From contig JAYWIR010000064.1 in the NCBI GenBank assembly GCA_036172245.1, forward strand, positions 310,001-374,000: a DNA stretch of 64,000 nucleotides, given 5' to 3'. Every line of letters begins with the position of its first letter. Position 1 is the first letter of the stretch. This document shows positions 1-64,000 of this stretch, in pieces. This stretch comes from Raillietiella orientalis. Its lineage: Eukaryota. The notes beneath the pieces are model-generated. The model made no database searches. It saw only the letters and a program-made list of their open reading frames with translations, and had not been told where the DNA came from. The position numbers were made by a program, and so were the translations under genes.

Positions 1-3000
1 AAATCAGTTCCAACTCGTACACTTTCCATTGAATCCTACAAGCATTGTGTATCAAATAGATGCTGTGAACCTACTTATACAACAGTTTTTATAAATTGTT
101 TCCCTTTGCATAGTAAAGGCCACTTATGAAGTGCTGCACATAATGTCATTTTTTTATTTAAGGCAATCATTTGTATACTGAGATTGAAAGTAGTGGCTGA
201 TACTCTCATCTTGTATTCCCAAGGCTTGACTAAGTTTGCAAAAATCTGAGCTAGCTTCTCCAGTGGATCGTAAACAAAAACTAAGAACAAGAATGTGTGT
301 GAAGAGTTGAAGTTCCTGGAAGGAACCACCTAAATTTCTGGTTAAAACACCTTGTGAAAGCAAACCTACCAAAGTCATATAAACCTGTTTTGTTAGCCTG
401 GAGGATAGCTCTATTCCTTTTATGTTTGTTATTTTTGTTTTGATTTTCTAGAATCATGACTTTGGGGAAATCCAAATTTTTAATGCAGCAACTAAAATAA
501 GAAATCATCAGCATGTCTTGTTCAAGCAAAAAATTAAAAGGAACTAATGGAGTTTCGAAAATGGAAGTTGAAAACTTCTAATGAAATTACATAAAAGTTG
601 ACATGCATAAATACAACTTTAAAAATATGAATACAATACGCTATTCTGATATTACGTCCTTCCATTACAACACAACGTGGGTCACTTTGGTTAACAGTGC
701 AAATATTCTCACTGAAATGCTTCTGCACATATGGATGTATGAGCACTTGAATCTCCTAAAAGGGACATTCAAAATGCATAAAGAGTAATTTAGCACTGAC
801 TTCCTTGAGAGCATTAAATACTTCAGGCTCGAAGTCGGCCTGACTTTGATTCAACACACATCGGATTTCGATTAAGAGCAAACGTCTGTCACCAACCTAG
901 AAGGATAAAGTTTCAGGTGATTTGACTGGAGCTTATCTTGACGCTTGACTTGATGCAAACTTGACGTTATTGACTTTTAAAAAAAAAAAAAAAAGTTATT
1001 GCAGTTATCTATATTTTCAAACTGTATTCCGTGGATCACCGACTTTTACCTTTAATTTCTCAAGTACAGACTTTGTTCTCCACATGCATACGCCAGCTTC
1101 CTACCAGCAACGCTCCTTTTCAAATGCGCCTCTTCGCGCCGCGCGCTCTTCATCAGAGGCGACCACTGATTGCGGAATTTCGGGTTTACCACATCACAAC
1201 TATTAAATCTTTGACGCCTCCAGGCATTGCACTTCAGATACAAGACTGGACAATCTTTAAGCCTCCCTCGAACTAATCTGCGTTTCAAAATTTGCGGACC
1301 GCGTGTCCAATAGCTTTTCATCAGTCTAATGAAAATTCTATCCCCCAAAAAAGGTTCCCTTCTATTCACCGCAGCCTTTGGCATTTTTTTCCGACACTGC
1401 TGAGCTTTCTGACACCGAATCTGAATAACCCTCTCTTCAAAAAGATGTGCATACGCTACTTATTTACCATCCAATTTTATTTACCATCCAAGGATACAAA
1501 GAAGGCGCATGCTCGTGATGGTTTTTCATAAGTCAAAGGTTGAAGGGATTTACCGCACCTTTCAACCGTGCCTTACATCTCCGTTAAGCTATAGGAGGAT
1601 ATTTCCATGAAAGGTTTACTTGGGGAACGAACCAAAAAAGAAAATCCATCCCTGTTTCCGATCCTGAAAACGCTGCTGACCTCACATTTACATTATAATG
1701 CGGTTTCGTGCCAACGCATGCAGAAAACTACTTAAGCATAGAAGGAGACGGTTTTTGTTTACTTTGCCAGTGATGAGAAACGCTGAAATTATAAGAGACC
1801 ATAGTGGCAAAAAGATGCTGAGCCATGATGCCCACGAACTGATTGATAACTTGGCAAATAAAAATGTTTTGTAGTGAGTCTAATTAGGACTTACAGTTTC
1901 GTGAACAGGGATCTCGAAAGTATTCTCTGACCTTCATTTATGTTTGCTGGCACTGTTTTCTTAAAAGCAACAACGAATTTTGCGTGCTAAATTTTACGAA
2001 AGCTTTGCTTAGTCAGTCAATAAAAGACATAAGTTGGAAGCAGTAACTAATGGATACTCCAATTTTGAAGTTTTTGAGACTTCATGAGTACTGAAGAAAA
2101 GAAAAGATATGAAAAGATATGATTATGCTTGAAGATGATGTTGGTAGATTAAAAGCAAGCTACATTTTCAGTAGAACATTTTCATCTGATCCAGGAGAAG
2201 TATCAATTCCTTCAAGGAGTCTTTATTCTTAAGATGGAGTCTTCTCATTCCTACACTGCTGAAACTTTTCACCTTGTTGATGATTGAAAAAAAAGAGCAT
2301 ACCTCGAAAAATAATCAAGATTTGAAAGATTGATTTTCCGATCTCATAGATTACATTGTATTTTTGAAATCACAAGCATCAGAGAAAATGAAATTCGTCC
2401 TATATGAAGAGTTGAAACCAAACAAAGCAGCGTATAAGCAATTACATACTTCATTAATGTGCAGTTGAGTCGTTTTCAAAACTCTTCAAATTCTCCACTT
2501 AATAGAAATCAATTACACGCTGCTTGAAGATGGAAATGTAGGATAATCCTCATAAATGTAGGATGAATTTTGCTTTTACAGATGCATGCGTGTTTCAGTT
2601 TTTTTCTTTTTTTTTTCGACGCACATTGCCTACTGCGCAGATGGAATTATAGTTTCATAGGAAAATTCATAACGTGGTTTTCTTGTAATGGCACTGAACT
2701 GATTACAACACTGGAGAAAAGCATTGATGAAACGAAGTCACACTGAAAGCTGTCATGAAATTGAATAATTTTTTTTAAAAGGAAAGAAGATTGCATTGCT
2801 TTCAACACTGCTTTTCTTCGATATTTTGTATCTATGCATTCAGAATTTCTTTTAAAGAAACATGCAGAGTGAGGATTTAGTAGATATTCAATGCAAGCTG
2901 AAGCAATTTGTTCTTTCATACTGGATATATAGAACAGTGTTATGTCAGTGTCTACTGTTTGTGACTGGACTGTTGGATATTCCCAGCGTTCTTGCTCTAT

Positions 3001-4959
3001 TTTATGAGGAATGAGGAATATCTCGTGAACTTCTAATTTTGGTCTCATTTGCTTTGAATACCATCAAAGCAGATGAGGAAGCAAAACAAAATCAACCAGA
3101 CGTTGATTCCGTTTCCTTTTCCTTCTTTGCAAATACACCTCTTGAATTCGTAATATAGAACTTTGTTCTCATTTATCGTAACTGAATGCAATACAGCAAG
3201 TACCAAGCATTTGTCAAGATATCATCAAGAGTAAGATACTTCTGAATTCATATAGAGTTGATTGTATAGATCCAAATGAATCCTTTTGGAAATTCTTCCG
3301 CAAATTCAAAAGCATTGAGAGATTTCTGTTGCTGAAAATTAACAGGGAAAACAAATTGCAATAGTGGGGCAGCCTGACAACTTCGTACATATCAAAAATC
3401 GACACTTTAAGATATCGCTGCTGGAGTTTCCCTCAACCGGAAACTTGAGTGACCACGTACACCATGCATAAAACATGATTGGGTTTATAATTTTAAATAT
3501 TAACTAGTTAACTAATATATATATATTAACATGAATTTATATGATTTTAACATCATTATGTAACATAAAAATATTTAAATATGTTATCACATGATAATAT
3601 TAATTTTATACCTGATTTTAAATATACTGTTTATATTAAATCTTGAAAGTGAATTATCCTTTTTAGGCGACTTGGTCCTTCCACAATAATTTGCGTTGGT
3701 TTTATCCGTCATTGCTTCCATCTCTTCTTATGGATGCAGAATGGATGGGAACGAAAATGTAGAAAAACTTCATGTTCCCCTCTGGGACAATGACTACCAG
3801 AATGCGCTCAAGACGCTCAAAGTTCCTAATGTACAAGATGTTCGACCGTTTTGACCACAACAGTGATTATGGTCACCCGTTTCAAGTTATTAGCACTTAT
3901 TTTTGCGACCCCAACTCGGGGATAAAACTATTAACGGCTGAACAGCAGCAAGAGTTCAGTATCCTTCCTCGAATGCTGATGGAGCTGGCCTTCCCTATGA
4001 GTTCAGTTTCGAATCACTTGCTTGATAGGTGCGTGCATAATATACACCCTGCAACTATAAATGGAGACAGTGAATGCTCAGCGAGGTCATTTTTGTATAC
4101 TTGTGTCGTTGACGATGGATATAAAGAGACGACGATCGCAATAAAAGAAAAAAAAAAAAAAAAAATTCCTTATTGGAACACGCAGCAAACTGAACAGCGT
4201 AAACATTGCTGCGGGCAAGGTGGTGAACTCGAGCGAAACATCACGGTGACACAGCAGACTCCGTGGTTGAGCAAGAATAACAGAATCACAAACTGATGAG
4301 TTCTTCGATGAAGATCGAGAAAGTTGAAACTCCACACTCCACATCTCCCCTGGGTGCGATTTGGTCCCGACAGAGAAAGAATAAAGCTAAATTTTAGAAA
4401 ATGAATGCCCAACCGAATCGCATCTTAACCACTTTGAGATACTTGAGGAACCCCTCTGCACCCACGTGTGGCCAGATTAGAACCATGCAAGAGCACAACA
4501 TAAGATCAGACAACGAGCATCGAATGCGAGGCTCAGCTACTCCAAGGATGCAGTTCGACATATGTTGAAACCATGTATCACTTTGTGAGGGTAAAGTTCT
4601 TCAAGTTAGCTGGTTTCCAAGTTCGGACAAGATCAATAAATAATTGCAAACGCTATCATTATGATTATTTAAATAACGACCGTTAAATTTTGCAATACAG
4701 GATAATACATCACCACTTTTTTCGCTCATACAGCTGAAATGACGTAATTACCGATTCAACGCAATTATGAAGGTTATTTCCCATCTCAGAGCATTGATTT
4801 TGCACGCAAAGCACACAATGGTAGTCTTTGTAACCTCTGTTCTACGTATCCATCACGATTTTACTTAAAAAGGCGCAACATACGTAATCTTTACAGCTTA
4901 TTCTCACGAAAAATCTTGAATCCTCTTTAATTAATGGAAAAAAAAAAAAAACTTGGTGA

Positions 4960-5122
4960 ATGTTGCGTTCACATGAGGAGGAACAGAGCTGCTGTGGTGC
5001 CCGCGTTCTTTGTGCCATTCGGTCCAGCACATTCCGGAATGTGCTGGACCTGGGTCAAGGCACACATTACGGAACTGGAATTCACTAACACCCCAGCAGC
5101 TTGCTGTGGCAAAAGTGGATAA
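4960..5122 (+). pseudogene. Possible Tc1/IS630-type transposase C-terminal remnant
   Basis: Translation AVVPAFFVPFGPAHSGMCWTWVKAHITE resembles the LPPYxxxLNPIExxWxxxK motif. The NPIE part coincides with a perfect palindrome. Short and degenerate. Confidence 0.3.
5021..5050. repeat. Perfect 30-bp palindrome
   Basis: GGTCCAGCACATTCC followed directly by its reverse complement GGAATGTGCTGGACC. Confidence 0.95.
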
Positions 5123-6292
5123 ACCTCGATGAAGTCGCATCGAAGTGGAGTCACTCGACCTTGAACAAGAAGCAAGAAACAAGATCTAAACGTGCATCGG
5201 CCTCACAAAAGCTTTTGCAAAAGTTGCTTTTTGCTCACGAAAAAAAAGTCTTTGCGTCAAAAACAATCGACGGAAATGGCAATCACATAAAGAACGTACG
5301 ATGTGTGATGTAAAGCTCTGCTGATAAGCCCGAATGGGTGGCAGTGTGGTTTAATAGAGAGATAAGGGATATGGCACCATCCAAAAGAGAAAGGGATCAA
5401 TCAACAACCACTAGCAATCTTTCACCTTCAAGCTTGCCATCTTTCACCCATCCATACTTCGTGTACATAGAAGAAAGTACTATGAATAAAAGGAAGTGCA
5501 CTGCTGACCAACAAGTAGCTGAACTTTATGCTGGATGCGATCGTACGGGTTGAGATCACGCTAGAAACTCGTCCCGAATCTTTGGCGCTGCTCCCTATTT
5601 CCCTATTTTACTCTTCTTTTTCCATGTGGAAGATTTACAGGTTCACATAACTCCACAGATGAATCATTGATGCAGCTTACGGTTTTTACCATTAAATAGG
5701 ATACGATAATCAGTTTGTGGAGATTCCCACGAAACAAAACGGAGCTCAAAGAAGCGACTTTCCAATAGCAAAACCAAAATAAATGATTTAGAGTTTCCGA
5801 TAAACGTCCCATATTTCGCAAGTCAGTGACTTAATTCCGATCGAAGAAAATCCAGATGCCTGTCGGAAGGGGAAAAAAAAAGAAAAAAAAACCAGATAAA
5901 TAAACAATGCAACAACGTAATATTTTTTCAATTATAATATTATAATTCAAATACATGAAGGTATATGTCAGTAAACATGTACCATTTAAACTGAACACAT
6001 GCTATTTTAGCGCTAAGAATATTAACGGTTCATTAAGCAGAAGTGTAATGTAGAAATTGGCCACGATGCCAGGAGACTTCATTTCTTGAAGTACCACTAC
6101 GAGATCCTTTCACCTCATTTTCAGCATTCGGGAAATGGGAACTGAAACACCAAAAAACAGAAGGCATTACCGCTGATGGAATTTTCAGGGAAACGAGCGA
6201 CAGCAAGAGGTTTCAAAAGCATTGGATCGCACTCCCTCCGTCATCTGCTGCTTTCAATAGAAGTACCTTTTTTCCATGGAATATCGCAAGCA

Positions 6293-6499
6293 TCACTTGC
6301 TTCTTTTGCACCAGAACTTCACAGTTGACCAAGGGACGTTGTACGCCCTCGACACGTCGGATACCTTCATTCCCTTCCGAACGGCATCTACAACCTGCTG
6401 TTTCTCCTGCAATGTGTACGGCCGACTTTTATTGCTGACAGGAAGCTGCTGATAATGTTGCGACAATCCTTTACATTCTGAAACATTCATGGACACCAC
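6293..6499 (-). CDS. Pipsqueak/CENP-B-N-type helix-turn-helix (probable terminal exon or small ORF)
   Basis: RPYTLQEKQQVVDAVRKGMKVSDVSRAYNVPWSTVKFW fits the psq pattern Y..E....A...V..GM.....A..Y.VP.STL. The frame is intact and stops right after the domain. Candidate acceptor (TTCTTGACCAG/CAG) lies just upstream. Confidence 0.7.
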   Translation of the reverse strand: MVSMNVSECKGLSQHYQQLPVSNKSRPYTLQEKQQVVDAVRKGMKVSDVSRAYNVPWSTVKFWCKRSK

Positions 6500-6754
6500 T
6501 GCTGGTCAAGAAGATGTTCTTAAAAGCGTTTAAAGAAATGAAAATGACCGAAGCGCTGCTTTGCCACTGTGCTTTGCACTACGGTGTCGTTGAAAGCGTT
6601 AACAAAACCACACATACCACAAATTTCGAACTATTTACGAAACATTTAGAACTTGACCGAGAAGGCTCGGTTACGCAGCAACCGCAGAATCAGCCCGGCG
6701 TGCGAAGTCGGACTGCATGACTGCAGAGATCTGTATTTTCTCTCTCTCTCTCTC

Positions 6755-6790
<36 letters not shown>

Positions 6791-9194
6791 AGAAAACACG
6801 AAAAACGGGATGAACTATCAAATCATCCAAAGTTCTGATGACGCGCCCACAAAATGTCTTTTCTGCTGTTGCTGTCGTTTTCGAACCGCCACCGAACATT
6901 GGAAAACTGGTGATTTGGGTGCTTCAGAACGGGAATGGATAGCATTTATTTATTTACTATTTATTTTGCTATAGGGAGTCGTTCGTTTCGGCTGTGAAAA
7001 CACCTCAGCACTTTTTTCAACAAAGCACGGAATGTGAGAAGGCAACACATTGGAGAGAAACTTACTTTCGTGCACTTCTCTGTCGTTTTCCACATCTGCG
7101 TATTTTTCGATATTCAGGTTGCTATCGAAATGCGACGAAAAATTGGAGTCTCCAGAATTGGGCTAGAAAGAACACGATAAATAAGTTCCCTCGAAAACCA
7201 ACTGCCCATCAAAATTCACAACACAATGTCAAAAACTTATGGTTTCAATCATAATGGGAAACTTACAAAACCAAAAAATCTCATCGAATAAGAACTGTTA
7301 CAATTTCCTAATGACACATCCCCCTCCCACCCACCCACCCCCAAAAAAAAAAAAAAAATGAATAAGCACAAAATCATGGAAACTAACCAAAAGATTTGCA
7401 ATTAATCGTTACGTCATGCCATCATAATATGTACCGCCAAGTATAGTATACTTAATTGTTCCATCTATCGTATCTCAAAAGTGTTTAGAAAATCAAAAAT
7501 TCACAGAGTTCATAGACGTTCGGTGTCGTTGCCACGTAAAGAACAAATTTTCAGTTACTCTTGGAAACAACACTGAAGAAATGAATGGTAACGGAAAAGA
7601 GCGTTCTCGAGAAAGGCATATGAAAATTCAACCTCACACAGACAATTAATAGGCTACTCAAAAGAAATACAAATCCATAAAATTGTGTACATCTTCAAAT
7701 AGGAATGAAGATTTTTAACTTACTTTCAAGCAACAAGAAATTCATAATGCAATTGTGCTGCATCTAAAAAATTCATCAGTAATTTAAAGTATTACAGTCA
7801 TTAAAGAGACATATATCAAACAATAATTTGATGTAGTACATGGTTAACTAGATCATTTTTTTTTTTTTTCTTTCCCGCCTTAACAGTAATACATTAAGCA
7901 TTGATTCCGCTCAGCGACTATTGAACACACAGAACTTGATTATACTTTATTACATAAAATCCCTATTTACGAATTCTCGACAAGCCGATAGGGGGGTTCG
8001 TTTTAACTTGAATTCAAAGGCTCCTTTGCTGACAGAAAACAGATATCTCGGAAACGGCGTAGGGTCAGCCTGTCCTGCGTGCCACTGAGCATTCGCGATG
8101 TGGAAACACATCTCACTGAGGTTCATCTGCCTTCGCACTTCGGCACAGCTGCGCAGGAACTCCAAAAACGAACCCTGCGGCATTCTAAGGGCTCTGGGAC
8201 TTTCCCTGAAGCTGCACAACTGCTCTCGGAAATAAACACCAACCACCACGGAATCGCTGAAAGGATTTATCTTCCGGTCCCCGAACAAGAAGTCCCTCAT
8301 TCGCGAGTCCGTTTTCCTCAGAAACGATGAGCAGATCGAAGGAAGGAAGATCATTCCCAAAGGAAGATCGACGCTGCGAACGAGGTTTTCCGTCCAACAG
8401 TTATGCAGTACACATTTAGTGAGCTGAATGTGGTCGGTGCCAGCCAAAAAAAAAATGGAAATTCCTATTTGATCTTAACATCCGAGTTCACATTTTCCTC
8501 ATACTCCGATCGAATACGGAAACACAGACGCTGAAAAAGACCCATGCATGTGATACAGTGTGTGAGTATGACCTGTACCGAATATTTTGAGAAACGTATA
8601 GTTGCAAAAAGTTTACACTGTGTTAGCACGGCCCGATCTTCTAATCAATTCTATCGTTATCTACCAACAGTGTACAGCAATAGAATATGCCAACACCGCG
8701 AAGGAATGTGAAGCGTGCATCGGCTCTGCCCACGGACTTTGGAAAGAAAATTTATTTCTGGTACCAATGATGACTCCTCTCTCTCTCCCCTTTCGATCAA
8801 CCTACTGGCTGCGAGATTCATTTTAAAAGTGTACAAAGTCAAAATTGTACATGTTCTGCCAAATTTGCTGACGCTGTTCGGTGTGATAACAAATTGTGCC
8901 ACCTTTTCGGAATGCCAGCCAACTTCATCAGAGTCCAGCTTCTCTGTTACAGAGCACATTCTATATAGTCACCTTTGCTGGAATCGCTGCCTTTATAGAA
9001 TGTTGCTGATTGTATCGAGATGGGTAGTCGAAAATAATAATAATAATAACCCTGGATAATTAAACAAAAGAAACCAAATCGTTGAACAGTAGTAACATGA
9101 ATTTTTATAACCAAATGAACAAATTTAGTAACATTACAAAAGTAAAAATAATGATAGTGTATGGTAAATGATGATGATGACACCATATAAAATT

Positions 9195-10060
9195 TCATTC
9201 AAACTTCTTCACGATTGCTTCTTCCCGTATTCGTCTCAGGAGAAGAATATCATGAACAGGAAGGCAGACACTTTCTGACCACTCAATGGCTAAACTGAAT
9301 GAGTCGATCACTGTGTCGATATCAACATTTGTTTGAACATTTTTAAAGCGCCTTGAATGAGCTGCCTTCCCAATCATCATTAAGAGTAATTTGTGATTAC
9401 CCCTGGCATTGACACAGGGCGTTAAAGTGACCCTTTCCTTTTGCATTTTTTCTCCCAGGGGCTGTTACTTCATTTCGATGAACATTAGTTTTATTTGGTA
9501 ATCCTTTGTACACCAGTCCTGTTTCGTCACAATTATAGACTTGCTCCATTAAATATTGGGTTTCATTAACTATCTCTTCAAAATTTTCCAAGAAAACTGG
9601 AACCTGCGAGGCGTCGCACGAAGGCTTCTCCCCGGATATGGTCAATGAGCGAGCACCATGTCTTTTCTTGAAGTTGCTCATCCACCCATCACTTGCCAAA
9701 AATTCCCCATCGCATCCCAACGGAACATGAATTCCCTTGGCCTTTCATTTCAAGATTTCATTTGTGATGATGATGTTTTTCAAGTCTCGCTGTTGCCAGA
9801 AACCACGAATGCAAAACTCGTTCCATTTCAGGAAATTCCGAGGTCGCCATCACCCCCATGTTTCGGTGTTTCGGGACATCGCAGCAAGAGGCGACGTGGC
9901 CCTCTCTTCAGTTCCCTTCATTTCCCACGATTTTCGAAACTGCTGATTTATCCACGTTACGTTTCAAACACAGCACTTTTACCTTCGTTCCCTTCTCGAT
10001 TTCACGTAAAATATGCAACTTCTGTTCGATAGGTAATGAATTTCTCTTACTTTTTCCCAT
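9195..10060 (-). pseudogene. Tigger/pogo (jerky/TIGD-like) transposase, disrupted
   Basis: ATG at 10060 gives MGKSKRNSLPIEQKLHILREIEKG (CENP-B N-terminal HTH), then an in-frame stop. Downstream are FLASDGWMSNFKKRHG (HTH_Tnp_Tc5), VYNCDETGL (first DDE Asp) and, after a frameshift, KERVTLTPCVNARGNHKLLLMMIGK. The C-terminal DDE region is missing. Confidence 0.9.
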
Positions 10061-11689
10061 CTTTAACGCGGCAGAAAAAGAAAAAATTTTCTTTTATCCA
10101 ATGACAGAAAACTTAGAAATGTTGACTACATCACGTCAAAAGTTTCTTTCGTCAAAGGTGACCACATCCAATGTGCCCTGTGTAATCGAGCTCTGAACAA
10201 AGCGGCTCACACAATAACACTTCAAAACACCATAGAAATAACATAGCTTTTAAAAAGCGTACTGACAGTGAGAAAACATTCAACCACTAATGTTGCATCT
10301 TCATTGCAGCCTACTTCTGCTATATGCCATCTACAATTAAGATGAAATCAATACAAACTCTGAGTGGGTTGTGCCCATCACAATCCCAAAACACTGGAAC
10401 CCCACGGTCCACTGGAAATCCAGGTAAAAACACGAACGTGCACTGTTTAATGCATGACCTTTTTAAAAAAAAAAATTAAAAATACACCGCTCGTAAAGAA
10501 GATAAGACGCTCGCAAAGAGCCCTACCATGGACACGAACGCAATACCAAATCCAAGTGGTTCGATCGATCACAGGTACTTGTCATTAAAGCTGCTATTGA
10601 AATTGAAATCCGAAAAATGACCGGGAACTTGGTCTCCTCCTTCGGAAGGAGACTTCCCTCTCCTGAACGGATCAGCAACAACAAAAGAGAAAACTGGACA
10701 CTTTTTTTTTAAAAAAAAAAAAAACTCCTCAAAGTCTTCATTGTGAAACTTATTCAAAACTCCCCCTTCGTGTTACTCGAATCCTGCACAGAAACAAAAA
10801 GAAAGCTCATGCAGACCTCTAGCATGTATGGTGACTCATTCGTATGCAAACCATGGGTCGCAATGTACTCCGCATAGTCACGGGTAAGATCCCGGAGTCC
10901 ACAACACAAATCATTTTTTTTGGGGGGGGGCGAATCGTTCAAATCAAAGGATGAATTGATTCGATGATTGATTTCATTCGGCTGCAGATGCCTTGAATTA
11001 GTTGTACTGTACTCAACGCACGGGAATGTGGAGCAAAGAAACCACAGACAGCAACCTGTAAAACCGTACCACTGTTCTGAGCCACAGTCAACGTATGTAC
11101 GATTCTATAATAAGCTCATTTAAGTTTCAATGCACTTATATATCAGAATTATTTGGATTTTTCTTAATGATTTCATTCCCTCCCCAACTAAGAAGGATTT
11201 TTTTCTCTTTTCATATTGGGAAATGGAGTAACTGTACTTGTAAATTCGATACATTGGAAAAAGACTAAAATGTTAAAAAAATGTCAAAAATGTTGAAAAT
11301 AGGAATGTTTTAAGAAATGATAAGCACATTTTTGTGTGACTGTTTAGCACTCTAGACTCTTTCAGTTTTCGGATCTCTAGCGAATCAATTCCACTGAATG
11401 AAAAAACTCGTATGTATATACATATTTCAGCTATTTTTTGTATTCACTGATCTATCTTGTAATGTTTGACAGAGAGTATCTGGACTTAATGTCTCCAACT
11501 GCATTGTTCCTAAATTTCATTTGAAATGCTAACGCATCAGCTGCATCATCCCATATGCTATAAGACAATTTTTCATTCTTACAATATTTAGAACAAAATT
11601 TTCAAATTCAGCATTTCTAGAAAAAAGACGGACCACCCCGGAAAGTTTCCATAACAACAGTAAACGTCATCAGTTCTTCACCGATTTCG

Positions 11690-11900
11690 AAATACAATCT
11701 GAAGCATTGCCACTACTTGTCCTTATCGTTTCCTTCCCTCTGAATGTTCCGTTTCCGAAAATCCCAATGCCTGTTTCAAACACGTCCGTGTATAAAAGCA
11801 GCTGATCACACTGATCCTGGGTGTATTCTCCTCGATGGCGAAGTGTCCCTCAACTCTTTGTACCCAGTTTTCGAAATTGCTGCTCCCGTGCCACTTTATT
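11690..11900 (-). pseudogene. Possible LTR (gypsy-type) gag N-terminal remnant
   Basis: Manual translation SNFENWVQRVEGHFAIEE resembles the W..W..RF..YF gag start motif. Broken by stops. Confidence 0.2.
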
Positions 11901-14900
11901 TACCACGCGGGGGCGTGACCGCCTGATTGTGCGAAACACGTGCCACTCTTGATCACAAAAGCAATTTTTTCGATTCGTGAACCGACTTTGCCGTCATGAC
12001 ATGCGCTGACGGGGGAGACACCGAGACGGACCTGGTTCAAGGATGTGGTTCCATGGCGACCGCGACATCGGTTCGAGCTTCGCACATATCGTGAAGAGTG
12101 AACTACTGAGAAGTTCTTGTTTTGAGCTACAGATTTCTTATCCTTGTTGCCATGGAACCAGGAGGTTGGAAAGGATGTGCAACTTGAAACACGAAATGTG
12201 TTGTTTTCAACGAGAATGTTCCATAATTTAGAAATACAAGACTAAGAAATGGAAAGGGAGCTTATAATCACTGATTCGGAATATCATTTAAAAATCGTTG
12301 CATAAGCTACAGAGAATTGAAAACACACCCACAGTTCAAATCAAGGTTTAGTAATAACCATGCATTTGAAGAGAACAGAAAACACAAACCTATTCCAATA
12401 GAACAACTGGATAAAGGACGAAGAATTATGCCGATGCTATGTACAAAAAAAAGCAATCAAGCAAGCATCAAAGTACTGAGCTCACTTCACCGTTTTCTGT
12501 ACAACTATACTTTTTTTGTAAAGCATGAAAAAGAAGAAGCTCCTCGGTCAGGGCTCAGTTAAACTCGTTCCATTCATATACTCGTATGACAAGAAGAAAG
12601 GAAAGAGAAATTCGGAGCTTTCTCACTTTCCGCGCTTTTTCCACGACTCCGTGAAAGTCACGAATCCACTTAGAAAAATACATTCAGAACTTTCTCCGAG
12701 TTATGGCGTAGAGTACGGACAGTTGCTTCTTGACTGAAGATGTTCGATGTTCGACATCCACAGCATCAACTGGTTTGCTAATCGCTCTATGATTTTAATC
12801 TGTTAAGCACAACGTTCTTGTAGAGGATGCACAAAAGCTGTGACAGTCCATAAACGGCCAGTAATTGACACTGTGTACACGTTTACGAACACCGTTTGCC
12901 ACCGACCCACGATTCCATTGATTGCATCATTCTTCGTTCAAATTCTGAAGTCATGAAATTTGGTCGAAATTACTCCCGAAAGGTCGATGACTGGCGCTTG
13001 ATTTCTACTTTGGTTCCGCTCCTTAGCTGGAGTGGACGATCCCGTGTCCGGTGTTATCACGATCAACGCAGTTTAACTGAAGTACTCATTTCCATTCTCC
13101 TCAACATGTGTAGTTTCATGTGTTGTGCTGTAAGGAACCAAAGGAACTTGCAACGTTCAAACCTCACTGCCAGTGGTGTGCTTTTTAAAAGAAGCGCAAG
13201 CTAAGGATGAAATACTGGTGACTCATTTTACGTTACTCTAGAAATGCCGTGTAATTTAGAGCAAACACCGAGTGGAAACTTACAGGATGATGTTATAGAG
13301 ATTATACTGATGCTATATTCTCCGATAACAAAGGCATCAATATGAAAACGATGATGCTAATGGGATATGGAGACCTGATATCAACAGAAAGATCGAAAAT
13401 TAAATCTGACATCGTTACATTTCACGGCAGAACAACGACGTGAAGTCCTTTACGTCCGATTCACTGACTCGAACAGCTCGCTTTTTTGATTATTTGTATT
13501 TCCTGGACCTTATCCCGATCTTATTATGTACTTGTGATCATCAACTTGCTCATCAATTTTCACTGCTTTACACACTGAACGAATGCACACAGAATTCGAA
13601 TGCAATTCTGGAAACCAGAATTTCCATACGTCACGACTTGATATACGAATCTCAATACATCAGCTGCCTTCCATATATTGAAGAACATGACAGATAAACT
13701 GTCCGGACGAGCACATCTGCTCTCGGCGGAAGAATTCCAGCTATCGGATAAGATGTCGACTCGGTCCAGATCATCATCAGGGAGGGGCACGAGTGATTGG
13801 ACGCTCCTTCAACGCTCCTTTCGTTTCACGAATTGATGGAAGGGCATTTACAGATTTGGTAGTCACCCACGTGAGCAATTTCAATGCTTATGTCCCGCCT
13901 ACGATTTGAAAGCCTCTTCCTTAGAAGAGTTATCGTTTTTTGTGTGTCTTCTTTTTTTTTTCTTCTTTACATTGGCGCTTCTCGAAACAAAATTTGAATC
14001 GCTGGTTATTTTTCAATTCATTTTCTTGATTTTAATTTCAAAAGGGGAGATGAAATTTTAAAAGCAAATAAAATCAAACTACTCTGGGAGTGTCATTTAT
14101 TTATTTATTTATTTTTAGCCTTTATTACTTTTAAATTAGTCATAAAATTGTTCATTAGCTGTGCAAAAAAAAGCATGCCTTGAATTACTTTTACAAAAAT
14201 CTAATGCAGACCTCAAGTGTGAATTTTGCATTCAAAAATTCTGAATCTATGCTGACTGTATACTAATTACGTAAATAAACTTCCTACCTGTTCTTCGATA
14301 CTATTAAAATATTCCAGGTGGATGTCGTTCTCAACTTTGATATCCTAAAAAGAACAAAAATCTTTCATTTACTTTTCGTACTGGTGTCAAGACTGCATGA
14401 ATTAGGTACACTGCAATGTGAATAACAGTTTAACAACTTTCAAACTGGAGACAGGCATCTTTACACAACAAAAAATTCCTGATAGAATGCAACTGCCTCG
14501 GTGCAAATACGAGATGAACCTGCACAACTTCCGTTTAAGATGGCAAAATTGGAAGTAAAAACGGAATTACTTTTGTTTTCACTTTGTTTGCTCTAGGCAT
14601 ATGACCTAAGACAAGAAAGAAAGAAAAGGAAAGAAATTTTCTCCCTTTGACCTGGCCGGAAAAACCACGCAGGTGCCCCCACAAGCTGCTAACAGCTGCT
14701 GCAATCGAAACACAAAAAGCGACATGAATTTTGAAATTTGATACCTTGGAAATGGGGAATTTTTTATCCATGGGGAAATCAAGAGACGGAACGAAACTTA
14801 AAGTACGCAGCCGAAGACCCTGTTGGCAATGGTCACCACATTTATTTAGCCAATTTTAGAGAATGTTTTCAAATTAGCTCACAATCACAAACAACTTGAG

Positions 14901-16893
14901 AATGTTGCAAGAGATGCCCTAAGGAATGCATTTTTCGGGAAGGAGTAAATTACATTTCATTTTGTTTCGTTTGCAAAAAGCAAAATGGAATATAGTTAAC
15001 TGAATCCATAAAGGAGTCCTCGAACGGTATGCTAACCAAATTGTAAAATGAAAAAAAATATATTTCTATCATGTGAATAAAAAAGTACATTTTAAGCTTA
15101 TCTTTATAGAAGACTTCATCATATTAATCTAAAGTAAATGCATCATCACGCTTGTTCGGAATAATTTTGCAGCCCACATTTTGGGGGGGCTCAATAGATC
15201 CCAAAACCACAGTTTCGGCTTTGTTTTCTTGTTTGAATTCTTTGATACTCTATTGAAATAAGCATAACACTTTTCCAAAATATCTCACTACTTGTTAGCC
15301 AATGAAATGCAAGAAATCCGAGACAAGATGAATACATAGATGGTAAGCATGCCTATGTTTCACAAAGAATTGCGTTTCATGATTACGTAAAGTGACGTTG
15401 AAGAGCTTGGTTCGATTAAATGACTCGACGGTAAACGAGTAGTACCAGCACAAACTGAATTGCAACTTTGAAGAAGCTTTAAAGAAGCTTCACGTAGAAG
15501 TGCACCTTTTTCAAACGTCAACATATTTTGTATCATTCTTCAATAAAAATATTTCTAACCCATCATTTTCTATACTTCATACTTAACATTACACGTCAGA
15601 ACTATTAATCACAATCATTATTTCCCCTTTCATTTCATCTTTAGCAGTTCTTAGAAGGTTGATTTTCTTTTGCATTTCCTTCAATCCTTACACATCTTCT
15701 GTAGTAAAACTGCAAAGGAAATGCCAAAGCTTACATGTTGCCATATTTCAAATGATTATCCATATAAATGGAATCTAACATTCCCTAAGAAATGAGGAGA
15801 AAAATATTTAAATCCATATTGGAAATGGGCAAGTTCCTTTACTGCTCTACAACCTTAAAGACCTATGCTTTAAAATGAAACTGAAAAAAAAAGAAACAAT
15901 GCACAACACCAAAGCAAAAACTGCAACAGATTAAAGGAAACAGTCTTAAAGATATTTAAAAAATCCAAGTGTATTTCAAGAAGCAACAGCTATGTTTCGA
16001 GCAAAAGAGAATCCAAGATAAAGCCTCTGCTTCACAACAGTTCTGAATAATTTGTGATATATGACTATGATGTTGTACACTAATATAATGGCGAGATCAC
16101 AATGAAACAATGAGCAATGTGAGTATTCTGAATATCACAAAAAAGATAGAAATTATTTCTATCAAAACAGTCCTCAGGAGTCCATAAGCATAGCCTTATC
16201 GCAAATTTCATAACCAAAGGCACTCAAAGTCCGAAGATTTTTGCCAATCTTTCTTAATTATGGATTCACAATATATTACCCACTTCTTATGTTACGGAAG
16301 GAATGTCCTAGGTGAAAACAATACAAGACATGACACATTAGAAGCAGGTGATAAATAACAAAATTGCTAACGACAAAATCGTACCTGCTATGCGAATAAA
16401 AATCCGAAAATTCAAATAAAAGTTCGCAAATCCAAAAGCCTGAACTCTAAAATTTGGAATTTGCCAGGGAGGAAGATGTCTTTTTTGTTTTGCCACTTGC
16501 AGTTAAAATAAACCAATGTTTAAAATAAGAATGTTTAAATTAGAATAAACGTGAATAAACGTCAAGGAAAGCAAATATAAAAACGATAGAAACAAAAAAT
16601 GGCACAAGGGTGATAATTTGAGGTAAATTGACTTTGGGGAGGAGAGAGAAGACACTGCTTAGGGACAAAGCAACCCAATTAGCAAACAAGTATTGGGAGA
16701 AAAAAGATGATCTAACAGTCAAATCTACGAACTGAACACAATATTAAAATCTCGAATGCAAGATAACTGAAATACACAAGCCACATATGATAAGAGTACA
16801 AATATCCACAATTAAGAAAAATGGCTCAGCAGCGATTGAATAGCAAAAACTGTTTTTAATTTAGAGGTCTAACAGGATGCCAGCAATCTCCCT

Positions 16894-16947
16894 CTAGTGA
16901 ATCTCCAATTGCTCTTGAGGGGGCCAGAGAAATTGGAGAGCCACTAG
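16894..16947. repeat. Imperfect 22-bp hairpin
   Basis: CTAGTGAATCTCCAATTGCTCT ... AGAGAAATTGGAGAGCCACTAG, 19/22 pairing. Confidence 0.7.
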
Positions 16948-18698
16948 TGCAAGGATACAACACTTAGTTTTAAACACATTTTCAATTAATGATATACAAT
17001 TCAATCATTAACTTTGCACATTACTTTCTGATGATTCCCAAGAACTTGTTTAGATAGAATATCAACATAAAACTACATATTGAACCTCAAAGAAAAGAAA
17101 GAAGGAAGGCTGAAAGTTGCTTTTGGAAAACTCAGATGATAGCAACATTTAGGGGAGCACACACATATCTGCAGTAGAAAAAAAGTATGCTGAGACTTAA
17201 TTTTCACTGATACAAACAAGGTCTACAATAATAAATCTTCATTCCTCCTTTGGCAAATCAATCATTGTCCATTAGCAAATACATGCCAGATTCTGCATAC
17301 ACAAATCAAGTTTACTTCAAACTAATAACCTTGCTGTAACTAGCTACACCTCTCAACAGTTACATTGTGAGACACACATTGCCATCAAACAGATGCAGAT
17401 GTAGGAATAGTGGTTGTGCATTTTGTTTTAGGAAGAACCATTATCTTAATCAAATGAAGGAAATAAACCTATTAATTGGACAAACTAATCAACTCATGGT
17501 ATATCAAAGATCAAAACAAGAATACTCTTTATTTAGAGAATACTGACATATTGGAAAAAAAATCTGATGAAAGCACTAATTCTGCACAGATTTCATTTTT
17601 GGCACTACTTTTATTACACACATGGTAAGCCCCAATATTTTCTCGAGTGAAAGTTTTGAAAATCCTTACTGTCACCTATTATAATACATATATATTTATT
17701 AATTACAGATTAATTCATTTAGCAATGATCATTCATACTATTATTATTGGACTTAACCAAACACATTACAAATTGTGATATACGCAAATGCATATTTGCA
17801 TGGAATGACTATATTTTATGAAAACATTCACATGTTAACAATAATTTCTGAATTCTTCTTTTAATGCAATAAAAAAACAAATCAAAAACTAGTCAGATTT
17901 CATTGAAAAACCACACACAAACAAACTTTTAATAAGAACTATTCTGAATCCTCCCTAATTTCTCCCTGGATAGCAAGGATATTATGAAATTATAAATCTG
18001 AATGTTTTAAAAATCATTAGAACGAATATAAGATATGCAATATATCAAAATAAATACATTACTCAATAGCAATAAAAACAGAGGTAACTAATGGGAACTT
18101 GGAGCCACATTAGTTCCCTTTTTCATTCTTGAATAAAGTTTTGGAAAATCATACAATCAAAGAATACCGTAATTTTATAATACTGCAGTTGATTCCAAAC
18201 AATTTGCTTTAAAATGTGGTGACTGGTTATCCAAGACAAATCAACAATCCACTGGATTCTTCTGTATAATCCAAAGGAAAACCAAATTTGGAAACAATAA
18301 ATAAGAAAAATCAACAATGTGCAAATGTATGTGTACATTCTGTTTTGGGGACCAGAGCATAATCTGGTGTAGTAGTAAGGCAGCACCAATAAGGAAAAAT
18401 AATACAGATTAACACTATTAATGGTGAGATTCACAAAATAGAATACCGAAAGATAAATACCAAGCAAATGAAATGATAAAAAAATCATTCCCTGTCTCTC
18501 TTGGAAGCTGTGTAAGCTGCTATCAAATGTTTTTATAAACATCGTAGTTTATAAAAATGCTAATATTTAAACATTACTCTCCAGTCATATCAGATAATTT
18601 TACCATCAATGGGTTAAATCTCTAAATAAAAGTATTCAATGAGATAAAATGAAAATTCAAAAAAATTAAAATTTCATACAGTTCTCAGAAATACTCAC

Positions 18699-19361
18699 AA
18701 TGCTTTCCTGAGAATCTTTGATATTGTTTTTTACAAGTTCCTGCATTTTCGCATTATTAGAATTTTCATATGCTATTTCAAATTGCTCACTATGTTTGTT
18801 TGTTGAACTGTCCGAATGTAAAAAATTGATGGAACCAAAAGGATTGTCAGCATCATTACTTCTAAAAAACTTTGCTTTCCTTTTATGACAATTTTCTGAA
18901 GTGTTTCTTTCACCTTTCTTTTTCAGAATATCTGATTTCACAACAGCTTCCTGTGAAAAAGTTTTACTGAAGCTTAGTGAATGGGCATCTTCTCGTGATT
19001 GTTTATTTTCAACAGTAAGTCCTTTGATTTTCAATGTTACAGCAACTTTCAAGAGATTTTCTAAATTTTCCTGTGACACATTAACTTCACCATAATACAT
19101 AAACTTAACTAATGTGAGCATGTCTAAATGTGAAATACCATTTAACACAATTATAGGATGCTGGCATGGATTGTCAAGTAATAGATCTTCAAAATAGGGG
19201 CTACAAGCTGATAGTATTAACTTATGACACTTAATTTTCTTTCCTTCACATGATAATGTACAATCTACAAAGGCTTCCTTAGTGTACAATTTTGTAAAAA
19301 CTAGACTTAGGTTTGAATGGTAATTATTCCACTTTAGGCATAGATATTGCAAATAATCCAT
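18699..19361 (-). CDS. Tramtrack/bric-a-brac/broad-class BTB-domain protein, first coding exon
   Basis: QYLCLKWNNYHSNL...FVDCTLSCEGKKIKCHKLILSACSPYFEDLL..NPCQHPIIVL...LVKFMYYGEVNVSQENL..LLKVAVTLKIKGL is a typical Ttk-type BTB. A GTGAGT donor follows codon 221 (phase 0, 18698). Downstream exons are unresolved. Confidence 0.93.
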
Positions 19362-20409
19362 GCTTTACAATATAGTGTTGAAATCTCTCAAGTCACGTCT
19401 TCGAGTCGCTTATTTGTACCTGAAATTGTGCATCACGCTTATTTTCTTCAGATTTTCAAGTTTGCCTGAACAAGAAACACAATATAATAAAACTCATTAC
19501 TCCATGCACTCAAATAATGATTTTATTTACCTTTCTGATAAGTATTCTAAAACAAAGCAACGACCTTTTCAAAGTTACTTAAGTTTTTTGGTAACTGATT
19601 CGCTACATCGAAGAATAAAATTACGAACTCATTCAATTCATTGCAAGAAATTCTATGCATGCGTGTTAATTGTATTTACAAATATTTAAATCAATGTAAA
19701 TTAATGCGTCCTATACGTAAACCTTTGCTTTATATTTTATGAACTCATTAAACTTCCCAATAAATACACATAAATGGTTTCCATTACCAATATCATACAG
19801 AAATCTTCATATTTTCCTACTGGTAAAAAATGGTAAAACCTAATTACAGGTATATTATAACAATATGAATTTAATACGGGTCAGATTTGAAAAATATACA
19901 ACTTTTCAAACGTCTTTGGTAGTTTTGACTTGCCAAAACAAAAACAGTCACATTAAGGTTACATTGGACCTCGTTGAACAGCGATTAGAACAATGTCAGC
20001 ATATTGTGTTTTTTATTTACAATCTCACCAGCATAGCAATGGTGAAGGAAAAATGTTAGCATCTTCGCATGTCCCATTTCCTGAATGCAAGGTTTCTATA
20101 ATAAATTAATCCTAAATGTGTAAACAAACTCAAGTTTCAATCAAAAAGCATGAAATTTACCAGAAATTAGTAAAAAAAAAAAAAAATAATTTTCATTTTT
20201 TTTTTCTTGCAAAATCTAATATTTCTGTAGCAATTTATCATACACATGTAAATAAATACTATCTCCTATTGAAATTCATATTTATTATCTAAATAAAACT
20301 AATATGTACAGTTGACCAAACAAGGTGCACACCGATAAATATTCCAAGCATTGTGGAACAGAGAGAGAGAACTAGAGAGCATATATACTCTTTGCTTTCG
20401 ATCTTTCTG

Positions 20410-23081
20410 AGTCTTTATTCAAAGTTATTCAGGTTGTGAAAGATATACATTATTTACGAGTGCAGCCTTTTTTAATTCAAATGAAAAGCAATGTTTCCTC
20501 GGTAAGCTGGACCTTTTACTCCTGAATTAACCCACAGAAACACAAGACGATTGTACTCGCTAAAGCTTCTATCCTTCTATCCTTCCTGAGATTGGAGTGT
20601 GGCTACTTCCGCTCCCTTCCTGCGGTTGTCGAGCACCAAAATGGGATCAGTCAGCAAGGAGCAGGAGGACGGCATTTGTTCTTTTCCTTAAGAGCAGGGA
20701 TTTCGCTTCCACCTGAGACAGTACCGTCCAGCCCAGTAGTGATCCTGCTGTGCAGCCAGCCACCTCCGAGATGGATCCAAGTGTTCCGTGATGAGTCATC
20801 CACCTCACTCGCAAATCCTGCCCTCTAGGAGACTGCTTTGCATTTGACTGTGATCAACCAAGATTGTACCCAGGTCCGACAAGCGGTGGGGTGAATTTAT
20901 CAAAACAAGCTTTTAATCAACTACAATTGGAGAATAACTACAATCCTGTTCAAACTAACTCAAACATCTCCTCTTCAGAGATGAGTGAGGGATGGATTCA
21001 TTTGTCTGGACGTAATCGTCAATCCTCTTCAGGGTGTAACAATACGCCCAGGCGGAGATCCTTCCACAGTTCCTAATTCCTATCTCCTTTCGAATGAGTC
21101 CTTTTAGTATTTTCAGAGCCCCTATGCCTCTTCTCGTGTTTTGCATCTTCGCCCTACTTATCACAATTGCTGTGATGAAGAGGGCAAGTGTGGTTCGAAC
21201 CATCGGGTTGTACAGGGGAACGCTTCCGCTCCCCTGAAACAAGCCCGTCGTAATTTCCATCTTCTTTCTTCTCTGCAGACCGGTGACCGCCTTCACCGCC
21301 TGCCAATCAGGTCGGAGCGTGGGGTAAGTGAACACGGGGCACTGCGTTTCTTCCGCTTCCCGCGCCTTGCAGAGTCCGTCTTGAATATTCGCGGTCCAGT
21401 GTTAAAGTCTGGAAGCACACAGGATCCCTTCGTGATGGAACAACAGGAATTCGTCCAGGATGTCCGGAGGGAGGTCACTACTCAGAGTGCAGCCCCGACC
21501 GCCTGCACGTTTGCGTGTTCAAGTCCGTAGCAGCTAGAAGATGCATCGAGGTCGTGGTTGTCTTGATATTCCCTTAGTTTCTTCTTTTCTATTGGCATTG
21601 GTCAACGGCAGCCATGCATGATGTGGTAGCTATTTCCAAAGCTTCCATGTTCGGTAACTAAATCTCCCTATAATCTCCATGCTGCTGCGAAACAGTCACT
21701 CTTGGTGGCGATTCCCACTAGTAGCTAACTGTTCGCAGTGTTCGACCATGACCCCTGATGTATCGAGATGGACGTCTCCCTTGGAACGGGGACAAAGTAG
21801 GGTATCACCAGGGTCAGTTTTTCTTCGCATATTTCTCCGCTCCTAGTCGCGATCTTGAATTGGTGAAGCCTCACCAGTGCCTGTTTCCTTTTCGAAGTGA
21901 GATGTCTGTTCGCCCACTCTCCAGTGGCGCCTATCAGGGCAGAGATCAGCCCTATCGAGTTGTTGAGGAACTTCGAGGAAGCTCTGTGCGCCGCGAAAGG
22001 CCTCTCGTCATATTTCTCTGTGAGCTGCAGAACTTGCCGCAAGTACAGGGTCTCCACGGAGTGTTCTAATAGCTTCATTCAGGTCCCATCTTCCTCTTGA
22101 AGGCAGCACAAAATTTTGCGCCTGACCTTCGGCTTGAATTCTCTATACAAGACCTTCCTTTGTAATTTTTCGATTTCCGTCCGGGTCTTGTCGATTCTGC
22201 TGAAGGTGGCTCCATAGAGCACCTTAGGAAGTAGAACACCATTCCACAATGTGGCCCTCTGCTTCATGTTGAAGTCGCCCCAGGTGTACTTAGTCGCCTT
22301 TTCTTGGATTTTCCCCAGGATTTCCTTCCACAACTTTTGCAATGCGGAAGTGTTGCCAAGGTGGATGCCCAGGTACTTCACGTCTTCCCCTACTCAGAAT
22401 CCTTCCTCCGTTAGAATGGACAGGTCCAGGATTCCTATGGGTAACAGGAGGCTTTCCTGGGCATTGATTTTGAATCCCGAACCTCCCTTTATGGACTCGA
22501 CTACAGCAAGGAACAAACACTGATCCCTCTTTCCCTTCAGGAACAGGAGATCATCTGTGTACACCCGGTGAGTCAGCCTTTGGTTGTCGATGCAGATTCC
22601 TTGGAGGCGGCCGCTCTGTTCGAGGAGCGCCGACCCCGCCACCATGTACAACACGAACAGCATCGGGTTGAGGGCGTTGCCTTGGAGTACTCCTCTCTCC
22701 GTGCGAATTGCTGCCGTTTTCATACAGTTTGTCGAGATCTTGAATTCTTGTTTCTGGAGTATCCTCTCCACGTACTGGCAGAAGCAGCTTGGGAAGCCCA
22801 GTTTTCGCAAGGTTTTCAGGAGCCTCCCGTGGTCTACGGTGCCGAATGCTTTCTTCATATCTGTGAAACCCAGAACCAGGTTTTCGCCGCTGTATCGGCA
22901 GTACCCGATGGTGGCCTGGACACACTTCACATTCGCAGACATTCAGCGCCCGAGCACCGCGCACGTCGACGTCCAGAAAACGACCGATGGAATCATCTTG
23001 CTTAAGTGGTAGTCCCATATTTTCGCCAACCACTTGGTATCCGTATTCAGGATGAAGGTGGGTCGCCATTGGGTGGCTTTC
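20410..23081 (-). mobile_element. L1/Tx1-like non-LTR retrotransposon, 3' half (RT and C-terminal region), frameshifted
   Basis: QWRPTFILNTDTKWLAKI, DMKKAFGTVDH, RGVLQGNALNPMLF, YTDD, KYLGIHLG and a degenerate C-terminal Cys region near 21300-21380. The 3' boundary is approximate (minus-strand AATAAA near 20415). Confidence 0.88.
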
Positions 23082-24518
23082 TTACCTAGTCTCATCCACT
23101 CCGAGAGGCTAGGAACGCATCCAAAATCCGATTGGAAATATCTGGATATCAAGATAAGTCAAGGAATATCAAGATAGTCAAGGAAATAATCCACCTTCAT
23201 CCGACTGCCGCAAACGAATATATCTACGGTGGCAGGAAAAAAGGTTGTCTTGGGCTCATGAGGCTATCCGATGAAGCTGATACCTCCATCATGGATAGCT
23301 GTTTCAAGCTATTAACATCGCCGGACAAAATCGTGAGGAATCTCGCAGGAGAATCTTTGCGTGAGGTGATAGCAAAGAAAATATTTCAACTACCCACGGA
23401 AGAAGAAGCCGGTCAATTCCTTTCAGGGGAAAGCAAAGGGAAATTTGAAAGAAGCAGTGGAGACATCAAGAGCTTATGGACAACGGCCAGACAAGCTTCA
23501 AAACTCGCTAAGGTCACATGGGAGTTCGAAAATACTGAATCGAAAGTGAGAATTCATGGAGTGGTTGTGAGGAACCACAACCATAGTACGGTGAGGAAGA
23601 AATTTGCTACTAATGTCCGATCCATCCAACGAGAAAAGATGTGGCTTTCCTTAATGGAAAATCACCTTGACCAAGGACAAACCATGCACAGCGTTGGATT
23701 ACACAAGGATTTCAGCCACTTCCTTACTTCAGGTGACCACATTCGGTTCGCCGATTATCGCTTCATCCGTGCAGCAAGGTTAAACGTTCTACCAATAAGA
23801 GGAGCAGCAAGAAGATTACCAGCCGATCGCCTACGCCGAAGATGCAACTGTCAGGATGAGACATTACCACGCATATTAAACCACTGCGTAATGCATTTCC
23901 TGATGTACATCTCTCGACACAATGCAATCGTTCTGAAACTGCAAGCAGTCACTACAAAGATAGGGGGATGCAAGCTAGTATCAGTGGACCAAAGGATACC
24001 TGGAGTGGACTCCCTGTTGAGGCCGGATCTCGTCTTTGAGAGGTATGGAAAGTGGATCATAGTGGACATTACTTGCCCATTCGAAGGCAAGGAAAACGCG
24101 TTCACTGAAGCACGAAGAAAAAAGGAAGAAAAATATGAAAATCTAATCCATAGCATTACTGCCATCATGCAAGTTTTCATCGTGGGAGTCTTAGGATCGT
24201 GGAATCCCAAGAACGATGCTGTGCTGAGACTACTAGGAATTAAAGAAAACAACGGAAAAAGGAAAATTAAGAAAACTGTCTGTATACTGCTGTATCAGGG
24301 CAAGCAGGGACATCTACTGGAAACACCCAACGATTCAAGCGACCCTATCCGATACATAATGAAAGAGGGACAACCCAAAGACCAGTCCATTATCGACTAA
24401 ACAGCTCATCGATCAAATGGGAAAAGCCAGTCAGGCAGAGCCAGCCAGAATGATTCTGCACATGTAAAAAAAACTTAATTCAATAAACAAGAAGATATGC
24501 CGCCATTGGGTGACTTTC
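23064..24518. repeat. 18-bp target-site duplication flanking the RLE element
   Basis: CGCCATTGGGTGGCTTTC (23064-23081) and CGCCATTGGGTGACTTTC (24501-24518), 17/18 identical. Confidence 0.9.
23082..24500 (+). mobile_element. 5'-truncated RLE-type non-LTR retrotransposon (NeSL/Utopia-like), ORF 23132-24400
   Basis: YRFIRAARLNVLP, a degenerate CCHC (RRCNCQDETLPRILNHC), RHNAIV, LRPDLV, IVDITCPFE, ARRKKEEKYENL and VGVLGSWNPKND are restriction-like endonuclease motifs. A short 3' UTR carries AATAAA at 24482. Flanked by an 18-bp duplication. Confidence 0.92.
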
Positions 24519-27420
24519 GTTAGGTCTCCTCCCTTCGGCAGCAATCTCATTCCGCCTTCATGGAACGATGGAGGAGCCTTCCTTCTTTGGCGGCGAACGT
24601 CAGCTCGTGGAACAGACGCAGGTGAGCGTGCAGGTAGTGCTGGGAGTGCTTGATCGGAACACTAATACTGCCGCCACATTCTTGAGCAGTCCCGCGAACG
24701 CGCTTTTCAGAGATTTTCTCTTGAAGTCTTTGCTGTTGTTCCGTGCTCAGTTTCCTTTGCAAGTAAAGCAAAACGTCTTTGCAACTGTACCGTCGGGCAC
24801 AAATCTTGACGTCGGAAGTGCGAGGCGTAGTCTTGGTGGAAAGCCTCCGCGATTCCTTCGGAGCACATGTGCCAAACTTGGTCTCCGTACTGGATGCAGA
24901 AGACACCGGTTGTGATGTTCCTCTTCTCCAGCATGTCAACTTCTCCTTTCACGTTCATGAAGACGTACCGGCTCTCGTAATGTTGCCAGTAATTAGAGAA
25001 TGAGCAGTCTTGGATATTTGGCTCCCGGTAGGCTTCGAGCCTCATATTCCTGTCGCCGAACTGCAGGTTGCTGAACAGATGAATGATCCGCCTCATTGTG
25101 TCCCAGTCAGCAACTCTGCTGATGGTGGCGTCCCGAAGAATCGCTTCGATGAACTCCTGGTGACAGGGATGCATCTCGAACCAGGAAGGCATGCAGATGA
25201 GCGCAGACCTCGCGCCTGTCATCTTCCGAGGGTTTTCCATTCGTCGCGTAAACCATAGCAGGGGGTGGTCCGAGAGCAGAGATGGGACGTCTCGAAAACC
25301 TTGCACACGTTTCGCGATGTCCTGGCTGTTGGTCTATCGACTTGTGGCTCGCCGTGAGCCACAGCAGCCCGAACTCATCGGACAGCCTTGGACCATTCCT
25401 CTCTGGACAGCCTCGGACTGCGTGATGGTGCCCAACATGTTCAGGTCTCCCATGACGATTACGATGTCCTTTGCCGCGGTCTTGCATCGCAGCAGAGCCT
25501 GTACGGCTTCTGCGTAGCGGTAAATGTTTACCGCTACGCAGAAGCCGTACGCATTCACCAGAAACAGTTGCACACTTCCGGTCCAGGACACCGAACTCCG
25601 ACGATGCGGCCGGGTCACGGAGAGAAGGTCCCCAGAACAGTGTGAGCGATCTCTTTCTTCACGAGGATCACCACACCTTTGGTCTCCTTCTGGTCTGAGC
25701 TCAGGAACAGTCCAGTCGTCCTCGAGACTTCCAGCTGAACTTCCAGTCATCGCTCGGGCTCCAAGATGGCTTGGTGACCGAGTTCGTGGATTTCCTGTGC
25801 GCAGACGATGTGATCACGTTCAATGATCCGCGTGACCAGGCGTCGTTTTTCCTGGTTCCACAACCCCTTTACGTTTCAGGAGGCGATCTTGATGCTTCTG
25901 GCTGTCGACAGGAAGATGATCATTGGGGAGTAATTGGAGTACTTGCTCTTTCTCGTGCTTTTCTTTTGATTAGAAGACTGCGTTGGCCTCCTCTTCCCTG
26001 TTTTCTCTCCATCAACGTCGCTTTCGGACTCGACGTAGTCCGTACTGTCAGCGACTGGGTGCACAGTGCGTTAGCCGAGGTTGCGGGGGGAAACCCCGTA
26101 GATGCCGCGCTGCCGTAATTCTTCTTGATTTCGAGCAGTCTGTCCTCCAGAGCAAACCATTGCTCTTCGTTGAGGATGCGCTCGTTGATTGGGACCCGCC
26201 ACGCTGCAGACGTGCCCGAGGGCATCTCGTTGTTTCTCCATGCTGAAACCGGTTCTCACTTCTTGCTCGATCTTTCCTCTCAATTTGCGCAACTTGCGCC
26301 AACTCCTCGCTTGGCAGGGCAACTCCCGCTGGCTCCTCAGAGGCTCGTTGTAATTGTTGCCTCAGTCTTCTCTTCTCTTTCCTCCTCTTGACCTCGGTGA
26401 GCTCCGCTGCCGCTGCGGACGTCTCCTCGGTCAAAGGGGCCTTCTTCTCCTTTATTTTCTCTGTCGCCGGCGCCTCTGGAGTGGGCGGCAGTCCCTGGAC
26501 CTCCCTCCAGTTCGCATTCGTTAGCAGTCCTTAGCGTGTCCAGACATGCGGCAGAAGTAACCTAGCATCGACTGGTTACATGCTTTAAGCAAGTGGTCCT
26601 GCTGGCCGCACCGGTAACACCGTGCCCTTGGGCAACTCCCTGCACGCTGCCCGAATACCTTGCATCCTACTCAGAAGACGGACTGCTGTCTGTATTTGAT
26701 GAGGACATCATGGGAGTCGGCGACCGATGTTGACCACTTCTGGAATCTTTGCTTTTTCTTATATCTTGATCCGCGCGATATCCTTCCCGAAGAAAACCTT
26801 GCCCATGTGGTTTTGGGACTCCTCATGGGTTATTTCACCGTATTGAGACAGGAAGTCCCAGATTGCTTCCCACGGGGTGTGGATGCTAATCATTCGTTGT
26901 GCTGGTCGAGCTTTCGTCGATGCCACGCATCAGGAGTTCATTGATGTTCAGTCCTTGTTCGATAAGCGCGTCGATAAGCGGCTAGCACGATATTTGGATC
27001 GTGGAGCCCGTCGCGCAAGGAATGATGGCCTGTATAACGTCAAAATCGACGTTCTTACGGTGCAACTCGATATAAATATCTTTGACGTTTGCGATTCTTA
27101 GGGTCCAGTCCTAAAAATAACCGCCTTGACCTCTGGCCCTACCGCAGCCATCGGCGCGTCCTCTCGTTTTATCACGAGAACTTCCGGCTTTACCAGGGCC
27201 CTTCTTTTTGCTTGGAACACGTCTGGAAAATAATCTCCAGACACAGCCGCCACATGGAACGTCTTAGTAGATGCCACCACGGTCGCGCATTTCCCCGGGC
27301 AGGGTGAGTCTACTAGAGAAAGGTCATCCACACTTGGAGCTGTCCAGGCTTCTGGGGTAGGAGGGTAGTGTTCATGGGGGAAGAGGAACGTTCACCCAAG
27401 AAAGGCGGTGTCATTTTTTG
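24501..27420 (-). mobile_element. L1/Tx1-like non-LTR retrotransposon, 5' half (ORF1 gag-like, APE endonuclease, start of RT)
   Basis: Zinc knuckle CYRCGQQDHLLKAC at about 26575-26620. APE motifs KIAS.NVKG, VCAQE, LVNAYG, VMGDLN and LSDH. RLLPKGGDLTKVTQWR at the junction continues into WRPTFILNTD across the insertion. Confidence 0.88.
25501..25550. repeat. Perfect 24-bp inverted repeat with 2-nt loop inside the LINE endonuclease
   Basis: GTACGGCTTCTGCGTAGCGGTAAA-TG-TTTACCGCTACGCAGAAGCCGTAC. Confidence 0.95.
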
Positions 27421-29277
27421 GAACTACGTTTGTTTTGTTTGTTTTTGATTCGTATACAGTAGCGTATCAGGAGTTGCATTCTTTACAACGATTCAATGCC
27501 GACAATTTTCTGTAATCAAAAAGTTATTCATGAGGACAAGAATAATTCCCTTTCCCCCTCATTCATATGTTAACTTTGTGAATGTGTTTTCTGGTTAGTA
27601 TTTCATCGAATGATGTTTCCACGTGGCTAGTAACTTTCAATTTTGCTATTTGAATCCTAAATAACCTAATTTGTCATCATTGAGAGTTTTACTGTTGCAA
27701 TCAAAGGAATACTAATGAAAATGTCTTTCACTTCTGCACATTCCCTTTAATAGGAGAATGTTTACAAACGATCGGCTTTGCAAAAAGAAAACACTCCGTC
27801 TCCTTAAAATACTCTTTCCATTCAAACATTTGTTAATAATTGCTGACTAACCTGGTAGCTCCTGAGTTTAGACTTAAGTAAACTTATGTCTAACTTTGGA
27901 AAGTAAACTTTACCCTTCAGCTTGAGACTTCCTGGAATTCCAGCGGTCGTCAAATTCTTTGATTTAAAGCTCTCAATTTTTTGGTTTGATATTTGATGTA
28001 ATATCGTGGATCATTTGGTTGACACTTAATGGTAGCTTATCAAATAGCTTCATCTCCTTTCCTGGCGTCGTCGCAGTTACGTGAGTTTTCAGCAGTCGTG
28101 TCTGCTTTCAGCCATTTAACCAGGAATACTTTTTAAATTTGCCAATTTGGATATTCCAAATCAGTCCTGTGTCCTGAATGTGGAATAAAAATTCATAATC
28201 AATGTAAAAGAACACGTGAAAAGAAATCCTTAATTTCAAATATTCCGAACTCTAAAAGAAAGTTGCAAGGTTCTAATCATCTAAAATCATAAAATGGAAA
28301 TTTTTTCAGGCACAACGACCAAGCTTCCATTGAAGTGCCATTATCACAGGTCAAGATCCGCTTTTTTACGATTGACCGCAGGTATGTAGAAAGAAATGAC
28401 CGATTCTGCTCGGACGGTAGAATGGGTTGAAAATTTCCAAAGTTCACGAGCCACGTTCACAGACAGCAGCTGTGATGCTTCCCAGTAAGTGAGCCAGAAG
28501 AGAACATTAATGTCCTAAAGGGAATTTCGCTCCAGCATCTGCTCATACTGCAAGCAAGATTTTGATCCTTTACATTGAATTTCCAATACATACACAACTA
28601 CTGTCCGGACAGGAGGTGTATTCTTGGTCGCATTATTTATTAGCCTTCGTATAAGTACTACTGTACCTTCTCGCTCCTGCATGTTTACAGACGATCCCAA
28701 TTCCCCCTCCCCCCTCACCCCCCACAAGTTGCTTCTGAAATCTGAAAATCATTTGATTTCTGGCAAAAAATAATTTGATCACAGGCGAAAACTCTGCAGG
28801 TTGACCCCGTTTCATAAATGGCAGAAATGTTAGTTTATTCAGTTTCGTACTCCTCTATTCCGCTTGTTTATCTAAATCGGTCTTCAGACAGCAGCTTGCT
28901 TAAAGGGCGAAATGTGCAATTACTAAACAACATAAATGATCACATGATTGCCAGTATTGGCGTTGTATGTTTTTTTTTTTCTTAAGACATAAAACACCTT
29001 AAGATGAAGGTTTGTTTTCTAAATCTGCAACTGGTTAAAACTTTCAGTTACAGCACATAAGGTACGCAATCAACTGGGTGAACAAGGTTATTTCCACGCT
29101 ATGAATGTTATGAAAGTTTACGAAATTTTTTCGAAAAATGAAAGTAATAACAAATAATGTATTCTGATATAAATTCCAGATTTCCAGATCCCACCTCTGA
29201 TCATTGATACATTCTCAGATCTAATAAGAAACAAAAAAACGGCATTTATTAATGATAACGTGTAGATAAACATTTTT

Positions 29278-31439
29278 TCAATGCACTAGGAGTGTATCAC
29301 CAGTAGAAAGACCAAAATAATCCAAAGGTAACAGATCTTTATCTAGATCAACAATCACATCTGGATTCTGAAAGTTGACACTAGGTTAACACACTAGTTC
29401 CTGGAAAGACAAATACTCACCTGGGAACTCTGATACTTGAGTCTGATGTTCTTGGAATCCAGGGAGAAAAATCGACTAACCAACTGCCTTAATTTGGCAA
29501 CTTGCATGTTTCTGGGGATAGCCTTCTTCAGAAGAGGTTTACTCTGTGCTTTAATAATTATTGCTTGAAGTGAAGACAATAATTTTATTTATGATTTTTG
29601 AAAGGATACTGATTAATTCATCTTTCAGCAATGTGACTTTACTACCATTTGTAGGTTCTTCAGGCAATCCATAAGCTGATGTATTGTACAAAACTTCAAC
29701 CAAATATGCATAACATTACTCACACTTTATCAGTGCTTCATAACGTGGATGATTTTTTAAAAATAGATCACGATCTTTGGTAAACCAATCTGTTGCAAAC
29801 TCCTTTAAATAATCAATTTCTGCACCTCTTCGCTCTTCTCCTGTAATGGTTGAATGATTTAGTGTCTACAAGACACATGACAAATCTTCAATGTCAGAAT
29901 CCTGCCTGTAATTTTGCAATGCGTGCTATGACTTTCTGGCGACCATCTGCTTCACTCAAGCGTTCAAACACTGGATTTCTCCACAATGTCAAATGCTGAA
30001 GAGCTGGCAACTTATCCAAACAAGCTATTGAGTTCCACTACATAAAATTAAAAATTTGATATCATGTACCATAAAGAAGCAATCTCCCATACTTCACTTA
30101 TTTGATTCTGACTCAGAAGAAGAGTGCCAAGCTTTTTGAAGCCACCATTCACATCTTCTGTAATGATACTGATGCCTGTGTTTCTCAAGTTTAATTCTTG
30201 CAGACTAAGACCCCCACTGATTGAAGATTATGTAAAATGCCAAGAAACATACTTTGGAAGAAAACGTAAATTCTTTACAGAGTCCCATGTCAGCAAATTA
30301 TCTTGCAAATCCAAATTCACAAGTTCATTAAAGAGACCTGATGGGGGTGGCTTAATTTCCTCAATAATATTAGCTTCAAGTCTTAATTCTTTGATGTCTG
30401 GCCACATAACAGCACACTTTACAACTTCATCCCAATTATATTTGCATTTACATAGTATTAATCGTTTTAAGGTTTTAAAGGCAATCTGCAGTTGTTTCAT
30501 TGTAGAATAATCAGGTATTTGCAACATATTGGAACTATTAAAAACTGGAGGTTAACAAAACCAGTAAATAAAGTTGAGATACCTTAAATTAAGGGATTCT
30601 AAGTGTTTCAATTCTTTTGTGATCATAGCAACATCCATCCATGATGCCAATAAGTTCAGAGATAAATCTAATTCTTGGACATTCGGATGCATTTCTCGAA
30701 TCAGTTCTGAATATGGTTCACCAAAAACCTTCTCTCCTCTTAACGATATTACTCTGAGATTCTTTAATTGACTGAAATGCATATGGCATAAAATATTCAT
30801 GCATGCATTAAAAGCAATATAATTAAATATATATTTTATAGAATTCTCACTACGATGGTCAAAATTTGCTGCTCCACGAATCATTCAAAATAATAAAATT
30901 TATAGAAACGCTAAATATTGCAACAATACTTTAATGCTTTTTAATTACTATGAAAGTTCGAAAATACCTTTGTAAATTCTGAATCCTTTCAAAACCTATA
31001 TTTTGTACAAAAGGTGCATTTATATTTTTACCGAAGGAATCCAACAACTGTTGCTGCTTCACATCATCTACTGCAGCACAATAGCGATTTCTCACAGCAT
31101 TAATAAAAGATATTCCTGGATCTGCACTTTTTTGTTTAATAAAACTTCCAGATTTACCATATCTAAATCAACGCAAAATTGATAATTCGTAACAGTTAAT
31201 TGTGTTCCAAATGAACACTAAATAAAGGTCAAAGATTATAACTTAAAGAATACCCACTTAGTTTTAAAATATTGAACTCCTTTGTAAATACCATCATGTA
31301 AACCAAGTTCAGGTTCATCCCATTCTATTCCAAGCCAGGTATCACTTTTAAGAGGAAGTTTTCCGACCCATTTTACTGTTCCAAAGTGCTCATTGTAAAT
31401 AATTCGGGAACCCACTCTTATTTCAACATTATCAGTCAT
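29278..31439 (-). CDS. TBCE: Tubulin-specific chaperone E (CAP-Gly, LRRs, C-terminal Ubl), 10 exons
   Basis: Exons assembled by hand: 31439-31258, 31162-30968, 30771-30583, 30534-30253, 30204-30093, 30037-29906, 29865-29724, 29675-29610, 29563-29421, 29367-29278. Motifs: CAP-Gly GTVKWVG..WLGIEWD...GLHDG..KGVQYF, LRRs (ELDLSLNLL, NLDLQDNLL), EERRGAEIDYLK, and a Ubl ending LDYFGLSTGDTLLVH*. Confidence 0.95.
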
Positions 31440-34400
31440 TTTGAGACTTCCACTTCACAGTCTGACCCACGAAACACGTAGAATTCCACAGGGAAAGCGC
31501 TCGCGGCAGTCTGCATAAAATATAAACAAATCGACTATCATGCGTGACGAATTCCCTGTTAGCACTTAAAAGACATACATATGCTCATTGTTCGTAATAA
31601 ATTTCCTTTAGGTTTACCTTCTCATAATTTAGAATTCTTGTTTTCATATTTCTACAGATTTCGATAAAAGTGTTTCGCGTACTATAATTTGATACGTTTT
31701 ATCCAGTTTTAAAAAAATAATTGATGATCCCATAATCCAAACATCATCTAATCATTTCCATTTCAAAACAGAACGGAATTTTCAAGATGTCTCTATTAAT
31801 TATGCCCATTAATTATACTTTCCATTATTTACAAATACATATTCAGACTCGTGGACAAAAAGTTTTGGTTCTCGACTCATTCTTTTGAAAACGAAACAGA
31901 AATATCCAAAGGGTTACATTTTACAGAGATAAATTCAGAATCCCTTCCATTTATTATCGTACACACGACTTCAAAATTCAAAGTTACTAGTTTTTCGGGT
32001 GAAAACCGTTTTGCGACTCCATTCCAAGGTTGTTGGTGGACGTCGACTTCCAGTAAAACATCCACAAGTTTCTTGATCGGACAGGGAAAACCACTGAAAC
32101 ACGAACACCAGTTGATTAAAAAAAAAGCCCATATGAAGGAAACTTGTATTCCAGAAGACAATAAACCAGTCAACAAAAGATATAAGAAAAGGAACATGAT
32201 AAAAACCATATATGATAAAAGGATGTCTGCTCGTTTGCATAGAAGAATCTCTAATTTGTTGTTTACGAAAAAAAGTTTATTTAGGATTTTTATCTCTACT
32301 CTTATTATATAACATCCCATGAAATCCTCTAGGTAAGTAACAACACATCATGTGATATACAGTACCATCATATGAGAGGAAATTTAATTCAATCCTTGCA
32401 TCATCACAGGCTAAACACAAACGAAGAAATTCTTATTCAAAACTTCAACATTCTTGGATTGCGTCTCACCGATAGGAAGGAATTTCAGTATCAGTTCTTT
32501 ACTTTGGTTCAAACCTGTGTACTTTTAATATGCACCTAGTGCTGCTGCATCACTCTCCAACAAAATCTACAGCCTAAAGGATTCATGGTGATGACAATCT
32601 AAATCATTTTCAAAGAAAGTTTTTGCTTTTTTATTATTTTTCACTTTATCATGAAATCTGTCACTATCTTATCTTCGAAACATTACCTTCACAAATAATA
32701 TTTGTGAATATAAGAACAGCTCGAAAAAGTAATAGGATTGAGTGCATTAAATAATCATCGGAACCAGAAAAAGTTGACTACTGAAGCAATTTTTATTTGG
32801 AAGCATCCATTTCTATTAGAAATCGATTCTGCACACATACACAGCAGGCTACTACGTGAATGGAGCATTAATTTTAGGCATATTACGAAAATTACGAAAT
32901 AGGAAGCCAGTAAATATCAAATCTATTTCTATTTTTCTAGTGCAAATTATTATTTTGACCTTAGTTTGACAGAAAGAGGACAAAAGTTATAAATTCATTC
33001 AATAAATCTGAAGTTCATCGCATTGGAAGACTTTTGTCAACACTTCTTGAAACGCATAATGTCAGCAATGAAATGTGTTCTAACAGAGTGCATGAATTGC
33101 ATCGTATTATCTCGACAGTAGTCTGTTCTTCTTGAGCACAATCCTTTGCATTGGATATGCTATTCACAAGATTTGGAAGCAGTGACTAGCTATAAGGTTG
33201 TTTTAAAGGCAACATTAAAATTAATATCTTATCTGAAACAAAACTTTATTATTGATGGTAGCCATACTAACAGATGTGAAATACTTAAAACAAATGTGAA
33301 GCTTTATCAACTTTGCTCTGGCATACCTCGCCAACATTATATATCAAAAACGATATTATCATAATAACTAACGATAATGATAGAATAACAATGTAAATAT
33401 AAATATCTGTGCAGTGTAGATTTAGAAGACTGTTAAACACTATGTGGCATATTTTTTTTCTCTAAAGTTTCAAATTTGGTTTCATCTTAGCTGATTTTAA
33501 TCCAAAGAAATTATGGAGTCCTCACTTTTCAAAAAATAATGCTATAACTACATTTCACATTCAAGAATGAATAAAATCACATCAGATTATGGATTGTATA
33601 ATCGTCAAATGCTTTCTACTGTGTGAAGCAAACTTTGCAATTTTTTTGTCAATAGCTCTATATCAATTCTTTTAATTAATACCATCATGACTACTGTTAC
33701 ATGAAATACACTACTGCAACTTACTTACTTATTTTTGCGGTTGTTTCTTAGAAAACATGCAATACACTAAAATACGTATTCATGAAAGCATTAGTTTGTT
33801 TCTCTAATATTACTAATTTTCAATACTTAAAATAACTATGACAAGATTGCAATGTGACGAGAGCTAATGGACTAATGGACTTTACTTACAAAATATATTT
33901 TATATTAAATCCAAATAGATTAGAGAACTCTCACTAGCACCAGTAGATGGGCAGTTCTATTGTATATCTTCAGATTTTAATGTTCCCTTAAAACTCAAGA
34001 CTCATGAAGATATATCAATTCCTGTGAAATTTGAAGATTTTCATGAGTTTTCTCCTGACTTAAGGTATCTTACAAGTAATAAGATCATCGATTTTCAACT
34101 AGATACAGGCAGAATTTGGAGCTGTAATTATATAAGTGCACAGAATTGACATCCCGTAGACGAACATATGTATTGATTGGATGCTTCATGCTCCTCATGG
34201 AAGTCCATATAACATTCAGTACATGTCGTGTTCTTGGTTCCGAATTACCTGTTAAAAACCTTTCAAGGGTTCCTTAAATATTGGAGGGAAACAGGATCTG
34301 CACGAAGGCTTACATTCAACTGAAGAAGAGGGGGGGAGGAAAGAGCAAAATTTCACTAAAGTTAGTATAAACTCTAGGAAAAGAACTGTTACAAATCGAA

Positions 34401-35749
34401 GAAGTGACATATCTAATGTAGAACTTTACTATAGCACAAAGAAAATGTCTGCCATACACTAAAGCAGGAGTTGTGATTTGGAACCATAGTTTCACTGCCA
34501 TTCGTTTATTGAGAATTCAGATTGAGAGATTTTTAGAGAGCACTTAAACCAAAATATGTTTATGAAACTTTAATTCTTGTCAATTATGAAAATCCAATAT
34601 ATGTAACATCAGTAACAGATTATGTGTGTGCGTGTTTTTTTTTTAAAAAAAACAAAACATCATGTCTATTTCACATCTTGCAACTACATAATAGTATCTG
34701 GAAAATCTGAAGCAGTTAGATGATGTGACTGAATCAGCTGTTCACGAAATGTCTACAACTGCATAATTTATTGGAAACCTCTATCTGGATGGTACACGAG
34801 TATTTTATTTACTAATGCCTTACTGATCCATCGCAAGCTACAGATATTGGACGGAAAATGCAGCTTTGACCCACGGTGCATTTTCTGAAAAAATTTCGAT
34901 TCGCAGCTGTTTTATTAATGCTGTTTGATTCTGGGGTTCAGAATCACATCGTACTTTTCGAGTTAGAAATGAGGTCAACGAATGCATTCAGTAAATTGGT
35001 AACTACGAATAGCGGGAGGCGCGGAAAGCACTGTTGCTGGAAGCAGTCAATTGGCGTAAAGCGCGATTTCATCTTTGCAAGAGTTAATAGTACAGAAGTG
35101 GACTCGTTACTCATCCAACGTAATATTTGTTGGCTTGAGATTTTGCCAAATGCCAAGGAAAAAAAACTGTATTGCAAGAAAGGCTCGTGACGAAAAAAAT
35201 GGGTAATGCATTTCTTTTATGTAAGTGGGTGCATACGTTAGACGAAGTTGCTCTGTCTCAACCGCCTACTAAGTCGAAAGTATTGCTGGTTTTAACATCT
35301 TTTGCAAGATGCGTTGATTACTGCATGCAAAATAGAACTCATTTATGAGTGGCAATTCATTTAGGTATTTTGATTAATTTAGTTTCTAACGGTACGGACT
35401 CGACTTTCATAAAATAATCCAGATTCCCTTTCAAATCTGAAAGTGCGAGCCATCAAATTTAGTTTAGATTTGATAAAATTTACATCTCTTTGCTCCTGTA
35501 ATGTGTGAGGCTTAACGAAAATCTCCTATTAAAATTCGTATTATAAAAGTTGAGAATTTTGGAGTGCTACTAGCACCTCATCAAGAAACCACAATTGCAT
35601 GGAACCAAATCTCTGTAAGATGTATAGCCATGTGAATGTTGATTACAGTTATTGTTTATACATCTTGCATAAACTTGTTCCGATTGTGCACTATGAAATC
35701 TGAAAGTGTTATTTTATTTTCAAGACTTTTTTTCCATTTTCTTTGTTAA

Positions 35750-35902
<153 letters not shown>

Positions 35903-37539
35903 TAGAATGCTACGGCTTAGTGTGCATTGTAAACTGCCCATCTTGCCAGGCAAAGTCGCAAGTGGATGTATGAAAATATAGAAATAGAAGGAACTGAAAT
36001 TTTGTATCGCAATAGCAAATATAAGAGTTAACATTTGGAAATCTGCATTGAATATGTGTTAAGACTAACCTGAAGCAACACTGTATTTCAAATTAAATCA
36101 AGAATCTATGGAAAACTTGTATCTTTCTCAGCAAATCACAGATATTTTATTTGGGAACCTCAGCTGGAAATGGTTTGGCACATTTGTATGCCTGGCTTTG
36201 CTGTATGCAATTTAATAATCAATAAAAAAGTTCAAAACCAGTCATTTTTTCAAGTTAGGTAAGATAATTTGCAGACATAGTATGGGGCCTGAACTTGGAC
36301 TTTTACTCAAAACCTTGAGGAGAAATTAGTCTGATACTGAAATACATTCAAGATAGGCCTTAATAGAAAAAGCATAGAATGGATACAGTTGAAAACTATA
36401 ATATAATGTATTATAGAGTTTTCAAACTACTTTTAAATTTATTTTATGAAGATTAATCCGAATCTACTTAGAAAGTGAAAACAATTGCATTTGAGCTTTA
36501 GTAGATAAAGTAACCATGAAAGTTTTTTGTATGCATTTTTTTTGAGAGCATAATAAGGGTACATTATTACACCTAAAATGGAAATAAACTATATAAATTA
36601 CACCTACTAATGATGAATGTGCTGTAGCTTCGAAATCTTTGCATTTGGTGCATCTTGGATGACTTTAGTGTAGATTTATTTAGATTTTACTTTTATTTGG
36701 ATTATATCTAGTATATATAGTTTATATCCAATATCTAGTTTATTTGATTGTATTCTTATACCACAAAATATTTTAACATTCCTGATGTTTAATTTTTATA
36801 AAGAAACAAATATGCTGCCAACTCAATTTTAAGCATATGTTATGATAACTCAAAATGCTTTACAGTTTATGCTTTACACCTAGCATTTACAGCATTTGCA
36901 AAAAGCATTTTATAACAAGTAATCAAATGAATGTGTGTATAAAAAATTGGAATAATTCAACCCAATGAAGTCTGTGCCATTCTCCTGCTATGCTGTGCTT
37001 CACATTTATGTCATTTCACTTCATTTTCTTTGAAATTGAAGATTTAAATGGGATGAAAACACTAGGTTAGAAAAATTTCGTCACTTACTGTACATGGATG
37101 GTCACAAGATAATTATTTTGAAATGCTGAATAATTAATTAAACTGAATTCATCAATAGCAAGAAGTCACATGCTTGAATATAATGCATTAAGAAGAAACC
37201 ATAGGGAATTGCAAACTTGTTCAAAGTTTGGCAAGTGATGAAACTTTTTTTGTTCTTTGCATTAATAACATTAATTATGAAACCTTTAAGCTTTTAAAAA
37301 GGTTTGCCCATAAATGCTTAGGCATAATTTAACACTGTAGTCTTTAATTCAGAGACTTTGCTAGCGAAATTTTGTAGTCGTGACCTGAATTATGCTGATC
37401 TAAGTGATGAAACCCGGTGCAAGCAAACATCAAATAAGTAATATCTGCGGTCCTACACCATAAAAGGAAACATTTCACTTGTGTTGAATTTTTGCTCACC
37501 TATTGAATAGTGTGTGATAAGATCGACAGAATCATGGTT

Positions 37540-39500
37540 ATTACTGTCAAAGCTTGTCAAAGCTTCTCTTCCAACCGTTCACATAGCACATATGTCTACA
37601 GTGGGTGATGGGCACACTGTCAGGGCCTGCAGTCACATCCTCGCCAAACTGCGCGAAGGCAGCCTTCACTTCCTTCGCAGATATTTCCTCGTCGAACATC
37701 TTCGTTTGACGTTCTTCAATTCTTCGAACCAGGTACCGCAAGAAAACTTGTTGTTGGGCCAGACACAGATGTTGTCTCCGGAAGTGCTCGACGTCATGCC
37801 GTGGTAAGGTGTCCACGATCGGCTCCGACGTTTGCCGGCTGAAGCCGTCGTGCTGGATGCATAAGCTGTCTGCAGCCATATTCTTCTTTTCCAGCACGTC
37901 TTCCCCTTTTCCATTCGCGAAGACGCACCGACAATAATACTGTTCCTATTATTAGGAGAGGGAGCCATTCTCGATGTTCTTCCTGCCTCGTTCTCTCGTC
38001 CCCGCGCTTCATGTTGCAGAAGAGGTGGAGTCGGTAGATGCTTCGGGCTGTCCCAGCCCAGGACTCTGCAAACGATGATGCTTTGCAGAGTGGCCTCGAC
38101 GACAGGGGAGCGTCTCGAAACAGGCGGAAATGCAAATGAGCGCCACCCCAGTGCGTTTCTTTCGCCGAGGATTGTTCGTCTTCCGGGACAATCGCACCAG
38201 TGCATGATCCGACAGCAGAGTCTGCGTGTCGCGAAACCTTTTCTTGCGATTCCCCACTTCGAAGCTGTAAAGGACCAGATCGATCGACAAGCGGCTTGCT
38301 GTTAGCCACGGCAGTCCGAATTCCTCGAACAGCTGCCGATACTTCCGTCATCCTTCGGCGTACTGCGAGCGGGTGATCTCGCCCCGGATGTCGACGTCTC
38401 CCAAGAGGATGACTATGTCCTTCGGCGACGCACGTTGACGCAGCACGTGCAGTATCGCCTCGGCGCACTGATGCTTTCGCTTGTGAGTTCCGTACACGTT
38501 CACCGAGGACAGGTCAACGTTGGCCGACATCCGCACACCGGCGATTCTTCGATGCATGCGGCAGAACGATTCTATAATGGTGTGGGCGAGCTCGTTCTTC
38601 ACGAGGATCGCCACATTTTGGATCTTCCACAGTCCCTCGCAGGCGAACAGCTGGGCGTTCAGTCGTCGTTCCACGTCGAAACCAATCTTCTGGCCCATGT
38701 CGTGGGTGTCATGAACGAACACTATGTCTTCGATGGTCCACACGATCCTTTTTCTTTCTGCCTCGTCCTTTGGTGCATTCACCTTCCAACAGGCGATGTG
38801 GATCCCCTTGGCGGTGGACAAGAACGAGGCCATGGGGTTTTGGCTTTTCTGGTTGCGTTTCTGCCTCGAAGACCGTTGCGGCCTCTGGGAAGGAGCTGCT
38901 TCACTTCCGACGTCACTTTCGCACTCTCCTAGGTCTGCGAATCCGCTTTTATCTTTTTGTTCTTCAGCCTTGGAGATCACTTTATGTGGAAGCGCTTGGA
39001 GGCTCACCCCCGCACAGAATTCGCACTCGACGTCCAACAGTTCGCTGCCCAGCTTTTAACGTTGCGAGTCTTTTACCCTATTTGTGTTTACGTCCTCGGG
39101 GAGATCACAGATGAGGCGCAGTATTTGCTCCTCCGCACAGTCGGAATTACCAAAGCTATCCGACTGCTCCAGGCCAAGTTCGGCCTCCGTTGCGGCACCT
39201 TCCAGCATCGTGGCTACGTTCTCCAATCGTGTTAAAATGGATTCCAGTGCCGTGGCCATACACTTGATTTGCCCTTTGAGGAAAAGAGAGGGTGTTTTCA
39301 GCATTTTTCATGAGAAAACATGGAACTGATCGAAACACGCGTGACTCCCATCCCGGCTGCGGACCGCTCCCGCAACCGACATCACGTCGAACGATGCAGC
39401 CACGACACAAATCTTCACACCATGTTCGTAATTATGTGCCGGCTGAAGAGACCGCAAATACGGAGGAGCGCCTTTCTTCAAAGGGAAACGCGTGTCTTGA
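37540..39500 (-). mobile_element. Second, diverged L1/Tx1-like LINE fragment (end of ORF1, APE endonuclease, RT lead-in)
   Basis: FLSTAKGIHIACWKVN, VNVYG, ILLGDVD, SIDLV, LLSDH and TAGPDS are colinear with and similar to 24547-26250 (FLSTARSIKIAS, VNAYG, VMGDLN). Multiple frameshifts. Confidence 0.85.
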
Positions 39501-41099
39501 CACCTAACCTGTTAAATGAAGTCTTCTGAGCAAATGAATATGCGAAGAGTTTTTTCGCATGCATTAGCAGATGCTTTGGGTTCGGTGAAACTCCTGATAT
39601 CTGCCATGAGTATGTGGAAAACGAATCGGGAGCACAAATTCTATGAGGACGCTGCACTGACTGTTATTACGATTGGTTGTGTTCGTGTTGAAGTCTGCGT
39701 GGCCTCTCAGCAAGTGATGTATGCAGCTGTTTATCAAGAAGCAGCTTTAGTATTCATTAAGTGTTGGAGAGTGGATCGATTTTACTGCCAACTGCGTCTA
39801 CACACATTCAATTTGATGCCATGGAGAAATGGCTGCCGGTGTATTAGCAGTGCACGAGTCTCATGCATGGCAGCTGCCTGGAGATCGTATCATGGCTGCT
39901 GCTTTCATCAGGTGTTGCTTCCAAACCTATGCACTACGTGTTTTCACTCATTTTGCTATTTTCTGTTTTTTTGTTTTTCTTTCGTATTTTCAGTACTGAA
40001 GCTGCAAATGTTATTATAGTGTTGTTGTTATGAAATATCATGTCAAGTCCACTCATGTTAGATCGGTAACCATATGAGTCAAGTACCAATATGGGTTTCA
40101 AATGTTCGTTGTTTGATTCCTGTGTACACTAGGGAAGCAAGTTTTAAAGTTTTTTTTTTTGAGTACCTGTCTTAATGAAATCAAATATCTATGTGTCTGT
40201 AAGTGTCATAATTTATCTGAATACATGATTGCTGAAAAGGTGAAAGGTTTTTTTTTTTATGATAAAGGCAAAGATTCCACTACTATTCGGCCAGAATTGG
40301 TAGGGGGATTCCTATTTCGGTGTTTTGTTGATGGCCTATTTTGCTGTTCAGTTTCCAGAAACTTCAGAAGATTCTTCTCTTGACTGACCTTCTTATTCCC
40401 AGGTTTGTCGGAGCTGTACATGTTGCTCACCACACAAGCAGATATGTTAAATATTTATTTTCCACATGAAACTGTACGTGAAGACTGCTTGAAATACTTC
40501 TTGAGAAGAGTCCTTGGGAGTGTCATCAGAGAATTCGTAGCTCGGCACAGCAAAGAAATGTGAAAGAACAGAAGTTTAGTATGTCTGCTGGGGCTCATGA
40601 ATCATGTGTTTGACGGGGACCGGCCGACTCTCTTGCTTCATGCTGCTTCTCTTTGCATTGCTTGCCAGCCAATATCTTGATAACTCCCATGCTATTTGAA
40701 TGTCATGTCTATAGACGCTTCTTTTGTATCTGTGTTTTCTCAGGTATTATCTGTTCAATGGATTTCCAAATTTTACTTACTCTGTGGCAGTGTTTTCGTT
40801 TATTATTTCTTTCAGATGTGCAAGTCACCCCAATAATCGGTCAAAATAAGATGTTCTTTGAATGCTGTTTTTTCGTTAGTAAACACTAAACTCACCGATA
40901 ACTGTGGGTAGATATATTGGAAAAAAGTGTCGTGTTCTGTTTCAGTTTTTTTAAACTCCACGGTTTCCCTTTGCTGAACTTCTGATCAGTCACGTGACTA
41001 GGTCTATGCGTCTCATTGCAGGCAGTTTTCGTATGCTAGGAGGTATCGTTTCTTCAGCTACAGCTTTCATATCAATAAAGGTATTTCCATTTGTGCTTG

Positions 41100-42405
41100 G
41101 TACCATCCGAGGTCTTTCCCGGGAACAGCTCCCGCTACACCGGTAAAACCAGCCTTCCTCCTTCTCGACCACCTTTCCCCTCCAGAAACCTCCCAACCAG
41201 TCCACCAGTAAAAGGAGGGTCTTTTTTTATCCAGCCTGGGCGGCCGCTCTTCCGCTCCTGGCTGGAAGCTCTTAGCGCTCCGACGACTCCAGTCCGCTTC
41301 GCATCCGCTGAAACCAAACGGAAGTACCTTGCGTGCTGCACGCGGCCTTCTCGCTTACCTTTACGAACCGCATCGGAGGATCTGTATGCCCTTGCAGCCG
41401 TTCTTCCCGGCCTGGGAAGTTGGACGTACGGCCGCTGCTGCTCCCCGACAGCATGCAGCCGTGTTGCCCGTTCTCTCCCGTCTCCTCCGGCCACATCCTT
41501 CTCCAGCAACCCACCATTACCATCCCGATCTCGAATGGCATGAAAAGCATCGCTCGAACCTAGCAAGCCACCTACCTCCTTGCGCCACATCCAGGCTGCG
41601 GCTGCAGCTCCCACTCCGCATAAAAACAGCGTTCTCTTCCATGGCATTCTTTCAACGGCGGTTCAGAAGTCGTGCGAAGTGATCCACCCTGCAAGAAAGT
41701 TTCTTTTCCTCCTCTGTTTTTCGGTTCATGAAGGGTATCCAAGGAAATGTTCATCGCACCTTACGAACCACACATCAGCCTGGTGACGTCTTCCGGATTG
41801 GGGGCGCGGCCCTTGCTGAGCTCCCAATTTTCTGAACGAGTCCGAGCGTTCCCAAGAGGAAAACACAGGAACAGCCACAGAAGCCAAAAGCTCCTCACAA
41901 CGCAATACCCTGCAATTCTCCTTTGCTCTTTTACTCGTCTTCCTTCAGCCCTCTTTAATTTCCCTTTTGCGCTTATGCGGTCTCTTTTCCTTTCCAACCA
42001 CGCGGAAAGTTTTCCACCAGGCACACTTCCTCCCTGTCGTCCTCCTCGCACGACAACAGCCCTTCCATCTTCCTGCCTCTCCCTTACTACGCTTCTCCTC
42101 CTCCTCTTCCTTCCCCTTCGTTCACCCCTTCCTTTCCTCCTGATCTTTCCTTTTGGTCCTCGTCTTCCACCTTCCCATCGGTGCCTTGGCCTGTCATCGG
42201 CAAGCGGGAATCTCTCCCGGAATGGTTTTTCAGGGCTGCGAAGGGTTCGACGAAACTGCAGCCGCCCCTCTTTCCGGATTCCCGCATTCACGTGTGCTCT
42301 GACGGTCGCGTTCCCAAATGCGTACGGTTGCATCCAGCGTACATGCGTGTGCTGGCATGTCCGCATCTTGCGGCGAAAGTTTCGTATTCCAGGAATCTTT
42401 TCATA
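41100..42405 (-). mobile_element. GC-rich degenerate element, probably a non-LTR retrotransposon remnant
   Basis: GC-rich island with Cys/His-knuckle-like remnants near 42330-42390 (ARCGH...GCNRTH) and a purine-rich K/E/R/G low-complexity tract. No clean diagnostic motif. Confidence 0.35.
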
Positions 42406-45400
42406 AATAAAAAAAAAAAATCAGCTCATCGGTTCCGGGCCGGACTAGCGATTAAGCAGATTATTTGAAAATCGTTCCAAAACCAGGAACTCGCCAACGA
42501 AGGAGCGGAACACATGCTCCCAGACACTGGATTGAAATTTTTCGCTGCCAAAAACACAATGAGTGAGCGCGCCCTAAAGGAAAGCTCATAACACAAAATT
42601 AGTTGCTGTTAGCTGTTTGGGTCGAGATAATTATTCTCAGTGCATCTCTCCAATTTGTGATGGACTTCAGGTTTCTCTCGGGCCAGCCTCAAGTTATTCG
42701 ACGCAGCATAAAGCTGAACATGTGAAGCCTCCTGAACGCGTACCTTTCTGGCTAGGGATTCGATCCATCATCCTTTCCGTCATGTTCATCATCGTCCGCA
42801 TCATCAAGCACTGAAAAATTTTTGCTTTTCTTAACAGACGATCACGAACTCTTTGTTGCCACAAATAGTAAGTCTTCTATCTTCGATGTTGTTTCAAAAA
42901 CTCCTTTCCTGAGCATTCCACTTTATGATTCAAAAGTTCCCGTAAGCCTTGATAACCTCGACAAGGATTCCTCAAGGATTTTCCATATTTTGGCCCATGC
43001 CAAAATAAGGAAAAATCTTCCTGAGCTTTCAGCTAATCCTTTTTGTCGGAACGATTTTCTATTTCTGTCCTGATTTCCTCTGCGATGCATGGCTGCTCCC
43101 CAATAGAATTTGCTTTCTTGATAAATGCTCTTAAACAGCGTGGCTCTTTGAATAGCTGAGTTCGTTTTGAGTTTGGTTTAGCTTTCGCCACTGCTGCTGA
43201 ACATACGGAAAGTCCAATTTCTCGATAGCCTTCTCATGTGAGCGGCCACAACGGAGATGCATCACCTATCATGATCCCCAGCTTCCAAGGCTTTGTTCAA
43301 GGTGGACCAGGAGCTCGATGACGCTTGCGGAGGCATCGGATTGCAAAATGCTCTTAGCTATTTGATGTTTCTCGAAGAAACTTTTTCAACCCTATCAGTT
43401 TTCCTTTGTTTTGCGTCAAGTACGTCTCACTTAGCTTTGTGGGCAAAAGCAAACGTAATGTTCTTTCCTTTCACCAAAATGGACAGGCGAAACCGGGAGT
43501 TGGTGAAAGAGACCACCGGGAGTTGAGCTTTCGACGCGCACTGCAATTCCTGAAACGAACTTCCTGCTCTTTTAGTCGAACAAAAATTGAAATTATAAAG
43601 GAGCTTATCAGCTTAAATAAAAAAGCACACACAATACATATAACAACATACAATTCGTAATTAACGAATGAAGACGGTATTTATTAAAAAAAAAAAAAAC
43701 CTGAAAGCGAATGTCTAGGATTTGACCATCATTAGCTATATGTCGCCCCTCTCCCAAACTCCATGTAAACATAAAACATTAAGGAAGACAAATTCTAAAC
43801 GACTGCTGTACTAATGATCAATGCAACAGAATCCCCTGGATGAAGACGCCGTGCAACTGACCACAGTGTTCACATTACAGAGTTGGTTACATCAGCAAGT
43901 TGGCTGGTGGCAGATGCTCTCTCATTAAGAGGATTTTATCCATCTGTATGATGCTTTCTAGGGAAAAGTTCAGGCAATAAATCAGTAAACATGGAAACGT
44001 TAAAGAAGTGATAATAAGCCAATAAATCCAGTTCGGAGGAAAACACACCAAGGAAATAGTCTGCACGAATCGATGTACCCACCGATTCGTCGAGAAATTA
44101 TTATAAAACGTTTAATCACGGTCTTTCTCAAGTGATCATTGCTCGGGTCTTCTACATGTTACCAATGAATGTTGTTTGTATTGCCCTAGATAAGTTCCAA
44201 AGGCAATGCTGATAAGGTCTATGCAAAGGAAAATGCACATGCGAATGTATTTTTCTTCATGAAATGACAATTTCGATATCCATACATCTGAAACAGCGTT
44301 ACTGTCGATGAAAATGCCAATTTGCATTCAAGATATAAAATTTGTCTCAGTGCTTCCCTTCTCCCATATCTGCCTCGCAAATGAGATGTCAGCTTTATGG
44401 TAAGATTTTCATGACTTGACCTGGAGGTTCTATTCGTTGCTATAAAGTTACAAGCCATGGTTTCAGTCAACAAGAGTTTATTATAATTTGGAACACTCAC
44501 ATTGTGCACAATGAAATACATATTTATGTGAAGTAGTTATATTCTGTTTTTACAACATGCTAGGCGCGACCATGGTCACTTCCCCCCCTCCCCCGCGCTA
44601 TTTTGTTCGCTCTTGCTTTCCTTTGCAAAAAAAACTGTGGTCATGTTGTAACCTGCCCTTACAACCAACTACTGCAACCCATCTTTAGTTCTTGAGTTTC
44701 CAAATACTATGACAGACGACATGAGGTTTGGTTTCATTATCATCTTCTAATTAGTGCTGTAGAATGACGCTTTTCAGAAACGAAAAGCACCTCTTGTCAG
44801 CTTCTTAAACCTCAGTGTCCATCAAACTCTTCTTCATCACTTTTTAATAGTGGCAACATGAAACGATACGCGATCATATGGATGCAATGTGGCTCGCGAT
44901 GATGGTTCAAAGTTCACGGAAGTCCTCGGAACATGCACACACGATGATCGGCCAAGTTCTGCTTCCTTCCTTTTCTGTTCCAAAGAGCTAAAGAAACGCC
45001 TTCAACATATTAGTGGATTAAGTTCATCTGGTACGAAACCTTGGCACCCCTGCTTGCAAACGATTCCACCAACAGAGACGGTTTCGCTGCGCACGGTTGC
45101 CCAATTCATCCATCATAGATTGAAGATGAGTCGTTGATTGACAATCCTGAAGCTTTTATGAAAGCAACGATTTTCGAACCAGGGAATTCCATTTTGGGGA
45201 CAAGGGTACATAATAGTGTGAGAAAACATGGAGCGTTCGAATTTTCGAAATTAATGATTTCGCAAAGTTAGGAACATGCAATTTTTCTGAATTCGAATCA
45301 TCTGGAAGGAGTTGTGGAAATACCAAGTCCATTCAACGGATTGTTTTGTGAGAAATTTTCAAAATATCAGTAATATTCCGCGTCACTATACGCAAGCTTT

Positions 45401-46684
45401 TATGATATGTGACTTGATTTTCCTTCATGGTCAAATTGATGGACTTTGACGGAAGTCTTTTTTCATCACAAAAACAGCAGTCCGATGCGAGCATGTGGGG
45501 AGAAGGAAAAAAAAAAGGGGGGGGGGGGGGAAATCAGCTTTATACAAATTGTTTTCGATGTACTTTAATATAAAAAAATATTCGTGGATATCTTCAATAT
45601 TCGCGGATTGAATATTGTCTTATGCACACAATGCGCTGTTCAGCAGACTTCGAAATTTTTAATATCATAGTAAAGGCAGTATCGCTTACTGCTTTACAAT
45701 ATGACCTCGAAAAATAGAAATCGCATTGCCTAACAGCACAATGGCGAGAAAGAAAACTTACTGAATTCAAAACTTAACGGAAGGATGGAAGTAAATAGAA
45801 GGTTCACCTTCTTCAAAAATGGGAACAACGTCCTTAAAGGAAAAGGGAAAACCGAGGCAGAAGAATACAACTCTTGGAGAGATCGCGAGGTTTGAAGGAA
45901 TGCAGTAATCTGACGTGAATGCCGAGTCTTAGATGATTAAACCTACGTTACATCTCTCTAAGTATTTCTTATAATTTGCCTTTTCTCCAGCAACTTACCC
46001 GCGTTCGCACAATCATTCGAAATGGAGCCAGGAGAGCTTTTTTCGTATTGGCTTTGAGAAAGCAGCCTGCTAGCCTCCATTTTCGTTCTTAAAAAGATAA
46101 CCAGAATAAACAGTCTTGATCCAATGTACGCTGAAATCTATGTACACGTGCATGTACACGCGCGCTTCCTTCATATTTTTGGAATGCACGTCCATTTGAC
46201 TTTAGAATCCGGTTTGCTTTCACCTCTTGCCGACCGTGCTGCTTCCCAAAGGTCACGACTCAACATCGTGAGATTCCGTGGCAGTAACAAGGTCACCTTG
46301 GAATGATGGCAAACATACTCCGGGTCACTGAAACCGATCTGAAGTACTTAGTAAGAACGGATTTGTTGTTGTTGTTGATGTCTACAAAAGTGTTTATGCG
46401 GAGGAATCGCAAAATGTGCCCGTTGGAACCAAATACAATAAAAACTGCATTTTGATAAATATCATTTTGTAATTTCAATACAACAGTACAGTATGATTTC
46501 AAAACATGATCTTTCCGTTACATAATATTTCTGATTCGTTTATTTGCCGAAAGACGCAAAAAAAGATTCCGCCTTTTATAATGATAAAAAAAAAAAAAAA
46601 AGGAGAAGAAGAAAAAACAGATCTTCACCACTTTATGTCAGAACTCCGAGGCATTTTTTTCCACATTGCATTGAATATTGCAAC

Positions 46685-46720
<36 letters not shown>

Positions 46721-47543
46721 GTCTGGTCTCAAACAAACAGTTCCTTTGATCAAGTTATACAATATCACAGTTAACAGTCTCAGATCTGTTCAGGAGAAAT
46801 GTTAATAGTGAAACATTTGCTGCAGCGAGATTCTGAGAAGATTCACAAGGGAGAGCGCTAGCATATTATTGAATTGAAGGTATCATCACTAAAAATACGA
46901 AATCTTGCAAGGTTCCATGTAACAAAACTGGGAATAACTAAAACTATCACCTTTTGGAAAAGACACCATCACTGAAAAACACAATTCACTCTATTCCCTG
47001 ATTTGCGAAGTAATGGGGTCCGGGGTCCCAGCTTATGCTGCCACCTCCTTTAGAATTTCCCTTAAAATGGAAAAAAAAAAAAAAAATCAGTTGCCATTCC
47101 AGTTAATCATAAAGTCAAGAATTCATCTCGTAATTTCGCAACATATGTTCAGTATCAAAGAAGTCTCGGGAAGAACAGAGCACAACGCTTCATTTCCAAA
47201 CTAAAATACACACAAAAGGCAATCCTTAAAGTAATCCAAAAGCCTTTAGCGCAAGCAGAATTCTAAAGAATTGGCAATTATAAAGACTCATTTCGGTCAC
47301 TCCTCAAGCGAAAAAAAGCACAACTCGAAACGCCTTTCTACGTCTAACATCTTCTTTTGGGGGGGTGAAGGTGGAAATCAACTTAATTCTGATGATTACC
47401 ACTTGGATTACGCAGAGAGTACTTTAGAAGACTTTTCGGACCCGAAATTCCTCGGGAAGTCTCGACAACTATTAGGACCTCCACTTTCCCATAAAAGTTG
47501 CTCTCGAACTGCCATCAGTCAGTCTCAAAGCAATTTGATAAAG

Positions 47544-47945
47544 ATGGATAAAGGGATTATGAAAATTCTGAACCGAGTGAAAGTGAAGAAGAACTTCACT
47601 TATACCCAGTCGATGACAATTTCACTGATGCCGCACCTGAAGAAAGTGCAAGCGATGACGATTCTGGAATTCGTTCTGGGGATAGAGAAATTACTGCGAA
47701 AAGGCGACGAAGAATCGGAATTACTGAGAGTGAAAATTCTTTCGGAGAAGAAGATGAATGGCGGTCGATAGAACGGATAGCAAAAGGATTCCAAATAGGG
47801 TTAATTCTACAGTACCGCCCGGGGTCACTGGACCACAGATGGCATCTAACACTGCATGGAACCAATAGAATGTTTCTGGTTATTTTTCACAGAAGTGCTT
47901 GCCAAGGGGATCATCGAAGAGGAAACCAACAGCCTCGCGAAAAGA
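47544..47945 (+). pseudogene. piggyBac transposase N-terminal remnant
   Basis: Acidic N-terminus DYENSEPSESEEE...SASDDDSG...KRRRR...EEDEW, then in another frame EPIECFWLFFTEVLAKGIIE/EETNSLA, resembling the piggyBac P..FF..FF.......IV..TN.YA motif. Confidence 0.7.
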
Positions 47946-49921
47946 ACCATCGCAGCGTTTATGTGTTTTTTTCTTTTTTTTCTTTCTTATCAAAGCAAAG
48001 CCATTTCTTTTCAAATTTTCCATTGAGAAAGTGTGCAGCCGAGCTGCTGGTCGGTCGTGTGGACAAACGCTTGGAGTGCAAAGGGTTACTCATAATTCAG
48101 TGTTTTCGTAAATTTCGATGAATGCACATTACACACAGACTTTCATGAACCCATGCGAGAATTTCATAAATATCATCTGCGTTTTGTTCACGCTCCTTAT
48201 GCAATCACTACTAAAGCGCATGCTAACACGAGGACTGACCACAATTACATTACCTTACTGAGTACGAAAAACTGCAATGTATGCAAAAGACAAACGATGT
48301 TAACGTAAATTTTTTGTTTTGAGGACCTATCTTAAGCATCAGCGAATAACGGAAGTACTTCATCAGCTAAAGTGAATGAGCAAATGCGTTCCCACCGAAG
48401 AGAAATCGGAAAATCTTATGAGGTTCCATCTCGCAAACTCTTTTTTCCCATGGACATGAGAAAAAACACACACGTGATTTTTTTAAAGGCATCGCAAACT
48501 TAGAAATCCACAATCAAGCTGTTACCTCTCTATGAGCACTCCGCTTCAATTACAGCACGTATACAGCATATATTTATATTTAGAAATAGGTAAACATGAA
48601 TCAGTTACTGCATATATTTTTTCAAAAAAAAAAGAAATCTTGAAGATTTTCCTCAATGCACAGTTGACTTTCAACTGACTCGTGTAATGCAAGAAAGCTG
48701 CCCACTCCTACTGGACTGCAATGCCACTGCAACATCTCCCAGGTGGACCATTTCATTTTCTGTAATCATCGATTAAGACTCACTCACACATTTCTTTCAG
48801 AGGTGCCTATCTTTAAGTGCAAGGGCTGCTGAACACGGCGAGGGTTCGAAAGGGTCACACGTCCGGGTTTATTTCTTCGTAACGTATTCGAAGGGCAAAA
48901 TGTGTAACGTATTACTGTCGGGACGCAAGGAAGACGGGAAAAGTCGTGTGGGTGCGGTGGCTGTGGAAGTCCCTTGTAGGAAGCGTGACGTCATCCACAT
49001 GAGGTACAGCGGTTTGCATTGCGGGGTAAGAGTTGGAATCAGAGAGTTGGAGAGATGGATGATGGTTTGGCGTGCTCAGAAGATCACCAGTTGTCTTACG
49101 GTTTCTATGAAAAAGAGAGCTGGAGCTAATGAGTACAATGTGGAATACGGTTCAGTTATGTTTGCTTTCTTTCTTGTCTCTACACATGATTACAGATTTA
49201 TGGGAGAACAAGTAGGTTGCTATTTATAGGTAGAGGGAATTAAGGGCTTACTGGTAGTATGTGTAACTTTGTTATGACAGGATGGTTCTTGGATTTCGTC
49301 GTAAGCTGACTTGTGCTCGCAGGTGTTTGGAAGACTTATATGTGATTGTGGCGTACGGCGAGGGAAACACATCTAGCAGATAGTTTGGTTGTAAAAGTAC
49401 ATGCGTATATGTGCCTACTGACATAGTAGAGGGCATTTCTCGACTGCTGGTATGTAGCATGGAGTTGTTTCTGATTTAGACATCGATGTTTCACTTAAAC
49501 CAATAAGCCGAGGAATTGTTTTGGAGGAATAATAGGGACGATGAGAATTAGGGGAAACACGTTGTTGGAGATTCAATACGAATCTTTGAACCGATCTTCA
49601 CCTTCAAACTTCACTTCTACAACGTGATACAAAATGGTTACCTTGGGAAGTCAAAGGGATAACAGATCACTGCTCTACATACATAAACTATTTCCGGGTT
49701 TTGATGGGCATAGATTACGTCCCAACACAGAAACAGTTCTCGCACAACGATAAATTTCTGGCTTCATTAATGTACTGAAAAACACAGAATATTCCCCATT
49801 CCTCTATTCCGGGTATCTGTTTTATCGACTCCAATGGCATTCCCTGTGCGTTACCAGCTTTGCGAACCCCAGAAAGGGGGAAGCGGAAATTTGCAGCAAA
49901 AGAAAGATCCGATTTCATCGT

Positions 49922-52900
49922 TTACCCAATTTCAGGGCTATGATTCCAGAAGAAAAGACAAATGAATGAACACACTTACACATCCAGAGTCTGCAGAGTA
50001 GAATTGGGACACAGGACACTCGTTCGCACATGACAGAACTTATGACAACGTAATTTGCAATCCCGGCACTCGTACGCCTGCTTTCCGAGGCGTCGTGCAA
50101 ACGGAAGTTTGCACACTTCGCAATTAGCAGATCTGGAAAAGACAGCAGTCGGAGGATATTGCGATGATGGTAAGTTCCGGTAATCGAAAGGTCCATCGCG
50201 TTCCGGAGAAAACTTCAACCACATTCATCTTTATGCTTTGCTCAATAAGCTCTTCGCTTATCCATAAGCCAAGTTAACTGATTCGCGGTGAAAACGAAAA
50301 CTTCAAACACCACAGAATTTTACTAGAATTGCTTGCTTTTGCTCATACATGTTCCAAGAACCAGGCATGCATTAAAAAAAAAAAAAAAAAAATGAAGACA
50401 CCAATGCAGGCAAAAGAAAATTCTGAGATAAAAAAAGGAAAAGGAAAATCGTTCCGCGGATTAAAACACGAAAACGGAAAAAGCACTGACCAAGATTTGC
50501 ACACAAAACAGTTGAAAACACACAAAACAAAACAACCAAGATTACTATACTTCTAAAATGATACTAACGAAGGAAGATGCTTTGCCACAAATATGTGATC
50601 ATTAAATAAGTGTAACTTTGTGCCTTTCTTTCCCCACTTCTTATGTATCAAGGACAAAGGTACCATGTAATACCTATTGGAGACATGAAATAATAAGACG
50701 ATGATGAACACTTTACAGACTTTTTTATAGAATTTTCTAAGGTTTCTAAAATCAGAGTGGATGACTCATTGATGTAGGTTTCATCAGTCGCTCCAGTAAC
50801 ACCAGACACGGCCGAAATGGTAGAATGTGTGGACAAACTGTCTCCTGGAGAAAGCCGCTGAACTGAAACACAGCAAAAGACGAGGTCAAACATTAGAAAA
50901 GGGAAATTGGAGTCGTTCGTATCTATTTGAAACTATGAGCACATGCGTTCTTCACTGATTCTATGTTACATATAACTTCTTATACTCCGCACGTGATGGA
51001 TTTCTCGCAAACTTGCAAGTGTGAAGTGTACACTAGAAACGTGCAGCGAAAACAGCTGAGCAAACAACACGAGCCGGAAGGAGAAAGCAGGTCGTAAACA
51101 GTGCTCTGGTCACTGGACACAAAGAGCTCCGGGTATTTACCATTGTACATCACAAGCACGTTTGATTTCGGTGACACGCGAAGGACTTCAGAAAAGATGA
51201 AATGCTTCGATGATGAGTGGCCATGTAGACGGGGCGAGCAGCGAAATAGCAGATTTCCTCCCACAGTTGATGTGACGTGACTTTGCGTGTCAAAGAAAAT
51301 CCAAAGGGTAGCTTGCGAGAGTGTTCCGATAAAACAGGGTGTGGACCGGACCATTGTGGAATCCGGCAAAAGCAGAATAACGGCACGTTTTTCAACCAAA
51401 TAACAGTCCTGGGAGCGGTGGTAAAGGTTAATGGCAACACGTCGTCAACAGCATAGACCGAAAGCGTCAACTTATTCGACATTTATTGGCAACTAGACAA
51501 GGTTGTAATAGTTACATGCACTGGAGAAAATCAAAGGAATAAAAAATGAAGAGCAATGTTAATGAATCAGGATACTTTAGAGTTTCGCACCTTAAACGAG
51601 TAAAGTGGATGGAAAATACGGGAGATGAATCAAACTTGCCATACTCACACTATTCGCAAATCTTCGCTCAGAGCACCACATATTTGATAAATACAGTCAT
51701 TAAGAGAGAAGCATGCAATGTTTATTTAAGCGCAAAATAATAATAATAATAAACAAACACGCAAGTACTGCATTAATCCGAAGCGTCCGCTAACTTGTGA
51801 AATCCCTGACGGTAACGAAGATCGCAAAAGTTCTGTTTCTCACATTGAGGAATTCTGATGGTTGTAAACACAAGATTATTCTGCTACATCGATGAGTGAT
51901 CAGATGTGAGCACGTACTTTATTTATTCTGAAATCTTTTACAATAAAAGTATCGAAATCCACTGCGAAGAAAAATAATATGTATCATTATTTATCACCAC
52001 GCAAGGATAGAAAACAAAGAACCAGAGTCCAGAATCCTCAACCTACCTGGTAGGGAATCCGTTCCTACTTCAAGTGGAACGGATGTTGCTCTTTGCTTAT
52101 CTCGAGAATCATTCGATAACGGTTCGACTGATGAGCTGCGCGATTTGGAGCGATTGAAACGTCTTCTCAATGTACCGAAAAAGTCTCGCTTTTTCCTCAT
52201 ACTACGGCTTCTACCTACAAAGATTCATTGTGGGGATGACAGACCAGAGAATCTCTTTTTCGGACCTATAACTGCAGGTCTCTCAACTGCGGGAGCCAAT
52301 ATGGAAGGAGATTCCTCTTGCACATGAATTTTGAGGTTATGATGCTTGTCATCTGTCTAAAAAGCAAAAGGAAGTAAATAACGGATTCACTTTTAACAGG
52401 GTATACTTCCGATACATCTGAAAGAATGTAAGCAGATAAAAGAAGTGATATACTATAATCGGCACCGGGACCAGCCTATGAACGAATTCATTTTCCATTA
52501 CTGGGAACTCCTGATCCATGTGTAGAATTCGAACACGGATTCCCTTTCTCCAATAACCAATCTCTTATGCATTTCATAGTCTTGCATGCTGCATTGAATG
52601 TATGGTGCGTATGTGTGTGTATTGAATGTAGCAAAAAATCGTGTAAACAAGAATACTCTTTCAATACAAAAGCAATCAATGATGCTTCCGAGAAATCTTC
52701 AAACGAGATTCCCGTCGCCCTAATTCTGGATGCACAAAACCATATATATATATATAAAGCTTGTTGGCTTTCAGGCCGAACTATTTTGTTGGTTTTCCAG
52801 AACCTCATGTTCTGGAAAAACACGTGCCACGTGGAAGCTACTTTTTTTTCTTTTCTTTTTTTTTTTTTGTGGCTAAGTTCGTAAATTACGAATAAAATGA

Positions 52901-55900
52901 ACATGAGATTGAGGCCTGTGTACCAACAAAATGCTGCCGATATCACGTGAACTGAATGGGAAAACACTCCAGAGCTATGCTCCATACATTTGTGTCTTTC
53001 GCGCCTCAGTAACAACTCGATGCCGACTCTTTGACGTCCACAAAAAGGTCAACCCAAAACAAATATTAAAAAAAAAATTGCAAGCAGCTGTGACGAAGTT
53101 AAAATAAAAGTCATGACCAAACTAAAAGTCATGACGATCACGATCCGTTTTCAAAAGCACTTACCGAACTACCTTGAAGAGCATTATTCTTTTCTGACTT
53201 GGTATTTGCTTTTTCATGATCAGATTTCCAAGCATTTGAGCCAAGTTCTGCAGAATTATGACCTGCAAAAACAGCAAACTAATGGTCGTGTTATGCGAAA
53301 GAAGATGAGCATGAATTTATGCTTTAACGAACTTCAAATCATGAACCATTTGAAGTCGATCACACAGAAGCACATAAAAATCTCCGTATAGTTTCAGAAA
53401 TTTCTATGAAATGATTTTAAGTGTCCTTTACATTTTTAGTGTAAGCACCCGATTCATGCATTAACAACACCACGAGTGCACAGGACACACAGAACCAAGA
53501 GGGGGAGCAAAGTTCCGCATATGATGACGTATCTCCAGAACAGGACATCACTCCCGTGCAAACTTTCCTCAAATATCCTCCAGCTTCCCTACTTATAAAA
53601 TGTTCGACTTATTTCCCTGCTGTTTCTGTAGGAACACATTTTTACTGCACTTGGAAGTTGGAGGCAGTCACTGTTGGAATCAAGAGAGAACATAACATCC
53701 CTGTAGCATTTTCAAACATCTTCCTCATGCTACTCACAAAAACTCCATTCCCAGACACTGGTCTGGAGTCTAATGTCAAGCTAGGCTAGCGCTCAAGATA
53801 TTGCCAAGATCGAAAAGAAACTGTGACTTCTAATTATTGTTCCTCGTACTAGGTCAACTACAAATAACCCCTTATAAACCATTAAGTGGTTCACTGGAGT
53901 TGAATGCCATTATGGGATGTTTCTACCGATTTACCTCCCTATTGCTCATAAATGTCATCGTTTCCATAAACGGCCATCCATATAAGGCACTCAACCTTAC
54001 AATTCGGCTATTAGATTCAATTTCCCATGTTGCATGCTCTGCTTTTGGAGCACTCTCAATACCAAAAGGTCGACTCCAACACAACACATTTATTTTCACG
54101 TTGATTTCTTTCATACTTTCGCTTGAACTCCATAAATAAAATATTCGATTGGACACTAAGAAGCAACTTTAAAAGTGCACATTTAAAATACTCAAATTCC
54201 TGACTCATGTTTGCAGATATATATATATATATATATAACAAATTCCCAAACTCCCTAGACCTACGTTAAAAATTGACCGACGGATACGAATTCTTTTTCG
54301 TAATTCCCTTTTGAAGCAAAAGCTTAGGACTGGAAATATGCTTGGGAAAACTCTTATCCATCAACACCATACGATGATAAAACGCAGGAAAACTATGCCA
54401 ACCACAAACTCATCATACAATATACCAATCCGAACGGATGCATGAGACGTTGATCCTGTGTTTTCACTGCATAGGACCTTGGCTACACTCCACCCAAGGA
54501 CACCTCCAAAACCGTTCTAACAGCTGACCATCCACTTGCACTTTTTTAGTCAAGTACGCCCTAGAGTATATTCTTAATCCACGGACACCACAATATCGAG
54601 AGAAACAACCTGACGTCTCCTCGTGACCAGCAATCACCGCTTCCGCATGCTCATAAGGTTTGCCATACATCGAAGCGAAGTGCTCCCTCTGAGGAGCTGA
54701 TTGGCACAACAACAAATTCCGATACGAAACTTTCATTCCGAACTCCTCCCCCATGTTTCCTATGGTCAAACCCAGTGACATGGGCTCGAACTTTGTTGCA
54801 CATCCCTTTATCCTAACATATCTGTAATGCTTTGCAAACTGATCCAAACTCAAAGTCTTCAACAATTTCCCAATCGACATATAGTTCTCCAAATAAGCAA
54901 ACATCCAGCTGCAGTTCACATGGTCACCATCCGCTGTACGCAAACTCGAATAAGCCGACGAAGGTTGCGTATAATCCCTTACTACTACACGCGCACAACG
55001 AGACAAACGCCAACTTGGATTTCTATACATCTTTACACGTCGACGGCGCACATTCCAACGCCGACGACGCTTATATGTACTATATCCTCTCTTTTTCCAC
55101 GAGACAAACGCCGACGTTTACCAGACGTCCAAGAAGATACACGCTTCCTCTTTCTGGAACGAACAGAGCGAGGTTTCGCCATTCCGCTGCTTGACAGCGT
55201 ACTGACGACCTAAGTCAACCCCCCTCCCTTTTTCAATATTGCTGGTGGGCACGCCCACCCGACTTTATCAGCCTTCCACGAGGTCGGGTTACGCCACGCA
55301 CTTCCCAGGTGGACAGCAACAGCCTGTTCCGGATTCCTAAGTCCTCCACGATTGCGGACAAAAACCAGCTGCTAAATCCACTTACAACATATCGGAATTT
55401 CCGAAGGATTTACGTTGTCATCAAATTGCAATCTGGGTAATACTATTTACCAGATTGCATTTTCTGCGCACTTACGCAGTATATATACAAACTACACACA
55501 ACGTAAACCAAGTCTTGCTTACTGTGAATTTCCGAAAGCACGCAAAACGCTTTACGCATTATTTTTCAATTGGTGCCTAACACTTTGCAACTTCACAGAA
55601 GACGACCTAAAGGAAATCAAAGACTGGTGCAGATGCAACTGCTACTTCGCCTGCATAGGCAAAGAGACTTCCACCACTGGCACGCCACACCTACAGGGAT
55701 ACATACAACTAAAAGAACCTCGCACTTTGGCAGGACTCAAACGCAAGCCCTTCCAGAAATGCCACCTCGAAAAGGCGAGAGGTTCACCACGGAGCAACCT
55801 ACGGTACCGCACAAAAGAAGATAGAAACGCATGGACGTACGGAGCTATCCAAGAATCCAATGAGCCAGCTACATATCAGGATCTGGTAAGCCAAAAATTA

Positions 55901-58900
55901 TTTCCTACAAGATCAAAAACAATTTCTCCACTAGATACTACAACTCATCAAAGATGGCGCTGAAGAACTGTTCATATTAAACAACCACACAACATTTTAT
56001 TCGAAAAACATGAACTTCTTGAAAGAGTGCTTCAGATTCACATGAAGCAGGGCACACCCTAACCCACTTGCCAAACTACAACTGAAATCTTGGCAAATGG
56101 ACATCCTTAAGATTATACGCCAAACACCGGAACTCGGAAAAATATATTGGTATTATGACCCAGTTGGAGGCACAGGCAAGACGACCATGGCGAAATTCCT
56201 CTACTTGAAAAAGGGCGCCATTTACATGCACTCTTGTAAAAAAGCAGACGCCGCCCACATCTACAACAGCGAAAGGATCATCATCGTTGACCTCACAAGA
56301 GATAACCAAGAACATGTACAGTACGGGTTCATAGAGACCATGAAAAATGGAATTATATACCTAATCTAAGCTTCCCGTGTCATACCACAAATTTTTTTGC
56401 GTCTTCAAAAATATGGGGATGCAGTCGATTGAACTCTCAACATACATCACAAAACACAAAAAACCTCATGACCTTTGTCCTTACAAACGTGGCTTTATGG
56501 AGGACGTTACCACAACTACGTATCATTCCTAACAAAGTTAGTCAACTTCCACTCCGAAATACCTTTTGAGAACCTTGAGAAAAACGCAATGCTCCTCTTT
56601 CCGTAACATTGTGTACGGAAAGACTGTGCTTTTTGCTTTCAAAAGATACACAAATAAATACACAGATGGAGCTATGGATCAATTTTTTCTAACACTTTCT
56701 TTAACATAAGAATCAAGGTAATCAAAACGAACTCCACTTCTACAAAGTCTACTATCTCGCTCGGGGGACAAAAATAAACCCAGAAGGTTCCTCACTTTAC
56801 TGAGCAAAGTTTATCTTCCATCTCTTTAGACATTCACCAGACAACGGAAATATGACACTGTACTCCATGAGTTGATCAGCAAATACGAAACCAAAGCTTG
56901 ATGAGACGGAGACCTCAAACTCAGCGAATACGAAGGGGCTAAACATCTGAAAGGGGAAAGCTGAAGGAGAGAAAAAAATGAGGAAAAAAAAAAAAAAAAC
57001 CAATCTGCTATTACTTTCCAATCTGCTCGTGCAAGAAATGCGTGATTTTTTTCTTGGCCACGCATGCACGAAGCTTTGCTTAAGCTTTGTCTTTCAAAGT
57101 AGGAAAAGTTGGAGGCACTTATAGGGATATATCCTAAACAAAAGAGATTCCAAACGAGGTCAACTGGCAACCTATAAATATATCAGATTGCCATCACTGA
57201 TCTCCGAGGGAATTTCCTTTTTTGATAAAGCAAACTGTTTAAGAAAAGAGTTTTTCTTTTTTATTTTGGGACGGGAGAGTCATTTCTCATGAGAACGCGC
57301 CAGCCTTTAACTATGAATGGGGAGAATCTGAGAATGAATTTGGAAGATATCACCTAACCGGATGACGTAAGAAGCAGATGGATCTATGCTTATACAGGAA
57401 GCTGGTATGGATCGTATTTGCATTCACAAAATTAAAAAAACGTATGGTATTAACGGGAGCTGATTCGCTACGTTGGAAAAAAGCACAAATACTAAAAGTC
57501 ACAGTGCTTAAAGTTTCAGGATTTTACAAATTCGAGTTTAGTTGTACACAGAACTGCAAATTCATGCGGGTTAAGGGCACTTCATCAAACCAAGTTAAAT
57601 GACGTCTGACCTGCACCGCAAGTAGTGGCTTCTTGATAAGAATCCCGCCTCTGAGTAAGGCAAAAATATTTATGGGATAAAGCATCCGATAAAGGATCTT
57701 CTAACACGCCTAGTTGAAAACTCAAATATACAATTCTTAAAATTTAGATGCATTCATGGGAAAAATCCATTCAATAGCCTTTGTGAAACACACAATAGAA
57801 GCAAAATTACACAAATAGAATTACCAGACACTGTTTTATGTTATAGTGCTTGAATCGTGAGGTTTTAGATAATCATCGCGAGCGAAATCTAGAATGAGGT
57901 TATCAAGTTGGTACTGCGTTCCATATAGACGTTTATACACCCCAACTCAGATGAGTACACGCAGCAATTCCCTCATTCGTTGATGCTTTGATGTTTCCAA
58001 ACGTGAAGCAATGAATATGTCAATGATGGAGAGTCGGTTTCTGGTTATTGTGAACGCTCAAAACACCGAAAAACACAAAGAATTTGATGGGACGTAATTC
58101 ACTTTTGGGAAAATAACGCATGAAATCGATATCACATTTTCATCTTCATTTTGAAATCTGAAAACATGACAGAAAATACTGATGTGTTTACAAGGAAAAG
58201 ATCCATCGAAACTTTATTTTCAACATCGCCTATAACGAGTTGAATTATGAAGGAGAAATTTTAAAACGAAATTTTTTTTTTTATACATATTAAAGCTGTC
58301 GGAGCAACTCCGATCTCGTGGGATTTTCTTCGGATCCAAAAAATATGCCTGTTTTAAGGGCCCATTTGCTCCGTTGCCAGAATACCAAGCCTTTTTTAAA
58401 CATGTTACTCAGCAAGCTGATGTTCGTTACCGGGAAGCTTCCGCAAAACTGTGACGAAAACATTACATTAACCCTTTGGGTGCTGCGGACGCATATACGC
58501 GTCCGACGAAAACGCATAGCGCACGCTGTGGACGCAAACATGGGTTCGGCGAAACTTATCGGCGTGGACTATGGGCTCTTCTATGCGTTTGGCCAAATGC
58601 TTTGACCTTGCCCTCGCGACACGATTCGTGCTTGAGGTGGACACATACACTCGCGTTCTCGTAATTCCTTCAGCAACGACGGTAAACAGAATTCCAGTTA
58701 TATGCTCTTATATGCGAGGAAGCGTTCCGCGTCCACAGGGATCGCCACTGCGTGCCGCCAACGCGGAACGTTCAAATGTGGTGAGCTCCGCACCCAAAGA
58801 GTAAAATACAGCCGCATCCACCATGCCCAAGTGAATCATCAACCTGAATTTAAATCCAACATTCGCAAGGAACAAGAGCAAATACATGGCGTAATGTTGA

Positions 58901-61403
58901 ATGCCCCTTGGGCGAAAAATGGTTCTCCATCGTTGGTACGCAACTTTCATTCAAGCACTTCCGCTTCAAACTTTTCATTCATCGCTTCTTTGAGTTTCGA
59001 TTCTTTCTCCGTAAACGTTGCAGACAAACAAGTATGACAACTCATACAATCCCTACTTTCCTCTAGCTATGCACTGTAACAGCCATAAGATTCTTCTGCA
59101 TAAAGCGACCAATACAACCAACCGACTATAATGTACGGTGAAGAAGCACCAACGTACAACGTGCTTTTCGCTTTACTGTAAATCGCTACATAAACAACAA
59201 CATCCGCAAATCCCATTTCATTCTAATCGAAAACTTTCTCGCTCAAATGTTTGAAACTATAGATGGCGCACAACAAACGTAGTTTTCAATCTCCAAAGAT
59301 CATTAGAAATTCAAAGGAAAAATGATGCTGGAATTCAAATCGAATCAAAACTCTTTCCTAACTGGAAAACTTAAAAGCAGAGTGACCGCGGGTGCTTTCG
59401 TCTCTTTTCATCGCTCACTAAGGGAGGAGGGCAATTGTGACCAAGTGGGCGCAGCGTTAAAACGGTGTTCACAATGTCACTTCCTGATAATCATTATTCT
59501 GCCGTGTTTCTAATTTAATTGAAAGAGCTAAGTTGTGTCAAATGATTAACACTGATGGACTGAAGCAGAAAATGGTGTGCAACAACACTTTGCCGTACGA
59601 ATGTCTAAGAAGGAATATGCTATCAATCTTTAGAAGTATCTCCGGAGAATTTGTTCACGGGCATTAGTTTTAGTTCTTCTCACTTTACTGACAAACAGGG
59701 TTCTTCTACGATTACTAGTTTTTTTTTTTTTTTTTTTAAAAAAAAAAATGAAATGGTCTATTTCAAGAAACACGCTTTGGCAATGAAGTGTTCGAAAACA
59801 CCATGTAAACATAAGAAAGGGTTCTCCTTACTTCCACCGGGTTCTCGAGAAAAGCGAAAGATCTTACTCAACAAATTGACGAAACACTTGAGTCGTTCTC
59901 ATCAACCAAGAATTATTCAGCACAAACGAATGCACTATTTTTAAATTCAAGAAAGAAAATTACTATTTTGTTTACATTGAAAAAAAAATACGTTACAGTG
60001 CTCAATTTCCGAAAAGAACCGAAAATCAAAAGTTTGCAGCTGAAACTGCAAAGAATCCCCTGAAATTTTCACGGCGCTCAAAGTAATTCGGGTCCTGCAG
60101 ATGAATTTGCAGAAATTCACTGAGAACACGAAACTAAGCAATTCACAAAGCCGGGACACAAATTTCACAAAGCTTGGGACGAATCCCAAGTATGTTAAAC
60201 ACTTTAAGTGCGAGATGATTCAACGAATTACTAAGCAACGTTTCACTGAAATGCTCGAGTAAGCAAACGGCAAAGTATTACATTAAACTGCAAAGTATAT
60301 ATATATATATTATTTTCGTAGCGTTTGAATATAACCAAAGCAATCGAATTCATATCAAGGATGGTGAAAAATCATGGGGCAGTTGAGAAAAAACAAATAA
60401 CGATTCATGCTCACAAAGGAAACGTGGTGTTTACAAGTGTGACACCTCCACACACCTCGTGTGGATGAAGAAGAAGACACGTGTCTAGTGTCCATGCTGG
60501 AAAAACAGCAAGCAATACACTCGGGAATGATAACGCGACTTCAAAGATTTTTCTCATGAATGCGATCTCTATAGGCAATCCGTCGCCATGAACATGCAAA
60601 GCTTCAAATGAGATAAAGACGATCACGAACGCACGGTTAATAGGAAAAAATTCCCACCACCAAAACAAAGTTCTTAAAGAAGAATAACGAAACTTACAGT
60701 AAGGAAAAATACAAACAAATCAAATGCTTCGTTGTAAGCGCAAAACTAAAAACAAATATGAAAAATGGGAAAATAAAACAAGACAAATTCTGACAAAAGA
60801 GGGCACTGCCAATAAAAAATAGAAAAAAAAAAAAAAAAGAAGCTTCGAATTGCACTTTCAGTTTCGCAGGGCATGTGAATTCTCAAAGTCCAACCGGAAT
60901 ATCACAGCAATGTCCTAAACTCTCGGAATGTGGAGAGAGGGAGAGGGAAAATAGAGGGAAGCCATGCTCCCCACTTGGCAATCACTTAGCCAGCTAAATA
61001 GACGATTAAGTAAACACTTTCGTACTTGGTGGATAAGAAGTCTCCACGATACTGATCGGAGTGGACTGGTTGCATGGCTTGGCGAAATCAGTGTTTCTGC
61101 CTTCCAGAAACGCATCTAAAGAGCCGAAGGGAAGGTCGACGTGATCCATCAAAAAGAACTGGGAACAGATGAAAAATTCGCACAGGATAAACAGAGATTG
61201 ATTGATGCAATACCTCGATGGTTAAGCATCCGGAGACGCTGTCGCTTTGATACGGTTTCGACTGCAAAGGTATGATTTCTTTCTGCTTTGGAGAAGACAG
61301 CAATTCCTCGATAGGAACCATTCCTTGTCCCAAAAACGCTCCATCGGTTTTCGACTTGTCGTAAATTTCAAATACAATTTCCCTCGTGGAGGAATTTATT
61401 TTG
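49922..61403 (-). CDS. C2CD2L/TMEM24-like lipid-transfer protein (CG10737-like; C2 plus C-terminal C1 domain), 3' exons
   Basis: Phase-consistent exons: 61403-61214 (C2: FEIYDKSKTDGAFLGQGMVPIEELL..P.QKEIIPLQSKPY), 61158-61026, 52214-52047 (RKKRDFFGTLRRRF), 50862-50721 (YINESSTLILETLENSIKK), 50673-50569 (KGTKLHLFNDHIFVAKH), 50132-49980 (C1: CEVC...GKQAYECRDCKLRCHKFC...C) and 49937-49922 (stop). The 5' exons lie upstream. Small intervening exons may have been missed. Confidence 0.8.
54464..55182 (-). pseudogene. cap: Putative CRESS-virus capsid protein, frameshifted
   Basis: ATG at 55182 gives MAKPRSVRSRKRKRVSSWTSGKRRRLSRGK. A frameshift in the A-run at about 55092-55096 continues as RGYSTYKRRRRWNVRRRRVKMYRNP... 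and later FAKHYRYVRIKGCATKFEP, resembling the circo-like YxYYRIxKxxVxFxP strand. The Arg-rich N-terminus and position fit a capsid. Probably continues, degraded, below 54464. Confidence 0.78.
55427..55459 (-). promoter_or_regulatory. Rolling-circle origin stem-loop with nonanucleotide TAGTATTAC
   Basis: Perfect 10-bp stem TGCAATCTGG (55427-36) / CCAGATTGCA (55450-59). The 13-nt loop contains GTAATACTA (55437-45), which reads TAGTATTAC on the - strand. Confidence 0.93.
55560..56530 (+). pseudogene. rep: CRESS-virus Rep (HUH endonuclease plus SF3 helicase), frameshifted
   Basis: RCR motif I WCLTLCN, II TPHLQG, III YRTKE. After frameshifts: LKSWQ, Walker A IYWYYDPVGGTGKT, Walker B IIVDLTR and QYGFIETMKNG. 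Remnants SSK/YG (about 56400) and PH/TFVLTN (motif C, 56464-56488) follow. No intact start codon found. Confidence 0.95.
58472..58801. mobile_element. piggyBac-type MITE, copy 1 (about 330 bp)
   Basis: TTAA-CCCTTTGGGTGC ... GCACCCAAAGAG-TAAA. Near-identical to 62888-63337. Confidence 0.85.
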
Positions 61404-62887
61404 CTGAAGGCACTTTTCATTTTAGAAACCCACATCGTCAAGCAACTCACCATAAGAAGTTTTCGTTCCAAAGAGGGCAGTTGGTATTCTTTTTCACACA
61501 TGTTTGAAACTTTTGAGATGGCTCATCGATTTCAACTATGCAATAAGGTTCAGCACAACCTTACGAAAAAAAAAAGAAAACTTTCATTACATTTCTCCAG
61601 CTCTAATTAAAAAGCTGGGACACAAAGTGATCTCGAAATAAAACTCGAAAATGTACACAATATCTATGACATTGGGGGGAGGGGAGGGGGGGATGCTGCA
61701 TTTCAATGAAACAGAAATCATGTTGACCACAGTCCGTTAATGTTCGACAGATAATGAAACTTTACAAAATATTGCTGACTACTTGCCACACCAGCAAAAC
61801 TTTAGCAAATAAGAGACATCCTACAATATCATTATGTATCTACCTACAGATGAACTCTCCTATTTGGCAAACTGCTTCGGAAACATATTTGGTTCTAAGC
61901 AAAGATACTTACGATTTTCTCTGAGTAAGGAAGTAACGGTTCGTGCGCGATTAATCGAATCAAAAGTACCAATCGCAGATTCCCGAGAACCACGAGATCT
62001 CCCTGAATCACTACTCAAACTATTTCAACGGTTTCAATCCTCCATTGCACGTGTATTAAAAAGTGTGCTGATTCTGTTTACATTTCGATTACGTTCGTTA
62101 ATAAGTTCTTAAAAATTACTGTATCTGCTTGAATAAAGGAGTTTTATCGAAAACTAATCATGGATTTCACCCCACCAAAGGATGATTAAGGTGCCGGAAA
62201 ATTACTAAATAATTAACTAAAACAGTCGAACGGCATGTGCGAACATACTGTACAATCTCTTCGCTCTCATTTTTGAAAGTGAGCACGAAAAAACGGAAGA
62301 CAACGCATAGCTTTTTTGAACTTCCACAATACCCAACTCCACGGTAAACTTTCGATCTCTCCCCCCAAAGGGCAAATGCCCGGGGTTCCTATTTCCCATT
62401 TCGAACTTAAAACTAAACAGCAAGCTACTTAAAATCGAATTGCTTATCGATGTCAATTAAAAAGGGACCGCTCTAACGCACTTAATTCGCTTTGAAGATG
62501 AAAAGAGTTTTTTCGCCAACAAAATCTTTTCTTCGGTCTTTAACGAACTGTTAAAGATATAACATACGATTCCATTGTGGTCGCTAATTACAAAGCCATT
62601 ACGAAAAAATCACACTTAACAAACTAATTTAATTCTATTACATGGAATGATACTGACAACTGAGAAACATTTTTTTGAATAGTAGCGACACTCTCTATTT
62701 ACATAATAATTGCGTGCGATCTGACGCTTCATTTAACACATGCATGATGATCAACGGCACCACTGGAAACCAATTACCGATTTTTCCCTTTTCTTCCTAA
62801 TTCGATATTCCTAACGGTTCTTATCTCGCATTGAAAGAACAGATTACTTGAAATTTTGATAGACGCTTCTCGACGCTACCTTCTTAA

Positions 62888-63337
62888 CCCTTTGGGTGCT
62901 GTGGACGCAAACATGGGTTCGGCGAAACTTAGCGACGTGTACTATGGGCTCTTCTATGCGTTTGGCCAAATGCTTTGACCTTGCCCTCGAGACACGAGCG
63001 GACACGATTCGTGCTTGAGGTGGACACATACACTCGCGTTCTCGTAATTCCTTCAGCAACGATGGTAAACAGAATTCCAGTTATACCGGCTGACTGCTCT
63101 CGCTTTTTTCAGAGAGTCACTTCTCTGGAAGAAAAAAAAAAAAGAGAATGCAAATATTTTAAATTAAAATATTTGCATTCTCGTGGTGTAAATGAAACAA
63201 TTACAATCAGCACTTTATGCAGCCGATGGGTACCCCCCGATAAGGGCACGCGAGGAAGCGTTCCGCGTCCACAGGGATCTCCACTGCGTGCCGCCAACAC
63301 GGAACGTTCAAATGTGGTGAGCTCCGCACCTAAAGGG
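62888..63337. mobile_element. piggyBac-type MITE, copy 2 (about 450 bp)
   Basis: TTAA-CCCTTTGGGTGC ... GCACCTAAAGGG-TTAA (TIR 11/12, TTAA on both sides). Carries about 165 bp absent from copy 1. Confidence 0.9.
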
Positions 63338-63940
63338 TTAATAAGCTCTTCCTAATCATATGGTATTTTCTTTCTGCTTCATGTATATTTCTGCTTCACG
63401 TAATGAATGTATAATTAAAGACTGCTGCTTCAAGAATTTTATCAGCACTCGTACAATCTTCACTAATCGATGAAAGATAGCCTTCTCTAGTAATGTTCAC
63501 GTTAGGCGTGGTTTTTAAACGCCTTGAGCTTTCAAGACCGGGATCTCTACAACAGCTATTGTGTTGATAGAGTACGCTGATCGCATCTACGACTGAAAGA
63601 TGTAGAACCCAGTCCAAAGTTTTCTGTCTCAATTATTACTTCCGCTACTAAGCAAAAACTTAGACCTGTGATTTAGCGAATTCGTGTGTTTGTGCGAATA
63701 GGACGATCGTAAAATTTTACGTTCTTTCCCTATATTTCACTTTTTAAGTGTTCTTCAAATTCAATTTATTTTTTTTCCCCTTCCTCATATGATGATATTT
63801 CCTGCTGATTGCCATTGGCCTCTTACTGAAATTCTCTTTTTGCACCAGCAGCAAATTAAACGATATTCAGCAGATATGGCAACATTGATGATTAAGTTTA
63901 TGAAAACGTCATTTGACGGAAGAATTGCCGCAAGAAAGCA

Positions 63941-63977
63941 AAAAGGTACACGGTAAGGTACACGCAAAAGGTACACG
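63941..63977. repeat. Short tandem repeat, 3 x AAGGTACACG
   Basis: AAAAGGTACACGGTAAGGTACACGCAAAAGGTACACG. Confidence 0.8.
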
Positions 63978-64000
63978 TATGGCTACAAAAAAAGGAAAGT

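Follow-up and report, generated by a model that had tools for sequence, protein, structure and literature searches.

The window (the whole 64-kb stretch of DNA analysed here) contains a near-complete, inactivated CRESS-DNA virus genome embedded in animal DNA. A capsid-like gene on the minus strand, an origin hairpin and a rep gene on the plus strand (~55530-56532) lie across positions 54464-56532 in a CRESS-type arrangement, and the stop-to-stop span of the recognisable genes is 2069 bp (Table 1). The window has one copy of the element. Disabling lesions were found in both rep and the capsid-like gene. On either side, host-like sequence that includes spliced exons and LINE-like ORFs extends for tens of kilobases, the contiguity of viral with host sequence being seen within the assembly only. 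We consider this stretch very probably an endogenous viral element, that is an about unit-length Cressdnaviricota copy in germ-line DNA, most likely within an intron and now decaying. The original prediction of a near-complete CRESS genome is therefore matched with the presence of Rep, origin hairpin and divergent capsid-like gene in the right order. The GC skew is negative over ~53800-56900, which is a wider block than the recognisable genes.

Table 1. Features of the viral element and of the neighbouring host gene (positions in the window).
Feature	Position	Strand	Basis
Host exon, C1 (phorbol-ester/DAG-type) zinc finger	49980..50132	-	Pfam, PDB, splice signals
Putative host exon closing the ~8.8-kb intron; AG 52216-52215, GT 52046-52045	52047..52214	-	Splice signals
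Main open frame of capsid-like gene, 217 codons + stop 54464-54466	54464..55117	-	ORF list
5' part of capsid-like gene in another frame: ATG 55182-55180, then basic arm	55036..55182	-	Three-frame translations
Intergenic region, flanked by the 5' ends of both genes	55183..55529	.	Sequence
Origin-type hairpin, 10-bp perfect stem + 13-nt loop	55427..55459	-	DNA fold
Nonanucleotide TAGTATTAC in hairpin loop, on capsid-coding strand	55437..55445	-	Sequence
Possible TATA-like run, ~45 nt upstream of rep's aligned start	55480..55487	+	Sequence
Rep exon 1: HUH endonuclease, motifs I-III	55530..55885	+	ORF list, Pfam, PDB, profile
Candidate 49-nt intron, GTAAGC ... CACTAG	55886..55934	+	Sequence, splice-pair scan, alignment to relative
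Rep exon 2: linker + SF3 helicase (Walker A, Walker B)	55935..56366	+	ORF list, profile, alignment
Candidate Rep C-terminal tail, +1 frame, 55 codons, stop 56530-56532	56365..56532	+	ORF list
Putative host exon; donor opens the ~8.8-kb intron containing the element	61026..61158	-	Splice signals only
Host exon, second half of C2 domain	61214..61403	-	Splice signals; Pfam C2 on unspliced frame

Origin region and host surroundings

A Cressdnaviricota-type stem-loop with a NANTATTAC-type nonanucleotide is present at the origin. The two stem arms (55427-55436 / 55450-55459) form a DNA fold of -10.8 kcal/mol (z = -4.73), and an equally good fold was obtained in 1 of 200 shuffles; the perfect hairpin claimed earlier is thus borne out, and it has the motif at its apex. 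At the nonanucleotide the rep strand reads TAATACTAT-type. The motif agrees with the ICTV consensus (T/n)A(G/t)TATTAC (PMC5656780). The window contains 10 copies of the bare 8-nt core where 7.4 are expected, so it is the position at the stem apex that matters. Two perfect repeats are also present in the intergenic region, one direct of 11 nt (55395-55405 and 55526-55536), the other inverted and of 10 nt (55409-55418 / 55498-55507). From the capsid-like ATG (55182) there are ~350 bp to the aligned start of rep and ~385 bp to its first conserved residues, which is congruent with the spacing of about 380 bp given before.

The exon boundaries proposed at 61026 and 52214 have AG/GT signals on the minus strand. 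The first half of a C2 domain ends at 61451 and is separated from the second half by a 47-nt host intron (61404-61450), while the exon at 52047..52214 encodes a serine/arginine-rich stretch. The C1 exon matched Pfam C1_1 above the cut-off (E 1.1e-8) and the C1 domains of protein kinase C in PDB (E 5e-5 to 3e-3). The label "C2CD2L-like" formerly given to the gene was not recovered: Pfam C2 reached E 0.084, the PDB search of the C2 exon matched the NEDD4L C2 domain only (E 0.12), and the word-index search was without match. Most likely the element sits in an intron, the gene being one that encodes C2 and C1 domains; the splice signals at the flanking exons agree with the intron placement claimed at first, and they are its sole basis. 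A flanking BTB exon (Pfam E 2.3e-24) had arthropod lola/fruitless-type clusters as its nearest in the Atlas, which we take as a lead only. The host animal looks arthropod-like.

The rep gene and its candidate intron

The sequence matches leave the identity of Rep certain. Pfam Viral_Rep was matched with E 8.9e-15 and 55.2 bits (cut-off 26), and a profile built from 21 relatives matched the endonuclease (E 6.8e-39, 55568-55870) and the helicase (E 2.8e-37, 56067-56360). Out of 2117 pieces from all six frames of the window, just 2 matched this profile. In the alignment with relatives, motifs I, II and III of the HUH endonuclease as well as Walker A and Walker B are visible, with one unusual residue each in motifs I and III. 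Among solved structures, circovirus and nanovirus Rep endonuclease domains made up eight of the ten sequences listed at E<=1 (E 9.6e-13 to 6.6e-7), and the circovirus matches of the endonuclease half include 7lar, a full-length Rep chain of porcine circovirus 2 (E 2.5e-9). The helicase half matched no Rep among the PDB chains at E<=1. The only other Pfam match of the endonuclease piece at E<=1 was LRR_5 (E 0.042), below the cut-off.

No in-frame ATG occurs from the upstream stop (55373-55375) to motif I. An in-frame TGA (56043-56045) interrupts exon 2 and a TAA (56367-56369) ends it; a frame break near 56365 precedes the final helicase motifs. The tail, where motif C and the arginine finger are expected, lies behind this break; the profile gave a non-significant E of 4.3 for it and Pfam gave no match. 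Among well-conserved (>=90%) columns, the window departs from its relatives at 2 of 16 in the endonuclease and 1 of 9 in the helicase, and the decay of rep appears modest.

Frameshifts had been noted in the pseudogenes. Those near 56365 and within 55036-55117 (in the capsid-like gene) are present, but the supposed frameshift between the Rep domains is probably a 49-nt GT..AG intron of the virus. The segment starts at a codon boundary and its excision leaves the frame intact; pyrimidines make up 60% of the 20 nt preceding the AG. Only four GT..AG pairs restore the frame, and this one is the shortest. In the alignment to the relative P0051, residue 114 is the last of exon 1 and residue 118 is residue 5 of exon 2; because the two pieces abut, there is no room for 16 codons between them. 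The 47-nt intron of the nearby host gene is of similar length.

That the segment is an insertion gained after integration seems to us a good deal less probable. Other lesions are indeed present in the element, and of 64 related contigs in which both Rep domains occur, none has the two in different frames, so that an intron is no trait of the nearest known relatives. However, an insertion would have to account for the codon-boundary position, the exact GT and AG ends, the pyrimidine-rich 3' end, the closeness in length to the host intron and the abutting of the flanks in the relative. By our own arithmetic, GT and AG ends fall by chance on a random insert in about 1/256 per exact placement, and no duplication was found flanking the segment.

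The capsid-like gene

The minus-strand ORF is a probable capsid gene, a reading which draws on its position, an arginine-rich arm, a sub-threshold Pfam match and a language-model lead. An arginine-rich N-terminus is typical of CRESS capsids. Here the arginine-rich stretch of the 5' part carries on at the 5' end of the main frame. The 5' frame closes at 55033-55035, and the frame break lies somewhere in 55036-55117, behind the basic arm; since this interval contains a 5-nt homopolymer (55092-55096), the break could be an assembly error. Pfam Circo_capsid was matched with E 9.3e-5 and 23.3 bits, under its gathering score of 36.2; when the arm was removed this match was lost and no Pfam match was left. 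In the ESM Atlas the first match (0.94) was a Cressdnaviricota cluster with 197 of 256 features in common and Circo_capsid on 29% of its members, and all ten family sets listed were small ssDNA virus capsids; both results are leads only.

Other searches gave no relative of this ORF. The word-index search returned 49 candidates, none at E<=0.01; tblastn and tblastx against 74 related contigs found nothing; the best PDB match had E 1.2; and hhalign against seven capsid clusters of relatives reached a probability of 5% at best (controls up to 0.8%). The only match of a metagenome scan was false, being a bacterial NuoG-like gene. The jelly-roll check proposed earlier gave no profile match and an AF2 model with pLDDT 31. 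Of the earlier capsid claim, the minus-strand ORF and its position are confirmed; its capsid identity is weakly confirmed, the Pfam match staying below threshold and depending on the basic arm.

It could accordingly be asked whether only rep and the origin are viral and the ORF is a chance frame or another viral accessory gene, as the loss of significant capsid homology without the arm and the low pLDDT would suggest. We regard it as unlikely. A 217-codon frame with an ATG-led basic arm lies exactly at the position of the capsid gene in relatives, the Atlas sets listed are all ssDNA virus capsids (a lead only), and CRESS capsids often have no mutually detectable sequence similarity (PMC7493932, PMC6069186).

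Relatives, origin and precedents

The source virus lineage is, judged by protein sequence, without close known relative among representative proteins. Rep matched 4372 of 1.84 billion such proteins at E<=0.001; the best was 43% identical in the endonuclease domain, and none of the ~1.8 billion exceeded ~46% identity, the nearest being at 40-46%. This agrees with the original guess that metagenomes would be the only source of this lineage, if it is known at all. The profile and phylogeny proposed for Rep succeeded in the matches, but in the domain trees the branch of the window is long, no neighbour being closer than 1.6 substitutions per site, and its nearest grouping is supported at 0.07-0.47.

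The five closest IMG/VR contigs (L001, L002, L005, L059, L061), of 2.2-2.5 kb, are the best helicase matches to the window (37-43% identity). As in the window, all five have rep and an ORF with a basic arm pointing away from a hairpin, whose C/TAGTATTAC motif is on the non-rep strand. The contigs differ from the window in having no detectable capsid similarity to it, an unspliced rep where the window has a candidate intron, and 27-35 nt between hairpin and rep ATG as against ~70 nt. Among the related metagenomic contigs of up to 2.7 kb, 50 of 58 share this layout, six have the motif on the rep strand and two have none.

The most obvious known group for comparison is the genus Cyclovirus of the Circoviridae, with endogenous copies in mites (Varroa, Tropilaelaps), ants (Pseudomyrmex) and a tapeworm (Hymenolepis), where, in the parts of the reports consulted, a partial capsid is limited to the copy in the tapeworm (PMC6069186, PMC3198968, PMC6186406). 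Like the element in the window, cycloviruses have an ambisense two-gene genome, TAGTATTAC on the capsid strand and invertebrate hosts, and several members have rep introns. The motif strand, ambisense genes and possible rep intron are ICTV cyclovirus traits (PMC5656780), the recognisable 2069-bp span is at the top of the 1.7-2.1 kb range of the family, and the endonuclease domain has its best matches among solved structures in circovirus Reps, beside the weak Circo_capsid match. A 3' intergenic region that is small or missing is a further mark of cycloviruses. Nevertheless, it is quite improbable that the element is a true cyclovirus. The helicase half is not circovirus-type in the PDB test, although the library includes 7lar, so that a relation over the whole length to Circoviridae Reps was not found, with the PDB matches of both halves as a proxy. 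The relatives of the window have a different helicase signature in the alignment, the branch in the domain trees is long and poorly supported, and the capsid score is below the gathering threshold of Circo_capsid, the family that would mark a Cyclovirus. The identical layout is also found in many unclassified arthropod-associated CRESS genomes in Table 3 of PMC6186406. Genomoviridae and Geminiviridae likewise have a capsid-sense virion strand and a rep spliced in many members, and genomoviruses are marked type II with introns in the same table (PMC6186406), but the nonanucleotide of the window is circovirus-type. Membership in these families found no support, as Viral_Rep and no geminivirus-type Rep family (Gemini_AL1) was matched.

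It is far less probable still that the animal's genome lacks the viral stretch and that the assembler joined free virus, present as a contaminant, to the contig. Just one public run had 5% of the sampled words, and one capsid lesion is in a homopolymer-containing interval, as such an artefact might show. But the stretch is in the middle of the 64-kb window with host-like sequence at both sides, the missing rep start codon and the in-frame TGA are substitution-type lesions impossible in a replicating virus, and the circle is opened once, without the terminal redundancy usual for assembled circular genomes.

For the endogenous element we propose the following course. The genome of the source virus would have been no shorter than ~2.07 kb, its two genes diverging from a common intergenic region. 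Its Rep, an HUH endonuclease with an SF3 helicase, would nick the TAGTATTAC hairpin loop for rolling-circle replication, and because the motif is on the capsid-coding strand the packaged strand would be capsid-sense, as in cycloviruses. The rep message probably required removal of the 49-nt intron, which is compatible with nuclear replication in a host using ~47-nt introns. A double-stranded replicative form of nearly one unit length may then have joined into germ-line DNA, by end-joining of a broken form rather than through a Rep-made end at the nick site. Decay after integration would have left rep without start codon and with an in-frame stop and a frame break, and the capsid-like gene with a frame break of its own; the element is non-functional today.

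The rarity of capsid gene, origin and rep together was overstated in the original prediction, as whole-genome CRESS integrations are already in print and the element thus adds to a known kind. According to PMC10193959, 17 of 36 krikovirus Cap-like EVEs of reptiles and insects are Rep+Cap integrations "as whole virus genomes", and PMC7493932 describes such integrations in Entamoeba and Giardia (Naryaviridae/Nenyaviridae/Vilyaviridae). In these krikovirus/Draupnirviridae and protist copies, as in the window, Rep and Cap adjoin within the host's DNA and both contain stop codons; such copies are read as the integration of a whole circle and serve to link viruses of a metagenomic lineage with their host (PMC10193959, PMC7493932). 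The element studied here differs in its intact origin hairpin and apparent rep intron, features absent from the portions of those descriptions that we consulted (PMC10193959, PMC7493932). It is no new class of biology, and arthropod CRESS fossils have already been described.

Most CRESS-DNA viruses are metagenomic circles without an attached host. A chromosomally fixed copy would mean that the lineage once replicated in nuclei of the germ line or early embryo of this animal, and because rep, origin and capsid-like gene were kept together, the whole genome plan (strand polarity, probable intron and gene order) is recorded. We tentatively speculate, as a possibility well short of even, that this fossil is young and little decayed and stems from an arthropod CRESS lineage unsampled at family level, with cyclovirus-type layout, spliced rep, non-circovirus helicase and orphan capsid. 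If so, it would be the first direct host assignment for a metagenome-only type II group, that of the five closest contigs and others like them, and exogenous relatives may still circulate in the host because the lesions are few. The orphan capsid sequence could be used for fishing out living relatives.

The rep gene and its candidate intron

The element at 54464-56532 had the complete layout of a small CRESS (circular Rep-encoding ssDNA) virus, with the circle opened between the 3' ends of both genes. The endonuclease piece of rep matched Pfam Viral_Rep (E 8.9e-15; score 55.2 bits, cut-off 26), and solved circovirus and nanovirus Rep endonuclease domains matched it at E 9.6e-13 to 6.6e-7. Those Reps were eight of the ten sequences listed at E≤1, the remaining two being unrelated chance rows. 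When 1.84 billion representative proteins were searched exhaustively with the endonuclease piece, 4372 relatives had E≤0.001 and 213 had E≤1e-10. No relative reached E≤1e-30; the top one had E 2.1e-22 and 43% identity. The helicase frame matched 38 of 154 stored proteins (best E 2.2e-24). A profile of 21 full-length relatives matched 55568-55870 in the endonuclease (E 6.8e-39) and 56067-56360 in the helicase (E 2.8e-37). When the whole window was cut into 2117 six-frame pieces, only these two matched this profile; the window holds one Rep copy, without scattered fragments. When viral contigs were scanned with the endonuclease piece as a single protein, ten patterns matched and none was confirmed.

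Three defects were identified in rep (see the table). At the columns conserved in at least 90% of relatives, the element deviated at two of 16 in the endonuclease (one in motif I, one in motif III) and at one of nine in the helicase; the median relative deviated at none, and 33 of 178 relatives deviated at two or more endonuclease columns. The lesions together with the few deviations at conserved columns mean that the copy is dead yet only lightly eroded. The 55-codon frame behind the helicase may be the continuation of the Rep C-terminus. The frame 56471-56566 was dropped for it as the tail, and neither frame was significant.

The element is real, and the core of its interpretation as a virus fossil stands. 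The original prediction described cap, origin and rep of a CRESS virus; Rep homology, hairpin, divergent layout and lesions support this, with cap as the probable part; the HMM and BLAST check of Rep that it proposed is answered by the Viral_Rep match and by the profile matches of both halves.

Features of the viral element and of the surrounding host sequence (window positions)
Feature	Position	Strand	Remarks
rep endonuclease frame	55376-55963	+	HUH endonuclease domain
rep second frame	55935-56366	+	linker and SF3 helicase, Walker A and B; one TGA interrupts
Candidate intron	55886-55934 (49 nt)	+	starts GTAAGC, ends CACTAG
Candidate Rep C-terminal tail	56365-56529 (55 codons)	+	profile E 4.3, no Pfam match
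rep defect 1		+	no ATG in frame from upstream stop to motif I
rep defect 2	56043-56045	+	in-frame TGA
rep defect 3	56367-56369	+	frame closed
Capsid-like gene, 5' part	ATG 55182, frame closes 55033-55035	-	strongly basic arm
Capsid-like gene, main frame	55117-54467 (217 codons), stop 54464-54466	-	continues basic stretch
Origin hairpin	55427-55436 / 55450-55459		between genes; perfect 10-bp stem, 13-nt loop
Perfect direct repeat, 11 nt	55395-55405 and 55526-55536		GAATTTCCGAA; flanks hairpin
Perfect inverted repeat, 10 nt	55409-55418 and 55498-55507		flanks hairpin
Host C2-domain exons (two)	61.56-61.21 kb	-	
Putative host exon	61158-61026	-	
Putative host exon	52214-52047	-	clean AG/GT signals
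C1 zinc-finger exon	50132-49980	-	Pfam E 1.1e-8
BTB/POZ exon	18666-19364 (232 codons)	-	Pfam E 2.3e-24
Long ORFs resembling LINE-type retrotransposon remnants	22394-26530 and 37511-39114	both	reverse-transcriptase and endonuclease likeness by eye

The original prediction spoke of frameshifts. The break between the two rep frames is better read as a GT..AG intron of 49 nt, removal of which joins the frames at a codon boundary. In this zone, the frame is restored by only four of the GT..AG pairs spanning 30 nt or more. The 49-nt pair is the shortest of them; a 232-nt pair, the longest, would delete the third nuclease motif, and a 142-nt pair would delete most of the linker. In the BLASTP alignment to the relative P0051, the last residue of exon 1 fell on residue 114 and residue 5 of exon 2 on residue 118, so the exon pieces are directly adjacent and nothing in P0051 corresponds to the intervening 16 codons. 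The C2-domain host gene 5 kb off has a GT..AG intron of 47 nt (61404-61450, minus strand), whose removal gives uninterrupted C2 sequence, and thus introns of about this size are processed in this animal. Introns in rep are recorded in several cycloviruses (PMC5656780), and Table 3 of PMC6186406 records them in many genomoviruses. Rep domains in different frames were found in none of 64 related viral contigs, so the intron would be private to this lineage; the same count favours a later insertion of the 49-nt segment, which is possible. From these sequence features, we consider the segment probably a viral rep intron rather than a frameshift.

Capsid-like gene and origin of replication

The capsid-like gene occupied the position of the capsid gene in related contigs, and its N-terminus was arginine-rich. 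Because the 217-codon frame carries on the basic stretch of the ATG-led frame, one frame break lies within 55036-55117. This interval includes a 5-nt homopolymer, so an assembly error is possible for this one lesion. Pfam Circo_capsid matched the gene with E 9.3e-5, under the gathering score, and the match was lost once the arginine-rich arm was cut off. As a lead and not a test, a language-model search pointed to a Cressdnaviricota cluster (0.94, 197 of 256 features in common) in which 29% of members carry Circo_capsid; the remaining sets listed by this search were capsids of small ssDNA viruses. No relative was found by word-index protein search, tblastn against the 74 related contigs gave no match, and the best values were E 0.18 in tblastx against the same contigs, E 1.2 against PDB and 5% probability in hhalign profile-profile comparison with seven capsid clusters of relatives. 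AF2 without an alignment gave the ORF a mean pLDDT of 31.3. Of the predicted cap gene, the position, the arginine-rich arm and the sub-threshold Circo_capsid match speak in favour, while the low pLDDT and the lack of a profile or PDB match speak against it. From the sequence, we consider the minus-strand ORF a probable capsid gene.

The single locus that a metagenome scan gave for the capsid query, L075, was rejected as a capsid relative: it is a bacterial NADH-dehydrogenase-like contig sharing an 8-residue word by chance, and it seems to hold an internal inverted duplication. A 17-nt repeat had suggested an internal duplication of 101 nt at the 5' end of the capsid-like gene; this was also rejected, as self-comparison of the region showed no longer repeat.

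The original prediction also placed a perfect origin hairpin between the divergent genes, and it was confirmed. Its DNA fold had -10.8 kcal/mol (z = -4.73), and one of 200 shuffles was equally stable. On the minus strand, which is the coding strand of the capsid-like gene, the loop reads TAGTATTAC (55437-55445). It fits the Circoviridae nonanucleotide consensus (T/n)A(G/t)TATTAC (PMC5656780) and is a circovirus-type motif. The 8-nt core had ten copies in the window against 7.4 expected; the motif by itself is uninformative, and its position at the stem apex between diverging genes is the informative part. A motif on the capsid strand is the trait which distinguishes Cyclovirus from Circovirus in the ICTV profile (PMC5656780).

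The direct and inverted repeats lie symmetrically about the hairpin, and the second direct-repeat copy overlaps the expected rep start. These repeats could be candidate Rep-binding or promoter elements. The repeat core GGAATTTCC may resemble a Rel/NF-kB-type site.

Relatives, classification and published endogenous elements

An IMG/VR scan with a small alignment gave 74 loci. The five best unit-length loci (L001, L002, L005, L059 and L061) had sizes of 2237-2472 nt, and in all of them rep and a basic-armed ORF diverge from a hairpin with a 9-11-bp stem, carrying CAGTATTAC on the strand opposite rep. This layout was present in 50 of 58 related contigs of up to 2.7 kb; six had the motif on the rep strand and two had no hairpin by the criteria used. 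Cycloviruses and several unclassified arthropod-associated genomes are given with the type II layout, the motif being TAGTATTAC or CAGTATTAC, in Table 3 of PMC6186406.

In the domain trees the element had a long branch: every neighbour was 1.6 or more substitutions per site away, and the top identities were 46% and 42%. The long branch means mostly an unsampled virus lineage rather than decay. Among solved structures, the full-length PCV2 Rep chain was matched by the endonuclease half, and no circovirus Rep was found at E≤1 with the helicase half; on this basis the element is kept out of Circoviridae. It resembles cycloviruses in the ambisense type II layout but differs from them in the helicase half, in this comparison with solved structures at E≤1. 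Judged from these features, the most fitting name would be unclassified cressdnavirus, with a genome plan like that of cycloviruses.

In all five closest contigs, an open frame of 162-183 codons, read in a frame other than that of rep, also overlaps rep's 5' half (L001 106-621, L002 105-593, L005 1250-1738, L059 1452-1964 and L061 219-770, plus strand). The counterpart in the window had 98 codons (55528-55824). These frames could represent an overlapping gene that is conserved, or could simply follow from conservation of the rep sequence.

The original prediction held that many reported CRESS elements are rep-only fragments, and such fossils do dominate: Table 1 of Liu et al. counts 302 Rep-like against three capsid-like sequences in 35 species (PMC3198968), and none of the new invertebrate sequences of Dennis et al. 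was derived from a capsid gene (PMC6069186). Complete CRESS integrations are already described, and the element belongs among them. In the section of PMC10193959 on krikovirus Cap-like elements carried by snakes, lizards and turtles and by insects, 17 of 36 were Rep-paired 'as whole virus genomes'. Whole CRESS genomes on Entamoeba and Giardia contigs appear in an excerpt of PMC7493932, and section 13 of PMC6186406 describes a tapeworm cyclovirus copy with Rep and partial capsid. An arthropod case with intact origin hairpin and rep intron was not found in the excerpted literature, on which the supplements may bear. The element offers a well-preserved genome plan and a host link for an unsampled lineage, and its importance is moderate.

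Host context and insert ends

The original prediction located the element between C2CD2L-like exons at 61026 and 52214. These exon boundaries enclose the element, which therefore lies within a gap of about 8.8 kb. The boundaries stood but the C2CD2L name did not: the C2 exon piece had E 0.084 with Pfam C2 and E 0.12 with PDB, and its word-index search gave 633 candidates, none at E≤0.01. The flanking exons are putatively one gene. The nearest Atlas clusters of the BTB exon were arthropod lola/fruitless-type proteins, which is a lead. Among public sequencing runs, one DNA run shared 0.05 of the sampled words, while the listing showed no RNA run.

A block of negative GC skew (C above G on the plus strand, -0.12 to -0.37 in 300-nt windows) extended over about 53800-56900, exceeding the element by about 650 bp on the left and 370 bp on the right. 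This block, of about 3.1 kb, may show how far the insert really reaches. The skew was rejected as a signature of the lineage: the median was 0.02 over 74 related contigs, among which only L003 and L004 showed values of -0.12 to -0.14.

A processed-mRNA copy is unlikely, since the element has the origin as well as the two divergent genes and retains the candidate intron. With the hairpin intact and inside the element, Rep cutting at the nick site would not have produced the ends. Neither flank resembled the opposite end of the element; there is thus no sign of a longer-than-unit concatemer, and concatemer or tandem integration was rejected. The simplest route would be that a double-stranded replicative form broke in the short stretch separating the two stop codons and was end-joined into a chromosomal break.

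A (TA)n microsatellite is located at 54218-54238, just left of the start at 54250 first assigned to the element, and an A16 run at 56975-57000, to the right of the rep stop by about 440 bp. An insert boundary could be near either of them. AATAAA is present at 56653-56658, about 120 nt past the rep stop.
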